Source of the DNA: an uncultured Alphaproteobacteria bacterium
GTDB lineage: Bacteria; Pseudomonadota; Alphaproteobacteria; Rhizobiales; Xanthobacteraceae
Direction of reading: 5' to 3'
Length of the DNA stretch: 64,000 nt
Assembly: GCA_963742975.1 (NCBI GenBank)
Contig: CAVUNZ010000025.1
Coordinates: 20,230 to 84,229, forward strand
Part shown: in pieces, positions 1-64,000 of the stretch
Position numbering within the stretch: the stretch's first letter is position 1
Layout: each line of letters begins with the position of its first letter
Translations under genes and position numbers: made by a program
The notes under the pieces: generated by a model
The model's database searches: none
Told to the model about the DNA's origin: nothing
The model's input: the letters and a program-made list of their open reading frames with translations, nothing else

Positions 1-293
1 GTGCCGGCGTGCCCGGCGCGCCCGCAGCATCCGACACTGGTGCTGCTGCCGCCCACGTCGGCTTCTTCCATCGTATCGGCCAATGGTTCAAAAATCTGTT
101 CGGCCTCGGCCGCTCGCGCGGTCAGACGTTGACGACATCGCAGCAGATCGCGCGCAATGTGGCGCGCGCGGTGGTCGCCGGCGTCGCCACGCAAGTCGCT
201 TCGGAGTTCGCCAAATCGACCGGCGGCAAGACCGCGGGAAACGTCGGCAAAGCAGTCGTGCGCGGCGCGCTCGGCGGCGTTTTGCGACGGTGA
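1..293 (+). CDS. 3' end of a gene entering from upstream; Gly/Arg-rich tail resembles HerA-like/DUF853 ATPase C-termini
   Basis: Frame is open from the window edge to the stop at 291-293. Only about 97 codons are visible, and the family guess rests on the tail ...VVRGALGGVLRR only. Confidence 0.3.
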   Translation, partial: AGVPGAPAASDTGAAAAHVGFFHRIGQWFKNLFGLGRSRGQTLTTSQQIARNVARAVVAGVATQVASEFAKSTGGKTAGNVGKAVVRGALGGVLRR

Positions 294-315
294 CGGGTTT
301 TAAAACGGTGACAGT

Positions 316-1728
316 ATGACAATGCAAGCTCTGCCCGCGGTTCTCGACCGCATCGATCGCGATCTCGACGCAAGCCTCGATCGCTTGTTCTCGCTGCTGC
401 GTATCCAATCGGTGTCGACCGATCCGGCCTATGCGCCGCAATGCCGCAAGGCGGCGGAATTCGTCGCCGCCGACCTTTCTGGCCTCGGCTTCGAGGCCAG
501 TGTGCGCCCGACCGAAGGGCATCCCGTCGTCATCGCCAAAAGCACGGAGAAAAGCGGCAACGGTGCTGGTAACGGCAAGGCGCCGCGCATCCTGTTCTAC
601 GGACACTACGACGTGCAGCCGGTCGATCCGCTCGATCTGTGGAAGTCGCCGCCGTTCGAGCCGAAGATCGAAACGCTCGAAGGCGGCCGCAAGATCATCG
701 TCGCACGCGGCGCCTGTGACGACAAAGGCCAGGCGATGACCTTCGTCGAGGCCTGCCGCGCTTTCAAGGCGGTGACCGGCAAGATCCCGCTCGACATTAC
801 GATGATGATCGAGGGCGAGGAGGAGTGCGGCTCCAAGCATCTGTTCGGTTTCGTGCGCGACAATGCGCAAGAGCTCAAGCGCGACCTGGCGCTGGTTTGC
901 GACACCGGCATGTGGGACGCGCAGACGCCGTCGATCACGACGTCGCTGCGCGGCCTCGTCTATGAGGAGATCAGGCTCACTTGTGCCGACCGCGATCTGC
1001 ATTCCGGTCTGTTCGGCGGTGCCGCGCGCAATCCGATTCATGTGCTCGCCGATATTCTCTCGGCGCTGCACAACCCGGATGGCTCGGTTGCCATCCCGGG
1101 TTTCTACGAGGGCGTTCATGAATTGCCGGACGACATCAAGGCCGATCTCTCGGGCCTCGGGCTGACGCCGGAAAAATTTCTCAATCCTGTCGGCTTGAAG
1201 ATTCCGGCCGGCGAGAAGGGCCGCATGCTGATCGAGCAAATCTCGACACGGCCGACCGCAGAGGTCAACGGCATTATCGGTGGCTATACCGGGGAGGGCG
1301 CCAAGACCGTCATCCCCGGCAAAGCGAGCGCGAAGGTCTCGTTCCGCCTCGTTGGCGCGCAGGACCCGGAAAAGATCCGCGCCGCGTTCCGCGAATTCGT
1401 TCGCGCGCGGCTGCCGGGCGATTGCAGCGTCGAATTCGGCAATTTCGGCTGCAACCCGGCTTTCGAGGTCGGCTTCGACAATCCGGCACTCAATAAGGCG
1501 CGTAACGCGCTCGCCGATGAGTGGGGCAAGAAGGCTGTGACTGTCGGCGCCGGGGGATCAATTCCCATCGTCGGCGATTTCAAGACCGTGCTCGGCATGG
1601 ACACGCTGATGGTCGGCTTCGCGCTCGACGACGATCGCGTGCACTCGCCGAATGAAAAGTTCGATCTGCGGTGTTTTCACAAAGGCATCCGCAGCTGGGC
1701 CCGCATTCTCGCGGCGCTCGCGGGGTGA
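316..1728 (+). CDS. M20/M25/M40 family metallopeptidase (dipeptidase / ArgE-DapE-like)
   Basis: 470-aa ORF with an ATG start. Carries the M20 metal-binding and catalytic motifs HYDVQP, GACDDKGQ and EGEEECGS. Confidence 0.85.
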   Translation: MTMQALPAVLDRIDRDLDASLDRLFSLLRIQSVSTDPAYAPQCRKAAEFVAADLSGLGFEASVRPTEGHPVVIAKSTEKSGNGAGNGKAPRILFYGHYDVQPVDPLDLWKSPPFEPKIETLEGGRKIIVARGACDDKGQAMTFVEACRAFKAVTGKIPLDITMMIEGEEECGSKHLFGFVRDNAQELKRDLALVCDTGMWDAQTPSITTSLRGLVYEEIRLTCADRDLHSGLFGGAARNPIHVLADILSALHNPDGSVAIPGFYEGVHELPDDIKADLSGLGLTPEKFLNPVGLKIPAGEKGRMLIEQISTRPTAEVNGIIGGYTGEGAKTVIPGKASAKVSFRLVGAQDPEKIRAAFREFVRARLPGDCSVEFGNFGCNPAFEVGFDNPALNKARNALADEWGKKAVTVGAGGSIPIVGDFKTVLGMDTLMVGFALDDDRVHSPNEKFDLRCFHKGIRSWARILAALAG

Positions 1729-1750
1729 ACGACTTTCAGCCGCGCGGTTT

Positions 1751-2275
1751 CTATTCCGTCGCTTCGGCCAGCAGGCGCGGCGTCACGAAGCGCTCGATAC
1801 GGCCGGCGCGCGGATGCAATTGCGACCAGTCATCGATCGGCAGATCGATGACGACAAGCCCCGAGGTCGGCAAGCCTTCACCGAGCTGTTCGCGCAGATT
1901 CACGTCGCCCGCGGCAATCAATTGCACCGCGAGCTCGTGAAAGCTCGGATTGTGACCGACGAGGAGCAGCGCTTTTGCTGACTTGGTCTCGCTAATGACC
2001 TCGGCGAGCTGGCGGGTCGCGGCGTTATAGATGCGGTCGTCGGTCACCATTCGCGGCGCCTTGGCGAAGCAGGGGGCGATCAGCGCCCAGGTCTCCTGCG
2101 TGCGGGTAGCCGGCGAGACGAGTGCCAGGTCGGGAACGAGGCCATGATGCGCCATATAGGCGCCGATCGCGGGCGCGTCGTTGCGGCCGCGTTTCATGAG
2201 CTTGCGGTCGCGGTCGCGCTGGCCGGTCTCGGCGCGTTCGGTCTTGGCATGGCGTAACAGCATTAATCGGCGCAT
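1751..2275 (-). CDS. histidine phosphatase family protein (SixA-like)
   Basis: 174 aa. N-terminal LLRHAKTE (RH catalytic motif) plus LLVGHNP. Confidence 0.7.
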   Translation of the reverse strand: MRRLMLLRHAKTERAETGQRDRDRKLMKRGRNDAPAIGAYMAHHGLVPDLALVSPATRTQETWALIAPCFAKAPRMVTDDRIYNAATRQLAEVISETKSAKALLLVGHNPSFHELAVQLIAAGDVNLREQLGEGLPTSGLVVIDLPIDDWSQLHPRAGRIERFVTPRLLAEATE

Positions 2276-2316
2276 TTCGCTAATGTCGCTTCCCGGACCC
2301 AGGGTGTCTAGCGCGC

Positions 2317-2409
2317 AATTGTTTCAGATTGATCGTTGCTCGCTCTAGGATTTTGATCGCGCATGATCTTTTCGGAAAACCGGGCTCCACTTTTCCCGAT
2401 CATGCTCTG
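2317..2409 (+). repeat. MITE/REP-like palindromic intergenic element, full-length copy 1
   Basis: TTGTTTCAGATTGA..TCGCTCTAGGATTTTGAT + GCATGATCTTTTCGGAAAACCGG..CCACTTTTCCCGATCATGCTC. Alignable to the copies at 24462 and 51637. Confidence 0.85.
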
Positions 2410-2445
2410 GTACGCCTGCCTGAAAGTTCGTAGATAGCGGCGGCT

Positions 2446-3993
2446 ATGCCGGCAACTCGGCGGCCACAGTCGGATACCGTCTTGATGAGCGACGACAGCC
2501 TGATCGCGGCTTACGGCAACAGTTGGTATGCCGCGACCAAGATCGACGCGCCTTTGCGCCCGCAATTGTCATCCGACCTCGATGTCGATGTCTGCGTCAT
2601 CGGCGGCGGGCTCGCGGGGCTCACGGTCGCGCGCGAAGTGGCGAGGAACGGCTGGTCGGTCGTGCTGCTCGAAGCCGGCCGCCTGGCCGGCAGTGCATCG
2701 GGCCGCAATACCGGCTTCGTGCTGCCGGGTTTCGGCGCCGACGCCGAAAAGCTCGTGGCGCGGGTCGGCTTCGAGCGCACCAAGGATCTTTGGGCGCTGG
2801 CCCAGGCCGGACTTGATTATGTGCGCAACGCCGTCGCCGCCAACGGCGTCTCCGGCATCGATCCGGAAAACGGCTGGCTCTATGTCTCCAAGGAAGACAA
2901 TAGCGACGCCTTCGTCGCTGAAGTCCAGTTGCTCGGCGAATTGGGTTGCGAGATCGAAGGCTGGCAGACCGATCGGGTGCGCAGCGTGCTGCGCAGCGAG
3001 CGCTATTTCTACGCCATCAATCATCTGCGCGCCTTGACGATCCATCCGCTGAATTACGCGCTCAAGCTCGCCGCTGCCGCCGAACGCGACGGCGCACGCA
3101 TCTTCGAGCTCACCCAGGCTTTGTCGATCGATCCGACCGGCGTGCGCAAGCGCATCGTCACGCCCGGCGCGCGGCTGCGCGCCAGTCACGTCGTGCTCTG
3201 CGGCAATGTGCAACTCGGCGCCTTGCTGCCCCGGGTGGCGTCGACGCTCGTGCCGATGACGACTTACGTGATCACCACCGCGCCGCTTGGCGACGCGCTG
3301 ACTCAAGCCATCGGCTATCGCGGCGGCATCAGCGACAGCGATCATGCCGACAACCACTATCGCATTGTCGGCGGCGACCGCCTGATGCTGTCCGGCCGTT
3401 CGACGGCATGGACGCGCGACCCCAAACGCTACGTCAAGGCGCTGACCGGCGACGTCAAGAAAACTTATCCGCAGCTCGGTGACGTCGCGGTCGATTACGC
3501 CTGGCGCGGCACGCTCGGCCTGACCATCCATCGCATGCCGCAGCTCGGCGAGCTCGGTCCCGGCGTCTGGCTCGCCTCCGGCTTCGGCGGACACGGGCTG
3601 AACACCACGGCCATGGCCGGCAATCTCATCGCCCGCGCGATCATCGATGGCGATGAAACCTGGCGGCAATTCACGCCGTTCGAACTGGTCTGGGCGGGCG
3701 GGATGATGGGACGCGCGGCGGGGCAAACGCGCAGTTGGATCAAGCGCCTGCGCGCTGCGATCGGCGAGCGCCGCGCCAAAGCGCGCGAATTGGCGCGCGA
3801 ACGCGCGCGTCAGCAAGAACACGAAGAGGCGGAGCGCGCGCAACTGCAAGACGGCACAGCGGCCGAAAGTGCCGAGGCGCAGCACGATGCGGTTGCCGGT
3901 TCCATCGTTCCGCCTGCTGACAGCGCGGCGACTACGGCGCAAGCGCCACTGGAAACGGCGGCGGACGCTGAAAAGCCCGGTCGAAACGCGTAA
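2446..3993 (+). CDS. FAD-dependent oxidoreductase (DAO family, gamma-glutamylputrescine-oxidase-like) with low-complexity C-terminal tail
   Basis: Dinucleotide-binding motif VCVIGGGLAGLTVA. 515-aa ORF; the start could instead be ATG 2485. Confidence 0.75.
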   Translation: MPATRRPQSDTVLMSDDSLIAAYGNSWYAATKIDAPLRPQLSSDLDVDVCVIGGGLAGLTVAREVARNGWSVVLLEAGRLAGSASGRNTGFVLPGFGADAEKLVARVGFERTKDLWALAQAGLDYVRNAVAANGVSGIDPENGWLYVSKEDNSDAFVAEVQLLGELGCEIEGWQTDRVRSVLRSERYFYAINHLRALTIHPLNYALKLAAAAERDGARIFELTQALSIDPTGVRKRIVTPGARLRASHVVLCGNVQLGALLPRVASTLVPMTTYVITTAPLGDALTQAIGYRGGISDSDHADNHYRIVGGDRLMLSGRSTAWTRDPKRYVKALTGDVKKTYPQLGDVAVDYAWRGTLGLTIHRMPQLGELGPGVWLASGFGGHGLNTTAMAGNLIARAIIDGDETWRQFTPFELVWAGGMMGRAAGQTRSWIKRLRAAIGERRAKARELARERARQQEHEEAERAQLQDGTAAESAEAQHDAVAGSIVPPADSAATTAQAPLETAADAEKPGRNA

Positions 3994-4128
3994 ATTTCCG
4001 GCCTCCGGCAAATCGGCAACAGGTGCCGGCGAAAATCGCCGCTATCGACCGAACCGTTCGCGCGCCAATCGCTCATCCTGTATGGTTGAGTCCGACTTGA
4101 GACAATCCGGGCGGCTGGAGTGGTGGGA

Positions 4129-5007
4129 ATGGCGCCTGACTGGCGAGCGTGGATTGCTGCGTTTGGCGTTATTGTTCTGGTTTCCACTGCTTCCGATCCC
4201 GCTGCGGCTGCCGATCTGCCACAGCCGGGATCGTTGCCGAATCCTGTGGCCTATGCACCGCCGGTCCCTGATTGGATCGTGACCATCGGTGCGGAGTTCC
4301 GCGCCGTTCCGGCTTGGCCCGGTGCCCCGGACAGCAAGATCGCCCTTGCCGGGTTGCCGCTGTTCAGCGTGCGCCATGCCGGCGAGCCACCGCCTTATTT
4401 CGGGCCGCGCGACAGTTTCGGCTTCACCGTCATCGACCTCGGCCAATTCAAGTTCGGACCTGCCATCAATTATGTCGGCGAGCGCAAGGCTGCCGACTAC
4501 GCGGCCACCGTTGGCTTGGGCAATGTCGCTCTCACGGTACAGGCGGGTGCGTTTGCCGAATATTGGCCGTTCGAATGGCTGCGGCTGCGCACTGAAGTAC
4601 GCCAAGGATTTGGCGGCGAGGGCGGTGTCACCAACGACACATTTCTGGATGCAGTGGTTCCGCTCGGGCAGTTTCGCTGGTCGGCCGGGCCACGCGTAAC
4701 CTTCGCATCGGCACCGGCGGTCAATCCGTATTACGGCATTACGCTTGCGCAATCGATCAACTCGGTCGGCGCCGGTCTGCCGCAATTGCCAGTCTATCAC
4801 GCCAGCGGCGGCCTCTATTCCTATGGTGCCGGAACGCAGCTGCAATATTTCATCAACGATCAGTGGGAAACCCACGGCTTTGTCGAATATCAGCGGCTTG
4901 CCAACTCGGTCGCCGATTCACCGCTGGTGACGCAGCGCGGTTCGGCCAATCAATGGACCTATGGTCTCGGCGCGACTTATTCGTTCTCGATGCACCCGCT
5001 GTGGTGA
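4129..5007 (+). CDS. MipA/OmpV family outer-membrane protein
   Basis: Signal peptide, amphipathic beta-strand pattern, aromatic C-terminus ..YGLGATYSFSMHPLW. ATG 4129 is preceded by GGAG. Confidence 0.6.
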   Translation: MAPDWRAWIAAFGVIVLVSTASDPAAAADLPQPGSLPNPVAYAPPVPDWIVTIGAEFRAVPAWPGAPDSKIALAGLPLFSVRHAGEPPPYFGPRDSFGFTVIDLGQFKFGPAINYVGERKAADYAATVGLGNVALTVQAGAFAEYWPFEWLRLRTEVRQGFGGEGGVTNDTFLDAVVPLGQFRWSAGPRVTFASAPAVNPYYGITLAQSINSVGAGLPQLPVYHASGGLYSYGAGTQLQYFINDQWETHGFVEYQRLANSVADSPLVTQRGSANQWTYGLGATYSFSMHPLW

Positions 5008-5032
5008 ACGCGTAGCGGCGGCGCAACGATTT

Positions 5033-5884
5033 TTAGCGGCCTTCGCGCCGCGCCATGAAGGCGAGCCGTTCGAACAGATGCACGTCCTGCTCGTTCTTGA
5101 TCAGCGCGCCGTGCAGCGGCGGGATCAGCCGCTTGGGGTCGCGCTCGCGCAGGGTTTCGGCCGAGACATCTTCAACCATCAGAAGCTTCAGCCAGTCTAA
5201 CAGCTCGGACGTCGACGGCTTCTTCTTCATGCCGGGCACGTCGCGGATCTCATAAAACAGCTTGAGCGCTTCGGCGACCAGGCGTTGTTTGATGCCCGGG
5301 AAATGCACGTCGACGATGGCGCGCATCGTGTCGGGATCGGGGAAACGGATGTAGTGGAAGAAGCAGCGGCGCAGAAAGGCGTCCGGCAATTCCTTTTCAT
5401 TGTTCGAGGTGATGACGACGATCGGGCGGCGGCGGGCACGCACCATCTCGCCGGTCTCATAGACGAAGAATTCCATGCGATCGAGCTCTTGCAAGAGATC
5501 GTTGGGGAATTCGATATCGGCCTTGTCGATCTCGTCGATGAGCAGAACGGGACGCTCGTCGGCGACGAAGCCTTCCCATAATTTGCCGCGCTTGATGTAG
5601 TTGCGGATGTCCTTTACGCGCGCGTCGCCCAATTGGCTGTCACGCAGCCGTGTCACTGCGTCATATTCATAAAGCCCTTGCTGCGCCTTGGTGGTCGACT
5701 TGATGTGCCATTCGATCAGCGGCGCCGACAGAGCCTTGGCGATCTCGATGGCCAGCACGGTCTTGCCGGTGCCGGGCTCGCCTTTGACGAGCAGCGGCCG
5801 CTCGAGCGCGATCGCGGCATTGACCGCGACTTTGAGGTCGTCGGTGGCGACATAGGCGCTGGTGCCTTCAAAGCGCATAGACAT
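5033..5884 (-). CDS. MoxR/CbbQ-NorQ-like AAA+ ATPase
   Basis: Walker A GEPGTGKT and Walker B LLIDEIDKA; 283 aa. Confidence 0.8.
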   Translation of the reverse strand: MSMRFEGTSAYVATDDLKVAVNAAIALERPLLVKGEPGTGKTVLAIEIAKALSAPLIEWHIKSTTKAQQGLYEYDAVTRLRDSQLGDARVKDIRNYIKRGKLWEGFVADERPVLLIDEIDKADIEFPNDLLQELDRMEFFVYETGEMVRARRRPIVVITSNNEKELPDAFLRRCFFHYIRFPDPDTMRAIVDVHFPGIKQRLVAEALKLFYEIRDVPGMKKKPSTSELLDWLKLLMVEDVSAETLRERDPKRLIPPLHGALIKNEQDVHLFERLAFMARREGR

Positions 5885-6063
5885 TCTTTCTTTCTGGTGT
5901 GACGCCCGATTGCGGCGCGTGCTGCGTTTAGATCATGACGCATCCGGTTGGAAGGCAAAAAGCCGCGTGCATCTCGGCAAATTTTGCCGCAAGCCCGGCA
6001 TATCTGGCCTTAGCGGAGCCTCGCGCGTCTCCGTAAGCATCTGAAATAATTTATCTAATTGAG

Positions 6064-6078
6064 TGGCACGCAGCTTGC
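6064..6078 (+). promoter_or_regulatory. sigma-54 (-24/-12) promoter of flgE
   Basis: TGGCAC-GCAGC-TTGC is a perfect match to TGGCAC-N5-TTGC, about 85 nt upstream of the flgE ATG. Confidence 0.75.
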
Positions 6079-6163
6079 TGCAAGCTGTCCGGGTATGCGG
6101 CTGCCTTGGCGTCGTTGTGATTTCTCAGCCGCCGTCGTGTTGAGATCGAGTTGGAGACAAGTC

Positions 6164-8176
6164 ATGGGTATCTTCGATGCTTTGACCACCGCAGTGGCTG
6201 GTCTTCAGGCACAATCGTTCGCGCTGCAAAACATTTCCGGCAACATCGCCAACTCCCAGACCACCGGATACAAAGAAACCAACACCGCCTTTCAGGATCT
6301 GGTCAATCAAGCCGCGGTCAACTTGCAGACGCCCGACGGCGTTACCGCAAGCTCCATCGCCACCAATACGGTGCAAGGCTCAATCACAAGCACGTCGGTC
6401 GCGACCGATATGGCCATCAACGGCGATGGCTTTTTCGTCGTCTCCAAGCCGACGGGCTTTGTCGATAATCAGCCGACCTTCTCCGGCATCAACGACTATA
6501 CGCGTGCCGGCGATTTCACGATGAACAACAACGGCAACCTGGTCAACAGCGCCGGCTATTATCTGATGGGTATCCCGGTCGATCCGACCACCGGCAATCC
6601 CTTGGGCAGCGTTCCCGAGGTCTTGCAATTCAACAACAATTTCATTCCGGCGGTGGCGACGACATCCGTCAGCTATCAGGCCAACCTGCCGGCGACGCCC
6701 AAGTCGGGCGTCATCAACCCGAATAACTTTGAGGCCAATCCGTTGGCCGGCGCGCCCGTCGCCGCGGAGATCACCGGCAGCGGCGCGACGCTCCAACCGG
6801 ACGCCGCAGCCGTAGGCACCGGCACAGCGACCGGCCTCACCGGCGCTACGACGCTGGCGAGTCTCGGCATCAATGTGAACGATGTTATTTCGGTCAGCGA
6901 CGGCACCAATACGACGTCCTACACTGTGGGTGCAGGTGACACGATCAACACTCTGATGACCGCGATCAACGGCGGCACAGCGGCCGTCACCGCGTCGCTG
7001 TCGGGCGGCAACCTCGTTTTGACCGGAAATAACGATCTCGCCAGCGTCACGGTGTCCGGGACCAGCAACGACGCCACCGATCTCGGCTTCGGCGCTGGAA
7101 ACAACTCGTTTACACCGACCAATCTGCTGACCCAGAGCGCTGTGGCGCAGGGGCAGACCTTTGCCGTCGACGTTATACCTTCCGGCAGCACGGTCGGCAC
7201 GACGGAAACGCTCACCTTCGGCACCGGCGTCGGCCAGGTCGCCACACTGGCCCAATTGCAGACCACGCTGGTCGGCTTGGGCACCAGCAGCGGACTCTTC
7301 AGCGCGACGGTGAATACGGCCAACGGCGATGTGTCGTTGACTGCGACCAACCCGAGCGACAGCATGCAGCTCGTCGGCACCGCTTCGGCCACAAAATTCG
7401 GCATCGAGAATCTTACCGCACTGCCGGCCAGCGGCACCGTGGCTGGCGCCGATAACTCCACGTTCGACTCTGAATCGGTCGACGGCGGCTCCATCACCGC
7501 CTATGACGCAGTCGGCAATCCGGTCAATGTGCAGTTCCGCTGGGCGCAAGTGACGAGCTCGGCGAGCGGCAGCACATGGCAATTGTTCTATCAGAACAAT
7601 TCCTCGGCAACCGGCAGCACGGCGGCCTGGACCAATGTCGGGACCACCTTCACGTTCAACTCGAACGGCGAAATGTCGCCGCAGATCACGTCTCTGACGA
7701 TACCGGGCCTGTCGGTGAACGGCGACGATCTCGGCAACGTGCAGCTGCAGATCGGTACCGACGGCCTGACGCAGTTCGCCAGCACCAGCGGCACGGTGCA
7801 GGTCAATAATCTGCAGCAGAACGGTTATGCGGCGGGGTCGCTGCAATCGGTCTCGGTCGACAGCCAGAACCGCGTGGTCGGCAATTTCACCAACGGTCAG
7901 ACCATTCCGCTTGCCGAGGTCACCTTGGCGTCGTTCAATGGTACCGACTCCCTGCAGGCGCTCAATGGCGGCGCCTATGCCGCGACGCCGGAATCCGGCC
8001 CGCCGAATTACTCCGCGACCGGTAGCATCGAGGGCAGTTCGCTGGAATCCTCGAACGTCGATATCGCCACCCAGTTCAGCCAGCTCATCGTCGCGCAGCA
8101 GGCTTATTCGGCGAATGCTCGCGTCATGACGACCGCCAACCAGATGATTCAGAGCCTGCTCACGGTCATCCAATAG
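6164..8176 (+). CDS. flgE: flagellar hook protein FlgE (670 aa, large central insert)
   Basis: N-terminus MGIFDALTTAVAGLQAQ..NIANSQTTGYK and C-terminus ..QLIVAQQAYSANARVMTTANQM. ATG 6164 follows GGAGA. The longer TTG-started ORF from 6059 was rejected. Confidence 0.9.
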   Translation: MGIFDALTTAVAGLQAQSFALQNISGNIANSQTTGYKETNTAFQDLVNQAAVNLQTPDGVTASSIATNTVQGSITSTSVATDMAINGDGFFVVSKPTGFVDNQPTFSGINDYTRAGDFTMNNNGNLVNSAGYYLMGIPVDPTTGNPLGSVPEVLQFNNNFIPAVATTSVSYQANLPATPKSGVINPNNFEANPLAGAPVAAEITGSGATLQPDAAAVGTGTATGLTGATTLASLGINVNDVISVSDGTNTTSYTVGAGDTINTLMTAINGGTAAVTASLSGGNLVLTGNNDLASVTVSGTSNDATDLGFGAGNNSFTPTNLLTQSAVAQGQTFAVDVIPSGSTVGTTETLTFGTGVGQVATLAQLQTTLVGLGTSSGLFSATVNTANGDVSLTATNPSDSMQLVGTASATKFGIENLTALPASGTVAGADNSTFDSESVDGGSITAYDAVGNPVNVQFRWAQVTSSASGSTWQLFYQNNSSATGSTAAWTNVGTTFTFNSNGEMSPQITSLTIPGLSVNGDDLGNVQLQIGTDGLTQFASTSGTVQVNNLQQNGYAAGSLQSVSVDSQNRVVGNFTNGQTIPLAEVTLASFNGTDSLQALNGGAYAATPESGPPNYSATGSIEGSSLESSNVDIATQFSQLIVAQQAYSANARVMTTANQMIQSLLTVIQ

Positions 8177-8267
8177 CGATGCGGCTATCGCTTCAGCGGC
8201 AAGCCGCATGATCGGCCGCAACGCAATCGGCTGTAACCCAATCGGTTGTAACCCATGGCGCTAATCG

Positions 8268-10142
8268 ATGGGCATTAATCAGGCGCTGTCCGCCGCATTG
8301 TCCGGCATCGCGGTCACCCAGCAGGCCATTTCGGTCATCGCTGGCAACGTCTCCAATTCAAATACGGCCGGCTATGTCGATGAAAGCGTCAGGCAGTCCG
8401 AGCTCGGCACCGCCGGCAAGTCCGGGAGCAGTGTCGAAAGCGACGGCATCAATCGCAATCTCAATACGTTACTGCAGAGCCAGTTGTGGACTGAGACATC
8501 AGGCGGCTCTTATGCCGACACCGTGGCGCAGTTCTATCAGCAACTTCAGGATGTTTACGGCACGCCTGGATCGTCGACCTCGTTCGACGCGATGTTCAAT
8601 AATTTCACGACCGCGCTGCAGTCGCTGTCGACGAGCCCGAGCTCATATTCCAGCCAGTCCGAAGTCTTGAGCGCGGCGCAGTCGCTCGCGCAAAATCTCA
8701 ACTCCATGACGACCAGCGTCCAGGAGCTGCGCACGCAGACGGAAGCCGGGATTGCCACCGACGTGCAGAGCGCCAACGGTCTGTTGCAGAATATCGCGGA
8801 GATCAACACCAAGCTCGAGGGCACCGGTTCCAACCCCGACAGCACCGCGGCGGCGCTCGAGGATCAGCGCGACCAGGACATCACGCAGCTCGCCCAGCTG
8901 ATGAATGTCAACGTGATGCCGGGCTCCAATAATCAAGTCGCGGTCTATACCGGGACCGGGCTGCAGTTGGTGAGTGCGGGCCAGGTCTCGCAGCTGACGT
9001 TCGACAATGCCGGCACGCTGTCGGCGACGTCATTGTGGAGCGATGATCCGAGTCAGGACGGCGCCGGCACCATCACGCTCACCGCGCCGGGCGGCTCCAC
9101 CACTGATTTGATTTCAGACGGCGCCTTTCAATCGGGCCAGATCGGCGCCTATCTGCAGATGCGCGACACTATTCTGCCGCAAGCGCAGGCGCAGCTCGAC
9201 GATTTCGCCAATCAAATGTCGCAGGCTCTGTCGAACCAGACCGTCAATGGAACGGCGGCGAGCTCCGGCGGCCTGAATGGTTTTAGCGTCGACGTCGGCA
9301 GCCTGGTGGCGGGCAATACGGCCCAGTTCACTTATACCGACAGCAGCAACGTGCAGCACACGATCACGGTGGTCGATACGCCGCCGGGGACCTCGCTGCC
9401 GCAGCAGGCGTCGGCGTCGAATCCCAATAACACGACGATAGGTATCGATTTTTCCGCCGGCATAGGCTCGGTCGTCTCGCAGCTGAATTTCGCGTTCGGG
9501 TCGAAGCTGCAATTCTCCAATCCGTCGGGCACGATGCTGCAGGTGGTCAATGCCAACGGCAGCGGCAATGTCGTCAATTCATTGTCAGCGACGTCGACCG
9601 TCACGTCGCTGACCAGCGGCAGTCCGTCAGTGCAGTTGTTCGTCGACGGTATCCAGCCGATCACCGGCGCTTTGACGTCCACCGGCGGCACGCAAACGAC
9701 GGGCCTCGCCGGCCGCATCAGCGTGAATTCGGCGCTCCTCAATTCGCCTGGCAACCTGGTGGCTTATTCTGCGAGTACGACGGCCGGCGACGCGACCCGG
9801 CCGAGTTTCCTGCTGAATCAGATGACCACGGCGTCGCTGACTTATGCTGCGAGCACGGGGATCGGCACAGCGCAAGCGCCGTATAGCGGCACGCTGTCCC
9901 AGTATCTCAGCCAGGTCGTCAGCGTCCAATCGCAGGCGGCGAACGCCGCAACCAACCTGCAGCAGGGTCAGGACACGGTTCTGACCGCTCTGCAGCAGCG
10001 GTTTAACAGCCAGTCCGGAGTCAATATCGACACCGAAATGTCTAACCTCATCGCTCTGCAGAACGCCTACGCCGCCAATGCGCGGGTGATGTCCACCATT
10101 CAGAGCATGATGCAAACATTGCTGCACATAGGCGGCGGATAG
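8268..10142 (+). CDS. flgK: flagellar hook-associated protein 1 FlgK
   Basis: N-terminus ..GNVSNSNTAGY and C-terminus ..EMSNLIALQNAYAANARVMSTIQSM; 624 aa. Confidence 0.9.
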   Translation: MGINQALSAALSGIAVTQQAISVIAGNVSNSNTAGYVDESVRQSELGTAGKSGSSVESDGINRNLNTLLQSQLWTETSGGSYADTVAQFYQQLQDVYGTPGSSTSFDAMFNNFTTALQSLSTSPSSYSSQSEVLSAAQSLAQNLNSMTTSVQELRTQTEAGIATDVQSANGLLQNIAEINTKLEGTGSNPDSTAAALEDQRDQDITQLAQLMNVNVMPGSNNQVAVYTGTGLQLVSAGQVSQLTFDNAGTLSATSLWSDDPSQDGAGTITLTAPGGSTTDLISDGAFQSGQIGAYLQMRDTILPQAQAQLDDFANQMSQALSNQTVNGTAASSGGLNGFSVDVGSLVAGNTAQFTYTDSSNVQHTITVVDTPPGTSLPQQASASNPNNTTIGIDFSAGIGSVVSQLNFAFGSKLQFSNPSGTMLQVVNANGSGNVVNSLSATSTVTSLTSGSPSVQLFVDGIQPITGALTSTGGTQTTGLAGRISVNSALLNSPGNLVAYSASTTAGDATRPSFLLNQMTTASLTYAASTGIGTAQAPYSGTLSQYLSQVVSVQSQAANAATNLQQGQDTVLTALQQRFNSQSGVNIDTEMSNLIALQNAYAANARVMSTIQSMMQTLLHIGGG

Positions 10143-10152
10143 TAGGTTCAAC

Positions 10153-11661
10153 ATGAGTATTACCGGACCAGGCTCGGTGACTGCGGCCACTGTCATAGCG
10201 CAGAACAACATGATGACTGAGCTCGACTCGCTCGCTCAGGAACTCGGCACCGGTCAGGCGGCGCAAACCTATTCCGGGCTGCAATCGCAGGCCGGCATGG
10301 TGCTGTCGCTGAATGCCCAGCTCGCGGCGATCAATGGCTATAGCAACACGGCATCGACCGTGAGCACGACGCTGGATATTGCGCAATCCTCGTTGACCGA
10401 GCTCGGCACGCTCGGGACGACAATCCAGCAAGAGGTCACCGATCAGCCGACCTTCAATCTCGACAGCAACGGCCAGACCACGGTCCAGGTTGCCGCGGCA
10501 AGTCAGCTCGACGAGATGCTCTCGTTGCTCAACACCCAGGTCGGCACCAATTACATCTTCTCGGGCAGTGCGCTGAACCAGCCGGCCGTGGCCAGCACCA
10601 GTCAAATTCTCAACGGCACCGGCGCACAGGCCGGGCTGACGCAGATCGTCAACGAGCGCCAGCAGGCCGATCTCGGCGCCACCGGCATGGGCCGGCTCAG
10701 CGTCGCGACATCAGGCAGCACGGTGACGCTGAGTCAGGACGGTACGCCGTTCGGATTTCAGCTCACGGGCGTGAGCCCAAGCCTGACCGGCGCGACGGTC
10801 ACCGGGCCGTCCGGCTCGCCGCCGACGATCTCGATGGCGCTCGGCTCGAATCCGAATGACGGCGACACAATTTCGTTTCAACTCACGCTGCCCGACGGCT
10901 CGACCCAGACCATTTCGCTGCAGGCGACATCGTCCGCCACGCCGGGAAACGGTCAATTCAGCATCGGCGCAACGACCGGGGCCACCGCCACCAATCTGCA
11001 GAATGCGCTCACCAGCGCCATCACCAATCTGGCGCAGACCGCGCTGCCGGCGGCATCGGCGATGGAGGCGGGCAACAACTTCTTCTCATACCCGCCGCAG
11101 ATCGTCGTTCCCGGCGCCGGCAACAATTATCAGACAGCTACGTCCTTAACTAACGGCACCGCGGCCAATACCGTGATCTGGTACACCGGCGAAAACGGCG
11201 CAACCCCGTCGCGACAGACCCAATCCGCGGTGGTCGCTCCGTCGACGACCATCGATTACGGCATGCGCGCCAACGAACCGGCGATCACCAATCTGATCAA
11301 GAATGCCGCGGTGCTCGCGGCGACGACCTATTCGCCGACCAATACCAACGCGCAAGCGGTCTATCAGACGCTGTGCCGGGCGGTCGAGGGCAATCTCAGT
11401 CCGCCGTCGGGCACGCAGACGATCGCCGATATCGAATCCGATGTCGCCAATGCACAGACCACGGTGGCCAATGCCACGAAGCTCAATACGCAGACCCAGA
11501 CCACGCTGAGCGACATTCTGAACAATGTCGACGGCGTCAACCAGACTCAGGTCGGCGAGCAGATCCTGACATTGCAGAACAGCCTTTCGGCTTCGATGTC
11601 GGTCACGGCGCGGCTCGCGCAGCTCAGCCTGACCAATTACCTCGCGCCGGTTTCGGGATAG
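10153..11661 (+). CDS. flgL: flagellar hook-associated protein 3 FlgL (flagellin-like junction protein)
   Basis: Lies immediately after flgK. Flagellin-like helical N and C termini (..LQNSLSASMSVTARLAQLSLTNYL); 502 aa. Confidence 0.8.
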   Translation: MSITGPGSVTAATVIAQNNMMTELDSLAQELGTGQAAQTYSGLQSQAGMVLSLNAQLAAINGYSNTASTVSTTLDIAQSSLTELGTLGTTIQQEVTDQPTFNLDSNGQTTVQVAAASQLDEMLSLLNTQVGTNYIFSGSALNQPAVASTSQILNGTGAQAGLTQIVNERQQADLGATGMGRLSVATSGSTVTLSQDGTPFGFQLTGVSPSLTGATVTGPSGSPPTISMALGSNPNDGDTISFQLTLPDGSTQTISLQATSSATPGNGQFSIGATTGATATNLQNALTSAITNLAQTALPAASAMEAGNNFFSYPPQIVVPGAGNNYQTATSLTNGTAANTVIWYTGENGATPSRQTQSAVVAPSTTIDYGMRANEPAITNLIKNAAVLAATTYSPTNTNAQAVYQTLCRAVEGNLSPPSGTQTIADIESDVANAQTTVANATKLNTQTQTTLSDILNNVDGVNQTQVGEQILTLQNSLSASMSVTARLAQLSLTNYLAPVSG

Positions 11662-11713
11662 GCTGACGCCCAATAATGGAAGGCAACTTGCGCGCCAGGC
11701 GGGCACGCAGGCG

Positions 11714-12640
11714 CTATTCGCTGTTGTCCGTCCGGACGAAGATCGAGTCGGCGGCGCAGGTCGCGTTGCGGCCGAAATTGTCGGTAAATCGCGTATCGAC
11801 GAGGTAGCGGCCGGGATGGGCGGTAAGAAATGCGCGAAGCGCCTCGCGTTTGACGTCGCTGTCCTCGACCACGAGATAGTCTCCTAGCGTAAGATAAGAA
11901 TGCATGTGCGCGATCACCGCCGCCACATTATGGTGCGCGTCCTCGACCACGAGCCAGGGATGCGGCGCAGACTGCAGCAATTCGGCTGCAAACAAAGTCT
12001 GCGGCGCCGCGCAATCGCCCTGATAGAAGCTGACATGCGGATATTCCGCGTCGACCTTAACCCGGTCGACTGAATGGACATGGCCGTCGACGCCGTTCAT
12101 CGCCAAATGATCGGCGAACCAGACCGCGCTCGCGCCGAGGCCCGAGCCGATTTCGAATACCGTGCGCGGGCGGAGCTCTGCGATCAGCGTCGGATACATG
12201 GCGAAATCGAAGACGTTCTTCATCAGCGGCACACCGCGCCAGCGCATCAGCGAAGGCGCGCCCTGGCAGGTCAGCAGCACGTCGGCGCCGAATTCGGTGC
12301 CAAATCGCGGGTGGTAATGCGCGCCGGACTGCTCACGCCGGGAAAACTCGACAAAGCGGCCCTGCCGGTGGCGGTCGAGAAACAGCCGCAACCGTTGCAA
12401 ATCCCAAAGCAGGCCCTGGAATCGCGCGGGTTCGCGCGCGGCATTTTCGCGGACGCTGTCCTCCCAGGCGCGCGCCGGGTCGAAGCTGACGAGCTGGGTG
12501 AGGACGCGGGTGAACCAGCTGTCGAAAATGCTGTGCAGGCCGTGCTGCTCGCGCGCGACTTTCTCCCGCATTTCGCCGGTGAAGCGCAGCGCGGCGGCCT
12601 TCAGCTCGTCGCCGGAAATCAGTTCGAGCGCGTCGGTCAT
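11714..12640 (-). CDS. CmcI-family (cephalosporin hydroxylase / sugar O-methyltransferase-like) class I SAM methyltransferase
   Basis: WRGVPLMKNVFDFAMYPTLIAELRPRTVFEIGSGLGASAVWFADHL ... VVEDAHHN ... YLVVEDS matches the CmcI signature as I remember it. Confidence 0.7.
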   Translation of the reverse strand: MTDALELISGDELKAAALRFTGEMREKVAREQHGLHSIFDSWFTRVLTQLVSFDPARAWEDSVRENAAREPARFQGLLWDLQRLRLFLDRHRQGRFVEFSRREQSGAHYHPRFGTEFGADVLLTCQGAPSLMRWRGVPLMKNVFDFAMYPTLIAELRPRTVFEIGSGLGASAVWFADHLAMNGVDGHVHSVDRVKVDAEYPHVSFYQGDCAAPQTLFAAELLQSAPHPWLVVEDAHHNVAAVIAHMHSYLTLGDYLVVEDSDVKREALRAFLTAHPGRYLVDTRFTDNFGRNATCAADSIFVRTDNSE

Positions 12641-12777
12641 GACGCCGCCGACCCTAGAAAGTCATGGTAAACAAAATGCTTACGCAGCGCCCGCCGCAAA
12701 CGAACCGTTAACCATAGCGATCTACGTTGGTTTTCAACGGTTTGGGGCCAGAATCTGGACGGCTTTTGGGGGGCGAT

Positions 12778-14355
12778 ATGTGCGGCATTGCGGTAGCCAT
12801 CGATTGGGATGGCGCTGAGACGGCGGTTCAACACCTGATCGCGGGCATGCTGCATCGCGGCGACGTCACCGATCCCCCGATCACGATCAGCAAGGGCACC
12901 GCGATGTGCACGCGCCGCCTGCGCATCGTCGATGCGCAGAACGGGATGCAGCCGAAGGCGTCTTTCGACGACCGCTTCCTCGTCGCCTTCAACGGCGAAA
13001 TCTACAATCACGTCGAGTTGCGGCGTGAACTCGAAGCGCGCGGCGTTAAGTTTCACAGCGGCTGCGACACCGAAGTGGTCGCCAATGTGCTGCGGGTCTT
13101 CGGCCCCACCGGGATCAAGCGGCTTTCCGGCATGTTTGCCTTTGTCGCACTCGACGTGATGACCGGTGAATTCCTCGCCGCGCGCGATCCGTTCGGCGTC
13201 AAGCCGCTCTATCTGATCCAGACGCCCGAAGCTCAGGCGCGCAAGGGCTTCTTGTTCTGCTCCGAGATCAAGCCGCTGTTGCAGGCGACCGAAAGCGGTG
13301 ACGTCATGTTGCTGCCGCCGGGCCATGCGCTGACGGGCAATTTTTTTGGGCGCTATTACAATCTGCCGTCCCCGGCACCGGCGAGCGTAGCTTGGGGCGC
13401 GGCTGTGCCGCAGGATCTGGACCGCATCCTTGCCGAAGCCGTGCGCGTGCGCGTGCCGCCGGATCTGCCGGCCGCAGCGCTGTTCAGCGGCGGCATCAAC
13501 TCGACCCTCATCATGCATTACGCGCGGCGCTTCTGCCCCGATATGCCCGGCTATATCGCCGTCGGCCGCGGCTCGCCCGATTATCTCTTCGCGCGGCATT
13601 ATGCCGAGGAGACCAGTCTCGATCTGCGCGAGGTCGCAATCGATACCCATGACGCAAAGACGCTGCCGCTCATCGCCACGGTGGTCGAGACCGTGGAGAC
13701 TTTCGAGCCGGCGGTGGTTCGGCCGAGCTTCCACACTTATCTGCTGTCGCAGCGCATTCATCAGGACGGTTTCCGCGTCGCCTTGTGCGGCGAGGGCGCC
13801 GATGAATTATTCGCCGGCTATTCGCCGCTCGAGCTTGCCTTTTCGCAGGCGAACGGTCAGGGCCGCTATCTGCAGGCGCAATGTCTGGGCATGATGCATC
13901 GCGCTAATCTGCAGCGGGTCGATCGCTGTTCGATGCATTTCCAGCTCGAAATCCGCGAACCGTTTCTCGATCAGGCCGTCGTCAACTATGCGGCAGGCCT
14001 TGATAAATCGGCTCTGGTGAAGCGTTCCGGCAATGCCGTCCCGGTCGGCAAGGCGCCGTTGCGCGCGATCTACGACCTTTATCCTTCGCAGCTGCCGATC
14101 AGCATCAGAGACCGCGACAAAATGCTGTTCAACGAAGGCGCCGACGGCGATGTGGAACGATCGGGCTGGCTCGATCTGTTCGAACAGGCGGTGTCGGACG
14201 CCGATTTCCGCGACGGCCAACGTCAATTCGCAGCCTTCGGCGTCACCACCAAAGAAGAGCTGTTCTATATTCGCGCGCTTGCCGCCAGGATGGATGTGAA
14301 CCGTATTCCGCATCTGCGCGGGCGGCTCCGCTTGGACATGCCGCGGGCCGCCTGA
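12778..14355 (+). CDS. asparagine synthase (glutamine-hydrolysing)-family amidotransferase
   Basis: Starts MCGI (Ntn Cys2), with NGEIYN and CDTEV in the GATase domain and a SGGINS PP-loop. ATG 12778 sits behind a G-rich RBS. Confidence 0.85.
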   Translation: MCGIAVAIDWDGAETAVQHLIAGMLHRGDVTDPPITISKGTAMCTRRLRIVDAQNGMQPKASFDDRFLVAFNGEIYNHVELRRELEARGVKFHSGCDTEVVANVLRVFGPTGIKRLSGMFAFVALDVMTGEFLAARDPFGVKPLYLIQTPEAQARKGFLFCSEIKPLLQATESGDVMLLPPGHALTGNFFGRYYNLPSPAPASVAWGAAVPQDLDRILAEAVRVRVPPDLPAAALFSGGINSTLIMHYARRFCPDMPGYIAVGRGSPDYLFARHYAEETSLDLREVAIDTHDAKTLPLIATVVETVETFEPAVVRPSFHTYLLSQRIHQDGFRVALCGEGADELFAGYSPLELAFSQANGQGRYLQAQCLGMMHRANLQRVDRCSMHFQLEIREPFLDQAVVNYAAGLDKSALVKRSGNAVPVGKAPLRAIYDLYPSQLPISIRDRDKMLFNEGADGDVERSGWLDLFEQAVSDADFRDGQRQFAAFGVTTKEELFYIRALAARMDVNRIPHLRGRLRLDMPRAA

Positions 14356-14516
14356 ACGTTAGCGGCGCTTAAAACCGGATACAGAGACGCGCCCGGCCTA
14401 CGGACGTCCTGCGTGATCAGGCGCTCGCGCAATGGCGCAACCGCGGCTCCAGGACAAAACCCCAAGACAAAGATATAAAATGCGGATTGGTGTGGCTTCG
14501 GTGCGCGGGGCTGCGT

Positions 14517-14882
14517 TTAGCGCTTGTCGCGCAGGCCGGCGGCAAGGCCGCGATTGATCTTGATGATCGATTTCAGATGGTCCGGCTTCGGCTTGGTCAT
14601 CATCGAGAAAGTCTCGGCCATGACATAGACGCCGAGCCGTCTGATGTTATCGCGAACCTGCTTCGGCAGCCTGTTGGTTTCGTTTGTCACTGCGTCGAGA
14701 AACACCGTCCACAGCCGGCGATTATAGAGCAGTGCTTCGTCGAGGCCGCGCGGCTTGTCAGACCAGGAATCGTGAACGGCCTGCAATTTCGCAGCGGCTT
14801 GCAGCAGCAAATTGGCCTCGAGCTCACGCGGCGACGCCGTCTCAACATTGGTCTTGGCATAGGCGTTGACGGCGTGACGCAT
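14517..14882 (-). CDS. flaF: FlaF flagellar regulator, if translated from the internal ATG
   Basis: Internal ATG 14882 is preceded by AAGGAA. 121 aa, FlaF-like N-terminus AYAKT..ASPRELEA. Confidence 0.6.
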   Translation of the reverse strand: MRHAVNAYAKTNVETASPRELEANLLLQAAAKLQAVHDSWSDKPRGLDEALLYNRRLWTVFLDAVTNETNRLPKQVRDNIRRLGVYVMAETFSMMTKPKPDHLKSIIKINRGLAAGLRDKR

Positions 14883-15257
14883 CTTCAGATGTTCCTTTTC
14901 GTAGGCAATAAGCTTGCGCGCTTCCTTTAAAGCTTTATACGGATCGCCTGTTAAGATTAGGTTGTTGATGCTTTCGATAAAGGGTTCGGCGCTCGGCGCG
15001 GCCTTGAGGAATTCGTCCGCCAGCCGGAAATAGAGCGCGTGGTGCTCTTTCGGGTTCTTGGCCGTGTAAATGAACTGGACAGCGAGATAAATGAGCTTCG
15101 CCAGGCTGTCGGCGCGGCCCAGCGTCATGATGTCCTTTTCGCGCAGGATACGAACCTGGCCTTCGATCTTCAGGCGCGTGCGGGAGCCGGCGTTGGTGAC
15201 AACGCAGTCGCCGAGCAGGATCCGCTCGTTCGGCTTGAGTTCGATTTTTAGGGCCAC
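14517..15257 (-). CDS. flbT: continuous ORF encoding FlbT (flagellin translational regulator) fused in frame to FlaF
   Basis: GTG 15257 lies behind AAGGA. (V)ALKIELKPNERILLGDCVVTN..ILREKDIMT..AKLIYLAVQ is the FlbT part. There is no stop before MRHAVNAYAKT..PRELEANLLL (the FlaF part). Confidence 0.7.
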   Translation of the reverse strand: MALKIELKPNERILLGDCVVTNAGSRTRLKIEGQVRILREKDIMTLGRADSLAKLIYLAVQFIYTAKNPKEHHALYFRLADEFLKAAPSAEPFIESINNLILTGDPYKALKEARKLIAYEKEHLKMRHAVNAYAKTNVETASPRELEANLLLQAAAKLQAVHDSWSDKPRGLDEALLYNRRLWTVFLDAVTNETNRLPKQVRDNIRRLGVYVMAETFSMMTKPKPDHLKSIIKINRGLAAGLRDKR

Positions 15258-15313
15258 GGGACAAATTCCTTGTTGCGAATCCTCGCCGCGCATCAGCATC
15301 GTTGCGCATCGTG

Positions 15314-15330
15314 GTTAACGGATTTCTAAC
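15314..15330 (-). promoter_or_regulatory. CtrA-box-like site (TTAG-N7-TTAAC) upstream of flbT/flaF
   Basis: Minus-strand sequence is GTTAGAAATCCGTTAAC, about 60 nt upstream of GTG 15257. One mismatch to TTAA-N7-TTAAC. Confidence 0.35.
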
Positions 15331-15410
15331 TTGCCCGCCGCGGATGGATCGTCCGATGCGCCGGTCTAGGCCGATCGCCGGGCGGCCGCATTCCCACCCC
15401 GGCGAAGCGC

Positions 15411-15444
15411 TCAAAAGAAAACGGCGGGGTTTTGCCCCGCCGCC
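15411..15444 (-). terminator. rho-independent terminator of flagellin gene 1
   Basis: Stem CGGCGGGG / CCCCGCCG followed on the minus strand by a T-rich run (TTTTCTTTTG). Confidence 0.7.
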
Positions 15445-15470
15445 TTGTTCGAAGCCTATATCGGGCGAGA

Positions 15471-16631
15471 TTAGCCGAACAGTTTGAGCACCGACTGGTT
15501 CGCCTGGTTGGCGATGGACAGTGCCGAGATTTCGAGCTGCTGCTGGGTCTGTTCGGTGAGCAGGTTGGCGCTCTCCTGGTTCTGGTCGGCGACGACCAGA
15601 TTGGTGGCGCCGGTCTGCAGCGTGTTGATCAGCGCCGTCTCGAAGGTCTGCCGGGTCGAGATGGTCGAGGCATTGGTGCCGAACGTCTCGGTCTGGCTCT
15701 GCACCGTCGCCAGCGCGGCATTGATGTTCGCCACCACGGTTGCGAGCTGATTGTCAGACTGGAAGGATGTCCCGCCCGAGCCGGCGATCGCCGACAGGCC
15801 GAGCCCTGCGGCATTGAAGGTTACGCCGGTGATGGTCAGCGAACTGGTGCCGGTCGGATTGAAATCGATGGTCAAGCTGTCGCCCTGCAACAGGTTGACG
15901 CCGTTATAGCCGGAGTCGGCGGCGAGCTGACTGATCTGCGTCAGGAGGCCGTTGTAGTTGCTCTGCAGCGTGCCGCGCGTCGAGCTCGAGCCGATGGCGA
16001 CAGTGTTGGTGGTGGAGTTGGTCGCCACACCCAGCGCCGCCGAAGTGGCACTGCCCACAACGGTGAAGCCGATCGGCGGCTCATTGGAGTTCAGGACCAG
16101 GTGACCCGAGCCGTCGTCGGTCGCGGTCACGATGCCGTTGCTGCCGAGCCCGGTCGTGCCGTTGATGTCGGCCTCGACTTCGCTCAGCGTCGCGCTGGCG
16201 GCGATCGTGACGTTGTAGGTCGACGAACCGACATCGATGCTGAGCGTGCCGGCGGCGAGGCTGACGTTGGCGGTGGTGAGGCCCAAGCTGGTCCCGGTGC
16301 CGGTCGTCGTGGCTGCTACGGTCCAGCTCGCGGACTGCGCTTGTTGCACTGTCGACAGCGCCTGCTGCAAGAGACTGGTCAGGCTGGTGAGGCCGTTGGT
16401 GGCTTGTTGGATGGTTGACGAGCCTTGACCGATCTGGTCGAGCAGCGCGCTCAATGAATTGGCGGTCTGCGTCAAGCTCTGCGAGGTGAAATAGGAGCTT
16501 GGATTGTCGGCGGCGGAGTTGACCTTCTTGCCGGTCGCCAAGGCTTCCTGGGTGGTCGTTAGATCGTTCGACGTCTGCTGCAATGACAGCAGATTCTGCC
16601 GAATGCCGGTAGTGAGAGTAATATCAGACAT
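15471..16631 (-). CDS. flagellin (386 aa)
   Basis: N-terminus MSDITLTTGIRQNLLSLQ..ALATGKKVNSAADNPSSYF and C-terminus ..LSIANQANQSVLKLFG. Confidence 0.95.
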   Translation of the reverse strand: MSDITLTTGIRQNLLSLQQTSNDLTTTQEALATGKKVNSAADNPSSYFTSQSLTQTANSLSALLDQIGQGSSTIQQATNGLTSLTSLLQQALSTVQQAQSASWTVAATTTGTGTSLGLTTANVSLAAGTLSIDVGSSTYNVTIAASATLSEVEADINGTTGLGSNGIVTATDDGSGHLVLNSNEPPIGFTVVGSATSAALGVATNSTTNTVAIGSSSTRGTLQSNYNGLLTQISQLAADSGYNGVNLLQGDSLTIDFNPTGTSSLTITGVTFNAAGLGLSAIAGSGGTSFQSDNQLATVVANINAALATVQSQTETFGTNASTISTRQTFETALINTLQTGATNLVVADQNQESANLLTEQTQQQLEISALSIANQANQSVLKLFG

Positions 16632-16886
16632 CGTTCCACCTTCGGGTTACAGGCCGTGCTGACTGCAAAGCACCAAACGTTCATTCGGTTCGAGTTCGAG
16701 CTCCGAGAGCACGGGCGAATCCTTGCCGCGGCCAACATGGTTACCGATTATAGTTAACGGAGAACTAATCAGACCGTACGGAATGGAACCGTCGGGCTAA
16801 AGGCTTGTCCTGAAAAGAAAAAAACGGAGCTTTCGCCCCGTTCGCAAACAGCAAAAAATACAGTTTGGCCGTCCCGACCGGCACGG

Positions 16887-16922
16887 CAAAAAGAAAAGCG
16901 GCGGGGCTTTGGCCCCGCCGCC
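16887..16922 (-). terminator. rho-independent terminator of flagellin gene 2
   Basis: Stem GCGGCGGGGC / GCCCCGCCGC followed on the minus strand by TTTTCTTTTT. Confidence 0.7.
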
Positions 16923-16950
16923 GTTACGTAAAGGCCTGTACCAGACTGCT

Positions 16951-18108
16951 TTAGCCGAACAGCTTGAGCACCGACTGGTTGGCTTGGTTGGCGATCGACA
17001 GCGCCGAGATTTCCAGCTGCTGCTGGGTCTGCTCGGTGAGCAAGTTGGCGCTTTCCACGTTCTGGTCGGCGACGACCAGGTTGGCGGCGCCGGTCTGCAG
17101 GGTGTTGATCACCGCGTTTTCGAAGCCCTGCCGGGTGCTGATGGTCGACGCGTTGGTGCCGAAGGTTTCGGCCTGCGTCTGCACGGTCGAGAGCGCCGCG
17201 TTGATGCTGGTGACCAGGCTCGAGAGCGTGCTGTCCGACTGGAACGACGTCGCGCCGGAGCCGGAGGTCGCCGACAGGCCGAGACCGGCGGCATTGAAGG
17301 TCACGCCGCTGATGGTCAGTGCGCTGGTGCCGGTCGGGTTGAAGTCGATGGTCAAGCTGTCGCCCTGCAACAGATTGACGCCGTTATAACCGGCGTCGGA
17401 CGCGAGCTGACTGACCTGCGTGAGCAGCGTGTTGAAGTTGCTCTGCAGCGTGCTGCGGGTCGAGCTGGAACCGATCGCGACGTTGTTGGTGGTCGAGTTG
17501 GTCGCCACGCCCAGCGCCGCCGAAGTGGCATTGCCCACAACGGTGAAGCCGATCGGCGCGTTGTTGGAGGTCAGGACCAGGTGACCCGAGCCGTCGTCGG
17601 TCGCGGTCACCGAGCCCGTGCTGCCGAGCCCGGTCGTGCCGTTGATGTCGGCCTCGACTTCGCTCAGCGTCGCGCTGGCGGCGATCGTGACGTTGTAGGT
17701 CGACGAACCGACATCGATGCTGAGCGTGCCGGCGGCGAGGCTGACGTTGGCGGTGGTGAGGCCCAAGCTGGTCCCGCTGGTCGTCGTGGCGGCGGTGGTC
17801 CAGTTCGAGGACTGCGCCTGTTGCACCGTCGACAAAGTCTGCTGCAGCAGGCTGGTGAGGCTGGTGAGGCCGTCGGTGGCCGCGTTGATGGTTTGCGAGC
17901 CCTGGCCAATCTGGTCGAGCAGCGAGCTCAGATTGTTGGCGCTCTGGGTCAAATTCTGCGAGGTGAAGTAGGAGCTCGGATTGTCGGCAGCGGAGTTGAC
18001 CTTCTTGCCGGTCGCCAGCGCTTCCTGAGTGGTGGTCAGGTCGTTGGACGTTTGCGTGAGGGCAAGCAGGTTGGACCGGATGCCCGAGGTTAAGGTGACG
18101 TCAGACAT
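16951..18108 (-). CDS. flagellin paralogue (385 aa)
   Basis: Collinear with the 15471-16631 protein and shares its N and C termini. Confidence 0.95.
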   Translation of the reverse strand: MSDVTLTSGIRSNLLALTQTSNDLTTTQEALATGKKVNSAADNPSSYFTSQNLTQSANNLSSLLDQIGQGSQTINAATDGLTSLTSLLQQTLSTVQQAQSSNWTTAATTTSGTSLGLTTANVSLAAGTLSIDVGSSTYNVTIAASATLSEVEADINGTTGLGSTGSVTATDDGSGHLVLTSNNAPIGFTVVGNATSAALGVATNSTTNNVAIGSSSTRSTLQSNFNTLLTQVSQLASDAGYNGVNLLQGDSLTIDFNPTGTSALTISGVTFNAAGLGLSATSGSGATSFQSDSTLSSLVTSINAALSTVQTQAETFGTNASTISTRQGFENAVINTLQTGAANLVVADQNVESANLLTEQTQQQLEISALSIANQANQSVLKLFG

Positions 18109-18370
18109 AGTTACTACCCTTCTGGTTACAGGCCGTACTGGCGCGCACCGGCGTTGCTACTTCTGTAGGCGCGAGTGCGTTGTCCGATCAGACTGATCGG
18201 TGGCCAAAGGTTTGCCGCATTTCATTTAAGGACGGGTAAAGCCGGGCAGTTTTTGCTCGTAGGCAAATTGTGCAGCGCATCCAAAGCACTTAACCCGCGC
18301 TAGGCCAATGCCGCGCGAAGCCGCGCCACTGCGGAGTTTTTCACGCATGAGGCGGCGCGCGCGTTAAATG

Positions 18371-18385
18371 TTAACCGGCCATTAT
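18371..18385 (+). promoter_or_regulatory. CtrA-box-like site (TTAA-N7-TTAT)
   Basis: TTAACCGGCCATTAT lies about 100 nt upstream of ATG 18485. TTAATCAT follows at 18406-18413. Confidence 0.3.
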
Positions 18386-18484
18386 CCATTTTTGTTCGTA
18401 ATCGATTAATCATAAACCGAAAGCGCCGCGCCGATCGTTCGACGCCGCTGGCAACCGGCGGACCGAGCAGAAAGCGGGCAGGGG

Positions 18485-19309
18485 ATGTTGAAAATGCCAA
18501 CAACAGATGCCGGTGCTGCGCAATTGTCCGGCGTGGGATTTTCCGCGCCGCTCCAGCCGACGCCGCCGAGCGTCAATCTTGTCGTCGCCACCCCGTGTTT
18601 CGGTGGGCAAATCTCGGTCGTCTATGCGGCATCGCTGATGAAGCTGCAGAAACTGGTCCGCTCCTACCGCGACTTCGGCATCAAAACGCTGTTCAAGGAC
18701 GGTGACGCGCTTATCACCCGCGCTCGGGCGAGCCTGGTCGCGCAATTTCTCGACGATCCGAGCGCGACGCATCTTCTCTTCATCGACGCTGATATCGGCT
18801 TTGAGCCGCAGCAGGTGCTGCGCCTCATCGAATGCGGCGCCGACATGTGCGCTGCAGTCTATCCGATCAAGCGGATCGACTGGGACAAGGTCAAGGACAC
18901 GCTCGCAGCCGGCCGGCCCAATCCGGCGGCGGCGGCGCTGCAATATGTATTCGAAGTCGATGATCCCAATGCCGTGACCGAGAAGGCCGGATTCATCAAA
19001 GTCCGCTACGCCGGCACCGGGCTCCTGATGATCCGGCGCGAGGCGTTAGAACGTATGTGCGCGCATTATCCGGAGCTGCGCTTCAAGCACGACCACTCGC
19101 TCGATGCCGCGACCGCAAGCGACAACCGCTTCGCTTTGTTCGACACCATGATCGACGACGCGGGAATGTATCTGAGCGAGGATTTTGCTTTTTGCAGGCG
19201 CTGGACCGCCATGGGCGGCGAGATCTGGGCCGATCTCGACAGCAAGCTCCAGCATACCGGTCCGATGACGTTCAACGGCGATCTGTCATCGCAATTCATC
19301 GCAGCCTAG
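18485..19309 (+). CDS. putative GT-A-type glycosyltransferase (family not identified)
   Basis: 274 aa. The pattern ATPCFGG..ITRARASLVAQFL..THLLFIDADIGF (a DxD-like DAD after a beta strand) is typical of GT-A folds. The call comes from that pattern only. Confidence 0.4.
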   Translation: MLKMPTTDAGAAQLSGVGFSAPLQPTPPSVNLVVATPCFGGQISVVYAASLMKLQKLVRSYRDFGIKTLFKDGDALITRARASLVAQFLDDPSATHLLFIDADIGFEPQQVLRLIECGADMCAAVYPIKRIDWDKVKDTLAAGRPNPAAAALQYVFEVDDPNAVTEKAGFIKVRYAGTGLLMIRREALERMCAHYPELRFKHDHSLDAATASDNRFALFDTMIDDAGMYLSEDFAFCRRWTAMGGEIWADLDSKLQHTGPMTFNGDLSSQFIAA

Positions 19310-19324
19310 CTGCGGCGAAGCCGA

Positions 19325-20110
19325 TCAGGCGATCAGATTGACCAGGCTGCCGCTGGCGCCGGAAGACGCCAGAAGCGACGCGGCGCTGGTGGCATTGTGT
19401 GTAAAGGTGCTCTCCAGGCCCGCGGTACTGCTCTTCGTCGAGGTCGAACTCGTGCTCGAACTGCTTGTGGTCGACGATGCGGTCGAAGCTGCGGGCTTGC
19501 TGGCCGGGGTGGGCTTGAAAGTCTGATTGCCGACAGCAAAGCCGATATTACTGGCATAGACGCCGTTGACGCTGATCTGATCGTTGGTGTTTTTGCTGGT
19601 AAGGACGATATTGCCCTTGCTGTTGAGCGTGGCGCTCACTTGGGCGTTGTCCGGCAGGTTGGTATTGATCGTGCTGAGCAGATTGCCGACCGTATCGCTG
19701 CCGGTCGAGGTAAAGGCCGTGGTTTTGCCGTTGGCGCTGACATAGACCGAGCCGCCTTGCGGTATGCCAAGCGTCGAGAGCGGCGTGCTCACCGAAACCG
19801 ACACCTTTCCGGTGCCGACCGCCGGCTTGGCCTTTGTCGCTGCTGCGGAGCTGGAGTTCGTGGAGGACGTCGTCGTTCCGGTTCCGCCGGTGAGGATGCT
19901 CTGAATTTCGGCAGTGATCTGGTTATTGGTGCGCGTCAGCGCTTTGCCGTTGGCAATCGACGCAAGGCCTTTGCCGAGATTGGTTTCGGCGGCGCCCATG
20001 GCGCTGATAAGGGAGTCCGTCGCCGCTAAGGACGAGCTCCAGCGTCCGGTGACCGAACCCCAGGAACTCGCGGCCGACTGCAAAAGCGCACCGATATTGC
20101 TGACGCTCAT
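19325..20110 (-). CDS. Ser/Thr-rich protein of unknown function carrying a flagellin/hook-type variable-domain module
   Basis: 261-aa ORF with no signal peptide. Long S/T tracts flank ..GKTTAFTSTGSDTVGNLLSTINTNLPDNAQVSATLNSKGNIVLTSKN.., which aligns with the flagellin central domain. Confidence 0.6.
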   Translation of the reverse strand: MSVSNIGALLQSAASSWGSVTGRWSSSLAATDSLISAMGAAETNLGKGLASIANGKALTRTNNQITAEIQSILTGGTGTTTSSTNSSSAAATKAKPAVGTGKVSVSVSTPLSTLGIPQGGSVYVSANGKTTAFTSTGSDTVGNLLSTINTNLPDNAQVSATLNSKGNIVLTSKNTNDQISVNGVYASNIGFAVGNQTFKPTPASKPAASTASSTTSSSSTSSTSTKSSTAGLESTFTHNATSAASLLASSGASGSLVNLIA

Positions 20111-20204
20111 TCCAACAATTACCTAGCCGGACCCACTGCCGCCCTGAAGCTTCATGCGCCTGGTTCGGTTAATATCCGGTATCGCCGCGTCTGGTTACCT
20201 TTGA

Positions 20205-20212
20205 TTAACCAT
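20205..20212 (+). promoter_or_regulatory. CtrA half-site TTAACCAT upstream of TPR-glycosyltransferase 1
   Basis: Exact 8-mer about 118 nt upstream of ATG 20330, in the spacer shared with the divergent Ser/Thr-rich gene. Confidence 0.35.
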
Positions 20213-20329
20213 CTTGGCCGACGCTGTTCCGGCGCGATAACGGCTGGCGGTTCGACGACAATAAGCTGCCGCGAAGGCCGGGGTCGCGCGCGTGCGATTT
20301 TGCCCGCCTGCCTTCCGGTGACGCCAGCC

Positions 20330-22846
20330 ATGAACGATCCCGCAAAGATGCGCCGCCCGCAGACGGTGCGCTCCATTCAAGAGGCGCTGGCGCTGCATCG
20401 GCAGGGCCGTCTCGAGGAAGCAGGGCGGATCTACGACTCGGTTCTTGCCGCCGATCCCAACGACTTCGACGCCTTGCATCTGGGCGGCGTGCTGCGTCAT
20501 CAGCAGGGCCGCTCGGCTGAAGCCCTGCGCCTGGTTGGCGCCGCGCTCAAGGCGCAGCCCGGATCGGCCGACGCGCTGGCGAATTACGGGGTCATTCTCG
20601 ACGCGCTCGAACGCCACGAGGAGGCGCTTGCGGCCTTCGAGAAACTGCTGGCCGTACGCGCCAAGGACGCAACCGCCCACTACAATCGCGGCAATGCGCT
20701 GAAGAAACTCGGCCGCTATGCCGAGGCGCTGGCAAGCTACGAGGAGGCGCTTGCGCTGGCGCCCGGCAATGTCGATGCGCTCTACAATCACGGTAACGCG
20801 CTCTCGGCGCTGGAACGGCACGCGAAGGCGCTTGCCGACTACGACAAAGTGCTGACACAGCGGCCGCGCCACGTGCAGGCGCATAATCGCCGCGCCAATA
20901 CGCTCGCGGCGCTCGGCCGGAACGAAGAGGCCCTCGCCGCCTATGACGCCGCTCTCGCCATCGAGCCAGCTCATGCCGAGGTGCTCAGCAACCGCAGCGT
21001 CACGCTTCTGAAACTCGACCGCGCGGATGCGGCGCTGGAAAGCTGCGAAAGCGCGCTGAAGGCGCGGCCGAATTATGCCGACGCGCTTTACAATCGCGGC
21101 AATGCTCTGCTCGCACAGATGCGGCTTGAGGAAGCGAGCCAGAGCTACGAAGCGGCGCTGACAGTCGAACCGCGCCGCCTCGATGCCTGGAACAATCTCG
21201 GCCTGGTTCTGTTTGCGCAAAAGAAACATGCCGAGGCGATCGCGAGTTACGATCGCGCGCTCGCGCTCGATCCGAACCACCTGCAAGCCCTGCACAACCG
21301 TGCCAATGCGCTGATCGGGCTGAAGTCCTTCGACGAGGCGCTCGCGGCCTGCGACCAGGTCCTCGCGCGCGAAGCGGACCATGTCGACGCGCTCAATAGC
21401 CGTGGCGTCGTCCTCGGCAAGCTCAAGCGTTATCAGGAAGCGCTCGAGACCTATGATCGGGCGCTGGCACTCAAGCCGAACCGTCTCGACATCGAGATCA
21501 ATCGCGGTGGCGCGCTGCTTGAGCTTGATCGTTTTGACGAGGCGCTGGCGAGCTTCGAATCCATCCTGATCCGCGATCCCGACCATGCCGGCGCCTGGAC
21601 CAATAGCGGCACGGTTCTGATCAAACTCAAACGGCCCCAAGAGGCGCTGGCGAAATACGACAAGGCGTTGGAGATCAGTCCCAACTACGCCCATGCCTTG
21701 ACCGTGCGCGGCGCTGCGCTGACGCTCTTGGACCGTAACGAGGAGGCGCTGCGCTGCCATGAACAGGCGCTTGCGCTCGAGCCGGACATGATCGCCGGAC
21801 ACATCAATCTCGGCAATACGCTCGGGATGATGGAACATATGGAGGAGGCGCTCGCCAGCTATGATAAGGCGCTTGCGCTCGAGCCGGAACATGCCGAGGC
21901 CAATTTCAACGCCGCCGTCACGCGGCTTTGCATGGGAGATTTTGAGAACGGCTGGAAGCAGTACGAATATCGCTGGAAGAAGAAGGGCATTGCGTGGCAG
22001 CCGTGGGAGTTCAAGCAGCCGGTGTGGCGCGGCAAGGAGGATCTGCACGGCAAGACGGTGTTGCTGCTCGCCGAACAAGGCCTGGGCGATACGCTCAACT
22101 TCATCCGCTACGCGCCGCTGGTCGCCGACCGCGGCGCAAAGGTTATTGTCGGCGTGCAGAAGCCGCTGAAGGAGCTTGCCGCCACCGTGCCCGGCGTCTC
22201 GGGTGTGCTGACCGACGGCGAGCCGCTGCCCGATTTTGACCTGCATTGCCCGATGCTCGGCCTGCCGGGTGCCTTTGCCACCGACCTTGCGACGATCCCC
22301 GCCAACATTCCTTATTTGCGGCCCTATCGCGACCGGATCGAGAAATGGCATCCGAGGCTGCCGCAAAACGGCCGGATGCGCATCGGCATCGTCTGGGCGG
22401 GCAACGGTTCGCATTTGAACGATCATCACCGTTCGATTGCGCTTGAGCGTTTTGCGCCACTGTTGTCGGTGCCGGGCATCGATTTCATCAGCCTGCAAAA
22501 GGATGTGAACGACGCGCAGGCAGTGATCCTCGACCGGCACGGCGTTCTGAACCTCGGCCGGCAATTCGACGACTTTGCCGATACCGCGGCGGTTCTCGCG
22601 ATGCTCGACCTTCTCATTGCGGTTGACACGTCAGTTGCTCATCTCGCCGGCGCCATGGGCAAGGCGGTCGCGCTCTTGATCCCGTTCGCGCCGGATTGGC
22701 GCTGGCTCCTTCATCGCACCGATACGCCCTGGTATCCGACCATGCGGCTGTTCCGGCAAAGTGCGGTCGGTGATTGGGACAGTCCGCTAGAGCAATTGCG
22801 CCAAGAGCTCAGCGATGCGGCGAACCGTCCCTCGAGGCGGGGATGA
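20330..22846 (+). CDS. TPR-repeat protein with C-terminal GT9/heptosyltransferase-like GT-B domain (FlmG-like architecture), paralogue 1
   Basis: About 17 TPR-like repeats, then EQGLGDTLNFIRYAPL, IPANIPYLRP, RIGIVWAGNGSHLNDHHRS and VDTSVAHLAGAMGKAVALLIP..PWYPTMRLFRQ. Confidence 0.8.
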   Translation: MNDPAKMRRPQTVRSIQEALALHRQGRLEEAGRIYDSVLAADPNDFDALHLGGVLRHQQGRSAEALRLVGAALKAQPGSADALANYGVILDALERHEEALAAFEKLLAVRAKDATAHYNRGNALKKLGRYAEALASYEEALALAPGNVDALYNHGNALSALERHAKALADYDKVLTQRPRHVQAHNRRANTLAALGRNEEALAAYDAALAIEPAHAEVLSNRSVTLLKLDRADAALESCESALKARPNYADALYNRGNALLAQMRLEEASQSYEAALTVEPRRLDAWNNLGLVLFAQKKHAEAIASYDRALALDPNHLQALHNRANALIGLKSFDEALAACDQVLAREADHVDALNSRGVVLGKLKRYQEALETYDRALALKPNRLDIEINRGGALLELDRFDEALASFESILIRDPDHAGAWTNSGTVLIKLKRPQEALAKYDKALEISPNYAHALTVRGAALTLLDRNEEALRCHEQALALEPDMIAGHINLGNTLGMMEHMEEALASYDKALALEPEHAEANFNAAVTRLCMGDFENGWKQYEYRWKKKGIAWQPWEFKQPVWRGKEDLHGKTVLLLAEQGLGDTLNFIRYAPLVADRGAKVIVGVQKPLKELAATVPGVSGVLTDGEPLPDFDLHCPMLGLPGAFATDLATIPANIPYLRPYRDRIEKWHPRLPQNGRMRIGIVWAGNGSHLNDHHRSIALERFAPLLSVPGIDFISLQKDVNDAQAVILDRHGVLNLGRQFDDFADTAAVLAMLDLLIAVDTSVAHLAGAMGKAVALLIPFAPDWRWLLHRTDTPWYPTMRLFRQSAVGDWDSPLEQLRQELSDAANRPSRRG

Positions 22847-24456
22847 GGACGGCGCAGGCGGAAGCAGAGCCGCCGCTGCCCAAGTCAAGCAACATTGCAC
22901 CTAACATCACGCAAGCTTTTGCGCATTATCAGCAAGGCCGGCTTGCGGACGCCGAGACGATCTGCAACGCGATCCTTGCCGCCGAGCCCGAACAGTTCGA
23001 CGCCCTGCATCTGCTTGGTCTGCTGCGCCATGCGCAGAAGCGTAACGCGGAGGCGCTGCAACTCGTCGGTGCAGTGCTCAAACGTGCGCCGCGATCCGCG
23101 GAAGTGCTGAGCAATTACGGACTCGTCCTTGCCGCGCTGAGCCGCCACGAGGAGGCATTGGCATGTTTCGACGAGGCGGTTCGCCACAGCGGGGACTATC
23201 TCAATGCACTGCGGAACCGCGCCGCCGCACTCAAATCTCTCGCGCGCGATGAAGAAGCGCTCGTCGCCTTCGAGGCGATCCTGGCAACGAAGGGCGACGA
23301 TATCGACGCGCTGAACGAATGCGGCGGCCTTCATATGCAACTCGGACAGCCCGATGCCGCGGTTGCCTGCTATGACAGAGCGCTGGCCGCGGCGCCGCGG
23401 GTGGTGGAGCTTCACGTCAACAAGGGCAGCGCACTCGCCACCGTGAACCGCTTTGCCGAAGCTTTGCAAAGTTTTACCGCCGCGATGACGATAGATCGGC
23501 AATGCGCCGACGCCCATCATCGGGCAAGCCTTATCCGCTTGCGGTCCGGCGACTTCAAGCGCGGCTGGCGTGACTACGAGTGGCGCTGGCGCACTCAGCG
23601 CACCGTGAAACGGCGAGAGGTCGCCGCGCCGTTGTGGCTGGGCGATCAGCCGATCCAAGGCAAAACCATATTGCTGCTCGCCGAGCAGGGCTTTGGCGAC
23701 ACCATCCATTTCGCCCGTTATGCGCCGCTCTTAGCCGCGCTCGGCGCGACTGTAATCCTCGATGTGCCATCGCCACTCAAGGAGATCGCGGCGAGCGTTC
23801 CCGGCGTGTCATGGGTGCTGGGTGATGGCGAACGGGCGCCGCCGATCGATTTTTATTGTCCGCTGATGAGCCTACCGCTCGCCTTCCAGACCGAGACCGC
23901 GACCATACCGGCGAACATTCCCTATATCCGCCCATCTGCGGAGCGCCTCGCGAAGTGGCGCGCCAGATTGCCGCGAAACGGCCGTCTGCGGATCGGCTTG
24001 TGCTGGGCCGGCAGCGCCACGCATCTGAACGATCATAATCGCTCCATCGCACTTGAGCGCCTTGCCGGGATTTTATCGCTGCCCAATCTCGACTTCATCA
24101 GCGTGCAAAAGGACGTCAGCGAGCCACAGGCCGCTTTCCTGCAGAGCTATAGTGTCGCTCAACTTGGCCAGAGTTTTGAGAATTTTGCCGACACGGCCGC
24201 AGCTCTTGCCGAGCTCGATCTTCTCGTTTCGGTCGACACGTCGGTCGCCCACCTGGCCGGCGCCATGGGCAAGGCGGTCGCGCTCTTACTGCCGTTGCCG
24301 GCGGAATGGCGGTGGCTGCTCGATCGCAGCGACAGTCCTTGGTATCCGAGCATGCGGTTGTTTCGGCAGATCGCGATCGGCGACTGGGATGGCCCGCTCG
24401 AGCAGCTCTATCGCGAGCTCAGCGCCGTCGCTGCGCGGCGTCCGGCAGCGTCCTAG
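22843..24456 (+). CDS. TPR + GT9-like glycosyltransferase, paralogue 2
   Basis: Its ATG overlaps the stop of paralogue 1 (ATGA at 22843-22846). It has the same C-terminal motifs (EQGFGDTIHFARYAPL, IPANIPYIRP, VDTSVAHLAGAMGKAVALLLP). Confidence 0.8.
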   Translation: MRTAQAEAEPPLPKSSNIAPNITQAFAHYQQGRLADAETICNAILAAEPEQFDALHLLGLLRHAQKRNAEALQLVGAVLKRAPRSAEVLSNYGLVLAALSRHEEALACFDEAVRHSGDYLNALRNRAAALKSLARDEEALVAFEAILATKGDDIDALNECGGLHMQLGQPDAAVACYDRALAAAPRVVELHVNKGSALATVNRFAEALQSFTAAMTIDRQCADAHHRASLIRLRSGDFKRGWRDYEWRWRTQRTVKRREVAAPLWLGDQPIQGKTILLLAEQGFGDTIHFARYAPLLAALGATVILDVPSPLKEIAASVPGVSWVLGDGERAPPIDFYCPLMSLPLAFQTETATIPANIPYIRPSAERLAKWRARLPRNGRLRIGLCWAGSATHLNDHNRSIALERLAGILSLPNLDFISVQKDVSEPQAAFLQSYSVAQLGQSFENFADTAAALAELDLLVSVDTSVAHLAGAMGKAVALLLPLPAEWRWLLDRSDSPWYPSMRLFRQIAIGDWDGPLEQLYRELSAVAARRPAAS

Positions 24457-24461
24457 ATCGT

Positions 24462-24580
24462 ATTGTTTCAGATTAAATTATTTGTCGCTCTAGGATTTCG
24501 ATTGAGCATGACTCTTTCGGAAAGCCGGTTTCCACCCTCGGATCGAGTCCGAGGGCAGGCTTTTTCCGGATCATGCTCTA
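24462..24580 (+). repeat. MITE/REP-like element, full-length copy 2 (with extra internal hairpin)
   Basis: Same left arm TTGTTTCAGATT..GTCGCTCTAGGATTT and same right inverted repeat GAGCATGA..GGATCATGCTCTA. The terminal CTA is the flbY-like stop codon on the other strand. Confidence 0.85.
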
Positions 24581-25030
24581 AAGCGAACGGCTGACCGCGA
24601 GCGGGCGGGCCTGTCTGGGATTGGGCGCGGCGGCGCGTCCGCTCGCGCCATAAACCTGCGGCGCGGCTTTGCGCGCCAGGTCGCTCGACAGCCGGCGCAT
24701 GATGCCTTCGGACACCGAGTGCGCCGTCGCCAGGACCACCATGTTTTTCTTCAGCATGGCACTGAAACCGTCCTGCAGCTTGACCAGCGCGGCACAGTGC
24801 GCGGGCGCAGCCTTACGCAGGAAGACGGCATTGGCCCGCAGCCGTTCGCCCGCGACATAGATCCGCCCGGCGAGCTCGGCCTTGGCCTGCGTCAGGGCCG
24901 AAGCGCCGCGCAGGTGTCCCGCGCGCACCAGCGCGGTTTCCTGCTCGATCATGCCCGACAGCTTCTCGATGAGCGCGGCCAGGTCGGCAAGCATCTTTTC
25001 CGCTTCGGCTGGTGTGGTTACGGGCGTCAT
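24578..25030 (-). CDS. small helical flagellar-operon protein (FlbY / FlgN-like position)
   Basis: 150 aa. Its start overlaps the flgJ stop, and it is the third gene of a flgI-cheL-X operon, as in Caulobacter flgI-cheL-flbY. The assignment is by synteny only. Confidence 0.45.
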   Translation of the reverse strand: MTPVTTPAEAEKMLADLAALIEKLSGMIEQETALVRAGHLRGASALTQAKAELAGRIYVAGERLRANAVFLRKAAPAHCAALVKLQDGFSAMLKKNMVVLATAHSVSEGIMRRLSSDLARKAAPQVYGASGRAAAPNPRQARPLAVSRSL

Positions 25031-25359
25031 GATGCAGAAAGCCCCTGTTCCTTGAGCAGCGTTTGATAGATCTTCGGCGCAAGCCCGATGCCACCGGCTT
25101 TGGCGAAGGCTTTGGCATATTGATCGGTCATGAAGGAGCGCCAGATTTTCAAGGCGCCGGAGCCGCCGAACGGCCCGTCGCCGTCGACACTGGTGAGCAT
25201 CTGGTTGAACATGTTGGACAGGAACATCGACTCGAAATTCTGTGCCGCTTCCTTGGCCTTGCCTTTGACTTTCAGCGCGGCCTGCGCGTGCGCGTTGCCG
25301 GCGGCGCCGACGGCACTGAGCGAGCCGGCGAAATCGACAGGAGTAAGGTTGCTCATCAC
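25027..25359 (-). CDS. flgJ: rod-binding protein (FlgJ N-terminal domain / CheL-like)
   Basis: Rod-binding motif ..AAQNFESMFLSNMFNQML..; 110 aa; overlaps the flgI stop. Confidence 0.8.
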   Translation of the reverse strand: MMSNLTPVDFAGSLSAVGAAGNAHAQAALKVKGKAKEAAQNFESMFLSNMFNQMLTSVDGDGPFGGSGALKIWRSFMTDQYAKAFAKAGGIGLAPKIYQTLLKEQGLSAS

Positions 25360-26465
25360 ATCACCTCGATGTCGGCTTGGATGGCGCCGGCGGCCTTGAT
25401 CGCTTGCAGGATGATAATGAGGTCGCGCGGGCCGATGCCGAGCGCGTTGAGCCCGTCGACCACCTGCTGCAGCGACACGCCTTCGTGCACCAGCGCGAGC
25501 CCTTTGCCTTCTTCCTGCACGCCGACCGATGTGCGCGGCACAACGACGGTGCGGCCGCGCGAGAACGGCGCCGGTTGACTGACCTGCGGGGTCTCCGAGA
25601 TCGTCACCGTGAGATTGCCTTGCGCCACCGCCACGGTAGAGACGCGCACGTCGCGGCCGATGACGATGACGCCCGATCGTTCGTCGATGACGATTTTCGC
25701 CGCTTCGTCGGGCTCGACCTGGAGCTGCTCGATCTCGGTCAGCATGGCGACGACGTTCTGCGGAAACTTCTTCGGCAGGGTGAGCTGCACGGTCGAGGGA
25801 TCGAGCGGTTCGGCGACCGGCGCGCCGATATAATCATTCACCGCGATCGCTATGCGCTTGGCCGTCGTGAAGTCGGCGTTGCGCAAAGCCAGCCGCAATT
25901 GCCCGACGCTGTTGAGCGCAAATTCGATCTCGCGTTCGATGATGGCGCCGTTGGGCAGCCGTCCGACCGTCGGCACGCCGCGCGTGATGCTCGCGGCCTG
26001 GCCCTGCGCGACGAAGCCACCAACCGACAACGAGCCCTGCGCCACCGCATAGACATTGCCGTCGGCGCCAAGGAGCGGGGTGACCAGAAGCGTGCCGCCT
26101 TCAAGGCTTTTGGAATCGCCCATGGCGGAAGCGGTCACGTCGATGCGGGTGCCTTGGGTGGCGAACGGCGGCAAATTCGCCGTCACCATCACGGCGGCGA
26201 CATTGCCGGTGCGGATGGTCTGGCCGCGGATGTTCACGCCAAGCCGTTCCAGCATGGCCTGCAGGGATTGCTTGGTGAAAGGGGTATTGTTGAGTGTATC
26301 GCCGGTGCCGTTGAGACCAACGACCAGGCCATAACCGATCAACTGGTTCTGCCGCACGCCCTCGATACTGGCGAGGTCCTTAATACGCGACGTGGCCGCC
26401 GCCGGTGACACGGCGCAGCCAAAAGCTACCAGCGCAGCGAGCGCTGTACGAAACGTCCTTCTCAT
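25356..26465 (-). CDS. flgI: flagellar P-ring protein FlgI
   Basis: Signal peptide, then RIKDLASIEGVRQNQLIGYGLVVGLNGTGD. Confidence 0.95.
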   Translation of the reverse strand: MRRTFRTALAALVAFGCAVSPAAATSRIKDLASIEGVRQNQLIGYGLVVGLNGTGDTLNNTPFTKQSLQAMLERLGVNIRGQTIRTGNVAAVMVTANLPPFATQGTRIDVTASAMGDSKSLEGGTLLVTPLLGADGNVYAVAQGSLSVGGFVAQGQAASITRGVPTVGRLPNGAIIEREIEFALNSVGQLRLALRNADFTTAKRIAIAVNDYIGAPVAEPLDPSTVQLTLPKKFPQNVVAMLTEIEQLQVEPDEAAKIVIDERSGVIVIGRDVRVSTVAVAQGNLTVTISETPQVSQPAPFSRGRTVVVPRTSVGVQEEGKGLALVHEGVSLQQVVDGLNALGIGPRDLIIILQAIKAAGAIQADIEVM

Positions 26466-26515
26466 CTCTTGCTCCCCAAGAGGTCAGACGCTCTTGCTCC
26501 CCAAGAGGCCGGACG
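26466..26515 (-). repeat. 25-nt tandem duplication of the flgI leader/RBS
   Basis: CTCTTGCTCCCCAAGAGGTCAGACG / CTCTTGCTCCCCAAGAGGCCGGACG (23/25 identical), abutting the flgI ATG. Confidence 0.85.
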
Positions 26516-26526
26516 CGCTTAACAAT

Positions 26527-26541
26527 GCGAGGAGCGTGCCA
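26527..26541 (-). promoter_or_regulatory. sigma-54-type promoter of flgI operon
   Basis: The minus strand reads TGGCAC-GCTCC-TCGC, about 60 nt upstream of ATG 26465. Confidence 0.5.
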
Positions 26542-26663
26542 CCGGAGCGGCGCGAGCAAGCCATTGAAATAAGTCAGATATTTTCCGCGGTCGCGGCACG
26601 CGCGAGGAGCAGGGCCAGCATCCCTTGCCGGTATGCGGCAATTCTTGCCGCCTTTACCGGGCG

Positions 26664-26671
26664 TTAACCAT
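26664..26671 (+). promoter_or_regulatory. CtrA half-site TTAACCAT upstream of fliX
   Basis: Exact 8-mer only 20 nt upstream of the fliX ATG. Confidence 0.35.
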
Positions 26672-26690
26672 AACCGGCACACTTTATATT

Positions 26691-27101
26691 ATGCGCGTCT
26701 CCGCACCGAACCGCACCACGCTCACGACCGGTACCAATGCGGCCCGGCCGTCGTCCGGCGGCACTTTCTCGCTCGGGGGAACGCAGGCGCCGCAAGCCCA
26801 GTCCGCGGCTTTGGCGTTGCGGACCTTGGGCGGGATCGATGCGCTGATCGCGCTTCAGGGCGTCGAAGATCCGACGGAACGGCGCCGCCGTGCGGTCAAA
26901 TATGGCCGCCGGGCACTGGATGCACTCGATGAACTGAAACTCGGCCTGCTCGCCGGCACCCTCGATCACGCCACCATGCTGCGGCTCAAATCGGTAGCCG
27001 GCGACCTCCAGGAGCCGACCGGCGACGCGCACCTGGACCAGGTCATGGCCGAGATTGACCTGCGGGTCTCCGTCGAACTGGCCAAAGCCGGCATTTCCTG
27101 A
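26691..27101 (+). CDS. fliX: flagellar assembly regulator FliX
   Basis: 136 aa and divergent from flgI, as in Caulobacter. G/S/T-rich N-terminus followed by a helical region ..RRRRAVKYGRRALDALDELKLGLL. Confidence 0.7.
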   Translation: MRVSAPNRTTLTTGTNAARPSSGGTFSLGGTQAPQAQSAALALRTLGGIDALIALQGVEDPTERRRRAVKYGRRALDALDELKLGLLAGTLDHATMLRLKSVAGDLQEPTGDAHLDQVMAEIDLRVSVELAKAGIS

Positions 27102-27360
27102 CGCTGGGTCAGCCTGAGCGCCGCCTCAATTCAAGTCATTTTGCTGATTCTCAGCGGCGGGCAGGGCGCCACAGGGCGGGTCCTCCCGCGTCTGGAGCGC
27201 CACATTCGTGCCATCGCGGAATCGCCGTAACCGGCTCTAATCGGGGCAGAAATCCGGGTTCCCTCAGCCTTCATGATCGTTGTTGTCTCTGTCACGGAGC
27301 TTAGATATAAGCCGCCGCGCGAGGGTAACCTCGTAGGCGTGGGGGTGGGAGTAGACGCAG

Positions 27361-27861
27361 ATGCAATTGCTTAAGAGCATGCTTAAGGGCAAGAACGGTC
27401 GGACTGCCGATACGCCACTAAAGAACGGTAGGGCCGACGCGCTGAACGGTCAGGCTGACGACAAGACATATCGGCCGAGCGACAAGGAGCCGTTCATGAA
27501 TGACCGCCAGCGGGACTATTTTCGCCAGAAACTGCTCGACTGGCGGGAAGACATCCTGAAGGAGGCCAAGGAGACGCTGCAGCATCTCCAGGACGAAAAT
27601 CAGAACCATCCCGATATCGCCGATCGCGCGTCGTCGGAAACCGACCGGGCCATCGAGCTGCGCGCCCGGGACCGCCAGCGCAAGCTGATCGCCAAGATCG
27701 ACGCGGCATTGCAGCGTATCGAAGACGGCACTTACGGCTATTGCGAGGAAACCGGCGAGCCGATCACGCTGAAGCGGCTCGAAGCCCGGCCGATCGCAAC
27801 TTTGTCGATCGAGGCGCAGGAACGCCACGAGCGGCGCGAGCGCGTTTATCGCGACGAATAG
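27361..27861 (+). CDS. dksA: RNA polymerase-binding transcription factor DksA (single-Cys, non-zinc-finger type)
   Basis: YRPSDKEPFMNDRQRDYFRQKLL..DIADRAS..GTYGYCEETGEPI..RLEARPIATLSIEAQE. The start could instead be ATG 27379. Confidence 0.85.
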   Translation: MQLLKSMLKGKNGRTADTPLKNGRADALNGQADDKTYRPSDKEPFMNDRQRDYFRQKLLDWREDILKEAKETLQHLQDENQNHPDIADRASSETDRAIELRARDRQRKLIAKIDAALQRIEDGTYGYCEETGEPITLKRLEARPIATLSIEAQERHERRERVYRDE

Positions 27862-27949
27862 GCTTTGCTGCTTCCGCTGTGGTGAACGCCGGCGAGGCGT
27901 GTGAAGAATTGGCGCGGGAAGAATTCGTGCACGAGCCCTGTCGCTACCC

Positions 27950-27965
27950 TTAAGGTTTTGTTTAC
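27950..27965 (+). promoter_or_regulatory. CtrA-box-like site (TTAA-N7-TTTAC) upstream of TPR-glycosyltransferase 3
   Basis: TTAAGGTTTTGTTTAC lies about 70-85 nt upstream of 28035. One mismatch to the consensus. Confidence 0.3.
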
Positions 27966-28034
27966 CAAACATCTTTACCGACCGTTAAGGAACCGGGCGG
28001 CGTCACGTGCTGCGCCGGCAAGCTGGTCGCGGTC

Positions 28035-29651
28035 ATGGCAAGCGGCTCGTCACCGCACTTTTCTTCTTCGCGCAATCTGTCGCGGATGCTGCGGCGCGCG
28101 CTGCAGGCCCATGAGGCCGGCGATGGCGCCAAGGCGAGCCGGCTCTATGCCGAAATACTGCAATACGAACCGGACAATTTTGACGCGCTGCATGGCCTCG
28201 GCAAGCTGCACTGCGACTGCGGCCGTTTTGATACCGCGCTCGCTCTCATTCAGCGGGCGCTGACGATCGATCCGCGCCGCGCCGACGGATTTTCAAGTCT
28301 CGGCCTCACTTTCTATTATCTGCGCCGCCTCAACGACGCGCTGACAAGTTTTAACGAGGGCCTGCGTCTTGACCCGGATAATGCCGAACTGTTGAACCAG
28401 CGCGGCGTGGCGCTGCTCGAGCTTGGCCGTTCCCACGAGGCGCTCGCAAGTTTCGAGCAGGCGCTGGCCGCCGAGCCCAGGTCTCTCGATGCGCTCGGCA
28501 ATTACGGCAATGCGCTGCTGAAACTCAATCGTCCGTCCGATGCGATTGCCGCTTACGATCGGGCGCTGGCGATTGCCCCGCATAATGCCGGGCTTCTTAC
28601 CAATCGCGCCATCGCGCTGCGCAAGCTCGATCGGCCGCACGAAGCGCTGATGAGCGTCACGCGCGCGCTCGCAAACAAGCCGGATTTTGCCCAGGCGCGG
28701 TTCGTCGACAGCCTGGTGCGATTGACCCTGGGCGATTTTCGCGCCGGATGGCGCGCCTATGAATCGCGCTGGCAGGGCAGAAATCTTGCCGCGCAACGCC
28801 GCGATTTTACAGCGCCGTTATGGCTGGGTGGAAGCTCGCTCGAGGGCAAAACCATTCTGCTCCATGCCGAGCAGGGTTTTGGCGACACTCTCCAATTCGT
28901 GCGCTACGCGCCGCTTGTGGCGGGGCATGGCGCCAAGGTCGTTCTTGAAGTGCAGCGCGAACTGGTTCGCCTGTTGTCGGGCCTCGACGGCATCGACGCC
29001 GTGATCGGCCGCGGCGAGACCTTGCCGTCTTTCGACGCGCATTGTCCGCTGCTGAGCCTGCCGCTCGCCTTCGGCACCGAACCGGCAACGGTTCCGGCGC
29101 CCGTGCCGTACGTCGCGGCGGTCGGCGACGATATTCGGCTTTGGCGTGAACTCCTTCCGCAAAGGCCGCGGCCGCGCGTCGGCGTGGTGTGGTCCGGCGA
29201 TCCTAGTCATGACAACGACATCAACCGGTCGATGCGCCTTAAGGCGATAGCGCCGGTATTCGACGTGCCGGACGTCGATTTCGTCAGTCTGCAATACAAG
29301 ATTCGCGACGAGGACGTCGCAGTGCTGCGGGATTTCCCGAACCTGTTTCGGCTCGAGCGCAGCTTCCGCGATTTTTCAGACACCGCGGCCGTTGTTGCAA
29401 GCTTGGATGCGGTAATCTCGGTCGATAGCGCGGTGGCGCATCTCGCCGGCGCGATGGGCAAGGAGCTGTTCGTGCTACTGCCGCTCGGCGCCGATTTCCG
29501 CTGGCTGCGCGAGCGCGCCGACAGCCCGTGGTATCCGACGGCGCGATTGCTGCGGCAAACGCAATTCGGCGATTGGGGCAGCGTGATTGAATCGCTCGCA
29601 GCGGAGCTGCGCGCGCGGTTTAGTCCGGCGGCCCGCAAGTTGTCGGCGTGA
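28035..29651 (+). CDS. TPR + GT9-like glycosyltransferase, paralogue 3
   Basis: N-terminal ..PDNFDALHGLGKL and TPRs, then EQGFGDTLQFVRYAPL, VPAPVPYV and VDSAVAHLAGAMGKELFVLLP..PWYPTARLLRQ. The start could instead be ATG 28086. Confidence 0.8.
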   Translation: MASGSSPHFSSSRNLSRMLRRALQAHEAGDGAKASRLYAEILQYEPDNFDALHGLGKLHCDCGRFDTALALIQRALTIDPRRADGFSSLGLTFYYLRRLNDALTSFNEGLRLDPDNAELLNQRGVALLELGRSHEALASFEQALAAEPRSLDALGNYGNALLKLNRPSDAIAAYDRALAIAPHNAGLLTNRAIALRKLDRPHEALMSVTRALANKPDFAQARFVDSLVRLTLGDFRAGWRAYESRWQGRNLAAQRRDFTAPLWLGGSSLEGKTILLHAEQGFGDTLQFVRYAPLVAGHGAKVVLEVQRELVRLLSGLDGIDAVIGRGETLPSFDAHCPLLSLPLAFGTEPATVPAPVPYVAAVGDDIRLWRELLPQRPRPRVGVVWSGDPSHDNDINRSMRLKAIAPVFDVPDVDFVSLQYKIRDEDVAVLRDFPNLFRLERSFRDFSDTAAVVASLDAVISVDSAVAHLAGAMGKELFVLLPLGADFRWLRERADSPWYPTARLLRQTQFGDWGSVIESLAAELRARFSPAARKLSA

Positions 29652-29679
29652 CGCTTCGCTAAGACGGCGCAAAACGATT

Positions 29680-29710
29680 GCGGCCTCCGGCGGGAGCTGC
29701 CGGAGGCCGC
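29680..29710. terminator. bidirectional hairpin terminator between the TPR-GT3 gene and flgH
   Basis: Perfect 12-bp stem GCGGCCTCCGGC / GCCGGAGGCCGC with a 7-nt loop. A T-rich tract (AATCGTTTTG) follows it on the minus strand. Confidence 0.6.
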
Positions 29711-29792
29711 GTCGTTCAGGATCCGCGTTGCGCCGCGCTGACCCTGGGGAGCTCGTTTTTTGTTTAAGCGGACTCTCGCTTGCGAACCCGCT

Positions 29793-30539
29793 CTAGAACG
29801 GCAACAGAACACTGAGCGCCTGGTTGCCCCAAGGCGGCGGTTGAATTGTCGTGAGCGTGCCCTTGCCGCCATAAGCGACGCGGGCTTCGGCGATCTTCGG
29901 CAGGTCGATGGTATTGTCGCTTTCGATATCTTCGGGCCGCACCACGCCGGCGACGATCAGCACGCGCATTTCCGTATTGAGCCGGACTTCCTGCTTGCCT
30001 TCGATCACCATATTGCCGTTGGGCAGAAGCTGGGTGACGACCGCGGCGACGTTGGTGACCAATTGGTCGGTGCGGTTGATCGAGCCGTTGGCGTTGCTCT
30101 GTGTGTTGCTCTCGGCGGTGATGAGCGCGCCTGGCAGGACCGCCTTGGCCGGATTGTTGATCCTGTTGGCGCCGAGGAAGTTGGTGATTTCGTTGTCTTC
30201 GGTGGCGGTGCGCGTGACCTGGGTCTGATCCTGGAATTGCGCGGTGTCGTTGATGTTGACCTTTACGGTTAGAATGTCGCCGATCTGATGCGCGCGTTGA
30301 TCCTTGAAGAAGGCGCGCGAGCCGTTGCGCCACAGCGAATTGGGATTGAAAGTGACAGGCTGCGGGACCGGCATCGGCATCTGCACAGGCTTGTAGGCGG
30401 GCTGTGTCGTCGGATTTTCGATCGGCGAAAGCGGCGGGTCCTGGCCGATCAAGGCCAGTTTGTCGATTGCGGAACAGTTCGAGTTGAAGATCGCGACCGA
30501 CGACAACAAAGCACAACGCAGCAAAACGCTCTTCGACAT
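29793..30539 (-). CDS. flgH: flagellar L-ring lipoprotein FlgH
   Basis: Signal/lipobox region ..IFNSNC, then SLWRNGSRAFFKDQRAHQIGDILTVKVNINDTA. Confidence 0.9.
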   Translation of the reverse strand: MSKSVLLRCALLSSVAIFNSNCSAIDKLALIGQDPPLSPIENPTTQPAYKPVQMPMPVPQPVTFNPNSLWRNGSRAFFKDQRAHQIGDILTVKVNINDTAQFQDQTQVTRTATEDNEITNFLGANRINNPAKAVLPGALITAESNTQSNANGSINRTDQLVTNVAAVVTQLLPNGNMVIEGKQEVRLNTEMRVLIVAGVVRPEDIESDNTIDLPKIAEARVAYGGKGTLTTIQPPPWGNQALSVLLPF

Positions 30540-30570
30540 CGTACTAACCTCTCACTTTCGCAACTGACAT

Positions 30571-30690
30571 ATTCGCTACTGAGATGTTCGCTACGGACCT
30601 ATTTGCTACTGACCTGCCGGCAACGGACTTGTTTGCGGCAAACTTGTCGGCGCTACGCCTATTGGCGGCAGATTTGTTACGCACTTGCGC
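30571..30690. repeat. eight degenerate 15-nt tandem repeats in the flgA-flgH spacer
   Basis: ATTCGCTACTGAGAT GTTCGCTACGGACCT ATTTGCTACTGACCT GCCGGCAACGGACTT GTTTGCGGCAAACTT GTCGGCGCTACGCCT ATTGGCGGCAGATTT GTTACGCACTTGCGC. Confidence 0.85.
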
Positions 30691-30706
30691 ATCTCGCCTG
30701 CACAAC

Positions 30707-31705
30707 TCACTGCGACCGCATCACCATATTGTCGACCACGCGTGTCGTGATGGCGCCGACATTGATGCGATCCGGCGCCGTCACGACTCCCGAAACGACG
30801 CGCTTGGATTCGATATTGAGCACGCTGACCGTGTCGCCGAGCGCGCCGGCCTCCTGCGCCTGGCCGCGCAGCGTCAGCGTGACGCCGGGGACCTCATAAA
30901 CGATGGTCACCGAATCGCCGCGCTGCACGATTTCCGGCTTCATCAGATCGGCGGTGTTGAGCGGCTGGCTCGGCAAGAGCGGATGCCGCGCTTGCATGCC
31001 GACCACGAGATTGGTGTCGGTCACGACATTGCTGTCGACCCGCGGCCGCCGCAGCACCGTGACGTCGGACGCTTTGATGATCTGACCGCGCTCGATCGGA
31101 TGATCGACCGTCAGCGCATCGACGGTGGCAATCGCTGTGCCGATATAATGGGTATTCTGCTTGCGCAGCTCCGCGCTCGACGGCAGGCCGAGCGTGACGT
31201 CAAAGCGGGTGCTGCGCGGGTCATAGGCGACGCTCAGCACCTGCAATTCGCCGGCGGCGTTCGGTTCGACTTGCAGCGTGCGCACGTCGTGGTCGAAAGT
31301 GACGAGAATATTGTGAGCATCGCCGAAACCGAATTGACCGGAGAGCGCTTGCGCGATGCGGCTGGAAATTTCCTGCGCCGAGATGGTGCGGCTGGCGCGC
31401 GTGACCAGGACTTCGGACAGGCCGCGGGTGTTGATGCCGATCAGCTCGTGCGGCCGGATCGCTTCGACGATGCGATCGATGGCAACGGCGCCGGTGGTGC
31501 CGAGATCGGGCGAACGGAAGATCGGGATATTGGCGACCGGCCCGGCATTTTCGACGAGATCGCCGATGCGCACCACGTCGCTGGTCACCGTGACGCTCGA
31601 TTTCAGCGCGGGCGGCGGCGGCGCGCTTTGCGCGAGCGCCGTGCCGCCGAGTGCGAGAAGCACGGGGAGGGTGGTCGCGGTCCGGCGGATCATCTCAATG
31701 ATCAT
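30707..31705 (-). CDS. flgA: flagellar basal-body P-ring formation chaperone FlgA
   Basis: Signal peptide, a SAF-like region, and C-terminal ..GDSVTIVYEVPGVTLTLRGQAQEAGALGDTVSVLN. Lies between flgG and flgH. Confidence 0.8.
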   Translation of the reverse strand: MIIEMIRRTATTLPVLLALGGTALAQSAPPPPALKSSVTVTSDVVRIGDLVENAGPVANIPIFRSPDLGTTGAVAIDRIVEAIRPHELIGINTRGLSEVLVTRASRTISAQEISSRIAQALSGQFGFGDAHNILVTFDHDVRTLQVEPNAAGELQVLSVAYDPRSTRFDVTLGLPSSAELRKQNTHYIGTAIATVDALTVDHPIERGQIIKASDVTVLRRPRVDSNVVTDTNLVVGMQARHPLLPSQPLNTADLMKPEIVQRGDSVTIVYEVPGVTLTLRGQAQEAGALGDTVSVLNIESKRVVSGVVTAPDRINVGAITTRVVDNMVMRSQ

Positions 31706-31719
31706 GGCGTCGATCCTTC

Positions 31720-32508
31720 TCAGCGCATCAGTTGCGCGGTCGTTTGCAGCATTTCGTCGGCCGCGGTGATGACCTTGGAATTCATTTCATAGGCGCGTTG
31801 GGCCTGGATCAGATTGGAAATCTCGGTCACCGCCTGCACATTGGATTGCTCGAGGAAGCCCTGCTGCAGGGTGCCGGCGCCGTCGGTTCCGGCCAGCGTG
31901 TCCTGCGGCGTGCCCGAGGCCGGCGTCGCCGTGAACAAGTTGCTGCCTTGTCCTTGCAGGCCGGCATTGTTGGTGAAACGCGTGATCGTGAACTGACCGA
32001 GGATCGACGAGTTCGTCGAGCCCGGCAGCGTTACCGAGACCTGGCCCTGAGTGTTGATGGTGAGACCCATCGCATTCTGCGGAATGGTGATGGTCGGCTG
32101 AACGACATTGCCTTCGGCGGTGACGATGCGGCCCTGCGAGTCCTGCTGGAACGAGCCGTCGCGGGTGTAGCTGAAGGTGCCGTCCGGCATCTGAATCTTG
32201 AACCAGCCGTCGCCCTGGATGGCGACGTCGAGCTGGTTGCCGGTCTGCGCCAGCGCGCCTTGGGTCATCAGGCGCGGCGTGCCCACCGTCTTGACGCCCG
32301 AGCCGAGCTCGATGCCGACCGGCAGGATATTGCCTTGCTCGGACGCCTGCGCGCCGATGCGCTGCACGTGCTCGTAGATCAGATCCTGGAATTCGGCGCG
32401 CTGGCTCTTGAAGCCGGTCGTGCTCATATTGGCGATATTGCCGGCGATGACCTGGACCTGGAGGTCCATGGCTGCCATGCCGGTCGCTGCGGTATCAAGC
32501 GCACGCAT
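31720..32508 (-). CDS. flgG: flagellar distal rod protein FlgG
   Basis: MRALDTAATGM..NIANMSTTGFK .. C-terminus LIQAQRAYEMNSKVI. Confidence 0.95.
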   Translation of the reverse strand: MRALDTAATGMAAMDLQVQVIAGNIANMSTTGFKSQRAEFQDLIYEHVQRIGAQASEQGNILPVGIELGSGVKTVGTPRLMTQGALAQTGNQLDVAIQGDGWFKIQMPDGTFSYTRDGSFQQDSQGRIVTAEGNVVQPTITIPQNAMGLTINTQGQVSVTLPGSTNSSILGQFTITRFTNNAGLQGQGSNLFTATPASGTPQDTLAGTDGAGTLQQGFLEQSNVQAVTEISNLIQAQRAYEMNSKVITAADEMLQTTAQLMR

Positions 32509-32570
32509 TTTTTACATTCCCCCGAAACTCAAAGCCCCAAAACTCACACGCCAAGCCGAACTGCACCGAG

Positions 32571-33344
32571 CTACGAAGTGGTCGGCGTCTGCGACAACTG
32601 CGCCAGCGCGTTTTTGCGCAGGTCGCCTTCTTGCGACAGGATATTGGCGATGTCGCTATAGCTGCGGGTGATCTCGATCATCCGCGCCATTTCGGCGACG
32701 CCGTTCACGTTCGATTTCTCGATCTCGCCTTGCACCACGTTGGTGTTGGCCGGAGCCGGGTTGGGCGTGACATTGTTGGGCGCCATGAAGCTGGAGGCGC
32801 CGTCCTTTTGCAGAACCTGCGGATTGGCGAAGCTGGCGAGCTGCAGCGTGCCGCGCTGCGCATCGATGGTGCTGTTGCCCTCTTGCACCGTGATGATGCC
32901 GCTGAGGCTGATATTAATGTCGTGGTCGGTGTTCTGGAATGTGATCGGCCCGCTTTGGCCCAGCACCGCGTCACCGTTGCTGTTCACGAGCTGGCCGGCG
33001 CCATTGATCTGAAACGCGCCGTTGCGGGTGTAGCGCTGGCCGCGCGCGGTCTGCACCACGAAATAGGCATTGCCGTCGATGGCGACGTCGAGCGGGCTGC
33101 CGGTGCGCTCAATGGCGCCCGGCGCCATGTCGATATAGCCGGTGCGGTCATCGACGAAGTCGACTTGGCGGTCCCGGCCACTGAAATTCTCGTCGCTGGC
33201 GTGCGACTGCAGATATTGGCCGAACACGTTTTTGTCGGCTTTGAATCCGGTGGTGTCGATATTAGCGATATTGTTGGCGATGGTATCGAGCTGGTGCCCG
33301 AGCACGACTTGCCGTGACAGGCCGATAAGAAGGGCATTCTCCAT
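32571..33344 (-). CDS. flgF: flagellar proximal rod protein FlgF
   Basis: ATG 33344 is preceded by GGGAGAA. MENALLIGLSRQ..NIANIDTTGFK .. MIEITRSY. Confidence 0.9.
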   Translation of the reverse strand: MENALLIGLSRQVVLGHQLDTIANNIANIDTTGFKADKNVFGQYLQSHASDENFSGRDRQVDFVDDRTGYIDMAPGAIERTGSPLDVAIDGNAYFVVQTARGQRYTRNGAFQINGAGQLVNSNGDAVLGQSGPITFQNTDHDINISLSGIITVQEGNSTIDAQRGTLQLASFANPQVLQKDGASSFMAPNNVTPNPAPANTNVVQGEIEKSNVNGVAEMARMIEITRSYSDIANILSQEGDLRKNALAQLSQTPTTS

Positions 33345-33430
33345 CGGAAAGATTCTCCCTTTTGCGCCGAAAGCGCCGCCGTCCGGCACCTTCCGTTGCG
33401 CCCCGCACACTCTCCCAAGCTGCAGGGCGT

Positions 33431-33438
33431 ATGGTTAA
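33431..33438 (-). promoter_or_regulatory. CtrA half-site TTAACCAT (minus strand) in flgF-fliL spacer
   Basis: The plus strand reads ATGGTTAA. It is paired with the plus-strand copy at 33596-33603. Confidence 0.3.
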
Positions 33439-33440
33439 TT

Positions 33441-33455
33441 GCAGAAGCCGTGCCA
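33441..33455 (-). promoter_or_regulatory. sigma-54-type promoter of flgFGAH operon
   Basis: The minus strand reads TGGCAC-GGCTT-CTGC, about 100 nt upstream of ATG 33344. Confidence 0.5.
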
Positions 33456-33595
33456 AGGCCTGATCGGCAGCAAAAATAAAGCCTTATCAATGTGTTAGTA
33501 TTAACGGACGGGGTCGCCAGGGCGGCAGAAAAGGCCTTGTTACGGGCTCATACCCGGCAAAAAATTCCGACTGTTAGAGCGGTGGCAAGTATCCG

Positions 33596-33603
33596 TTAAC
33601 CAT
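33596..33603 (+). promoter_or_regulatory. CtrA half-site TTAACCAT upstream of fliL
   Basis: Exact 8-mer about 120 nt upstream of the fliL ATG. Confidence 0.4.
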
Positions 33604-33720
33604 TCCTGCCTAGCTTCAATGCAGCGGCGTCGCTTCCTCCGGCGCCGAGATAGCGCCCGCAACTTTGTATTGCGTCGATTCGGCCGGCTGCGTGCGCTCG
33701 CCACGTAAGCGGGAGCGGTA

Positions 33721-34245
33721 ATGGCGACCAAAGAAGCTCAATCTGAAACCGAAGTCGACGACGACGACGACGACGACGACAAGGCACCAGCCGAAAAGCG
33801 CAAGCTTCCGCTCAAGCTGATCGCCATGGCGGTTGGCGGGCTCGTCGTTCTCGGCGGCGTCGGCTGGGGCACCTACCACTTCCTGTTCGCCGGCAGGAGC
33901 GACATGGCGGCGGCGGCCCCGGCGCAGATCAAGCCGCCGGCCTTCCTCGACATGCCGGAAGTCCTGGTCAATCTGTCGACCGCCGGCGGCAACGAGCGCA
34001 CCCAATATCTGAAGGTGAAGGTGGTCCTCGAATTGCCGGACCAGGAAATGTCGGCGCAGATCCAGCCGGTCATGCCGCGGCTGATGGATACGTTTCAGAC
34101 CTATCTGCGCGAATTGCGTCCCACCGATCTTGACGGCTCCGCCGGGCTCTACCGGCTCAAGGAGGAATTGACGCGTCGCGTCAACGCCGCCATCGCGCCG
34201 AGCCACATCAACGCCGTTCTGTTCAAGGAAATCGTCGTTCAGTGA
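33721..34245 (+). CDS. fliL: flagellar basal body-associated protein FliL
   Basis: Acidic N-terminus, a single TM segment, then ..FLDMPEVLVNLS..YLKVKVVLEL.. Confidence 0.85.
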   Translation: MATKEAQSETEVDDDDDDDDKAPAEKRKLPLKLIAMAVGGLVVLGGVGWGTYHFLFAGRSDMAAAAPAQIKPPAFLDMPEVLVNLSTAGGNERTQYLKVKVVLELPDQEMSAQIQPVMPRLMDTFQTYLRELRPTDLDGSAGLYRLKEELTRRVNAAIAPSHINAVLFKEIVVQ

Positions 34246-34286
34246 CGGACAGAGTTTGCGAATTCAAGTCTTGAGAATTTACGCCA

Positions 34287-35504
34287 ATGGCTGAGAAGGA
34301 CCAGATCGACCACGATGCGCTCGCCGCCGAGTGGGGCGTGGCGCTTGAGGCCGAACAGAACCCCGCGGACGCAAACGAGGGCAGGGCGGAGACGGCGACC
34401 GCTACCACCGCGGATGAAGTAGCCTCGCAATGGGGCGCGGCGATGTCCGCCGAAGACAGCCACTTCATGCAGGCTAGTAAAGGCGGCGCCGAACGTGTTC
34501 TGACACAAGAAGAAATCAACTCGCTGCTCGGTTTCAGCCTGACCGATATTTCGCTCAACGATAATTCCGGCATCCGCGCGATCATCAACTCGGCGATGGT
34601 CTCTTACGAGCGCCTGCCGATGCTGGAAATCGTGTTCGACCGGCTGGTCCGGTTGATGACGACCAGCCTGCGCAATTTCACGTCCGACAACGTCGAAGTC
34701 TCGCTCGACCGCATCACCTCGGTGCGGTTCGGCGATTATCTCAATTCGATCCCGCTGCCGGCGATCCTCGCGGTGTTCAAGGCGGAGGAGTGGGAGAATT
34801 TCGGCCTTGCCACCGTCAATTCGAGCCTGATCTATTCGATCATCGATGTGCTGCTCGGCGGCCGCCGAGGCCAGACCACGATCCGCATCGAGGGCCGGCC
34901 GTACACCACGATCGAGACCAATCTCGTCAAGCGCATGATCGAGGTCGTGCTGGCTGATGCCGAGCTCGCGTTCCGGCCGTTGTCGCCGGTCAAATTCAAC
35001 ATCGACCGGCTCGAGACCAATCCGCGCTTTGCCGCCATTTCGCGGCCGGCCAATGCCGCGATCCTGGTGCGCTTGCGTATCGACATGGAAGATCGCGGCG
35101 GCACGATCGAGCTCTTGCTGCCTTACGCCACCATCGAACCGATCCGCGACGTGCTGTTGCAGATGTTCATGGGCGAGAAGTTCGGCCGCGATGCGACCTG
35201 GGAAGGCCATCTGGCGACCGAACTGGCGCAGGCCGAAATCTCAGTTGACGCAGTGCTTTACGAGGCGAAATTGCCGCTCCACCAGATTATGAAGCTCGAT
35301 GTCGGCGACACGCTGATGCTCGAATTGAAATCGGACGCGCCGGTGATCGTGCGCTGCGGCGATGTCACCTTGACCGAAGGACGCATGGGGCGGGTCGGCG
35401 ACCGCGTCGCCGTGCGCGTCAACCGACCCCTGCGCAAGCCCAACATGACCTTCGCCATGTTCGAGGCATCAGGCGGGTCGAGCAGCCGGATGGAGACACC
35501 ATGA
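34287..35504 (+). CDS. fliM: flagellar motor switch protein FliM
   Basis: LTQEEINSLLGF N-terminal CheY-P binding-type motif and a SpoA-like C-terminus; 405 aa. Confidence 0.9.
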   Translation: MAEKDQIDHDALAAEWGVALEAEQNPADANEGRAETATATTADEVASQWGAAMSAEDSHFMQASKGGAERVLTQEEINSLLGFSLTDISLNDNSGIRAIINSAMVSYERLPMLEIVFDRLVRLMTTSLRNFTSDNVEVSLDRITSVRFGDYLNSIPLPAILAVFKAEEWENFGLATVNSSLIYSIIDVLLGGRRGQTTIRIEGRPYTTIETNLVKRMIEVVLADAELAFRPLSPVKFNIDRLETNPRFAAISRPANAAILVRLRIDMEDRGGTIELLLPYATIEPIRDVLLQMFMGEKFGRDATWEGHLATELAQAEISVDAVLYEAKLPLHQIMKLDVGDTLMLELKSDAPVIVRCGDVTLTEGRMGRVGDRVAVRVNRPLRKPNMTFAMFEASGGSSSRMETP

Positions 35505-36022
35505 ACCAAAGTATCGGAATGATCATCGATTGCGTGGTCGCGATCCTGCTCGTGATGACAATCGGTTATTGCATGATGCTCAACCGCAGGCTCAAGCTGC
35601 TCAAGGCCGACGAGCAGTCATTGCGCGCGACGATTTCCGAGCTTGTGACGGCGACCGAAATCGCCGAGCGCGCCATCGGCGGATTGAAGATCACCGTCCA
35701 TGAATGCGACATGGGATTGGGCGAGCGGCTGCGCAAAGCCGAGCGCCTCGCCGGCGATATCGACCGCGCCATGGTGTCCGGCAAGGACCTGATCAGCCGG
35801 CTGTCGCAAATCGTCAGCGCAGGCCGGCGCGCCGATGAGCTGGCGCTTGCCGAGACGCGCGACGCCGCGAAATTCACGGCCAAGAGTGAAACCAAGACCG
35901 AGAGCAAGACAGCCGCCAGCGAAGTCAGGACCGGTCTGAAGATCGATCCGAGAGCCGTGGCCGCTGCGGCGGAAGCCTTTGCCGAGCGGTTGCGCATGAA
36001 GGTCCATGGTCTCGCGGCATGA
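35501..36022 (+). CDS. small membrane-anchored coiled-coil protein (DUF6468-like), flagellar operon member
   Basis: ATGA overlaps with the fliM stop and with the next gene. N-terminal TM segment IIDCVVAILLVMTIGYCMML, then a helical region. Confidence 0.5.
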   Translation: MNQSIGMIIDCVVAILLVMTIGYCMMLNRRLKLLKADEQSLRATISELVTATEIAERAIGGLKITVHECDMGLGERLRKAERLAGDIDRAMVSGKDLISRLSQIVSAGRRADELALAETRDAAKFTAKSETKTESKTAASEVRTGLKIDPRAVAAAAEAFAERLRMKVHGLAA

Positions 36023-36930
36023 TGCGGTTCGTTCGCGATCTGCGGCTTATTCCAATTGCGCTGATCGCGAGTGCCTGTCTGCTCGCGCTCAAGACGGCTG
36101 ACCTCGTTCTCGACAGCGGCTATTTCTTTGCCGCCGACAATATCAATTTCGATGGTGGCGACGCCCAGTTGGTCCGCAGGGGCTCGGGCACGATAGGACC
36201 GCCTGACTCCTGGGCCAAGCAGATGTTCAATTTCCCCGACGGGAAGGGCACTGCTGTGCCGCAGGGCCTGCCGCAGATCATGCCGCGGCGTGCCAACAAC
36301 GCGGTCGTCATCGACAGAGACAATCCGGATATTACCGGCTCCGTTACCGCGCCGCCGGCGAACGGCGCTAAGCCCGACGCCGCGGGTGCCAAGGATGCCA
36401 AGGCAGAGCCCAGCGATCCGCCTCCCGCGCCGCCAGGCCGCATCATTCCGACCGAAGGACCGGTCCCCACCGGCGCCGAGCGCGCCATTCTCGAACGCCT
36501 GCAGCAGCGCCGCGAGGAGATCGACACCCGCGCCCGCGAGCTCGATCTGCGCGAAAGCCTTATTCAAAACGCCGAGAAGCGGATGGATTCGCGGATCGAC
36601 GAACTCAAAGGCGTCGAGTCCCGCATCAAAACCGAAACCGAGCAGAAGAGCGAGACGCAGGATGCGCGCCTCAAGAGCCTCATCACGATCTATGAGAACA
36701 TGAAGCCGCGCGACGCCGCAAAAATCTTCAATGGTCTCGAAGACAGCGTCCTCATCGAAGTCGCCGCCAAGATCAATCCGCGCACCATGGCCGAAATTCT
36801 GGCGCTGATGCAGGCCGATGTCGCCCAGCGCCTGACCGTGGAGCTTGCGAGCAAAGCGCAGCAGGCGCCGCAACCCGGCGGCGGCCCGGGCGATCTGCCG
36901 AAGATCGACGGCCAGCCGACGGCGAAATAG
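36019..36930 (+). CDS. motE: MotE-like / MgtE-N (FlbB) domain periplasmic flagellar protein
   Basis: Signal anchor, a Pro-rich linker, a coiled coil, then ..YENMKPRDAAKIFNGLEDSVLIEVAAKINPRTMAEILALM. Confidence 0.6.
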   Translation: MMRFVRDLRLIPIALIASACLLALKTADLVLDSGYFFAADNINFDGGDAQLVRRGSGTIGPPDSWAKQMFNFPDGKGTAVPQGLPQIMPRRANNAVVIDRDNPDITGSVTAPPANGAKPDAAGAKDAKAEPSDPPPAPPGRIIPTEGPVPTGAERAILERLQQRREEIDTRARELDLRESLIQNAEKRMDSRIDELKGVESRIKTETEQKSETQDARLKSLITIYENMKPRDAAKIFNGLEDSVLIEVAAKINPRTMAEILALMQADVAQRLTVELASKAQQAPQPGGGPGDLPKIDGQPTAK

Positions 36931-36951
36931 CGGCCGGATCTGAGTCCGCTT

Positions 36952-37896
36952 TTAAATCCAATCTTTCCACTTGAACCAGAGCAGCGGCAACAATGCCGTG
37001 ATCAAGATCATCGCCAGGGCGTAGGGATAGCCCCACGACCAGTCGTATTCGGGCATGTATTTGAAATTCATGCCGTAGATGCCGACCACCAGAACCGGTG
37101 GGATGCCGACCACCGACGCGATAGTCAGCACCTTCATCACGTCGTTCTGGTCGATATTGATGATGCCGGTCGCCGCGTCCTGCAAGAGCTGCACCCGGCT
37201 GACCAGACCTTCGGCGAATTGCACCAGCGAAGCGATGTCGGACGACACCGCTTGGAGATCGGCGCAAAGATTATGCGCGATCCAGTCGCGGCCGCGCTCC
37301 TGGGAGAATTTGGCCATGCGGTCGAGACAGACCAACGTGTAATGGATGCGCGCCATCCGCTCGCTGGTGCGGCCGGTGCGGATCATGAGCTGGCGCAGCA
37401 TCGCGGTCTCGTGCGAAAGCTTGGCGCGCTTGCCAGGCCGGAAGATGACATGCGAGGCGTCATCGAGATCGACGCCGCTGCCTTCCAGGAGATCGGCGGC
37501 GTGATCGACCAGTTCTTCGAGAATGCGGACGAAAGCGAGCGCCGGCTCGAAGGTTTCATGGCCGCTGATCTCCTTGACCACGCTGTCGAAGAACGGCGAC
37601 GGCACATAGCGCACGGTCAACAGAACGTGTTTGGCGAGCACGAAACCCGCCGGTGTCGGGATCCAAACCTCGTTGGCTTGGGAGAGGATCAGCGGCGCCG
37701 TCATATAGAGCGTGCCGTCCTCGACTTGCAGTCGGCTTGAAGCCTCGATCTCGCCGAGATCTTCGCGCGTCGGCACGCGCAGCCCGAAGGTCTTTGCCAC
37801 CCGCGCGCGTTCTTCCTCGCTCGGATCGACGAGGTCGATCCAGGTGCATTGCGACATCGCGCTCTCGGCGTGATGGACTGGGAAAGTGCGGAGCAT
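36952..37896 (-). CDS. corA: CorA family magnesium/cobalt transporter
   Basis: YGMNF (GMN motif) followed by two C-terminal TM segments; 314 aa. Confidence 0.9.
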   Translation of the reverse strand: MLRTFPVHHAESAMSQCTWIDLVDPSEEERARVAKTFGLRVPTREDLGEIEASSRLQVEDGTLYMTAPLILSQANEVWIPTPAGFVLAKHVLLTVRYVPSPFFDSVVKEISGHETFEPALAFVRILEELVDHAADLLEGSGVDLDDASHVIFRPGKRAKLSHETAMLRQLMIRTGRTSERMARIHYTLVCLDRMAKFSQERGRDWIAHNLCADLQAVSSDIASLVQFAEGLVSRVQLLQDAATGIINIDQNDVMKVLTIASVVGIPPVLVVGIYGMNFKYMPEYDWSWGYPYALAMILITALLPLLWFKWKDWI

Positions 37897-37937
37897 GAAA
37901 CCTCGTTGCGGGTTGGCGCTGCGGTCGATTTCTCATT

Positions 37938-37988
37938 GTGCATGATCGTTTCCCAAAGCCGGCTGCGACTGTTTGGGATCATGCTCAG
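37938..37988. repeat. short copy of the palindromic MITE/REP core
   Basis: GTGCATGATCGTTTCCCAAAGCCGG..GTTTGGGATCATGCTCAG. Confidence 0.7.
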
Positions 37989-38133
37989 GGCATCGCCATA
38001 GCACGGCGCAGGGACCTGAACGACGCTTCGGCTTCGCACCCGTTAGGCGGGCTTTGAACCCCAATTTACGGGCGTTGGACGCAGCCATTCCAGTGGCCGC
38101 AAAGTGGAACTGTAAGCGTTTGAATTGATTGGA

Positions 38134-38148
38134 TTAAGGCGCCATTAA
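38134..38148 (+). promoter_or_regulatory. perfect CtrA box TTAA-N7-TTAA upstream of the 1354-aa gene
   Basis: TTAAGGCGCCATTAA. A third CCATTAAG follows at 38166-38173. The box is about 120 nt upstream of ATG 38268. Confidence 0.5.
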
Positions 38149-38267
38149 GCACGACTGCTAAGCCGCCATTAAGTACGCCCGCCTATCGTGGACAGCGGGC
38201 TGACGTCGGGGCGGCGCTATGGCCGCGTGGCGTCGTTGTGTTGTGTCGAGTGAGTTCCGAGTCCTGT

Positions 38268-41200
38268 ATGGCGTGCGGTCGCACCATCACGAATGTTGGC
38301 CTTCGCCTGTCATCGTATTTTTGGCGTTGCATCAGGTCGGCTGCCGCTTTCGCGCTTTTGACCGCTATCGCGGTGGCGCCTGCGGCAGCGGCGCCGCCGA
38401 AGGCGCCGGTGAAGGCCACGCTCGCCGTTACAGTGAGCGACGGCTATGCGCGCCTCGTCTTCACCGCCGGCGAATATATCGAGGCCACGACCAAAGTCGC
38501 CGGCCATGTGCTGATCATCACCTTTAAGCAGCCGATCGATGTGGCCGTGGATCGCGTGCCCGAGCTTGCTTCCGATTATGTCGGCGCGGCGCGGCGCGAC
38601 CCCGACGGTACGGCGATCCGCATGGCGCTGTCGCAAGAAGTTACCGTGAACCCGATGGACGCCGGCGAAAAGCTGTTCGTCGATCTTTTGCCGTCGTCGT
38701 GGACCGGACCGCCGCCGGGGCTGCCGCAGGACGTCGTTACCGAGCTCGCCCGCCGCGCCCGTGAAGCCGAGCGGCAATTGCAGCGCCAGCGCGAGCTGAC
38801 GCAGGCGAAATATGTGGCGCCGATCCGCGTTCATGTCGCGAGCCTGCCGACTTTCACCCGATACGTCTTCGACGTGACCGGCGAGACCGCGGTGGCCGCC
38901 GATCGCTCCAAGGATCGCCTGGTCCTGAATTTCGACGCGCCCTTGACCTTCGATCTCGCCGACGCTCAAGCGGCGCTGCCGAACGGCGTGCAGGCGATCG
39001 ACGGCGAAATCGATAAGGACTCCTCGCTGGTGCGCTTTGTGTTCAGTGCGAGTCTCGACCTGCGCACGTTCCGCGACGAGAACGGCTATGTGGTCGATGT
39101 CGTAAAGTCAGACGATGCAGCGGCGCGTGGTGCGGCGCCGGCGCCGAAATCGGCAAATGGCGGCCCGCCAAGTCCGGAAGCCGCGGCCGCGGCCGTCAAT
39201 GCCGCAGCGGCCGGCCAGAAGCCCGCGCAGCCGGTGGAGCCACCGTCGCCACGTCGCGCCGGCCAGTCGAGCGCTTTACCTAATCCGGCGGCATTTGCAT
39301 TGGCGCAAGGCATCGTCATGCCGTCGGCGCAACCTGTGCCGACGCCCGCGCCGCCTATGCCCGCAGCTCCTCCCGTTGCGCAATCGGCGCCGATAGTGCC
39401 GCCTGCGCCGCGACAACCGGCATCACCTGTCGCGCAATCAGCGTCCCCTGTGCTGCCGTCGGCGGGGCAGGTCGCCGCCGCGCCAATGCCGCAACCGGCC
39501 GCACAAGCTGCGCCCGTTCCGGCTCAGCAAGCTGCCGCACCGCAAGTTGCAGCACCGGCCGCAGCAGAAGCTGCATCGCAGCCCGCGTCTGCACCGCCGC
39601 AAACAACCGCGCCGCCGCCTCTCGCGCCATCGACGCCGCCACCTGTCGCGACAGCGCCACCTGCGCCGCCATCCGGCGCATCGGCCGCTGCCCTTGCCGC
39701 TGCCGACGCGGTCGCCAATAAACCGGCGGAGGCTCCGGCGCCGCAAGCTGCGACTGCGCCGCGCAACATTGCGCCCGGTGCCATCGGCGTCGAGCTTGGG
39801 CGCGACGGCGCCAACCTGAAGGTGTCGTTTCCGTTCAAGACCGCCGTTCCGGTCGCGGTCTTCCATCGCGCCGACATGCTCTGGATCGTATTCGATTCCA
39901 AGGCCAATATGGATTTGACCGCGCTTGACAACGAGCCGACGCGGACAATTCGCAGCTACACCTTCACCCACGCCGGTGACGCCGATGTCGTGCGGTTGAA
40001 GCTTGACCGTCCGCACCTCTCCAGCGCCAGCGCCGACGGCGCGGTATGGACCCTGGAGATCGGCGATTCCGTTCTCGAGCCGCCGCACGCCCTCGAAGTC
40101 ACCCGCAACATCATCGTGCCCAACAGGTCAAGTGCCTCGATCGGCTTCGAGGAGCCGCAACATGTGCACCGGCTCACCGATCCGGAGCTCGGCGACAAGC
40201 TTCTCGTCGTCACCGGCTTTGCGCCCGAGCGCGGCTTCATCAATACGCAGGAATTCATCGAATTCCGCGCGCTTGCCTCCACGCAAGGCGTTGTCATCGA
40301 GCCGCTTGCCGACGACATCGAGGTCAATCTGTCGCTCGACAAGATCGTGGTCGAACGTCCGTCCGGTCTGACACTGTCGCCGGGGCTGCAGACCCTGTTG
40401 CACGGCCGCAATGGACGGCCGTTGACATTCGATTCCCAGATCTGGGGTTCCGATCGCGAAGGGTCCTATGTCAATCGGCAAGCAAGCCTGATCAATGCCG
40501 CGGCCCAGGCGCCGGAAAGCAAACGCATGACGCCGCGGCTCAATCTGGCGCGCTTTTATCTTGCCCGCGACATGTATCCGGAGGCCAAGGGCGTGCTCGA
40601 CGTCGCGCTCACCGCCGATAAACAGGCCTCCGAGAACGCCTCAGCCATCGTGCTGCGCGCCATCGCCGAAGTAATGATGAACCGCCCCGACGACGCGCTG
40701 CACGACCTGTCCAATACCTCGGTCGGCGAACAGCACGACGCGCCGTTGTGGCGCGCGCTCGCTTTTTCGGAGCAAGGTCAATGGGCGAGGGCGCGTCAAG
40801 GATTCAAGAGCGTGGAAGCGGCGGTCGCGACTTTGCCGGTCGAATTGCAGCGCATCGCGCTGTTGGACGAGATGCGCTCGGCGATCGAGGTGGGCGATTT
40901 CGACGGCGCCGCGGCCGACCTCAACGATTTTCAGACCATCGGGGTGCCGCACGACCTGCAGCCGATGCTTGCCGTGCTGATGGGTCGGCTCGACGAGGGC
41001 ATGGGGCGTAGCGAGGACGCGCTCTCGGCCTATCGCGCGGCGGCGGATTCCTGGGACCGCCCGTCCGCGGCGCAGGGGCGGCTGCGCGAAACGCTATTGC
41101 GGTTCACGCAAGGCGACATGAAGCGCGACGAGGTGATTTCCACGCTCGAATCGCTCACCACCATCTGGCGCGGCGACGAGACCGAGATCGAGGCGCTGAA

Positions 41201-42332
41201 AGTGCTGGCTCACTGCTATACCGAGGAGGGCCGCTATCGCGACGCCTTCTACGTGATGCGCAGCGCCATGGCGTCGCACCCCAATTCGGCGATGACGCGG
41301 CAGATTCAGGACGAGGCGGCGGCGACCTTCGACTCGCTGTTCCTCGCCGGCAAGGGCGATTCCATGCCGCCGATCGACGCGCTGGCGCTGTTCTACGACT
41401 TCCGCGAATTGACGCCGGTCGGCAGCCGCGGCGACGAGATGATCCGGCGGCTCGCCGACCGTCTCGCTGCGGTCGACCTGCTCGATCAGGCGTCCGATCT
41501 TCTGCAATATCAGGTCGATCACCGCCTGCAGGGCGCCGCGCGCGCTCAGGTCGCGACGCGGCTGGCGGTGGTCTATCTTATGAACAAGAAGCCCGACCGG
41601 GCGCTGGCAGTGCTGCGCGGCACGCGCGCGGCCAATGTATCCGACGAGTTGCGCAATCAGCGCCTGCTGCTCGAGGGCCGCGCACTGTCCGACACCGGCC
41701 GGCCCGATCTCGCGCTCGAAGTGATCGCCAATCTCGACGGCCGCGAGGTGACGCGGCTGCGCGCCGATATTCTGTGGTCGGCGAAGCGCTGGGACGAATT
41801 GGCCGAGCAGATCGAGCTGATGTATGGCGATCGCTACAAGGATTTCACGCCGCTCTCCGACGTCGAGCAGCAGGACATATTGCGCGCCGAAATCGGCTAT
41901 GCGCTGTCGAGCGACGCTTTGGGTCTCGCCCGCTTCCGCGAAAAATACGCAGCTAAAATGGCGGCGACCCCGGATGCGAAAGTGTTCGAGGTCGTCTCGG
42001 CGCCGCTCGGCTCGAGCGGCGACCAGTTCGGCGTGATTGCCAAAGCGGCGACCTCGATCGACACGCTCGACGGCTTCCTGCGCGATATGAAGGCGCGCTA
42101 TCCCGAATCAAGCACGGCGGCATCCGAAGTGTCCGCGCCTGCAGTTGCGGCGCCCGCAGTTTCCGCACCCAGAACTTCGGCTCCCACGGCCACCGTGCCG
42201 GGCACCGCGCCGCCGACGAAGCCCAGGGGGAGCAGCGCGCAGAATACGAAAGTCCCGGCCGCGAAGAAAATTGCGCGCGCTCCGTTAGCGCAGCGTTTCA
42301 ACACTGCGGCGCTCGACAATCACGTCCCGTAG
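38268..42332 (+). CDS. large secreted multi-domain protein: repeated beta domains (AMIN-like?), about 220-aa Pro/Ala-rich linker, C-terminal TPR-like helical repeats
   Basis: Signal peptide ..AAFALLTAIAVAPAAAAP. One uninterrupted 1354-codon frame. Its 3' end overlaps the fliP 3' end by 13 nt. Confidence 0.7.
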   Translation: MACGRTITNVGLRLSSYFWRCIRSAAAFALLTAIAVAPAAAAPPKAPVKATLAVTVSDGYARLVFTAGEYIEATTKVAGHVLIITFKQPIDVAVDRVPELASDYVGAARRDPDGTAIRMALSQEVTVNPMDAGEKLFVDLLPSSWTGPPPGLPQDVVTELARRAREAERQLQRQRELTQAKYVAPIRVHVASLPTFTRYVFDVTGETAVAADRSKDRLVLNFDAPLTFDLADAQAALPNGVQAIDGEIDKDSSLVRFVFSASLDLRTFRDENGYVVDVVKSDDAAARGAAPAPKSANGGPPSPEAAAAAVNAAAAGQKPAQPVEPPSPRRAGQSSALPNPAAFALAQGIVMPSAQPVPTPAPPMPAAPPVAQSAPIVPPAPRQPASPVAQSASPVLPSAGQVAAAPMPQPAAQAAPVPAQQAAAPQVAAPAAAEAASQPASAPPQTTAPPPLAPSTPPPVATAPPAPPSGASAAALAAADAVANKPAEAPAPQAATAPRNIAPGAIGVELGRDGANLKVSFPFKTAVPVAVFHRADMLWIVFDSKANMDLTALDNEPTRTIRSYTFTHAGDADVVRLKLDRPHLSSASADGAVWTLEIGDSVLEPPHALEVTRNIIVPNRSSASIGFEEPQHVHRLTDPELGDKLLVVTGFAPERGFINTQEFIEFRALASTQGVVIEPLADDIEVNLSLDKIVVERPSGLTLSPGLQTLLHGRNGRPLTFDSQIWGSDREGSYVNRQASLINAAAQAPESKRMTPRLNLARFYLARDMYPEAKGVLDVALTADKQASENASAIVLRAIAEVMMNRPDDALHDLSNTSVGEQHDAPLWRALAFSEQGQWARARQGFKSVEAAVATLPVELQRIALLDEMRSAIEVGDFDGAAADLNDFQTIGVPHDLQPMLAVLMGRLDEGMGRSEDALSAYRAAADSWDRPSAAQGRLRETLLRFTQGDMKRDEVISTLESLTTIWRGDETEIEALKVLAHCYTEEGRYRDAFYVMRSAMASHPNSAMTRQIQDEAAATFDSLFLAGKGDSMPPIDALALFYDFRELTPVGSRGDEMIRRLADRLAAVDLLDQASDLLQYQVDHRLQGAARAQVATRLAVVYLMNKKPDRALAVLRGTRAANVSDELRNQRLLLEGRALSDTGRPDLALEVIANLDGREVTRLRADILWSAKRWDELAEQIELMYGDRYKDFTPLSDVEQQDILRAEIGYALSSDALGLARFREKYAAKMAATPDAKVFEVVSAPLGSSGDQFGVIAKAATSIDTLDGFLRDMKARYPESSTAASEVSAPAVAAPAVSAPRTSAPTATVPGTAPPTKPRGSSAQNTKVPAAKKIARAPLAQRFNTAALDNHVP

Positions 42333-43090
42333 CTTTGGATCAGCGAGCCGGCGACCAAGGTCCAGCCGTCCACCAGGACGAAAAAGATCAGCTTGAACGG
42401 CAGTGACACCACGACCGGCGGCAACATCATCATGCCCATCGACATCAGGACCGAGGCGACGACCAGGTCGATGATGAGGAACGGCAGGAACAGCAGGAAG
42501 CCGATCTCGAAGGCGCGCCGCAATTCGGAAATCATGAAGGCCGGGATGAGAATGCGCATGGACATATCTTCCGGCTTGTCCGGCGTCTTTTCGCCGGACA
42601 TGTCCATGAACAATTGCAGATCCTTCTCGCGGACGTTCTTCTCCATGAAGCCGCGCAGCGGCACGCTGGCGCGATCGAAGGCCTCGTTGACGGTGATCTG
42701 GTTGTTGACGAGCGGCTGGATGCCGACGTCATAGACCTTGGTCAGGACCGGTCCCATCACGAAGGCGGTCAGAAACAAAGCAAGCGAGATGACGACCGAG
42801 TTCGGCGGCGCCGTCGCCGTGCCGAGCGCGGTGCGCAGCAGCGACAGCACGACGACGATCCGCGTGAACGACGTCATCATGATGAGGATGGACGGCGCCA
42901 GCGACAGCACTGTCAGCAGCGCGATCAGTTGAATGACGCGCTCGTTCAGTCCACCGCCGCCGGCGGTGCCCTGGCCGAAATTGATGCTGATATCCTGCGC
43001 GGCGAGCGGCGTCGCCGAGAACAAAAGAACCGCTACAGAGGCCGCTACGGTTATGAACCGAACGCGGCGGCCTCCTAACGCGAGCGTCAA
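42320..43090 (-). CDS. fliP: flagellar type III export pore protein FliP
   Basis: Signal peptide plus ..LTVLSLAPSILIMMTSFTRIVVVLSLLR..PNSV... The TTG start overlaps the fliO stop. Confidence 0.95.
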   Translation of the reverse strand: MTLALGGRRVRFITVAASVAVLLFSATPLAAQDISINFGQGTAGGGGLNERVIQLIALLTVLSLAPSILIMMTSFTRIVVVLSLLRTALGTATAPPNSVVISLALFLTAFVMGPVLTKVYDVGIQPLVNNQITVNEAFDRASVPLRGFMEKNVREKDLQLFMDMSGEKTPDKPEDMSMRILIPAFMISELRRAFEIGFLLFLPFLIIDLVVASVLMSMGMMMLPPVVVSLPFKLIFFVLVDGWTLVAGSLIQSYGT

Positions 43091-44145
43091 GTCTTGGTCG
43101 GACGGCCCAACAAACTCGCCATCTCCTGTTCGAGGCTGTCATAAAGGGCGGTCTTGTTGCCCTGGTTTGGCTTTGCCTCTGGCCGCTGCGGCCGAACCTC
43201 AGACTTAGCCTCAGGTCTGGGCTCGGTCTGACGAGGCGCGCGGGGTGGCATTGGCGACAAAGTATCGGCCGGATGAGCGGCCTCGGACGCCGGCGCCGGA
43301 CGCTGCGGCGGCGCCATCGGGCGACGCGGTTCGGGCGGAGCGTTCGGCTTGCGCAACGCGGCCTCGAGACGGCTCGCCATGTCGGCGAGGCTTTGATCGG
43401 CTTGGTTTGGATCGGCTTCCGCTGCGGCGGGAGCACCAAAGGGCGGAGCAGGGGGCGGCGCCGGCGGTGCGACAACGACCGGCGCTGCCGGCGGCGGCTC
43501 GATCGGCTCGTCGTCCGGCATCTCGATATGCGGCTCTGCCTTGGCTTCGACGCGCGGCTCTGTCGATTGCGGCCGAGCAAATGGGGAGCGGCGCGGCGGT
43601 GGCGGGCGCGAACCGAGTTCGTCGGCGAGAGCCGCGAGCGTATCGCGTTGCGGACGTGGCGGCGGTTCGGCGACGGGCTGCGGCATCCGCGGCGGCAATT
43701 CGTCCGGCAAAGGTTCAGGGCGCGGCGGGCGCAAAGTGGCGCCGGCCGGCTCCGGCTGCAATGGCCATGAGCCGCCGTTCTCTGGAATCGGAATAGCGCG
43801 TGGCAGAGCTTCGATCCCGGCGGCGGGACGCGCTCCCGGCACATCGCGCGGCGACCCAACCGCGCGCACAATGTTGGGCTCGACGACGACGTCGGTCGGT
43901 CCGCCGATCATCAAGAGATGTTCGACATTGTCGCGCCGGACCAGAATAAGCCGCCGGCGGCCGTCGACGCTGGCATGATCGATCACCGCGAGCCGCGGCT
44001 GGCGACCGCGCGCATTGTCGCGGAAACGTCCGGCGCCGAATCGCCGCAACGCCCACGCGATCGCGCCGATCAGGCCCAGCACAATAAGGAATGCCAGAAA
44101 GAAGCGTACGGCGAGCGGCATCTCCGCTCCCAACAGACTGTCCAT
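43087..44145 (-). CDS. fliO: FliO-like export protein with about 230-aa Pro-rich C-terminal extension
   Basis: ATG 44145 follows GGGGAG. TM segment VRFFLAFLIVLGLIGAIAWAL, then RLAVIDHASVDGRRRLILVRRDNVEHLLMIGG (the FliO core), then a P/A/R-rich tail. Confidence 0.65.
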   Translation of the reverse strand: MDSLLGAEMPLAVRFFLAFLIVLGLIGAIAWALRRFGAGRFRDNARGRQPRLAVIDHASVDGRRRLILVRRDNVEHLLMIGGPTDVVVEPNIVRAVGSPRDVPGARPAAGIEALPRAIPIPENGGSWPLQPEPAGATLRPPRPEPLPDELPPRMPQPVAEPPPRPQRDTLAALADELGSRPPPPRRSPFARPQSTEPRVEAKAEPHIEMPDDEPIEPPPAAPVVVAPPAPPPAPPFGAPAAAEADPNQADQSLADMASRLEAALRKPNAPPEPRRPMAPPQRPAPASEAAHPADTLSPMPPRAPRQTEPRPEAKSEVRPQRPEAKPNQGNKTALYDSLEQEMASLLGRPTKT

Positions 44146-44333
44146 CCGCACTACTCCCCGTTTCGCCTCGGCGCTCTTGTCGGTCCCCAAAAGTTAACAG
44201 CGCCGGAAATACTTGCCGCCGTGATTACTAACAAACAATTAAAAATCATAGCCGAATTTCGTGACAAAGCCGATGGATGAAGCTTTTTCATGGTAAACGG
44301 CAGATTAATGGCAAAACCGCTTTGAAACCGCCT

Positions 44334-44349
44334 TTAACCTGCCATTAAC
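44334..44349 (+). promoter_or_regulatory. perfect CtrA box TTAA-N7-TTAAC between divergent fliOP and flgBC-fliE-fliQR-flhB
   Basis: TTAACCTGCCATTAAC, whose second half extends to TTAACCAT. It is about 76 nt upstream of the flgB ATG. Confidence 0.55.
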
Positions 44350-44424
44350 CATACGCCCGGCAAAGTCTGCCCAGTGCCAAACCGCGTTTCTCCTGCACGT
44401 CTTGGCCGATTGGGGACGCCGCCG

Positions 44425-44826
44425 ATGCCGATTTCCGACATTCCGATTCTGTCGATGCTGCGTAGTCGCATGCAGTGGGGCCAGACGCGGCAGGAGGTCT
44501 TGGCCGAAAACGTCGCCAATGCCGACACGCCCAATTATCGGGCGCGCGACATCGCGGCGCCGGACTTCAGCCGGGCATTGTCCCTGGTCTCATCCGTGGG
44601 GCTCGATCGCACCGACCCGAATCACATTGCCGGCCAGTCCGGCGGCGGCGACTCGTCCTTCGCCACCGATAAGAGCGCCCGCTACGAAATCCGGCCGCGC
44701 GGCAACTCGGTCAGCCACGAAGACGAGATGATGAAAGTGGCGGCAAACCAGATGGACTACGAGGCCGTGACGTCGATGTACACGCACAGTCTCGGCCTCA
44801 TCAAAATCGCGATCGACAGGAGCTAA
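44425..44826 (+). CDS. flgB: flagellar rod protein FlgB
   Basis: ..RQEVLAENVANADTPNYRARDI..; the ATG follows GGGGA. Confidence 0.9.
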   Translation: MPISDIPILSMLRSRMQWGQTRQEVLAENVANADTPNYRARDIAAPDFSRALSLVSSVGLDRTDPNHIAGQSGGGDSSFATDKSARYEIRPRGNSVSHEDEMMKVAANQMDYEAVTSMYTHSLGLIKIAIDRS

Positions 44827-44827
44827 C

Positions 44828-44873
44828 GCGTGATCGCGAAAGTGGACGCCGGTTTTCGGCAAAGATCATGCGC
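44828..44873. repeat. short MITE/REP copy inserted between flgB and flgC
   Basis: GCGTGATCGCGAAAGTGGACGCCGGTTTTCGGCAAAGATCATGCGC. Begins 2 nt after the flgB stop. Confidence 0.75.
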
Positions 44874-44925
44874 AAATGATTCTCGGCCGGGCGAGGCTCG
44901 CGGAAAAACTAAAGAGAACTGACCC

Positions 44926-45336
44926 ATGGACTTCATCAAATCGCTGTCCGTCGCCGCCACCGGCCTGCGCGCCCAGATGGGCCGCATGCGCGTGATCTCG
45001 GAAAACATCGCCAATGCCGATTCGGTGTCGCAAACCGCCGGCGGCGATCCGTACCGGCGCCGCATTGTCACCTTCAATTCCGTGCTCGACCGCGAGCTCG
45101 GCGCCCATGTTGTCGAGCTTGGATCGATCCAGACCGACAGTTCCGATTTTTTGCTGCGGCACGAACCGGGCAATCCGGCGGCCAATGCCGCCGGCGACGT
45201 CAAATACCCGAACGTGAATACGCTGATCGAGATGACCGACCTGCGCGACGCGCAGCGGTCCTATGAGGCCAATCTTAACGTGATCACGGCGACGCGCCGG
45301 ATGCTCCAGCGCACCATCGACATGATCAAGACCTAG
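44926..45336 (+). CDS. flgC: flagellar rod protein FlgC
   Basis: ..ISENIANADS.. and EMTDLRDAQRSYEANLNVI. Confidence 0.95.
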   Translation: MDFIKSLSVAATGLRAQMGRMRVISENIANADSVSQTAGGDPYRRRIVTFNSVLDRELGAHVVELGSIQTDSSDFLLRHEPGNPAANAAGDVKYPNVNTLIEMTDLRDAQRSYEANLNVITATRRMLQRTIDMIKT

Positions 45337-45355
45337 AGCCAGCTGAGAACCCAAC

Positions 45356-45679
45356 ATGCCGATACCGACAGCCGCCGCCGCTAATGCCTATGCCGCGCTT
45401 TCGCGGATGGGCGCGGATACCGCAAATATCGCCAGCGGGCTTGGGGCGCCGCAGGGCTCGGGGCCGAATTTCAGCGCCGTCCTCAAAACCGTCATCGATA
45501 GTGTTTCGCAAGCCGCGCAGAAATCGGATGCGCAGGCGCAGGCCGTCGCCAATGGCAAGGCCAACATGGTCGACGTCGTCACCGCCGTGGCCGAAACCGA
45601 AACCGCGGTGCAGACGCTGGTCTCGGTGCGCGACAAGGTGATCGCGGCTTATGAAGACATTCTGAAGATGCAGATCTGA
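45356..45679 (+). CDS. fliE: flagellar hook-basal body protein FliE
   Basis: 107 aa with C-terminus ..VVTAVAETETAVQTLVSVRDKVIAAYEDILKMQI. Confidence 0.85.
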   Translation: MPIPTAAAANAYAALSRMGADTANIASGLGAPQGSGPNFSAVLKTVIDSVSQAAQKSDAQAQAVANGKANMVDVVTAVAETETAVQTLVSVRDKVIAAYEDILKMQI

Positions 45680-45757
45680 AATCGCTGGCGCGGGGTGCCT
45701 GCGGGGGAACTTGGAGCAGCGTCACGGTGGCGTGACAGGGTAGGGGAAAGAATAACA

Positions 45758-46024
45758 ATGATGACGGGACCCGAAGTGCTGGATATCGCACGTGATGCGA
45801 TCGTGACGCTGCTCCTTGTTTCCGCGCCGATGATGCTGGTCGGTCTCGTTGTCGGCGTCATCATCTCGCTGCTGCAGGCGCTGACGCAGATTCAGGAAAC
45901 CACGCTGGTTTTCGTGCCGAAGATCATTGCGATCTTCCTGTCGATGCTGATCGCGCTGCCGTTCATGGCGGACAAGCTGCACGCCAATTTCGTCCGTCTC
46001 ACGGCGCATATCGTCAACGGCTGA
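45758..46024 (+). CDS. fliQ: flagellar export protein FliQ
   Basis: 88 aa with two TM segments. ATG 45758 follows AGGGGAAAG. Confidence 0.9.
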   Translation: MMTGPEVLDIARDAIVTLLLVSAPMMLVGLVVGVIISLLQALTQIQETTLVFVPKIIAIFLSMLIALPFMADKLHANFVRLTAHIVNG

Positions 46025-46036
46025 GCGGGTTGAACC

Positions 46037-46807
46037 GTGCATATCGACGTGTCGTTTCTGCCGGCGCTCGGAGCGACCTTCCTCCTGATCTTCGCACGCG
46101 CGGGAACGATGATCATGCTGCTGCCCGGCGTCGGCGAGCAGGGGATTTCGCCGCGGATGCGGTTGACAATCGCGCTCATTCTCGCCGCCGTGCTGGTGCC
46201 GCTGCATCGCGCCGATTACCACCTCGTCGGCGGTGCGCTCGGACCCGCCCTCGTCATGGTGTTCGAGGAGATCATGATCGGCGCCGTGCTCGGCTTGACC
46301 GCGAGGCTGACGATTTCGGCGCTCGAAGTCGCGGGCTCGGTGATCGCCCAGCAGCTCGGCCTCGGTTTCGTCACCGCCGTCGATCCGAGCCAGGGCGAGC
46401 AGAGCATGATTGTCAGCAACTTTCTCACCATGCTCGCGATCACGCTGTTCTTCGCCACTGACATGCATCACCTGGTGCTCGCCGCGCTCAACGACAGCTT
46501 CACTTTGTTTGCGCCGGGCGAGGTGCCCTCGACCGGCGACGCCGCAGCCCTGGTGACCAAGACCGTGTCCGGCGCTTTCCGCATCGGCGTTCAATTGTCC
46601 GCGCCGTTTCTGGTGTTCGGTCTTCTCTTCAATCTCGGGCTTGGCGTGCTGTCGCGGCTGATGCCGGCGATGCAGGTCTATTTCCTGGCGCTGCCGGCCT
46701 CGATCATGATCGGTTTTCTGTTCCTGGTGCTCGTGCTCGGCGCGATGATGGGAATATTTCTCGAATATGTGACCGGCGTGCTCCACGAGATCGCGCCTCA
46801 CGCGTGA
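46037..46807 (+). CDS. fliR: flagellar export protein FliR
   Basis: 256-aa polytopic membrane protein with a GTG start, positioned between fliQ and flhB. Confidence 0.9.
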   Translation: MHIDVSFLPALGATFLLIFARAGTMIMLLPGVGEQGISPRMRLTIALILAAVLVPLHRADYHLVGGALGPALVMVFEEIMIGAVLGLTARLTISALEVAGSVIAQQLGLGFVTAVDPSQGEQSMIVSNFLTMLAITLFFATDMHHLVLAALNDSFTLFAPGEVPSTGDAAALVTKTVSGAFRIGVQLSAPFLVFGLLFNLGLGVLSRLMPAMQVYFLALPASIMIGFLFLVLVLGAMMGIFLEYVTGVLHEIAPHA

Positions 46808-46836
46808 GTAAGTTGGAAACGGGTTGCTAGCCGCCG

Positions 46837-47907
46837 ATGGCCGAAGAACAAGACGACGCAGAACAAACAGAAGACCCGACCCCGCGACGCCTTGAACAGG
46901 CGATCGAGCGCGGCGATGTCGTCAAAAGCGTCGAGGTTTCGACCTGGTTCATGATCGGCGGCGCGACGCTGTCGCTGATGATCTTTTCCGGCCCCACGGC
47001 GATGAGCTTGCAAACGGCGATGCGTGGCCTGCTCGCGCATTCCTTCGAAATTCCGACGGATGGCGCTGCTCTCGTCGATCTGACCCGGTCGCTCGCTCGA
47101 ATGCTGTTGGTGTCGCTCGGCGTACCGCTGCTTCTCCTGACCGTGTCGGCCTTTGCCGGCACCATCATTCAGCACCGCATCGTCTTCTCGTTCGAGCCGC
47201 TGATGCCGGATTTGTCGAAAATCTCGCCGATTGCCGGCTTCAAGCGGCTGTTTTCCATGGTGGCTTTGGCCAATTTCGCCAAAGGTTTCGCCAAGCTCGC
47301 GCTATTCGGCACCGTGATTGGCGCGCTGCTCTGGCCGCAGCGCCGCATCATGATCGGGCTCATCGATGTCGATCCCGCGCTGATCCTGCCGGTTGCGCGC
47401 GCGCTTGCGGTAAAGCTCCTCGGGACCGTCGTTGCGATTCTGGCGATCGTCGCTGCGGCCGATTACCTGTTCCAATACCGGCAATGGTTCGACCGGCATA
47501 AAATGTCGTTGCGGGAAATGAAGCAGGAATTCCGCCAGACCGAAGGCGATCCTGCGATCAAAGGCAAAATCAGGCAGTTGCGCCAATCCCGCGCCAAGAA
47601 GCGCATGATGGCCCAGGTGCCCAAAGCGTCGGTGGTCATCACCAACCCGACCCACTTTGCGGTGGCGCTGCAATACGAGCGCGGCATGAACGCCCCGGTC
47701 TGTGTCGCCAAGGGCGCCGATCTGATCGCGCGCAAGATCCGCGAGGTCGCCGAGGCCCATGACATCCCGATCATGGAGAATCCACCCTTGGCCCGCGCGT
47801 TGCATGCCACGGTCGAGATCGACCAGGAGATACCGCAGGAACACTATCGCGCCGTTGCCGAAATCATCGGCTATGTCATGCGGCTGCGTGGAGCCTTCCG
47901 CCGATGA
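46837..47907 (+). CDS. flhB: flagellar export switch protein FlhB
   Basis: ..EQTEDPTPRRLEQAIERGDV.. and the NPTH autocleavage motif (VVITNPTHFAVAL). Confidence 0.95.
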   Translation: MAEEQDDAEQTEDPTPRRLEQAIERGDVVKSVEVSTWFMIGGATLSLMIFSGPTAMSLQTAMRGLLAHSFEIPTDGAALVDLTRSLARMLLVSLGVPLLLLTVSAFAGTIIQHRIVFSFEPLMPDLSKISPIAGFKRLFSMVALANFAKGFAKLALFGTVIGALLWPQRRIMIGLIDVDPALILPVARALAVKLLGTVVAILAIVAAADYLFQYRQWFDRHKMSLREMKQEFRQTEGDPAIKGKIRQLRQSRAKKRMMAQVPKASVVITNPTHFAVALQYERGMNAPVCVAKGADLIARKIREVAEAHDIPIMENPPLARALHATVEIDQEIPQEHYRAVAEIIGYVMRLRGAFRR

Positions 47908-48045
47908 CGCTTGAGCCGGGCACCCTCGCGCTGAGCAAATGATGCGGGATTTTGCTCCATTTCGCCAAAATCCCTTGCGCGATTCAGCGACGCAAGGCAC
48001 TGAAAAAGGCAATAAACGAGGCGCTGAAAACGGGGCATATCGACA

Positions 48046-50683
48046 ATGACGGCGTCCGGCAGTGCCGAATCGAAGGCTGTTGGGTCCCTGATCGAGGCTC
48101 CCGCCATCGCGGCGTCGCGGCCCTCGGTCGATCGCAGCGCCAGTAATGCCGCGCGCGGCGGCAGCATCGTGCTTGTGCTGCTGGTCGCCGTGCTGCTGGT
48201 CGCCGCCGCGATCGGAATCGTTATGATGGGCGGCAGCAATGCCGAGCCGTATATCCTGGGATTCCTGGCGGTGCTGGCGACGATCGGCGTATTCTCGCTG
48301 TTTGCGCTCGCCTGCGGCATCTTGCGGGTATCGGCGGCGGACTCCAGCCATCCGATGATCAAGTCGGTGGTGGACAACGCCTTCGACGGCATCGTCGTCA
48401 CCGGCAGCGACGGTCAGGTGGTCTATGCCAATGCCGCCTATCTCGATCTGACCAACGCTTCGGATCCCAATGACATGCGGCCTGTCGAGCGCGCCTTCAT
48501 CGGCGACGCCGAGGCCTCCGAGGCGATCTATCGGCTGTTGAAAGCAGCAAGAGATGGCAAGCGCCTGCAGGAAGAGGTCCGCGTCGCGGGCGCCAAGGGC
48601 CGGCCGGCGCGCTGGCTGCGGTTTCGCATCCGGCCGCTCGGTGCGAGCCGGCGCGAGAACGGACTCACCGTCTGGTCGCTGTCGGACGTGACACGCGAGC
48701 GCGCGCATCAGGAAAATGTGTTCCAGGAATTGCAGCACGCCATCGACTATCTTGATCACGCGCCGGCCGGGTTTTTCTCGGTCGATGACAAAGGCGACAT
48801 CGTCTATCTCAACGCCACGCTTGCCAATTGGCTCGATCAGGATCTGGCCCAGGTCGGCTCCGGCGGCTTGAAAATCGCCGATCTGGTCGCCGGCGACGGT
48901 GCCGCTTTGCTGACGACGCTGCGGTCGCCGCCGGGCGAGGTCAAGACCGAGGTGCTCGACCTCGATCTGCGCACCCGCAGCGGACGCACGCTGCCGGTGC
49001 GGGTGTTTCACAAGCTCGCTTTTGGCGCGGACGGCACGCCCGGCGCTTCGCGCACGCTCGTGCTCAACCGCGCCCGCGACGACGGCAGGGATCCGCAGCG
49101 CGCCGCCGACATCCGCTTCATGCGGTTCTTCCATCACACGCCGATGGCGATCGCGACCATCGACAAGCACGGCGGCGTGGTGCGCACCAATCCGCTGTTC
49201 GCGCGGCTGTTCCACGGCGCAAGAGTTTATGGCGCAAGAGTGAGCAACGAAGCCGGCGAAGACGACAGCGCTGACCGTTCGATCCTCGCCACCGTGGTCG
49301 AACGCGACCGTGACGCGCTCAAGGCCGCAATCACGCTCGCCGCGCAAGGCGAGAGCGATATCGCGCCCGTCGACGCGATGCTCTCAGGCAGCAGCGAGCG
49401 CTTCGGGCGCTTTTACGTCACCGCGGTCGAGGAAGAAGAACGCGACCAGGAAGCCGCCATCGTCTATGCGCTCGAGACCACGGCGCAGCGCGAGCTCGAA
49501 AGCAAGGTCACGCAGCAGCAGAAGATGGACTCGATCGGTCAGCTGGCCGGCGGCATGGCCCATGATTTCAACAATGTGCTTGGCGCCATCATGATGGCGA
49601 CCGATTTTCTGCTCAGCGCGCACAAGCCGACCGACCCGTCCTTCGCCGATATCATGCAGATCAAGCAGAACGCCAACCGGGCCGCGAGCCTGGTCCGGCA
49701 TCTGCTCGCGTTCTCGCGCAAGCAGACGCTGCGTCCGCAAGTGCTCGACATCGGCGAGGTGCTAAGCGACCTTCGGATGCTGCTGCAGCGGTTGATCGGC
49801 GAAAAGGTCACGCTCACCGTGGTGCACGGCCGCGATCTGTGGCCGGTCAAAGTCGACATTTCGCAGTTCGAACAGGTGATCGTAAATCTCGCGGTCAATG
49901 CGCGCGACGCCATGCCGAGCGGCGGGCGATTGCAAGTGCGCACCAGCAACGTGACCAAAGAAGACAGCGAGCGTTACCGCGGCAGAGGTATGCCGGCGGC
50001 GGACTATGTGCTGGTCGAAGTCGCGGATAGCGGCACTGGGATTCCGGCCAAAATCCTCGACAAGATTTTCGAACCGTTCTTCTCGACCAAAGAGGTGGGC
50101 AAGGGCACTGGTCTCGGCCTCTCGACCGTCTATGGCATCATCAAACAGACCGGCGGCTTCGTCTATGTCGACTCGGTCGAGCAGCAGGGCGCCACGTTCC
50201 GTATCTTCCTGCCGCGCCATATCGCGAGCGCGCAGGAGAGTGCGGCCGAGCGCGCCGCGGCGACGGATCTGGCAGCCGAGTTCGAGCAAGCGCGCGGCGA
50301 GCGCGGATCTGACGGGCGAGGGCACCATCCTTTTGGTCGAAGACGAGGAGGGCTTGCGCCAGCTCAATGCCAGGGGGCTCGCCTCGCGCGGCTATACGGT
50401 TCTTGAAGCCGGCAACGGCGTCGAAGCCATCGACGTGCTCGAAAAGTCCACAGGCCAGATCGATCTCGTCGTATCGGACGTGGTGATGCCGGAAATGGAC
50501 GGGCCGACGCTGCTGCGCGAATTACGCACGCGCAATCCGGATCTCAAGATCATCTTTGTGTCGGGTTATGCCGAAGATGCCTTCCAAAAGCATCTGCCGG
50601 CGGACGGTCAGTTTGCCTTCTTGGCCAAGCCGTTCACGCTCAAGCAGCTTGTCAATGCCGTAAAGGAAACGATGGCCGCGTGA
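48046..50683 (+). pseudogene. cckA: CckA-like hybrid histidine kinase (TM-PAS-HisKA-HATPase-REC) with an apparent 1-nt frame disruption before the receiver domain
   Basis: Frame 1 (48046-50406) carries the TM segments, PAS domains, H-box GGMAHDFNNVLG and ATPase G-boxes. The receiver ..DLTGEGTILLVEDEE..DLVVSDVVMPEMDG..KPF continues only in the +1 frame to 50683. The total span is 3n+1 nt. Confidence 0.7.
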
Positions 50684-50983
50684 ATGCAGGTGGGCCGCGC
50701 GGGGCTCGGCTGTCGAAGCGCAGGTGACGGCCAAGCAGCGTGAAACAGGTGACGTGATGCAGGGTGACGCGAAACAGGCGAAGCCGGAGCGCCTTGCAGA
50801 ACCGGTCTGCGCTAAACCGGCTTTGCGTCCGGCGCGTATAAGACCGTAAGGTGCGACACGAGCGCGTGCGACGCTTTGCGGCAGATCGGTGAGCTTGGTG
50901 TTAGGCGTAGAAACAGCCTGCGGGCGCGATTGCTCCATCATCGGCATCCAGGCGTAAATCCGCATAAACAAAGGCGACAACAC

Positions 50984-51631
50984 GTGAATCGTTTCGTTTG
51001 CAACTATGCCATTGCCGCAGCCTCCACGCCGTCAATTCGGCCGACCTGGTTCCGGTCATTGGCAATGTTGATCGCGCTGACGATGAGCCTGTTGATCTCG
51101 GCGGAAGGGGCTGACGCGCGGCTGAAGAGCGAGTGGAAATTCGGCGGCAGCTTGGCGCGATTCATGTCGTTGCCATTCAGCGCAACGGTTCTCGGCAATG
51201 ACATGATCGGCGAGAGCTTTTCCGGTAATAGCGGAATCGGCGATGTGGCTGACACCGGCAACGCCTTGTTGCCGCAGGTTGCGCAGCCGACCGGTGGCTC
51301 GCTGGGCGGATTGTTCAGCCGCCCCGGTTTGGTCGGCGGCTTCTCCGCGGGGTTCCTCGGCGCCGGTGTGTTGGGACTCGTATTCGGTCACGGCATGACC
51401 AGCGAACTGACCGGTGTTGCGTCGTTCATGGGCCTCATCTTTCAGATCACGCTGATTCTGATGCTGGCGCGGCTGTTCTGGACGTGGTGGCGCATCGATC
51501 GGTCCGCCGCTTTTGCCGACATGTCGCCGCGGCAACTCGCCGACGCTTATGGCCGGCTGCGCAACGAGGCGCTGCCCGATATCGATGCCGCCGAAGCCGA
51601 GCTGAGTGAGGCGAAAACCGGCAAAGACTAG
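50984..51631 (+). CDS. hypothetical Gly-rich membrane protein
   Basis: Signal-like MLIALTMSLLISAEGADA and Gly-rich TM segments GLVGGFSAGFLGAGVLGLVFG. The start is uncertain (GTG 50984 or ATG 51065). Confidence 0.4.
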   Translation: MNRFVCNYAIAAASTPSIRPTWFRSLAMLIALTMSLLISAEGADARLKSEWKFGGSLARFMSLPFSATVLGNDMIGESFSGNSGIGDVADTGNALLPQVAQPTGGSLGGLFSRPGLVGGFSAGFLGAGVLGLVFGHGMTSELTGVASFMGLIFQITLILMLARLFWTWWRIDRSAAFADMSPRQLADAYGRLRNEALPDIDAAEAELSEAKTGKD

Positions 51632-51636
51632 AACGA

Positions 51637-51729
51637 AGTTGTTTCAGATTGAATCAGTTGTCGCTCTAGCATTTTGATGGAGCATGATCTTTTCGGAAAA
51701 CCGGCTTCCACTTTTCCGGATCATGCTGT
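51637..51729 (+). repeat. MITE/REP-like element, full-length copy 3
   Basis: Nearly collinear with copy 1: TTGTTTCAGATTGAATCAGTTGTCGCTCTAGCATTTTGATGGAGCATGATCTTTTCGGAAAACCGGCTTCCACTTTTCCGGATCATGCTG. Confidence 0.85.
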
Positions 51730-51737
51730 AGTGCGGC

Positions 51738-53342
51738 TCACGGCATTTCAGACGACGGATCGGGATCGTCTTGCGCGGGGCCGAAAATAAGCGCGAGCAG
51801 GTCGCCGAACGTCCAACCCGATGTTTGATTTCCGTTATCGCCGCTGAGCTTCGGTAGCGTCGCCGCGGCGGTCTGGCTCTGCACCGGCTTGCCGCTGCCG
51901 ATGTCTTCATCAATGCGTTCGATCATATACGGGAAGAACGGATTGGAAGACGCACGGAGCAATGAGTCCAGGCTTGCGATCAGTACGTTGCGCTCGCCGC
52001 GCGGCGCCAAGGCGCCGAGATTGATGCCGAAACTTTCATTCGGATCCGGTGTCAGCCCGTAAAGGGAATCGCTCATCGGAAATGGCAGGGCGACGTGCGA
52101 GAGCGAATACAGGCCCGCCGGATAATACACGCCCAAAGCACGATCATGCTCGCTCGTCTCGCCCGCCGCGATGGTGCGCTCGACTTCCTCGCCGCTTGGC
52201 ACGCCGGCATTGGTGATGACTGTCGTGCGATAATTTCGTGCGCGTTGCGGCAGCAACTGGGCCAGTTTGGTGTCCGCGCTCGGGCGTAGCAGCGCGCCGA
52301 ATTTGACCGTCCGGTTCACGTCGAACAGGACGAGTTCGCTGCCGTTTTCGGGAAGACGATCGTACAATGCCGAAACAATCGCGCTTGTGCTGACCGTGAA
52401 GTCCATGACGGATTGGAAGGTGATGATCGGTGGCAGCCGCGCCAGTTCGCTGCTGCGGCTATATTGCGCGACTTCCTGCTGCAGGACTTGCGTCAGCCGG
52501 TAGGATTGAACGGCGCCGTTGACCGGAAACGAGTTGTATTTGAACGGATTGAACTCCGGCACCACGCTGAGCCAAGCCGCTTTGGCGAAGGGCGGAAACA
52601 AAGCCGGCAGACTGGCGAGCCCGGCAAAGCGCGCGAAGCGGGTGATGCCGATCATCGGCGAGATCAGAACAAGACGATCCGGCGGAGCGAGCTTTGGATC
52701 GGCAATCGCGTCCAGTGCATATTTGAGCGCGAGCGCGCCACCATTGGAAAATCCGACCAGATGCAACGGCGCCGAGGGCGCGATCCGCCGCCGTGCTTCG
52801 CGCACGGCAAGCCGCGTCGCCGCCATCCAGTCCTGCCAATCGACCTCGGCCAATCCGGCCGGCACCGTGCCGTGACCGGGAAGCCTGATCACGATCGCAA
52901 CAAAGCCGTGGTCGCGATAGCTTTCCGCAATATGACGCTGGCTATAAGGCGAGTCGGTCAGGCCGTGCAGCAAGACGACTGCCCCGACCGGAGTGCCGTT
53001 CGGTTCGAGCACATAGGAACGATTGAAGTCTTGCGAAAAATGGCCCGGGTAAACCGGGCTGCCGGCGAAATACCGGTTCATCGGCGCGCGATCTTGCGGG
53101 TCGAGCTTGTCCGTCACCTCGGCGCGGACGGCGGCAAAAATCTTGGCTTCCTCGGTCAGATACCGGTTCCAGTCGGCGGCATCGAGTTCCGCGACGCTCA
53201 GTTCATGCGGAACATAAGTGTGCCACCGCGACAGCGCGGGGCCGCGCTGCGAGACATAGATCCGGATAGCAAAAAACCCGATCGCTACGACCGCGAGCAG
53301 GAGCACCATCCGCCTTATCGCCCTGACGATCTTGGTCCGCAT
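51738..53342 (-). CDS. membrane-anchored alpha/beta hydrolase
   Basis: N-terminal TM segment, LLHGLTDSP, and the nucleophile elbow GFSNGG; 534 aa. Confidence 0.7.
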   Translation of the reverse strand: MRTKIVRAIRRMVLLLAVVAIGFFAIRIYVSQRGPALSRWHTYVPHELSVAELDAADWNRYLTEEAKIFAAVRAEVTDKLDPQDRAPMNRYFAGSPVYPGHFSQDFNRSYVLEPNGTPVGAVVLLHGLTDSPYSQRHIAESYRDHGFVAIVIRLPGHGTVPAGLAEVDWQDWMAATRLAVREARRRIAPSAPLHLVGFSNGGALALKYALDAIADPKLAPPDRLVLISPMIGITRFARFAGLASLPALFPPFAKAAWLSVVPEFNPFKYNSFPVNGAVQSYRLTQVLQQEVAQYSRSSELARLPPIITFQSVMDFTVSTSAIVSALYDRLPENGSELVLFDVNRTVKFGALLRPSADTKLAQLLPQRARNYRTTVITNAGVPSGEEVERTIAAGETSEHDRALGVYYPAGLYSLSHVALPFPMSDSLYGLTPDPNESFGINLGALAPRGERNVLIASLDSLLRASSNPFFPYMIERIDEDIGSGKPVQSQTAAATLPKLSGDNGNQTSGWTFGDLLALIFGPAQDDPDPSSEMP

Positions 53343-53353
53343 GGAAGCTGCGC

Positions 53354-53554
53354 CTATTGTGGCGCCGGACCGTCATGGCAGGCGCGCGGCGCCGACCAAT
53401 TTGGCACGTCGCATTTCGAGCAGGCGCTGAGCGCGAGACCAAGGCTCATGACGACACAGATCATCGCGACGCCGCGCAAACCGCGTTGCGCCACGATCCG
53501 CTGGCCGCGGCGAAACAAAACGCCGCCGTGGGACGTTCTTCCCGACTTCAACAT
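53354..53554 (-). CDS. possible small lipoprotein
   Basis: Positively charged N-region, hydrophobic core and lipobox LALSAC. Short ORF; weak call. Confidence 0.3.
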   Translation of the reverse strand: MLKSGRTSHGGVLFRRGQRIVAQRGLRGVAMICVVMSLGLALSACSKCDVPNWSAPRACHDGPAPQ

Positions 53555-53758
53555 CGACCGGTGATCCGTTCGCCGACGTGTCGCCCGCTTAGGCTATGTT
53601 ATCGCGTCTGGCGGCAAACCGCGAGCCATGCACAACGCTGCCGAATGAGCGAGTATGGCTACGGAATTTCCACTATCTTACCGGCGGCGACCGTCTAGAC
53701 GCATGACCTTCTCGGGATCATGCGCGCATCCGCAAAAGCTCGATCAGGAGGAAACGAC

Positions 53759-54163
53759 ATGGACATTCACGCATGCGGCTCGCGGCCCTCGCGCCGCGGC
53801 CCGGCCGACAGTTTCACCGGCATCGTTTGGCAGGAGCCGATCATCGAAGCGCCCGCTCCGGCGCTGCTGCGCTCGGGCCTGGTGCGTTTCGAGCCGGGCG
53901 CGCGCACGGCCTGGCATACTCATCCGCTCGGCCAAACATTATTTGTCGTCTCCGGCAAGGGCCGGGTGCAGACCTGGGGCGGCAAAGTGCGCGAGATCCG
54001 TGCCGGCGATGTGGTCTGGATTCCGCCGCACGAGAAGCATTGGCACGGTGCAGCACCGGAAACCAACATGGTTCACGTCGCGATGCAGGAAGCCCTCGAC
54101 GGCAAACATGTCGAATGGCTGGAGCATGTCACCGACGAGCAATACAAAATGCCCGTGGGCTAG
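53759..54163 (+). CDS. cupin domain protein
   Basis: ATG follows AGGAGG. Cupin motifs ..WHTHPLGQTLFVVSG.. and GDVVWIPPHEKHWHGA. Confidence 0.7.
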   Translation: MDIHACGSRPSRRGPADSFTGIVWQEPIIEAPAPALLRSGLVRFEPGARTAWHTHPLGQTLFVVSGKGRVQTWGGKVREIRAGDVVWIPPHEKHWHGAAPETNMVHVAMQEALDGKHVEWLEHVTDEQYKMPVG

Positions 54164-54165
54164 CC

Positions 54166-54882
54166 ATGCGCTACGAACTTTATTATTGGCCGAGCATCCA
54201 GGGTCGCGGCGAGTTCATCCGCCTCGCGCTCGAAGAGGCCGGCGCCGACTATGTCGACGTTGCGCGCGGCAAGGGCAAAAGCGGCCCGGCGGCGATGCAG
54301 AAAATCATCGACGGCAAAGGCGTCAAATATCCGCCTTACGCGCCGCCATTCCTCAAAGTCGGCAAGCTCGTCATCGCGCAGACCGCCGAGATCCTGTTCT
54401 ATCTCGGACCGCGGCTTAATCTCGCGCCGCGCGACGAGGCCGGGCGGCTGTGGGCGCATCAATTGCAGCTCACGATCACCGATCTCGTTGTGCGCATCCA
54501 CGACACCCATCATCCGGTGTCGGGCTGGCTCTATTACGAGGAGCAGAAGCCGGCGGCGCTCAAGCGCACCCAGGATTTCTGGCGCTACCAGGTGCCGAAA
54601 ATGCTCGGCTATTTCGAGCGCGCGCTGGCGAAGAACGGCGGCAAATATAGTGTCGGCGGCAGGCTCAGCTATGTCGACCTGTCGCTGTTCCAGATCGTCG
54701 AAGGTCTGCGCTATGCCTTTCCCAAGCGGATGAAGCGCTTCGAAAAGAAAATTCCGGGCCTCGTCGCGCTGCACGACCGGGTGGCACAGCGTCCACGCAT
54801 CAAGGCCTATCTCGCCTCAGAGCGCCGTATCCCGTTCAGCCAGTGGGGCATCTATCGCTACTTCAAAGAGCTTGACGCCTGA
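54166..54882 (+). CDS. glutathione S-transferase family protein
   Basis: 238 aa. N-terminal thioredoxin-like region MRYELYYWPSIQGRGEFIRLALE and a helical C-domain. Confidence 0.6.
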   Translation: MRYELYYWPSIQGRGEFIRLALEEAGADYVDVARGKGKSGPAAMQKIIDGKGVKYPPYAPPFLKVGKLVIAQTAEILFYLGPRLNLAPRDEAGRLWAHQLQLTITDLVVRIHDTHHPVSGWLYYEEQKPAALKRTQDFWRYQVPKMLGYFERALAKNGGKYSVGGRLSYVDLSLFQIVEGLRYAFPKRMKRFEKKIPGLVALHDRVAQRPRIKAYLASERRIPFSQWGIYRYFKELDA

Positions 54883-54972
54883 ATGCGATGGGCAGCGCAG
54901 CCTGCCGGAAATAGCAATCCAAGAGGCGGTAGGCTAAGCTTGCCGAAACAGGAGAGGGGACTAAGGGGGACA

Positions 54973-55368
54973 ATGTCGTACCTGGTACAGAATTTTGACC
55001 TCACCAACGAATTCAACATTCTGCGGCTGATCTGCGGGCTGTTCTTTATTCCGCATATCTACGCCAAATTTTTCGTGCCCGAGGCGCTCGGCTTCTTTAA
55101 AGCGGCCAAGCTTAATCCGCCGGCGGTATGGATGTATACGGCTTGCGTGATCGAGACCTTTCTCGCCATCGGCCTGATTTTCGCGATCCTGCCGTTCTAT
55201 GCCGGCGTCATCGGCTGCTTTCATCTGCTCTTCGCCGGCTATCAGGTGCACAAAGTGACCGAGGGCAAGTGGCTGTGGAATATCGGCGGCTGCGAATATT
55301 GCCTGTTCTGGGCGATCTGCTGCCTGATCGTGGCGATGCATTACCGCAGCGATATCGTGTTCTGGTGA
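54973..55368 (+). CDS. DoxX-like small membrane protein
   Basis: 131 aa with four predicted TM segments. The ATG follows AAGGGGGA. Confidence 0.45.
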   Translation: MSYLVQNFDLTNEFNILRLICGLFFIPHIYAKFFVPEALGFFKAAKLNPPAVWMYTACVIETFLAIGLIFAILPFYAGVIGCFHLLFAGYQVHKVTEGKWLWNIGGCEYCLFWAICCLIVAMHYRSDIVFW

Positions 55369-55400
55369 TCGCCGCCGGCGTTTGAAGGGAGCTTTCGCGT

Positions 55401-56423
55401 ATGATCAATGCAGCCATTGTCGGTCTCGGCTGGTGGGGCAAGACGCTGGTCGAGGCGGCCGAGAAGAGCGATGTCATCCGCTTCATCTCGGGCACTACGC
55501 GCACCGTGACGCCGGACACGGAAGCCTTCGCCAAGAAATACGGGTTCAAGCTCGCGGCGAACTACGAGGCGGTGCTCGCCGATCCTGACATCGATGCCGT
55601 CGTTCTGGCGACGCCGCATTCCATGCACGGCGCGCAAGTGATCGCGGCCGCGGCGGCGAAGAAGCATATTTATTGCGAGAAGCCGTTCACGCTGACCAAG
55701 ACAGAGGCCGAAGACGCGGTCGCCGCCGTGAAGCACGCGGGCGTGACGCTCGCGCTCGGCTATAACCGCCGCATCCATCCGGAAATGATCAAGCTGCGCG
55801 AGATGGTCCGCAACGGCGATCTTGGCACCATCCTGCACATCGAAGCTACGATGACGTTTCCCAACGTGCTGTTCATCAATCCGGGCCATTGGCGCGCCGA
55901 CCCGCACGAGACGCCCTGCGGCGGGCTGATGCCGATGGGCGTGCATGCGGTCGACGGCATGATCGATCTGTGCGGGCCGATCGATCATGTCTTCACGCAA
56001 AGCTTCCGCCGCGCGGCGGCGATCGACGCTGACGACACGACTTCGATCCTGTTCCGCATGAAAGAGGGCATGTCGGGCTATCTCGGCACCATGACTACGA
56101 CCGGGCCGGGCTTCTCGTTCCAGGTCTTTGGCTCCAAAGGCTGGCTCCGCCTCGAAGGCGTCACCCATGTCGCGGGCGCCTCGTCGGACGAGCGCCGCAC
56201 CCGGCTGTTCGGCGCCTGCAAATTCCAGCCGGTCAAGGGCGAGCCCAAGACCTGGCAGGCCGAGACCATGGATATTTCGCGCGCCGCGCTCGAAGCCTTC
56301 GCCAAGGCGGCAGAAGGCGGCCCGGCTTATCCCATTCCCTACGATCAGATGATCCACGGCGTTGCCGTGACCGAAGCCATCATCCGCTCGGCGGGGTCGG
56401 AGAAAGTCGAACATATTAAGTGA
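55401..56423 (+). CDS. Gfo/Idh/MocA family oxidoreductase
   Basis: N-terminal Rossmann motif INAAIVGLGWWG.. and the ..EKP motif (YCEKPFTL). Confidence 0.85.
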   Translation: MINAAIVGLGWWGKTLVEAAEKSDVIRFISGTTRTVTPDTEAFAKKYGFKLAANYEAVLADPDIDAVVLATPHSMHGAQVIAAAAAKKHIYCEKPFTLTKTEAEDAVAAVKHAGVTLALGYNRRIHPEMIKLREMVRNGDLGTILHIEATMTFPNVLFINPGHWRADPHETPCGGLMPMGVHAVDGMIDLCGPIDHVFTQSFRRAAAIDADDTTSILFRMKEGMSGYLGTMTTTGPGFSFQVFGSKGWLRLEGVTHVAGASSDERRTRLFGACKFQPVKGEPKTWQAETMDISRAALEAFAKAAEGGPAYPIPYDQMIHGVAVTEAIIRSAGSEKVEHIK

Positions 56424-56607
56424 CAAGCACGCCGTCATCTTGATCGGGAGGGGGATCATTTTGCTGTGACGCGCGACACAGCTCTTCCAAGTTAGTCCGA
56501 TGTATCAGGGTGTTGTTGCGACTGGAGCGATGCGTTCCGTCGCGAAAGACCGGCACTATTGATTCGATCAATGACTTTCGTCGCGTGCGTCATTGGATGA
56601 AACGCCC

Positions 56608-57726
56608 ATGCTGCTGCAGCCAATCATGCAGGACGATTCCCGCTCGACCGCACTCGATCCCGATCTGCTCACCGCAGAAATCAGTCTATTGTTGGATTAT
56701 TTGTCAGGCCTGCCCGAACGGGTCCTGACCGGTCGGCCGCTCGGCCATCTGCCGGCGGGCAGTGCGACCTACGATGAGGCGCTGTCGCGCTATTTCCCGA
56801 TCGACGACAAAGTGCGCCGCGGCGAAAGCCTGCTGCCGGCCGATCTTCAGTTCTTGCTTGAGCTGCGTGATTTCCTCAACGGCCGGGCCGAGCCCGCCAC
56901 CGGAGCTTCGGTCGCATTCACCACGCTGGTGACCCGCAAATCGCCGGAAGCGCGCAAAGGCAAGGCGGACGCCGAGCGGGCTTATCCGGAGTGGGTGCCG
57001 ATGGCGCGTGCACTCAGCCGCACCATGATGGGGCTGTTGTGCCTGGCGGTTGTCATCACTTTGGCGATCGCAGCCCTCGCCGCCTACATCTATGTCGGCA
57101 ACGCCAAGCTCGCCAATCTCGCCGACATCAACGCGCAAATCAAAGCGCTCGACGAGGAGATATTTCGCGAACAGGCCGCGGTTCCAGCGAACAATGCCGT
57201 TTTGTACTACTGCGCCGATGTCGAGTCGGTGCCCAATCCAAGTAATCCCACGGAGATGGTGGAGCGTTTCCACACCGTCGCTCAGCTGCAACTTTGCGCC
57301 AGGTTGAACGATCTGCGCCGTAAGGAGGACTTGGCTTACGCCGGTCTGTCGCCCTGGTTCCCGAAAGACGATCGCGCTTTGCCCGCCGAGCTCGCTGTCG
57401 TCAGCGGCTATGCGCTGCCGGTGCTCATGGGACTTCTCGGCTCGATGACTTATGTGCTGCGGCGCTATTTGCGCAGCATCGGCGAGCGTCTCCTGACGCC
57501 CCGGGATTTGCGCGAATACATCGTGCGTCTCGTCCTCGGCACGGTCTTCGGCGTCGCGATCGGCTTTTTCACCAGCGCCAGCGGACAGACTTCCGAGCAG
57601 ATCGTCGTCGCTCCGGTCAGCGCGCTCGGCGCGCCGGCCCTCGCGTTCCTCGCGGGCTATGGTGTCGAAGCCGTGTTTCGATTGCTCGATGGGCTGGCGG
57701 ACCAGTTCTCGGCGGCGCGCAAGTGA
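56608..57726 (+). CDS. hypothetical membrane protein (N-terminal soluble region, TM, coiled coil, C-terminal TM bundle)
   Basis: Long clean ORF with no family recognised. The start could be TTG 56593 or ATG 56608. Confidence 0.5.
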   Translation: MLLQPIMQDDSRSTALDPDLLTAEISLLLDYLSGLPERVLTGRPLGHLPAGSATYDEALSRYFPIDDKVRRGESLLPADLQFLLELRDFLNGRAEPATGASVAFTTLVTRKSPEARKGKADAERAYPEWVPMARALSRTMMGLLCLAVVITLAIAALAAYIYVGNAKLANLADINAQIKALDEEIFREQAAVPANNAVLYYCADVESVPNPSNPTEMVERFHTVAQLQLCARLNDLRRKEDLAYAGLSPWFPKDDRALPAELAVVSGYALPVLMGLLGSMTYVLRRYLRSIGERLLTPRDLREYIVRLVLGTVFGVAIGFFTSASGQTSEQIVVAPVSALGAPALAFLAGYGVEAVFRLLDGLADQFSAARK

Positions 57727-58015
57727 CCCGCTAATGCTGAGCGAGGGTCGCGGCCTCGGCTAGCACCTTATGCGCTAGAGCGGATCGTATCCCGGCTTTT
57801 TGTAGATCGTGTCGGGCTTGCCGAGAATATCCGGCTTGTAGGACGCCCCTTTCAGCGCCGCATGCGGCTCCCTGCGCCCTATCGAGGGGCAGAAGAGCAA
57901 AGCCTTTCGCTGCCGGCGAAACTTGGCTATCCAGGTTGCCGACAACCGGCGCCGACGGCCGGGGTTGGGCCTCGCTTGTGGCCGGGGCATTAGAAACGGA
58001 ATCAGGAAACGCGAT

Positions 58016-59212
58016 ATGGATCTCGGTAACGGGCTTGGCCATCTGACCTATTCGACGCTGGTGCATCCGGCCGACAACTGGGAACAGCTTTACAATTCGC
58101 TCGTCACCTATCTGCCGAAAGTGAAGGCGCGGATCGCCGGCAACAAGGCGTTCGGCGTGTGCATCCGGCTGTCTGCAAGCTCGGCTGAAACGCTCGCCAA
58201 CAGCCCGGCGGAGCGTGCCAAGCTGAGAAAATTTCTCGATGACAACGATATGTACATCTACACAGCCAACGCCTTTGTCTACGGGCATTTCAAGGGTGAT
58301 AAGGTGAAGGAGCAGGTCTACGAGCCGGATTGGCGCGGCGAGGAGCGCACGCGATACACCATTAATGTCGCCAACGTGCTCGCCGACGTCTGCCCGGCCG
58401 GCATTGCGCCGTCGATCCAGAGTGCGCCGCTTGGTTTCAAACCGCGCGTGACCGGCGACGACGTGATCGCAAGCTATACCGAACACGTGCTGCGCGTGGT
58501 TGCGCATCTCATCGCGCTCGAAGACAAGACCGGACGCAGCGTGCAGCTCGCGCTCGAGCCGGAGCCGTATTGCTTTCTCGAGACCACCGACGAGACCGTC
58601 GCCTATTTTCGCGATCATCTTTATTCAGGTGCATCGGTCGAAAAGCTCGCCAAGCTCGCGCATGTACCGATCGCCGAAGCGAATGCAGCGCTGCGCCGCC
58701 ATGTCGGCATCGTGTACGACATCTGCCACCAAGCGGTCGAATACGAGAATATTTCGGAATCCTTGCAGAAGCTCGTGGACGGCGGCGTTCCGATCTTCAA
58801 GTTCCAGGAGGCCGCCGCGCTGCACATACCGGAAGTGACGCAGGACGTCGTCAATACGCTCAAGCGCTATGCCAAGACCATTTATCTGACGCAGACGATC
58901 CAGAAGAAGGACGGCAAGCTGACGAAGTTTCTCAACGTTGACGACGCCATCGCCGCGTTTGAGAAGGAGCCGGGGCCGCGGGAATGGCGTACCCACATCC
59001 ACGTGCCGGTGTTCCTCGACGATCTCGGGCAGTTCCGCACCACGCGCTTTGCCATCGAGGATGGCTTGCGTTTCCACAAGCAAAATCCGTTGTCGCGGCA
59101 TCTGGAGGTCGAGACCTATACCTGGGACGTGTTGCCCGAGAACCTCAAGAAGGGTGACATTGTCGATAACGTGTGCCGCGAACTCGAATGGGTGAAGGGG
59201 CAGCTGAGCTGA
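58016..59212 (+). CDS. xylose-isomerase-like TIM-barrel protein (EboE-like sugar phosphate isomerase/epimerase)
   Basis: ATG follows AGGAAA; 398 aa. N-terminal GHLTYSTLVHPADNW resembles the EboE family from memory. Confidence 0.45.
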   Translation: MDLGNGLGHLTYSTLVHPADNWEQLYNSLVTYLPKVKARIAGNKAFGVCIRLSASSAETLANSPAERAKLRKFLDDNDMYIYTANAFVYGHFKGDKVKEQVYEPDWRGEERTRYTINVANVLADVCPAGIAPSIQSAPLGFKPRVTGDDVIASYTEHVLRVVAHLIALEDKTGRSVQLALEPEPYCFLETTDETVAYFRDHLYSGASVEKLAKLAHVPIAEANAALRRHVGIVYDICHQAVEYENISESLQKLVDGGVPIFKFQEAAALHIPEVTQDVVNTLKRYAKTIYLTQTIQKKDGKLTKFLNVDDAIAAFEKEPGPREWRTHIHVPVFLDDLGQFRTTRFAIEDGLRFHKQNPLSRHLEVETYTWDVLPENLKKGDIVDNVCRELEWVKGQLS

Positions 59213-59245
59213 CAGCGTTCCAGCTGCGTCTGACAGGAGACACGC

Positions 59246-60128
59246 ATGAAAGTCGGATTCATCGGGCTGGGCCGCATGGGCTCGGCCATGGCGCGCCGCT
59301 TGATCGAGGCCGGTCACGAGGTCGGCGCTTACAACCGCACCGCCGAGAGATTGAAGAGTGTGATCGAACTCGGCGCCAAGCCGCTCGAACTCGATCAAGG
59401 CCGCGGCCAACTACGGCGAAGGGGTTTTCACGATGCTCGCCGACGACGCCGCGGTGACTGAGGTCGTGAACCAGGCCGGCGGCCTTTTAGCGTCGCTGCC
59501 CAAGGGCGGCATTCACATCTGCGCCGGCACGCACAGCGTCGCTTGCATCGGGGCGCTGAAGAAATTGCACGCCGATGCCGGGCAGATTTTGATCGCAACC
59601 CCGATGCTCGGCCGGCCGGAAGTCGTCGCTTCGGCGCAGGCCGGCATGGTGCTCGGCGGCGACAAGCCGAGTGTCGACCGCTGCCGGCCGCTGTTTGCCG
59701 CCATCGCGCGGCGCACCTTCGAGGCCGGCTCGGATCCGGTCGCCGCGGCGGCGATCAAGATCGCCAATAATTTCGTGCTCGGCTGCGCCATCGAGGCGAT
59801 GGGCGAGGGCTTTGCGCTCACACGCAAATATGATGTCGTCCCAGACGTATTCTATGACGTGATGACCGACGGGCTGTTCGCCTGTTCGGCCTATAAGATC
59901 TACGGCAAGCTGATCGCCGAGGAACGCTATCTTCCGGCGGGCCAGCGCGCGATTTTAGGATTGAAGGACGCCAATCTCGCGCTTGAAGCCGGCTGTGCGG
60001 TCGGCGTGCCGCTGCCTAGCGGCAATGTCTGGCGCGACCGGCTGGTCGGCGCGGTCGCGCATGGCGAGGCCGAGCACGACTGGGCGGTGATGGCCAAGGA
60101 TCAGGCGCGCGCGAGCGGATTGGCGTGA
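59246..60128 (+). pseudogene. 3-hydroxyisobutyrate/6-phosphogluconate dehydrogenase-family NAD(P) oxidoreductase, frame broken near 59385-59392
   Basis: MKVGFIGLGRMGSAMARRL..GAKPLE is in one frame, and SIKAAANYGEGVFTMLADDAAV... to the stop at 60128 is in the next. The span is 3n+1 nt. Confidence 0.7.
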
Positions 60129-60189
60129 CGCCTTAAGTGTGGCGCTGCCACCTTCCGCTCGCCCCCCGTGTGAGCGGGACCTATGCTGG

Positions 60190-60209
60190 ATTCCCGTTTT
60201 CGCGGGAAT
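60190..60209. repeat. GGATTCCCG...CGGGAATGA-type REP hairpin
   Basis: ATTCCCG-TTTTCG-CGGGAAT is the core of a repeat widespread in proteobacterial intergenic regions (recognised from memory). Confidence 0.5.
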
Positions 60210-60347
60210 GAACGCCTGAATGCGGTGTTCTAGCCGGGGCGTTGCAGCTCTCCCGTCACTAGGCTGGACCGGCAACGGTGACGGAACGACCAATATCCAA
60301 GACGCTTTGGCTGTCTTTCTACGCTTTCCGCCAATTTGGAGAACAGC

Positions 60348-61175
60348 ATGACCGACACCTCAACGTTGGCGGGTCACACTGGCTCGGACGCTCCCCAGCC
60401 CACGGAAGGCGGGAAGCTGCCGCCGTTCCTGTCGGCGGGCGGTCATGCGGGGCAGGTCGTCGAACGCGATTTTCGCCTCGGTCGCGTTCTTGCCCAGACT
60501 CTTTCGATCCTGCGGCGCCACGCGGCGCCGTTCTTGCTGCTCTACGTCATTGCCGCCTTGCTGCTCAATGTCCCGGTGACGTTCACGAACGACGATTCGT
60601 CCGCTGCGGACGTCGCCCTGGCCATGGGCATCTCGCAGGCCTTGTACATTGTGTTTAACGCTTTCGCCGGCGCCGCGGTGGTTGATGTCGTGATCGACGA
60701 CATGCGCGGCCGCCCAGTCGATATGAGCAAGGCCTTGCGTGTCGCGCTACGCCGGTTCTTTCCGGCTCTGGGCGCCACCATAGCCGTGGTCGGTCTGGCC
60801 ATTCTCGGCTTCGCCTTGATAATTGTCCCGGCTGCCATCTTCATTTCGATGTTCTTTGTCGTGGTGCCGGCTTGCGTGGTCGAAGGTCTTGGCCCGGTGC
60901 AAAGCATGCGGCGCAGCGCCGAGCTCACCAAGGGCTCTCGCTGGCGGATTTTCGCCCTTTGGTTTGCGATCTTGATGGCGGAAATCATTGTGCAAATGGA
61001 GCTTGACCAAGCGCTCAGGCCATTCGGCTATTTTGCTTTGATATTGGCTCCGCAGGTGCTCTGGGACATGGTGGTCGGCGCCTTCGCGGTGGTCGCGACA
61101 GCCGTGGCCTATCGTGATCTGCGCGTCGCCAAGGAAGGCGTCGACACCGATCAGGTCGCGACCGTGTTCGACTAG
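60348..61175 (+). CDS. polytopic membrane protein, paralogue A (C-terminal AYRDLRVAKEGVDTDQVATVFD)
   Basis: 275 aa with ATG behind TTGGAGAA. Collinear with the 61405-62160 protein. Confidence 0.55.
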   Translation: MTDTSTLAGHTGSDAPQPTEGGKLPPFLSAGGHAGQVVERDFRLGRVLAQTLSILRRHAAPFLLLYVIAALLLNVPVTFTNDDSSAADVALAMGISQALYIVFNAFAGAAVVDVVIDDMRGRPVDMSKALRVALRRFFPALGATIAVVGLAILGFALIIVPAAIFISMFFVVVPACVVEGLGPVQSMRRSAELTKGSRWRIFALWFAILMAEIIVQMELDQALRPFGYFALILAPQVLWDMVVGAFAVVATAVAYRDLRVAKEGVDTDQVATVFD

Positions 61176-61222
61176 AGCATGATCCGACAAGTGGGAACCG
61201 GTTTTCGGAAAAGATCGTGCTC
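61172..61222. repeat. short MITE/REP copy (inverted orientation) abutting stop codon of paralogue A
   Basis: CTAGAGCATGATCCGACAAGTGGGAACCGGTTTTCGGAAAAGATCGTGCTC. The TAG stop lies inside the element terminus. Confidence 0.75.
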
Positions 61223-61404
61223 GAGCCAAGATCTAGATAGGGCGGTCGCCGGGGCGCCACCCTGTGTTTTGATTGAAACAGCCGCGCCGGTGCATTGGTG
61301 CGGCTGTCATATGACGTTGCGCCGCGCATGATATTGATCCGCGATTGCGTGCTGCTAAGCTTGTGGCCTGACGGTTGTGCGCGTTGAGCCATTTGGAAAT
61401 AATC

Positions 61405-62160
61405 ATGACTGATCAATTTTTGCCGGCGGGGCGTTTCGCCGAACGTGATTTTAGTGCTGGAGACGTGTTCAATCGGACCGTCTCGATATTCTCGCGGAAC
61501 CTGCTGCCGTTCGGCATTATCTCGGCGATTGCCTACTTTCCAAGTGCGCTGGCGCTCTCGCAGGGCTCCAAGACCGCCGCTTTAGCGGCGAGCGGGAACG
61601 GCGGCTGGATCGCCGTTGGGTTCATCGCCACGCTGGTGCTGAACGTGCTCAGCCAGGCCATCGTGCTCTACGGCGCATTCGAGGACATGCGCGGCCTGCC
61701 GGTCAATTTGGGCGAGTCGATCAAGGTTGGATTGCGCCGATTTTTTCCGGTCCTCGGCGTGGCGATCTGCATGCCTTTGCTCGCGGGCCTCGCCGCCATC
61801 CTGCTCCTGTTCCCGGGCTTGATGGTGATGACGATGCTGTTCGTCTCCGTGCCGGCTTGTGTCGTCGAGCGTCTTGGCCCGTTTAAGAGCATGGGACGCA
61901 GCGCTTGGCTGACCAAAGGACACCGCTGGAAAATCTTCGGCATCTGGATTGCGGTATTGTTCGTCGGCGGCACCGCACAGTCCATCCTGAACGGAGTGGC
62001 GAGGGCGGCCGGCGGCGTGGTGATCGGCCTTGTCGTGTCGGTGCTGTGCGGCGCGATCTTGGGCGCTTTCAACGCCATCCTGGCGGTGGTGGCATATCAC
62101 GATTTGCGGGTCGCCAAGGAAGGCGTCGACACCGATCAGATTGCCGCGGTGTTTGACTAG
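61405..62160 (+). CDS. polytopic membrane protein, paralogue B (C-terminal AYHDLRVAKEGVDTDQIAAVFD)
   Basis: 251 aa with ATG behind TTGGAAAT. Same topology and motifs as paralogue A (..ERDF..G.V..R..SI..R...PF.., LTKGxRWxIF). Confidence 0.55.
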   Translation: MTDQFLPAGRFAERDFSAGDVFNRTVSIFSRNLLPFGIISAIAYFPSALALSQGSKTAALAASGNGGWIAVGFIATLVLNVLSQAIVLYGAFEDMRGLPVNLGESIKVGLRRFFPVLGVAICMPLLAGLAAILLLFPGLMVMTMLFVSVPACVVERLGPFKSMGRSAWLTKGHRWKIFGIWIAVLFVGGTAQSILNGVARAAGGVVIGLVVSVLCGAILGAFNAILAVVAYHDLRVAKEGVDTDQIAAVFD

Positions 62161-62236
62161 CGCATGATCCCGAAAAAGCCTGCTCTCAGACTTTGATCCG
62201 AGGGTTGGAGCCGGTTTTCGGAGAAGATCATGCGCA
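62157..62236. repeat. MITE/REP copy (inverted orientation, with internal hairpin) abutting stop codon of paralogue B
   Basis: CTAGCGCATGATCCCGAAAAAGCC..GATCCGAGGG..GCCGGTTTTCGGAGAAGATCATGCGCAG. Confidence 0.75.
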
Positions 62237-62252
62237 GACTAAACTACCCAGC

Positions 62253-63170
62253 TCATGTCTTCGGCGCGTGTTCGTACTTGTCCGCGCGTGCTTTGCCGTA
62301 AAGCTGCTCGCGTTCGAGGAACGCGCGCTCGGCGGTATAGAAGTCGCGCAGGAACACGACCACATCGCCGCGCGGTACGGGGCCGGTCCAGCCGATCTTG
62401 CGGCAGATTTTGTCGCAGACGTCGCCGAGAACTTGCGCGCCTTCCTTGCTTTGCGGACGCCGCAACAGCTCTTCGAGCACTTGCAGTTCGAAGGCGCCGT
62501 AAGCCTGCAATTGCGCGGGCGTGAACGTGAATTTCAGCGTGCGTTCGACAAGGTCGCTGAGCAGCGCCACTTTGGGCAGCGAGATCACGACAGTGCCGGC
62601 AATCAAGTCGCCGCCGCGCATGCGGTCCTTGTTGAGCGCGGGAATGGCAAGACAAACCATGACCCAGGCGGCGATGGCGAGTTGTTCCCAGTCGACACCG
62701 TTGCCGGCATGCAACAAGACGCCGAGCGGAATGAACATCTCGACTTCGCGCGTCAGGTTGCGCGCGATCACCGCCGACGCGACCAGCGGCCCGCCATTAT
62801 GGTCGATGACGCGCAGCCCGACGATGCGCTTGCCGGGCGTCGCGCCGCGCCAGGCCAGTTCGAAATAGATGAAATAGAGATTGCGGACGAGAAAGCCGAT
62901 GAACAGCGCAATCGAGACGGCGATCAGGCTGCCGCCGGTCCTGCCCATCAACGCGAGAATGGGAACGTAAATGGCCAGCGTCAGCAGGAACCAGATCGTC
63001 AGATCGATCACGAAGGCGGTGAGGCGCGCGCCGTAATTGGCGATCTCGATCGGCACCGGCACGCCTTCGGGCGTAATGATCTGCCGCCTGAGCTTTTTGC
63101 CGCCTTCGAGAAATTGCGTCGTCCGCTCGTGCGCCAGGACCGGCGCGTCTAAATCCTGCGCGGCACTCAT
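62253..63170 (-). CDS. RDD family membrane protein
   Basis: ATG 63170 overlaps the upstream stop (ATGA). ..YGARLTAFVIDLTIWFLL.. and GATPGKRIVGLRVID. Confidence 0.65.
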   Translation of the reverse strand: MSAAQDLDAPVLAHERTTQFLEGGKKLRRQIITPEGVPVPIEIANYGARLTAFVIDLTIWFLLTLAIYVPILALMGRTGGSLIAVSIALFIGFLVRNLYFIYFELAWRGATPGKRIVGLRVIDHNGGPLVASAVIARNLTREVEMFIPLGVLLHAGNGVDWEQLAIAAWVMVCLAIPALNKDRMRGGDLIAGTVVISLPKVALLSDLVERTLKFTFTPAQLQAYGAFELQVLEELLRRPQSKEGAQVLGDVCDKICRKIGWTGPVPRGDVVVFLRDFYTAERAFLEREQLYGKARADKYEHAPKT

Positions 63171-64000
63171 TGGCGCTTGCTCCGGCCGCAAAGGCTGTAA
63201 TAGGCAATCCACAGCGCGCCGATCGTAAGCCCGACGGCAAACCGCAACGGCGTGCTTTGGATGAGCTGGCGGAAGCCGCCCTCGAGAATGCCGGCAACGA
63301 ACAGCATCAGGATGCCGCCGATAGCCATTTGCGCCGCTTGGCGTCCATGCAAAGCGAGATTTTCGATCCGCGAATAACGGCCGGGAAACAGGATCTTGTC
63401 GGCGATCACCAGCCCGCCGGCGGCGAGAAGAATAAGCGCGCCTAATTCGGAAGTGCCGTGGATCGACAGCCAGCCGAGGCATTCCACCGTCAGGCCGCGA
63501 TCGTAATGCAGCGCGATAAAGGAACCGAGGCTCAATCCCTGATAGGCGACGAGCATCAGCGTCGGGATGCCGGCGGCCAGGCCGAGACCGAAGCACAATA
63601 GGCCGACCGCGGTATTATGGCTGAACAGCACATTGGCGAATATGCCGAACGCCTCGACCGGCCCCGGCCATGGCGCGAACAATTCCTTGTCACGCAGTTG
63701 CGCGGCCGTCGACGCCGGCCCACGGCCGCCTGCCATATCCGCGGGCATGAACGAGCTGAACCAGCTCTCGTCCTGAACGGTCAGAATGAAGCCTGCGGCG
63801 ACGCCGGCGACCAGCGCGAGCGTGACGATCAGAATATGCCAGCGCGCCGCGCGCACTGCTGCCGGCAGGTCGTGAGCGAAGAATTTGCGCAGTCCCTCGA
63901 TCGGATCGAAGCTCGGTCCATAGACGGCGAGGTAGGCGCGCAATGCCAGGTTTTCGAGGTAGAGCAGGAGATTACGATCGAGCGCGATGGTGCGCGCGAC
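63167..64000 (-). CDS. SpoIIM-like (DUF95) membrane protein, 5' end outside the window
   Basis: The frame stays open to the window edge. ..FSHNTAVGLLCFGLGLAAGIPTL..YQGLSLG.. and HGTSELGALILLAAGG. Confidence 0.65.
   Translation of the reverse strand, partial: VARTIALDRNLLLYLENLALRAYLAVYGPSFDPIEGLRKFFAHDLPAAVRAARWHILIVTLALVAGVAAGFILTVQDESWFSSFMPADMAGGRGPASTAAQLRDKELFAPWPGPVEAFGIFANVLFSHNTAVGLLCFGLGLAAGIPTLMLVAYQGLSLGSFIALHYDRGLTVECLGWLSIHGTSELGALILLAAGGLVIADKILFPGRYSRIENLALHGRQAAQMAIGGILMLFVAGILEGGFRQLIQSTPLRFAVGLTIGALWIAYYSLCGRSKRQ

What the first reader, a model, noticed from the sequence alone, without database searches (positions are those of the whole stretch)
20330..24456. Tandem, translationally coupled TPR + GT9-like glycosyltransferase pair beside the flagellin genes (FlmG-like flagellin glycosyltransferase candidates)
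Two adjacent ORFs (838 and 537 aa) have the same bipartite plan. Each has an N-terminal TPR array, and both open with ..QGRL..AE......LAA.P..FDALHL.G.L. Each also has a C-terminal module of about 330 aa with shared motifs: EQG(L/F)GDT..F.RYAPL, IPANIPY(L/I)RP, WAG...HLNDH.RSIALER, DFIS.QKDV, FADTAA.LA.LDLL..VDTSVAHLAGAMGKAVALL.P, and PWYP.MRLFRQ...GDWD.PLEQL. I read that module as a GT-B / heptosyltransferase-like (GT9) fold. The second ATG overlaps the first stop (ATGA at 22843-22846). The pair lies between the flagellin locus and the flgI operon, downstream of a TTAACCAT half-site. In Caulobacter the TPR + glycosyltransferase protein FlmG glycosylates flagellins. Here there are three such paralogues, including 28035-29651, but no nonulosonic-acid (pse/leg/neuB-type) biosynthesis gene anywhere in the window. 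Donor sugar and substrate specificity are therefore open. Possible substrates are the two flagellins, the hook, and the Ser/Thr-rich orphan protein. Paralogue 1 has roughly twice as many TPRs as the other two, which suggests a different client.
Basis: partly seen in the sequence, partly recalled or inferred. Interest (0 to 1): 0.72.

Follow-up and report, generated by a model that had tools for sequence, protein, structure and literature searches.

The report
Three FlmG-like flagellin glycosyltransferase genes
Two overlapping genes, plus a third nearby, in the flagellar gene cluster of a soil alphaproteobacterium encode distant relatives of FlmG, the Caulobacter enzyme that attaches sugars to flagellin; this extends the enzyme class to another bacterial order and hints that it uses a different sugar there.

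Summary
P1 (20330-22846, 838 aa) and P2 (22843-24456, 537 aa) overlap by ATGA, and P3 (28035-29651, 538 aa) lies nearby. Each has a TPR array (15, 6 and 6 repeats) followed by a C-terminal domain of about 300 aa.

An AlphaFold model of that domain (pLDDT 86) is a GT-B fold. Its best PDB matches are GT9 heptosyltransferases and the protein O-heptosyltransferase TibC.

I recovered a Caulobacter-type FlmG using a published primer. The three proteins are collinear homologues of it (24-26% identity, E down to 7e-40).

In eight related loci, flagellin, a GT-A-like gene, a Ser/Thr-rich gene and a P1-type gene lie in the same order. All but one of these loci continue into flgJ-flgI. A CtrA-type TTAACCAT site upstream of P1 is kept in four orthologous loci.

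New points:
- The window family keeps the GT9 donor motif VDTSVAH (103/103 sequences), which the FlmG clade has replaced (0/89). The donor is therefore probably not Pse or Leg.
- A conserved GT-A-like gene, a CmcI-type methyltransferase gene and an AsnB-like gene flank the flagellins.
- The GT domain belongs to a superfamily of about 46,000 clusters that is almost entirely uncharacterised.

No function was tested.

The parts
20111..20329 (+). Promoter/leader region of the P1-P2 operon, with a CtrA-type half-site TTAACCAT at 20205-20212
   Evidence: TTAACCAT occurs 6 times in the window against 0.37 expected. All six sites are at or just upstream of gene starts; five of those genes are flagellar or flagellin-linked (asnB-like, P1, fliX, flgF, fliL) and the sixth gene (ORF 44374) was not annotated. 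The block GGTTACNTTTGRTTAACCATCTTGSCCGAC is kept upstream of the P1 orthologues in L001, L002, L003 and L006. The same octamer lies 25 nt upstream of flmG in L008. Caulobacter flmG is activated directly by CtrA (PMC7591256).
20330..22846 (+). P1, 838 aa: 15 TPRs (to about nt 21934) plus a GT9-like GT-B domain (21935-22846). Candidate catalytic and donor residues are D587 (EQGLGD), R701, and D766/T767/H771 (VDTSVAH)
   Evidence: Orthologues are 95/86/80/73/69% identical in L001/L002/L003/L009/L006.
22843..24456 (+). P2, 537 aa: 6 TPRs plus a GT domain from nt 23548. Its start overlaps the P1 stop (ATGA). Key residues are D286, R400, D465, H470
   Evidence: It forms its own orthogroup in the tree.
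24535..24565 (+). Terminator-like hairpin plus T-run between P2 and the convergent flgN-like gene
   Evidence: 9-bp stem, 6 GC pairs. This is a consensus match only, and the number of such matches in the region is no higher than in shuffled sequence.
28035..29651 (+). P3, 538 aa: third paralogue (6 TPRs plus GT domain from nt 28731) between dksA and flgH. Key residues are D284, R398, D464, H469
   Evidence: Orthologues occupy the same slot in L001, L002, L007 and L009.
18485..19309 (+). Conserved GT-A-like protein of 274 aa with an invariant D101-A-D103 (DxD) motif; a candidate second glycosyltransferase of the island
   Evidence: No Pfam, NCBIfam or PDB sequence hit. AF2 pLDDT is 72. Foldseek matches are the LH3 glycosyltransferase domain (E 2e-7), STIV A197, COLGALT1, Mnn9 and SpsA. 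It sits in the same position in 8 loci.
19325..20110 (-). Ser/Thr-rich (34.5%) protein of 261 aa with no family match, transcribed divergently from P1; a possible extra acceptor
   Evidence: It is conserved (85% down to 37-67% identity, partly fragmented) at the same position in 8 loci.
15471..18108 (-). Two flagellin genes (386 and 385 aa; 29% and 31% Ser+Thr), the presumed acceptors
14517..15299 (-). FlbT and FlaF domains in one ORF (flagellin translation regulator and secretion chaperone)
   Evidence: The same arrangement is seen in L006 and L007.
11714..12640 (-). CmcI/rhamnosyl O-methyltransferase-like protein (308 aa), a candidate glycan-modifying enzyme
   Evidence: PF04989 E 1.7e-15. 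NCBIfam RhmsylMtase scores 53 bits, far below its cut-off of 400. Conserved in L001, L003 and L005.
12708..14355 (+). AsnB-like glutamine amidotransferase with TTAACCAT at 12708-12715 just upstream
   Evidence: Conserved next to flbT/flaF in L001, L002, L003, L005 and L006.

Best explanation
P1, P2 and P3 are most likely cytoplasmic protein O-glycosyltransferases of the FlmG class.

Proposed mechanism, by analogy with FlmG (all steps inferred):
- The N-terminal TPR array binds unfolded or chaperone-free flagellin, or another flagellar export substrate.
- The C-terminal GT9-like GT-B domain transfers a sugar from a soluble nucleotide sugar to Ser/Thr hydroxyls of the surface-exposed central part of the protein before export. 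The Asp of EQGxGD would act as general base, and the R-S and VDTSVAH motifs would hold the donor.

P1 and P2 appear to be made together. They share a 4-nt overlap and one upstream region that carries a conserved CtrA-type site, so they would be expressed with the early flagellar genes.

The three enzymes are old paralogues. They probably divide the work by site, sugar or client.

Together with the GT-A-like protein, the CmcI-like methyltransferase and the AsnB-like amidotransferase, they form a flagellin glycosylation island that probably builds something other than a plain Pse/Leg monosaccharide.

What is shown: the architecture, the fold, homology to FlmG, the synteny and the motif conservation. 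What is inferred: the enzyme activity, the acceptor, the donor and the timing.
For: Architecture and fold:
- TPR plus a GT-B domain. The best structural matches are GT9 enzymes and TibC, which glycosylates proteins.

Homology to FlmG:
- Full-length collinear homology to a Caulobacter-type FlmG.
- Family-specific motifs are shared: GW..YE.R at the TPR/GT junction, EQGLGD, and PWYP..R.F..W.

Identity of the L008 reference as FlmG:
- It matches the flmG primer NK-74 exactly.
- Residue 309 starts SDQDLKG. The paper's GT fragment starts at residue 309, and its primer encodes SGQDLRG.
- A flbT homologue lies next to it.
- Its closest named relatives are 'flagellar protein FlbA [Caulobacter vibrioides]'.

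Predicted active-site residues:
- The Asp of EQGxGD is invariant in 103/103 sequences. D, T and H of VDTSVAH are kept in 103/103, 102/103 and 103/103.
- VDTSVAH aligns with WaaC 260-VDTGLSH-266.

Synteny:
- Flagellin, the GT-A-like gene, the Ser/Thr-rich gene and a P1-type gene lie in the same order in 8 independent loci, down to about 46% P1 identity. Seven of the eight continue into the flgN-like gene and flgI. P2 is also present in most of them.
- Three separate orthogroups predate these genera.

Regulation:
- The TTAACCAT footprint is conserved, and Caulobacter flmG is CtrA-activated.

Acceptors:
- The flagellins are 29-31% Ser+Thr.

Functional precedent:
- In FlmG the TPR domain binds flagellin and the GT domain sets the donor (PMC7591256; bioRxiv 10.1101/2022.03.25.485807).

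Related island:
- In L010 a TPR-GT is followed by radical-SAM, cytidylyltransferase, methyltransferase and GT1 genes.
Against: - No experiment was done and no glycan is known for this lineage.
- Identity to FlmG is only 24-26%. The GT domain belongs to a superfamily of about 46,000 clusters at 50% identity, found in many phyla and contexts. Orthology and shared function therefore cannot be assumed. A FlmG-clade homologue also occurs outside any flagellar locus (L011).
- No donor-sugar biosynthesis pathway was identified in the window.
- The Pfam and NCBIfam GT9 models are only touched below threshold.
- The alignment of D587 with WaaC D13 is weak (E 0.12).
- Plant NDH-PSI subunits with this fold also appear among the structural matches. 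As far as I know they are not enzymes.
Confidence: 0.62

Rival explanations
1. They are ordinary FlmG orthologues that transfer pseudaminic or legionaminic acid, with the pse/leg genes located elsewhere in the genome.
For: They share the FlmG architecture, homology, locus and CtrA-type site. In Caulobacter the Pse genes lie in separate operons away from flmG (PMC7591256), so a 64-kb window cannot exclude them. The adjacent AsnB-like amidotransferase could make an acetamidino-type nonulosonate, as PseA is thought to do in Campylobacter (my own knowledge, not tested).
Against: At the position that aligns with the WaaC sugar-nucleotide motif, the window family has VDTSVAH (103/103). The FlmG clade never has the Asp (0/89) and has Asn at the Thr and His positions (88/89 and 83/89). 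The residue after the catalytic Asp also differs: T/S/V against Glu in 89/89. No NeuB, aminotransferase, dehydratase or cytidylyltransferase family was found in the ORFs scanned in the window, whereas L008 has a cytidylyltransferase-like ORF directly after flmG (read by eye).
Confidence: 0.2
2. They are protein glycosyltransferases whose main clients are not the flagellins but other flagellar or secreted proteins, such as the Ser/Thr-rich orphan at 19325-20110, FlgL, FlgK or the hook. Alternatively each paralogue has a different client.
For: There are three ancient paralogues with different TPR arrays, 15 against 6 repeats. The Ser/Thr-rich protein (34.5% S+T) is always adjacent to P1 and divergent from it. 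FlgL is 25% Ser+Thr.
Against: The only characterised relative modifies flagellins, and its TPR domain binds several flagellins (PMC7591256). The flagellins here are themselves very rich in Ser and Thr. Nothing tested here separates the possible clients.
Confidence: 0.12
3. They are non-catalytic TPR scaffolds or regulators of flagellar assembly that merely retain a glycosyltransferase-like fold.
For: GT9-like folds occur as subunits of the plant NDH-PSI supercomplex (9grx, 7f9o, 7wff); as far as I know these are not enzymes. TPR proteins are common assembly factors. The GT9 HMMs score below threshold.
Against: The predicted catalytic Asp and the donor-binding motif are invariant or nearly so in 103/103 family members. 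That level of conservation is expected of active enzymes. The homologue FlmG is catalytically sufficient for flagellin glycosylation (PMC7591256).
Confidence: 0.04
4. They are envelope (LPS or polysaccharide) heptosyltransferase-type enzymes that lie in the flagellar cluster by chance.
For: Some sources name homologues 'ADP-heptose:LPS heptosyltransferase'. The closest folds are WaaC and WaaF.
Against: The genes sit in the same slot in 8 loci across several genera, under a conserved flagellar-type promoter motif. The fused TPR domain and the specific homology to FlmG point to a protein acceptor. No other LPS-core genes are nearby.
Confidence: 0.02

Closest known systems
FlmG (formerly FlbA) of Caulobacter crescentus and Brevundimonas subvibrioides, the FlmG class of flagellin O-glycosyltransferases
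   Same: It has an N-terminal TPR array plus a C-terminal GT-B domain and is collinear with the window proteins (24-26% identity, E to 7e-40). It shares the junction motif GW..YE.R, EQGLGD, and PWYP..R.F..W. It lies in the flagellin/flbT/flaF neighbourhood. A TTAACCAT site lies upstream.
   Different: Identity is only about 25% and the window proteins form a distinct clade. The donor-pocket motif is VDTSVAH here and x-N-A-x-x-N in FlmG. There are three paralogues, two of them overlapping, rather than one gene. P1 carries 15 TPRs. No linked Pse/Leg genes were found. The lineage is Hyphomicrobiales (GTDB Xanthobacteraceae), whereas the literature calls FlmG 'confined to the Caulobacterales' (bioRxiv 10.1101/2023.12.03.569772).
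CAZy GT9 LPS heptosyltransferases (E. coli WaaC/HepI 2GT1/2H1H/6DFE, WaaF 1PSW, Veillonella 3TOV)
   Same: These are the best structural matches (E 2e-8 to 1e-5, TMq 0.53-0.62). The motif VDT(G/S)xxH is shared (hhalign), as is a G-D at the end of the first strand.
   Different: The sequence models stay below threshold and there is no PDB sequence hit. The window proteins have a fused TPR domain and lie in a flagellar rather than an LPS context. The acceptor is presumably a protein.
TibC/AAH (BAHT) autotransporter O-heptosyltransferases (4RAP, 4RB4)
   Same: They have a GT9-like GT-B fold and glycosylate Ser residues of a secreted protein in the cytoplasm using a soluble nucleotide sugar. They match structurally at E about 1e-5.
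   Different: BAHTs are iron-binding dodecamers without TPRs, and their clients are autotransporters. No sequence similarity was detected.
OGT/GT41 (TPR plus GT-B O-GlcNAc transferases, e.g. Xanthomonas 2VSN) and the large TPR-containing flagellin glycosyltransferases of Pseudomonas (FgtA/Fgt1; my own knowledge)
   Same: The logic is the same: a TPR domain recognises the substrate and is fused to a GT-B catalytic domain acting on Ser/Thr in the cytoplasm.
   Different: The structural match to 2VSN is weak (E 2e-3, TMq 0.31). The catalytic domain here is GT9-like, not GT41.
Maf (MAF_flag10) flagellin glycosyltransferases
   Same: They are flagellar-locus enzymes that O-glycosylate flagellin before export, and some carry TPRs.
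   Different: Maf has a GT-A-type sialyltransferase-like domain and is unrelated in fold to the GT-B domain here.

Membership tests
FlmG class of flagellin glycosyltransferases | Two-domain plan: N-terminal TPR array plus C-terminal GT-B domain | tested here: met
   Pfam TPR hits; 34-residue proline periodicity; AF2 GT-B model and Foldseek matches.
FlmG class of flagellin glycosyltransferases | Sequence homology to FlmG over both domains | tested here: met
   P3 26% over 545 aa, E 7e-40. P2 24% over 494 aa, E 3e-28. P1 GT domain 25% over 322 aa, E 1e-19. All against the Caulobacter-type FlmG in L008. Family-specific motifs are shared. The reference is an orthologue from a metagenome, not the NA1000 protein itself (one search found no match to a second primer).
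FlmG class of flagellin glycosyltransferases | Encoded with the flagellin/flaF/flbT genes and expressed from a CtrA-dependent promoter | tested here: met
   Context. The TTAACCAT site is enriched and phylogenetically conserved. CtrA binding itself was not tested.
FlmG class of flagellin glycosyltransferases | Donor is CMP-pseudaminic or CMP-legionaminic acid; a Pse/Leg pathway is present | tested here: inconclusive
   None of the main ORFs scanned in the 64-kb window matched a Pse/Leg family, but the rest of the genome could not be searched. The donor-pocket motif differs from the FlmG clade.
FlmG class of flagellin glycosyltransferases | FlmG-clade residues at the predicted donor site (x-N-A-x-x-N; Glu after the catalytic Asp) | tested here: not met
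   Window family: D-T-S-V-A-H in 103/103, 102/103 and 103/103 for D, T and H. FlmG clade: D 0/89, N 88/89, N 83/89, Glu 89/89.
FlmG class of flagellin glycosylation | [quoted passage not shown] | not testable with these tools
   Needs two-hybrid or pull-down assays, deletions and heterologous reconstitution.
CAZy GT9 / Pfam PF01075 heptosyltransferases | Match to the family sequence model above its curated threshold | tested here: not met
   P3 scores 19.2 bits against a gathering score of 22. P1 and P2 have no hit. NCBIfam heptsyl_trn_I scores 17-18 bits against 185.
CAZy GT9 / Pfam PF01075 heptosyltransferases | GT-B fold closest to GT9 structures | tested here: met
   Foldseek top hits are 3tov, 6dfe, 1psw, 2gt1 and 2h1h (E 2e-8 to 1e-5).
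CAZy GT9 / Pfam PF01075 heptosyltransferases | Catalytic Asp after strand 1 (WaaC D13) and the D-T-x-x-x-H donor motif (WaaC D261/T262/H266; the roles of these residues are from my own knowledge of the WaaC structures) | tested here: met
   VDTSVAH aligns with WaaC VDTGLSH (hhalign). KTVLLLAEQGLGD aligns with MRVLIVKTSSMGD (weak, E 0.12). The WaaC sequence was verified against 2GT1.
CAZy GT9 / Pfam PF01075 heptosyltransferases | ADP-heptose donor and LPS-core acceptor | not testable with these tools
   No gmhA, hldE or gmhB-type gene was recognised in the window. The donor is unknown.
GT41 O-GlcNAc transferases | GT41-type catalytic domain | tested here: not met
   Only a weak structural match to 2VSN (E 2e-3, TMq 0.31). 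No Pfam GT41 hit.

The most novel reading that the evidence does not exclude
The Xanthobacteraceae trio may be a separate branch of the FlmG class that has kept the ancestral GT9-type donor pocket. On this reading it uses an ADP- or NDP-linked sugar (heptose-like or hexose-like) rather than a CMP-nonulosonate. Working with the GT-A-like enzyme, the CmcI-like methyltransferase and the AsnB-like amidotransferase, it would build a previously undescribed, non-sialic-acid glycan on flagellin. The 15-TPR and 6-TPR paralogues would address different sites or clients. By extension, the roughly 46,000-cluster TPR-GT superfamily, including cyanobacterial giants with 2-6 GT domains, would be a very large and unexplored class of cytoplasmic protein O-glycosyltransferases.
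Probability: 0.3. Interest if true: 0.72.

Novelty: new variant of a known kind. Interest (0 to 1): 0.5.

Why it matters
FlmG is the only characterised member of its class, and the literature I could search describes it as restricted to Caulobacterales.

This locus shows homologous TPR-GT enzymes, in triplicate, fixed in the flagellin locus of the group that GTDB calls Xanthobacteraceae. As far as I know, that family includes abundant soil and plant-associated genera such as Bradyrhizobium. I found no report of flagellin glycosylation in this group in the literature I could search.

It gives a concrete, testable handle on three questions:
- How donor specificity is coded in this GT-B domain, by comparing DTSVAH with xNAxxN.
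- How TPR arrays of different length select clients.
- What the very large family of 'tetratricopeptide repeat protein' annotations actually does.

Flagellin glycans also affect filament assembly, phage adsorption and recognition by plant immunity. The modification could therefore matter for the ecology of these bacteria.

Tried and rejected
- PDB sequence searches gave nothing useful. I tried the P1 GT domain, the family profile and a 68-aa motif fragment. Only fold comparison linked the domain to GT9.
- hhalign in global mode against WaaC failed (followed the failed run). Local mode aligned the C-terminal donor motif convincingly, but the N-terminal half only weakly.
- The first metagenome scan, with the internal flmG primer (TTCCAGATTCCTGGCGTCCGCT), found nothing. 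The start-codon primer found one contig. The FlmG reference is therefore an orthologue, not the NA1000 sequence.
- The exact-sequence cluster look-up for that protein returned no name. Names ('FlbA [Caulobacter]') came only from its homologues.
- The single genome-contig scan returned only three close relatives. I could not check whole genomes for pse/leg or ADP-heptose genes.
- A GT41/OGT-type domain was considered and rejected because the structural match is weak.
- Chance co-location with the flagellar genes was rejected because the synteny is conserved.
- The mirror ORF 20195..22564(-) was rejected on codon-position GC.
- Literature searches found nothing relevant on flagellin glycosylation in Bradyrhizobium, Rhodopseudomonas, Nitrobacter or Afipia, or on FlmG in Hyphomicrobiales.
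- The Ser/Thr-rich and FlgN-like ORFs gave no significant family hits.

Full report
**1. The observation**

The two + strand ORFs are real. From the ATG at 20330 the first gives 838 aa (P1). From the ATG at 22843 the second gives 537 aa (P2). P1 ends ...CGG GGA TGA and P2 starts at the ATG formed by GG**A TG**A, with a GAGG 6-9 nt upstream. The same 4-nt overlap is present in three related loci.

Third-position GC supports these frames and not the long mirror ORF on the minus strand. P1 and P2 are 47% identical over the whole length of P2 (E 9e-160). The third paralogue P3 (28035-29651, 538 aa) is 50% identical to P1 in the C-terminal domain.

Pfam finds only TPR families above threshold. A proline recurs every 34 residues from position 43 to 519 in P1, which gives 15 repeats. 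P2 and P3 have six each.

The neighbours are as described:

| Coordinates | Strand | Gene |
|---|---|---|
| 6059-11661 | + | FlgE, FlgK, FlgL |
| 14517-15299 | - | FlbT/FlaF |
| 15471-16631, 16951-18108 | - | two flagellins |
| 20330-24456 | + | P1, P2 |
| 24578-25030 | - | FlgN-like ORF |
| 25027-25359 | - | rod-binding FlgJ-like |
| 25356-26465 | - | FlgI |
| 26625-27101 | + | FliX |
| 27361-27861 | + | DksA |
| 28035-29651 | + | P3 |
| 29793-33410 | - | FlgH, FlgA, FlgG, FlgF |

**2. The C-terminal domain**

Sequence models barely touch this domain. Glyco_transf_9 scores 19.2 bits in P3 against a gathering score of 22, and NCBIfam heptosyltransferase I scores about 18 bits. PDB sequence searches find nothing.

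An AlphaFold2 model built on a 39-sequence alignment is confident (pLDDT 85.7, pTM 0.85). It shows two Rossmann-like halves. Foldseek against the PDB returns these matches:
- The GT9 protein 3TOV (E 2e-8, TMq 0.61).
- E. coli WaaC and WaaF.
- The autotransporter O-heptosyltransferase TibC.
- GT9-like subunits of the plant NDH-PSI supercomplex.

GT41 OGT (2VSN) matches only weakly. 'GT9-like GT-B fold' is therefore supported. Membership of the curated GT9 family is not.

**3. Comparison with FlmG**

FlmG of Caulobacter crescentus is 596 aa, with TPR residues 1-313 and GT-B residues 309-596. The TPR domain binds flagellins and the GT domain sets Pse or Leg specificity (PMC7591256; bioRxiv 10.1101/2022.03.25.485807).

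I had no FlmG sequence, so I took primer NK-74 from supplementary table S3 of the eLife paper and scanned the metagenome collection. One contig matched (L008). It encodes a 598-aa protein. Four points identify it as FlmG:
- It starts MSRKSALENSA.
- Residue 309 begins SDQDLKG. The paper's GT-fragment primer encodes SGQDLRG at residue 309.
- A flbT homologue lies immediately upstream.
- Its closest named relatives are 'flagellar protein FlbA [Caulobacter vibrioides / sp.]' at 71-74% identity. As far as I know, FlbA is the older name of FlmG.

It is an orthologue rather than the NA1000 protein, because a second primer did not match.

Against this protein:
- P3 aligns over 545 residues (26%, E 7e-40).
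- P2 aligns over 494 residues (24%, E 3e-28).
- The GT domain of P1 alone aligns at E 1e-19.

I then compared 103 GT domains of the window family with 89 of the FlmG clade. They share motifs that GT9 enzymes lack: GW..YE.R at the TPR/GT junction, EQGLGD, and PWYP..R.F......W near the C-terminus. The window proteins are therefore true, though distant, members of the same TPR-GT lineage as FlmG.

**4. Genomic context beyond the window**

The closest genomes are MAGs labelled uncultured Alphaproteobacteria or Xanthobacteraceae (P1 95%, 86% and 80% identical). They keep the whole arrangement.

More distant homologues were picked only by similarity of the GT domain (58-68% identical). They fall in the same slot between the flagellin genes and flgJ-flgI (L005, L006, L007, L009).

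Across eight loci the order flagellin, 18485-type gene, Ser/Thr-rich gene, P1-type gene is conserved. Seven of the eight continue into the FlgN-like gene and flgI; in L010 the TPR-GT is followed by other genes instead. P2 is present in most loci. P3 sits before flgH in at least four loci. A neighbour-joining tree shows that P1, P2 and P3 are three orthogroups older than these genera.

In L010 the TPR-GT is followed by radical-SAM, cytidylyltransferase-like, methyltransferase and GT1 genes, which looks like a typical glycosylation island. Not every homologue is flagellar. A FlmG-clade protein in L011 lies among unrelated genes.

**5. Regulation**

Each site is at or just upstream of a gene start:

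| Site | Strand | Gene downstream |
|---|---|---|
| 12708 | + | asnB-like |
| 20205 | + | P1 |
| 26664 | + | fliX |
| 33431 | - | flgF |
| 33596 | + | fliL |
| 44345 | + | ORF at 44374, not annotated (overlaps a full TTAA-N7-TTAA) |

Upstream of P1 the block GGTTACNTTTGRTTAACCATCTTGSCCGAC is conserved in L001, L002, L003 and the more distant L006. The same octamer lies 25 nt upstream of flmG in L008. In Caulobacter, flmG, flmA and neuB are activated directly by CtrA.

A terminator-like hairpin follows P2 at 24535-24555, although such matches are no more frequent in the region than in shuffled sequence. P1-P2 therefore looks like a two-gene operon of the early flagellar regulon.

**6. The donor question**

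The main ORFs I scanned in the window showed no neuB-, pse- or leg-type family. That alone is weak evidence, because the Caulobacter genes are dispersed.

A more informative observation comes from the motif that aligns with WaaC 260-VDTGLSH-266 (hhalign; WaaC sequence verified against 2GT1). From my knowledge of the WaaC structures, that motif contacts ADP-heptose. The counts are:

| Position | Window family (n=103) | FlmG clade (n=89) |
|---|---|---|
| Asp of VDTSVAH | D 103/103 | D 0/89 (A, S or P instead) |
| Thr of VDTSVAH | T 102/103 | N 88/89 |
| His of VDTSVAH | H 103/103 | N 83/89 |
| Residue after the EQGxGD Asp | T, S or V | E 89/89 |
| EQGxGD Asp itself | invariant | invariant |

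The invariant Asp aligns, weakly, with WaaC D13. The window enzymes look catalytically competent, and they probably bind a different class of donor from the Pse- and Leg-specific FlmGs. This is an inference.

**7.

- ORF 18485-19309 (274 aa) has no Pfam, NCBIfam or PDB sequence match. It is highly conserved, with 5,280 homologues, the best 120 of them 74-97% identical. Its AF2 model (pLDDT 72) matches GT-A glycosyltransferases: the LH3 GT domain (E 2e-7), STIV A197, COLGALT1, Mnn9 and SpsA. It has an invariant D-A-D motif.
- ORF 11714-12640(-) has a CmcI/rhamnosyl-O-methyltransferase domain (PF04989, E 1.7e-15).
- ORF 12727-14355 is an AsnB-like glutamine amidotransferase with a TTAACCAT site just upstream.

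The last two are conserved next to flbT/flaF in several loci. The flagellins are 29% and 31% Ser+Thr, and the orphan at 19325-20110(-) is 34.5%.

**8. Size of the family**

An exhaustive profile search found 45,864 clusters at 50% identity with E <= 1e-3, and 26,242 with E <= 1e-30. The top scorers are proteins of 1,000-3,100 aa with two to six copies of the GT domain. They come from Oscillatoriales cyanobacteria, Ramlibacter and Usitatibacteraceae, and all are named only 'tetratricopeptide repeat protein'.

The tandem, overlapping P1-P2 pair is thus the split form of an arrangement that is fused in other lineages. This breadth cuts both ways. It makes the superfamily interesting. It also means that the function here rests on the flagellar context and the FlmG precedent, not on family membership alone.

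**9. Verdict**

The proteins most likely are FlmG-class cytoplasmic O-glycosyltransferases acting on flagellin, and perhaps on other flagellar export substrates, as part of a conserved glycosylation island.

Compared with FlmG they differ in five respects: a different clade, a different order, triplication, 15-TPR and 6-TPR forms, and a GT9-type donor motif.

The literature I could search describes FlmG as confined to Caulobacterales. It contains nothing on this family in Hyphomicrobiales or on flagellin glycosylation in this group. No function was tested here. The donor, the acceptor sites and the division of labour among the paralogues remain open.

Noticed in passing
window 18485-19309 (+): Highly conserved 274-aa 'hypothetical' protein with no Pfam, NCBIfam or PDB sequence hit. 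Its AF2 model matches GT-A glycosyltransferases (LH3, STIV A197, COLGALT1, Mnn9, SpsA), and it has an invariant D-A-D motif. It always lies between the flagellin genes and the TPR-GT genes.
   Followed up: yes
window 11714-12640 (-) and 12708-14355 (+): A CmcI/rhamnosyl-O-methyltransferase-like gene and an AsnB-like amidotransferase lie divergently between flgL and flbT/flaF. The amidotransferase has a TTAACCAT site just upstream. Both are conserved in related loci and may modify the flagellin glycan.
   Followed up: partly
window 12708, 20205, 26664, 33431(-), 33596, 44345: TTAACCAT occurs 6 times against 0.37 expected, always at or just upstream of a gene start, five of them flagellar or flagellin-linked. 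Full TTAA-N7-TTAA sites are at 38134 and 44334. This looks like a CtrA-type flagellar regulon.
   Followed up: partly
window 14517-15299 (-): FlbT and FlaF domains are encoded in a single 260-aa ORF with no stop codon between them. The same is seen in L006 and L007. As far as I know they are separate genes in Caulobacter.
   Followed up: no
window 19325-20110 (-): A 261-aa protein with 34.5% Ser+Thr and no family match is conserved next to P1 in 8 loci and transcribed divergently from it. Its codon-position GC is unusual (0.44/0.61/0.77). It could be a secreted flagellar protein or a further glycosylation target.
   Followed up: partly
window 38238-42332 (+): A 1,364-aa ORF inside the flagellar cluster has only faint TPR hits, and a TTAA-N7-TTAA site lies about 100 nt upstream. 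Its function is unknown.
   Followed up: no
L010 9462-14805: In a related genome the TPR-GT gene is followed by two radical-SAM genes, a cytidylyltransferase-like gene, a Methyltransf_21 gene, a GT1 gene and a DUF5672 gene, instead of flgJ-flgI. This is a variant glycosylation island.
   Followed up: no
P0363-P0512: The GT domain occurs 2-6 times per polypeptide in giant proteins of 1,000-3,100 aa from cyanobacteria and betaproteobacteria, all annotated only as 'tetratricopeptide repeat protein'. About 46,000 clusters at 50% identity match the profile.
   Followed up: partly
window 24578-25030 (-): A 150-aa ORF upstream of the flgJ-like gene has only a faint FlgN hit (E 0.07). It is conserved in seven of the eight related loci (absent from L010).
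   Followed up: no

Follow-up and report, generated by a model that had tools for sequence, protein, structure and literature searches.

PflA of Campylobacter jejuni and Helicobacter pylori consists of a beta-sandwich (an AMIN domain according to Feng et al.), an unstructured linker and a superhelix of 16 TPRs. It forms radial spokes between the E-ring of FlgY and the stator ring and is needed for stator incorporation; in situ it is a stoichiometric structural spoke. Feng et al. also consider MotC of Sinorhizobium meliloti (434 aa) and FlcA/FlcB of Borrelia to be PflA/PflB-like. The MotE of S. meliloti was first described as a chaperone.

In Caulobacter crescentus the corresponding candidate is FssB (CC_2058, accession Q9A6M9, 958 aa). 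A Sec signal and a TPR region have been reported for it, and its N-terminal domain is AMIN-like in a model. The gene was isolated as a suppressor in a mechanical-signalling pathway. Upon its deletion filaments are present and do not rotate, and the protein has been proposed to be a PflA homologue that contacts the E-ring. The reported gene order is fliL operon, CC_2059 (FlgY), CC_2058.

MotK (Q3IY86, 652 aa) belongs to the Fla2 system of Cereibacter sphaeroides. The protein, reported with a Sec signal, is located in the periplasm at the cell pole and interacts with MotE and MotB2; a motK mutant is Mot-. At the pole it stays colocalised with the hook; its localisation depends on MotA and MotB, and MotE is unstable without MotK. 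Peptidoglycan binding is putative. The protein is absent in a ctrA mutant, and its gene lies near motE or motA.

According to the literature, PflA, MotK and FssB are not conserved in sequence; MotK was reported to lack BLAST similarity even to CC_2058. Among the potential PflA homologues of a 2025 survey are proteins of 1242-1269 aa from Bradyrhizobium, Nitrobacter and Rhodopseudomonas. We here discuss a gene which an earlier note, made from the DNA alone, had presented as a possible undescribed flagellar scaffold or positioning factor. The word undescribed has to be dropped, as FssB and MotK have been characterised and the survey already contains the proteins mentioned.

The gene and its neighbourhood

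The window, i.e., the entire 64-kb stretch of DNA analysed, contains the gene in a flagellar cluster. The relevant features are:

33721..36022, + strand: fliL, fliM and DUF6468 genes, the ancestral operon front (profile matches)
36019..36930, + strand: gene of a probable partner, an E-ring protein of the FlgY/MotE/FlbB type (TM helix, coiled coil, MgtE_N head)
38268..42332, + strand: gene for the 1354-aa protein with three AMIN-like domains and TPRs (ATG at 38268, stop codon 42330-42332)
42320..43090, - strand: fliP, convergent with the former

The reading frame is uninterrupted over 38238..42332 in an ORF scan, and 14 aligned homologues begin with the identical MAC.. N-terminus. Since the fliP ORF reaches 42320 and the gene ends at 42332, the two overlap at their 3' ends by 13 nt (42320-42332). 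The single clean frame, this overlap and the flagellar setting had all been noted before and hold. The product of 36019..36930 matches NCBIfam collar_FlbB (1.3e-8) and, just below the cutoff, Pfam MgtE_N (4.3e-5). It is encoded 1.3 kb 5' of the 1354-aa gene, with corA inserted between them.

Of 60 evaluable loci, 50 show the order fliL-fliM-DUF6468-motE/flgY-target along one strand, and in 31 the motE/flgY-like gene directly adjoins the target. A location beside flgY/motE or motA, in a flagellar cluster or at its border, is a feature of the class. The order is the one reported for Caulobacter and counts in favour of the PflA/MotK/FssB class. A convergent fliP follows the target in 22/64 loci. 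In some genomes the target lies apart from flagellar genes (e.g., locus L003).

At E <= 1e-3 there are 540 homologues, and 4694 clusters at 50% identity match the protein. Among species-representative genomes, 559 or more encode a relative, in genera such as Bradyrhizobium, Rhodopseudomonas, Nitrobacter and Afipia; the 80 best matches of these are of the Xanthobacteraceae/Nitrobacteraceae type. Their names, in nine RefSeq/GenBank entries and in the source names of the protein search, are only "tetratricopeptide repeat protein", "TPR repeat protein" or "hypothetical protein".

Distant relatives are found in other orders. AZOLI_RS27160 of Azospirillum lipoferum (831 aa) has a signal peptide, one AMIN-like domain, a Pro-rich linker and TPRs, and its gene lies immediately 5' of motA-motB. 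It is retrieved with the 1354-aa protein at E 3e-15 (tblastn) and E 1e-23 (pairwise BLASTP); its TPR region is 28% identical over 477 aa. Its N-terminal domain aligns to the first beta-domain (B1, see below) with an hhalign probability of 93% and, judged by this profile comparison, is homologous to it. In Erythrobacter, a 548-aa protein is encoded two short ORFs 3' of the genes for fliL-fliM-DUF6468-MgtE_N protein. To these flagellar-cluster proteins of Azospirillum and Erythrobacter the TPR region shows 25-28% identity. There are sequence bridges across Hyphomicrobiales, Rhodospirillales and Sphingomonadales within a class that the literature calls non-conserved in sequence.

The CtrA-type promoter

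Two elements precede the gene:

38134..38148, + strand: CtrA-type box TTAAGGCGCCATTAA (TTAA-N7-TTAA), 120-134 nt 5' of the ATG (motif scan)
38165..38172, + strand: second GCCATTAA repeat, with a third TTAA about 20 nt 3' of the box; the third CCATTAAG is at 38166-38173 (motif scan)

The box is of the type found in the CtrA regulon, and CtrA may well bind at 38134-38148. Only two TTAA-N7-TTAA boxes occur in the window, with 0.07 expected. An equivalent box is present within 300 bp upstream in 63/72 related loci, the background being 0.008 per 300 bp. The earlier claim of a perfect CtrA box plus a third repeat is thus strengthened as regards the box; the third TTAA is also kept in loci L001 and L003. 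The window has four copies of GCCATTAA, which are confined to the promoters of this gene and of fliO/flgB. The gene retains its own CtrA-type promoter even where it is joined to the fliLM operon.

Such a box suits cell-cycle control, as would be expected of a polar landmark, a protein that is anchored to peptidoglycan at the pole and marks or stabilises the building site of the flagellum instead of serving the stator. AMIN domains are linked to localising periplasmic complexes in the literature, and DUF6468 of the same operon holds the position of PflI, a positioning protein of Caulobacter. We consider this placement role very unlikely. Loss of FssB, which has the same operon position, leaves flagella assembled and paralysed; MotK needs MotA and MotB for its localisation and the reverse does not hold; and the Azospirillum homologue adjoins motAB. 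The data on the relatives favour stator support over the "positioning factor" originally envisaged.

Predicted signal sequence, beta-domains and linker

The N-terminal half of the protein is divided as follows (all + strand):

38268..38399: signal-peptide-like N-terminus, aa 1-44, hydrophobic core aa 25-42 (hydropathy)
38409..38705: B1, AMIN-like beta-sandwich 1, aa 48-146 (AlphaFold2, pLDDT above 90)
38727..38810: long connecting alpha-helix, aa 154-181 (AlphaFold2, helix 110-137 of the N-terminal model)
38817..39137: B2, AMIN-like beta-sandwich 2, aa 184-290 (AlphaFold2; hhalign to B1)
39132..39779: Pro/Ala-rich hypervariable linker, aa 289-504 (composition, homologue alignment)
39780..40073: B3, AMIN-like beta-sandwich 3, aa 505-602 (AlphaFold2; hhalign to B1 and B2)
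40119..40367: B4, a further beta-domain, aa 618-700 (AlphaFold2)

An Arg-rich n-region precedes the hydrophobic stretch (aa 25-42, Kyte-Doolittle about 2.1); the signal is a predicted one, in line with the earlier proposal. The N-terminal AlphaFold2 model, comprising B1 and B2, has a pLDDT of 88. In hhalign, B1 and B2 are related with a probability of 97.6% (E 2.6e-12), B2 and B3 with 97.3% (E 1.7e-11) and B1 and B3 with 95.2%. By these profile alignments the three are paralogues, a family beta-domain triplicated in this lineage. Similarity of B4 to B1-B3 was not found by hhalign. The linker of 216 aa is 59% Pro+Ala; in homologues it is 140-267 aa long and 34% identical. The four beta-domains seen in the models and the linker measured correspond to the "at least four" and "about 220 aa" of the earlier note, and the three strings quoted there are located in B1, B2 and B3.

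The suspected AMIN resemblance holds at the fold level and fails at the level of Pfam. Foldseek aligns B1 best to PilQ 3jc8 (3.9e-5), AmiC 4bin (8.3e-3) and PilQ B2 4aqz; for the AMIN beta-sandwich fold its probability is 1.00 to PilQ 3jc8_Qa, AmiC 4bin and PilQ B2 4aqz/4av2. The Pfam AMIN profile PF11741 matches neither the whole 1354-aa protein nor the isolated domains, the latter even at E <= 10, nor any of 29 diverse family members. AMIN-like PF24837 matches 2/29 family members only, at E 0.013.

That PilQ and AmiC are the best matches of the beta-domains might indicate a general envelope scaffold outside the motor, i.e., part of a type IV/Tad pilus secretin assembly or a Tol-Pal/CpoB-like protein, the position in the flagellar cluster being incidental. 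The pilus version would combine the AMIN domain of PilQ with PilF/PilW-type TPRs, and there is a weak NCBIfam match to PilW. CtrA controls pili as well in Caulobacter, and the flagellar linkage is lost at some loci. Yet the fliLM-motE synteny in 50/60 loci, the convergent fliP in 22/64 and the distant homologues in flagellar clusters of two further orders make this reading hardly credible. Moreover, pilus genes were not seen among the ORFs scanned in the window, about 28-54 kb.

The TPR solenoid and its similarity to PflA

The remainder of the protein comprises (+ strand):

40467..42104: TPR-like alpha-solenoid plus C-terminal helical region, aa 734-1279 (AlphaFold2, Foldseek, profiles)
41388..41555: family signature LFYDFRELTPxGxRGDEMIRRLADRLxxVDLLDQAxxLLQxQVDxRLxGAARAQVA, aa 1041-1096 (29 members)
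42105..42329: Pro/Ala/Ser tail, aa 1280-1354, poorly conserved (homologue alignment)

The helical region (aa 734-1279) is the most conserved part, with 73-79% identity among close homologues. AlphaFold2 places about 29 helices in aa 734-1213 (~480 aa) and further ones up to about aa 1279. Pfam TPR matches to the protein are weak, TPR_19 alone exceeding the cutoff; TPR_2 is found in 24/29 family members. A diverse family profile matches TPR proteins of the PDB, including EMC2 and consensus TPRs (E 3e-9 to 2e-4). These profile matches and the modelled solenoid of anti-parallel helical hairpins bear out the TPR-like repeats of the earlier note. The signature is kept across 29 members at 28-63% identity, and WRGD (aa 967-970) is a second near-invariant motif. 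The P/A/S-rich tail, too, is as described before; its final ~25 aa, which produce the fliP overlap, are common to the closest homologue only.

The C-terminal model, which includes B3 and B4, is of moderate confidence (pLDDT 70.6, pTM 0.40). In a Foldseek search of the PDB its top match is 9hmf_K, PflA of C. jejuni (E 8.7e-12, 823 columns), ahead of all generic TPR proteins by about 20-fold in E-value. Chain K of 9hmf comprises 773 residues, 16-788 of PflA (PflA has 788 aa, PflB 820 aa). The TM-score is low (0.24), as is expected of a flexible solenoid. A sequence-level link to PflA was not found in sequence and profile searches of the PDB. The earlier comparison with PflA/PflB-type scaffolds is supported by this ranking. 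As far as the models go, the architecture of the class, a beta-sandwich, a Pro-rich or disordered linker and a long TPR superhelix, is present.

The protein could instead act transiently, as a periplasmic assembly factor (e.g., a chaperone of the MotE/FlgY ring) or as a signalling adaptor (e.g., one relaying mechanical signals to c-di-GMP enzymes); a weak NCBIfam match to the TPR chaperone SctY, the instability of MotE without MotK, the first description of S. meliloti MotE as a chaperone and the isolation of fssB as a suppressor in mechanical signalling could be so understood. We regard this as improbable. The stable residence of MotK with the hook and the stoichiometric PflA spoke speak against a transient factor, size and three anchoring domains suit a structural role better, and the signalling defect of fssB can be explained by the loss of stator activity.

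Proposed function

The gene probably encodes a long-form periplasmic motor scaffold of the PflA/MotK/FssB class that keeps stators engaged by a spoke mechanism. Architecture, fold similarities, synteny, conservation of the box and distant homologues near motAB are contributed by the present analysis; the Mot- phenotype, binding of MotE and MotB, polar localisation and CtrA dependence come from the literature on the relatives. By analogy with these relatives only, binding of FlgY/MotE and MotB and a Mot- phenotype may be expected.

In detail, the CtrA-type promoter would turn the gene on alongside early flagellar genes, and the protein would be exported by Sec. The C-terminal solenoid together with B3 and B4 would form a radial spoke at the motor base, a geometry we infer, dock on the E-ring of the FlgY/MotE-like protein encoded upstream and touch the periplasmic part of MotB. 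B1 and B2 might fix the assembly to peptidoglycan, with the 216-residue linker as their tether. Stator units would thereby stay engaged and active. Accordingly, loss of the protein should leave flagella assembled yet paralysed.

More doubtful is the idea that the long form builds a periplasmic structure unseen in any motor, given that it combines three paralogous AMIN-like domains with the additional beta-domain and a Pro/Ala tether of 140-270 aa. This might be, for instance, a second peptidoglycan-embedded ring, tethered above the spoke ring, by which the motor would gain a statically anchored, wider stator ring, in contrast to the single-AMIN spokes of Campylobacter, Cereibacter or Azospirillum. 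A new category is not opened; the model of E-ring and spokes already predicts such a protein. The assignment to the PflA/MotK/FssB class offers a functional name for a protein annotated as TPR repeat or hypothetical, and makes it a candidate motor component relevant to how Bradyrhizobium moves and lives in symbiosis.

Comparison with known systems

MotC and FlcA/FlcB are like the class in that they are periplasmic partners of MotE/FlbB acting on the stator; compared by description, they are much smaller than the window protein or otherwise built. PflA is its closest PDB structure. The window protein exceeds it by having three AMIN-like domains, the extra beta-domain and a far longer Pro/Ala linker, and the partners of PflA, i.e., PflB, PflC, PflD and the basal disk, are Campylobacterota-specific.

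MotK shares with the window protein the AMIN-like N-terminal domain, proline-rich segments, the TPR region and the link to CtrA. It has, however, a single N-terminal AMIN-like domain and half the size, and this comparison, too, is one of descriptions. FssB has the same operon position, following fliL-fliM-(PflI position)-CC_2059, the latter encoding a FlgY/MotE homologue. The window protein, likened to it by operon position and description, is about 400 aa longer, and its locus, unlike that of FssB, has corA between the motE-like gene and the 1354-aa gene.

The unannotated AZOLI_RS27160 and its Azospirillum relatives resemble the window protein and likewise sit in a flagellar cluster. They represent a short form, with one AMIN-like domain and a gene upstream of motA-motB, whereas the form of the window follows motE.

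The protein and its layout

The single open frame at 38238-42332 (plus strand), with an ATG at 38268, encodes a protein of 1354 amino acids, here called the target protein. All the elements that the earlier note had read from the DNA are present: the frame itself, the signal-like N-terminus, the beta-domains, the Pro/Ala linker, the TPR-like helices, the CtrA box and the overlap with fliP. The N-terminus starts with MACGRT, common to 14 aligned homologues, continues with an Arg-rich stretch and reaches a hydrophobic core at residues 25-42. It looks like a Sec signal. The n-regions of signal peptides usually drift. Here the 14 closest homologues all keep the stretch MACGRTI.N.G.R ahead of the core (38268-38340, residues 1-24). 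The stretch may act as a signal anchor or at the level of the RNA. In Bradyrhizobium orthologues the n-region differs; it is also Arg-rich and unusually long, with about 30-45 residues ahead of the core.

Two AlphaFold2 models were built from family alignments, covering residues 45-300 (pLDDT 88) and residues 505-1285 (pLDDT 71). In the former, B1 (residues 48-146) and B2 (184-290) are predicted as eight-stranded beta-sandwiches with a 28-residue helix between them. In the latter, B3 (505-602) and B4 (618-700) precede an alpha-solenoid of about 29 helices reaching to about residue 1213, with further helices to about residue 1279. B2 and B3 are separated by a linker of 216 residues, 59% of which are Pro or Ala. 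Homologues share only 34% identity in this linker, whose length ranges over 140-267 residues, as against an average of 79% in the solenoid. The gene overlaps the 3' end of fliP (42320-43090, minus strand) by 13 nt because of a C-terminal extension of about 25 codons. These final codons (42255-42332) are common only to the target protein and its closest homologue, P0001, and most homologues end earlier.

AMIN-like beta-domains

The earlier note had likened the beta-domains to AMIN domains. The fold bears this out, but the Pfam model does not. PF11741 finds no match in the whole protein, in the isolated beta-domains (E <= 10) or in 29 diverse family members; membership of PF11741 is therefore rejected, and the likeness holds at the level of the fold only. 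The related model PF24837, “AMIN-like”, matches 2 of the 29 members (E 0.013). The top PDB fold match of the N-terminal model is the AMIN-bearing PilQ of the type IVa pilus machine (3jc8, E 3.9e-5), and the AMIN domain of AmiC (4bin) and the B2 domain of PilQ are among the other leading matches. Profile-profile comparison with a diverse family alignment relates B1, B2 and B3 to each other with probabilities of 95-98% and E values of 2.6e-8 to 2.6e-12, which shows them to be paralogues. The same comparison detected no relation of B4 to B1-B3.

The TPR solenoid and its likeness to PflA

Pfam yields weak TPR signals on the target protein. A diverse family profile, in turn, matches TPR proteins of the PDB (EMC2, kinesin-light-chain-type and consensus TPR) at 3e-9 to 2e-4, and by this profile evidence the helical repeats proposed earlier are a real TPR array. 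An NCBIfam search gave no match above cutoff; the matches to SctY, MamA and PilW were discounted as generic TPR similarity. The export signal, the size and the context all speak against the type III secretion chaperone suggested by SctY, and this reading was rejected. A transient chaperone or a signalling adaptor is a less likely role than that of a lasting scaffold.

Sequence searches of the PDB with the single protein and two family profiles retrieved generic TPR proteins only and no PflA. By structure, the best PDB match of the C-terminal module is chain K of 9hmf (E 8.7e-12, 823 columns), which outranks SPINDLY, APC/C and OGT. The entry 9hmf is the periplasmic motor scaffold of C. jejuni. 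PflA has 788 and PflB 820 amino acids; the authors of 9hmf left out the signal peptides, and their PflA model begins at residue 16. Chain K is PflA, since its 773 residues equal PflA 16-788. Given low TM-scores and a modest lead over generic TPR proteins, the modelled resemblance of the C-terminal module to PflA is to be read as architectural similarity, not as proof of homology.

The flagellar neighbourhood

In the window, fliL, fliM, the DUF6468 gene, the gene of a 303-aa protein, corA (opposite strand), the target gene and the convergent fliP-fliO follow each other; flgB, other flagellar genes, flhB and cckA lie beyond. The 303-aa protein (36019-36930, plus strand) has a transmembrane helix, a coiled coil and an MgtE_N head, the layout of FlgY, MotE and FlbB, and is here called MotE-like. 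Between its gene and the target gene lies corA (36952-37896, minus strand), encoding a magnesium/cobalt transporter. It is missing at that position in the related loci L001 and L002, and the unit fliL-fliM-DUF6468-motE-X is still unbroken in L001. From this gene order, corA looks like a lineage-specific, secondary insertion that splits an ancestral operon. Its position beside an E-ring protein whose head is of a Mg transporter type (MgtE_N) is probably a coincidence.

Further genes of the cluster deserve a remark. The DUF6468 protein (35501-36022, plus strand) has one N-terminal transmembrane helix and is helical thereafter; its gene overlaps both neighbours, at the stop of fliM and at the start of the motE-like gene, keeps its position from Xanthobacteraceae to Erythrobacter and occupies the place of Caulobacter PflI. 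No connection between DUF6468 and PflI was found in the literature. Adjoining flgH, a position kept in L001, a 538-aa protein (28035-29651, plus strand) displays strong canonical TPRs at residues 20-230 and a weak Glyco_transf_9 match at residues 447-477. It is a second TPR protein of the flagellar cluster, distinct from the target protein, and may be an FlmG-like flagellin glycosyltransferase. The FliO-like frame (43087-44190, minus strand) encodes 367 amino acids, several times the classical FliO length; only residues 35-98 match FliO models, and the long form is kept in related loci (373 aa in L001).

Distribution of the family

At E <= 1e-3 the family comprises 4694 clusters at 50% identity. 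The top 150 clusters retain the two-part architecture of 1100-1460 amino acids down to 32% identity; the distant members sampled were from Maritalea, Polycladidibacter and Roseibium. Matches of 790-970 amino acids in the representative search were considered as a natural short form and rejected as truncated gene calls, because their starts fall inside the linker and they lack a signal peptide. A scan of one genome per species, queried with a 9-member alignment, revealed relatives in at least 559 genomes. The best 80 of these are Xanthobacteraceae-type MAGs, Pseudolabrys, Bradyrhizobium, Afipia, Nitrobacter and Rhodopseudomonas. The target protein itself has no exact match on record; nearest to it are the homologues of L005 and L006, two uncultured Xanthobacteraceae-type MAGs, with 76-80% identity in the C-terminal part.

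Synteny was counted in the evaluable loci of these best 80 genomes. In 50 of 60 loci the gene is preceded on its own strand by a MotE-like gene, which is its direct neighbour in 31; 12 of the 60 have corA within 2.6 kb upstream, and 22 of 64 have a convergent fliP within 1 kb downstream. The gene of the homologue P0069 (locus L003, 1-6142) lies outside the flagellar cluster, near defence-like TIR/AAA_16 and nSTAND-TPR genes; it retains a CtrA-type box despite this move.

More distant relatives, 26-30% identical across the TPR region, were detected by tblastn in Azospirillum, Indioceanicola, Erythrobacter and Sphingobium, on plasmids and chromids. The homologue of Azospirillum lipoferum (831 aa) consists of a signal peptide, one beta-domain matching B1 (hhalign 93%, E 3.7e-7), a Pro-rich linker and a TPR region; by this layout it is a short form in which only one AMIN-like domain is present. 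Its gene is immediately followed by motA-motB. In Erythrobacter two short frames separate the gene of the homologue from fliL-fliM-DUF6468 and the gene of a small MgtE_N protein, which lie upstream of it. In three alphaproteobacterial orders the family is therefore tied to genes of the stator and the E-ring. A non-flagellar envelope scaffold is the less likely reading.

A CtrA-type promoter

The promoter elements of the window are the following.

Promoter elements in the window
38134-38148, upstream of the target gene: TTAAGGCGCCATTAA, CtrA-type box TTAA-N7-TTAA
38210-38237, between this box and the target ATG: 12-pair GC-rich hairpin, probable 5' leader
44305-44352, fliO/flgB divergent promoter: TTAACCTGCCATTAACCAT, full CtrA-type box fused to a TTAACCAT half-site, with an inverted GCCATTAA 29 nt upstream
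12708, 20205, 26664, 33431 (minus strand), 33596 and 44345: TTAACCAT half-sites

The 64-kb window contains two TTAA-N7-TTAA boxes, as against 0.07 expected, the second being that of the fliO/flgB promoter. Of 72 loci, 63 have a perfect box in the 300 bp ahead of the gene, as compared with a background of 0.008 per 300 bp in the remainder of those loci. Even loci in which the gene stands right behind the motE-like gene have the box, which implies that the gene retains its own CtrA-type promoter. This predicted private promoter, near-universal in the family, is new here. The six TTAACCAT half-sites compare with 0.37 expected, and two of them flank the flgF/fliL divergent promoter. All four window copies of GCCATTAA are confined to the fliO/flgB and target promoters. 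With cckA itself at 48046-50406, the window appears to be rich in CtrA-regulon promoters. The hairpin was found by a terminator-like scan alone, which was not above shuffle expectation (3 versus 1.6 expected).

Probable function and known systems

What was observed here is the architecture, the synteny, the conserved promoter box and the link to motAB. We consider it likely that the target protein is an exported scaffold of spoke and stator: its TPR solenoid would form a radial spoke linking the MotE/FlgY ring to the stator ring, its AMIN-like domains would fix the assembly to peptidoglycan via the long Pro/Ala tether, and the stators would thereby be stable and active. Peptidoglycan binding, the geometry and the tethering role of the linker are what we infer. 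That the extra domains of the long form build an additional ring at the level of peptidoglycan is a rather doubtful extension.

The relatives are instructive. Velez-Gonzalez et al. described MotK of Cereibacter as periplasmic and polar, missing in a ctrA mutant and binding to MotE and MotB2; the motK mutant is Mot-. They also found an AMIN-like N-terminal domain followed by TPRs common to MotK and CC_2058. For the target protein, a Mot- phenotype, the binding partners and CtrA dependence are predictions borrowed from such relatives. The placement factor that the earlier note had also envisaged is less likely than the spoke scaffold.

Feng et al. and a 2026 E-ring review group PflA, MotC, MotK, FlcB and CC_2058 as spoke proteins contacting the FlgY/MotE/FlbB ring, and term the beta-sandwich of PflA an AMIN domain. 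Supplementary Table 5 of Feng et al. lists as “potential PflA (TPR)” WP_014494015.1 of B. japonicum USDA 6 (1248 aa), WP_011509902.1 of N. hamburgensis (1269 aa, adjoining its FlgY), WP_011159427.1 of R. palustris CGA009 (1242 aa) and proteins of Caulobacter (958 aa), Cereibacter (652 aa) and S. meliloti (434 aa). The orthologues we extracted from Nitrobacter, Rhodopseudomonas, Bradyrhizobium and Afipia have 1192-1306 amino acids and follow the motE-like gene; their annotation goes no further than “tetratricopeptide repeat protein” or “hypothetical protein”. A lookup of the listed accessions via 90% clusters gave no tie to the target family, the clusters holding other species. The catalogued long forms are very likely the target family. 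Literature on the gene in Bradyrhizobium was not found.

An “undescribed” scaffold, as first proposed, it is therefore not: the class is known from FssB, MotK and PflA, and the clade has been catalogued computationally by Feng et al. Besides the private promoter, three findings are new: the AMIN-like domain has been triplicated in the long form; the family carries two signature motifs, WRGD and FYDFRELTPxGRRGDEMIRRLADRL..VDLLDQA; and sequence bridges lead from the target family to proteins of Azospirillum and Sphingomonadales. A parallel in operon position is offered by Caulobacter. There CC_2059, a FlgY homologue and proposed E-ring former, is followed by CC_2058, that is FssB, with a Sec signal and a TPR region, at the same operon position as the target. 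Upon deletion of fssB the filaments are retained and do not rotate, as in a motB mutant.
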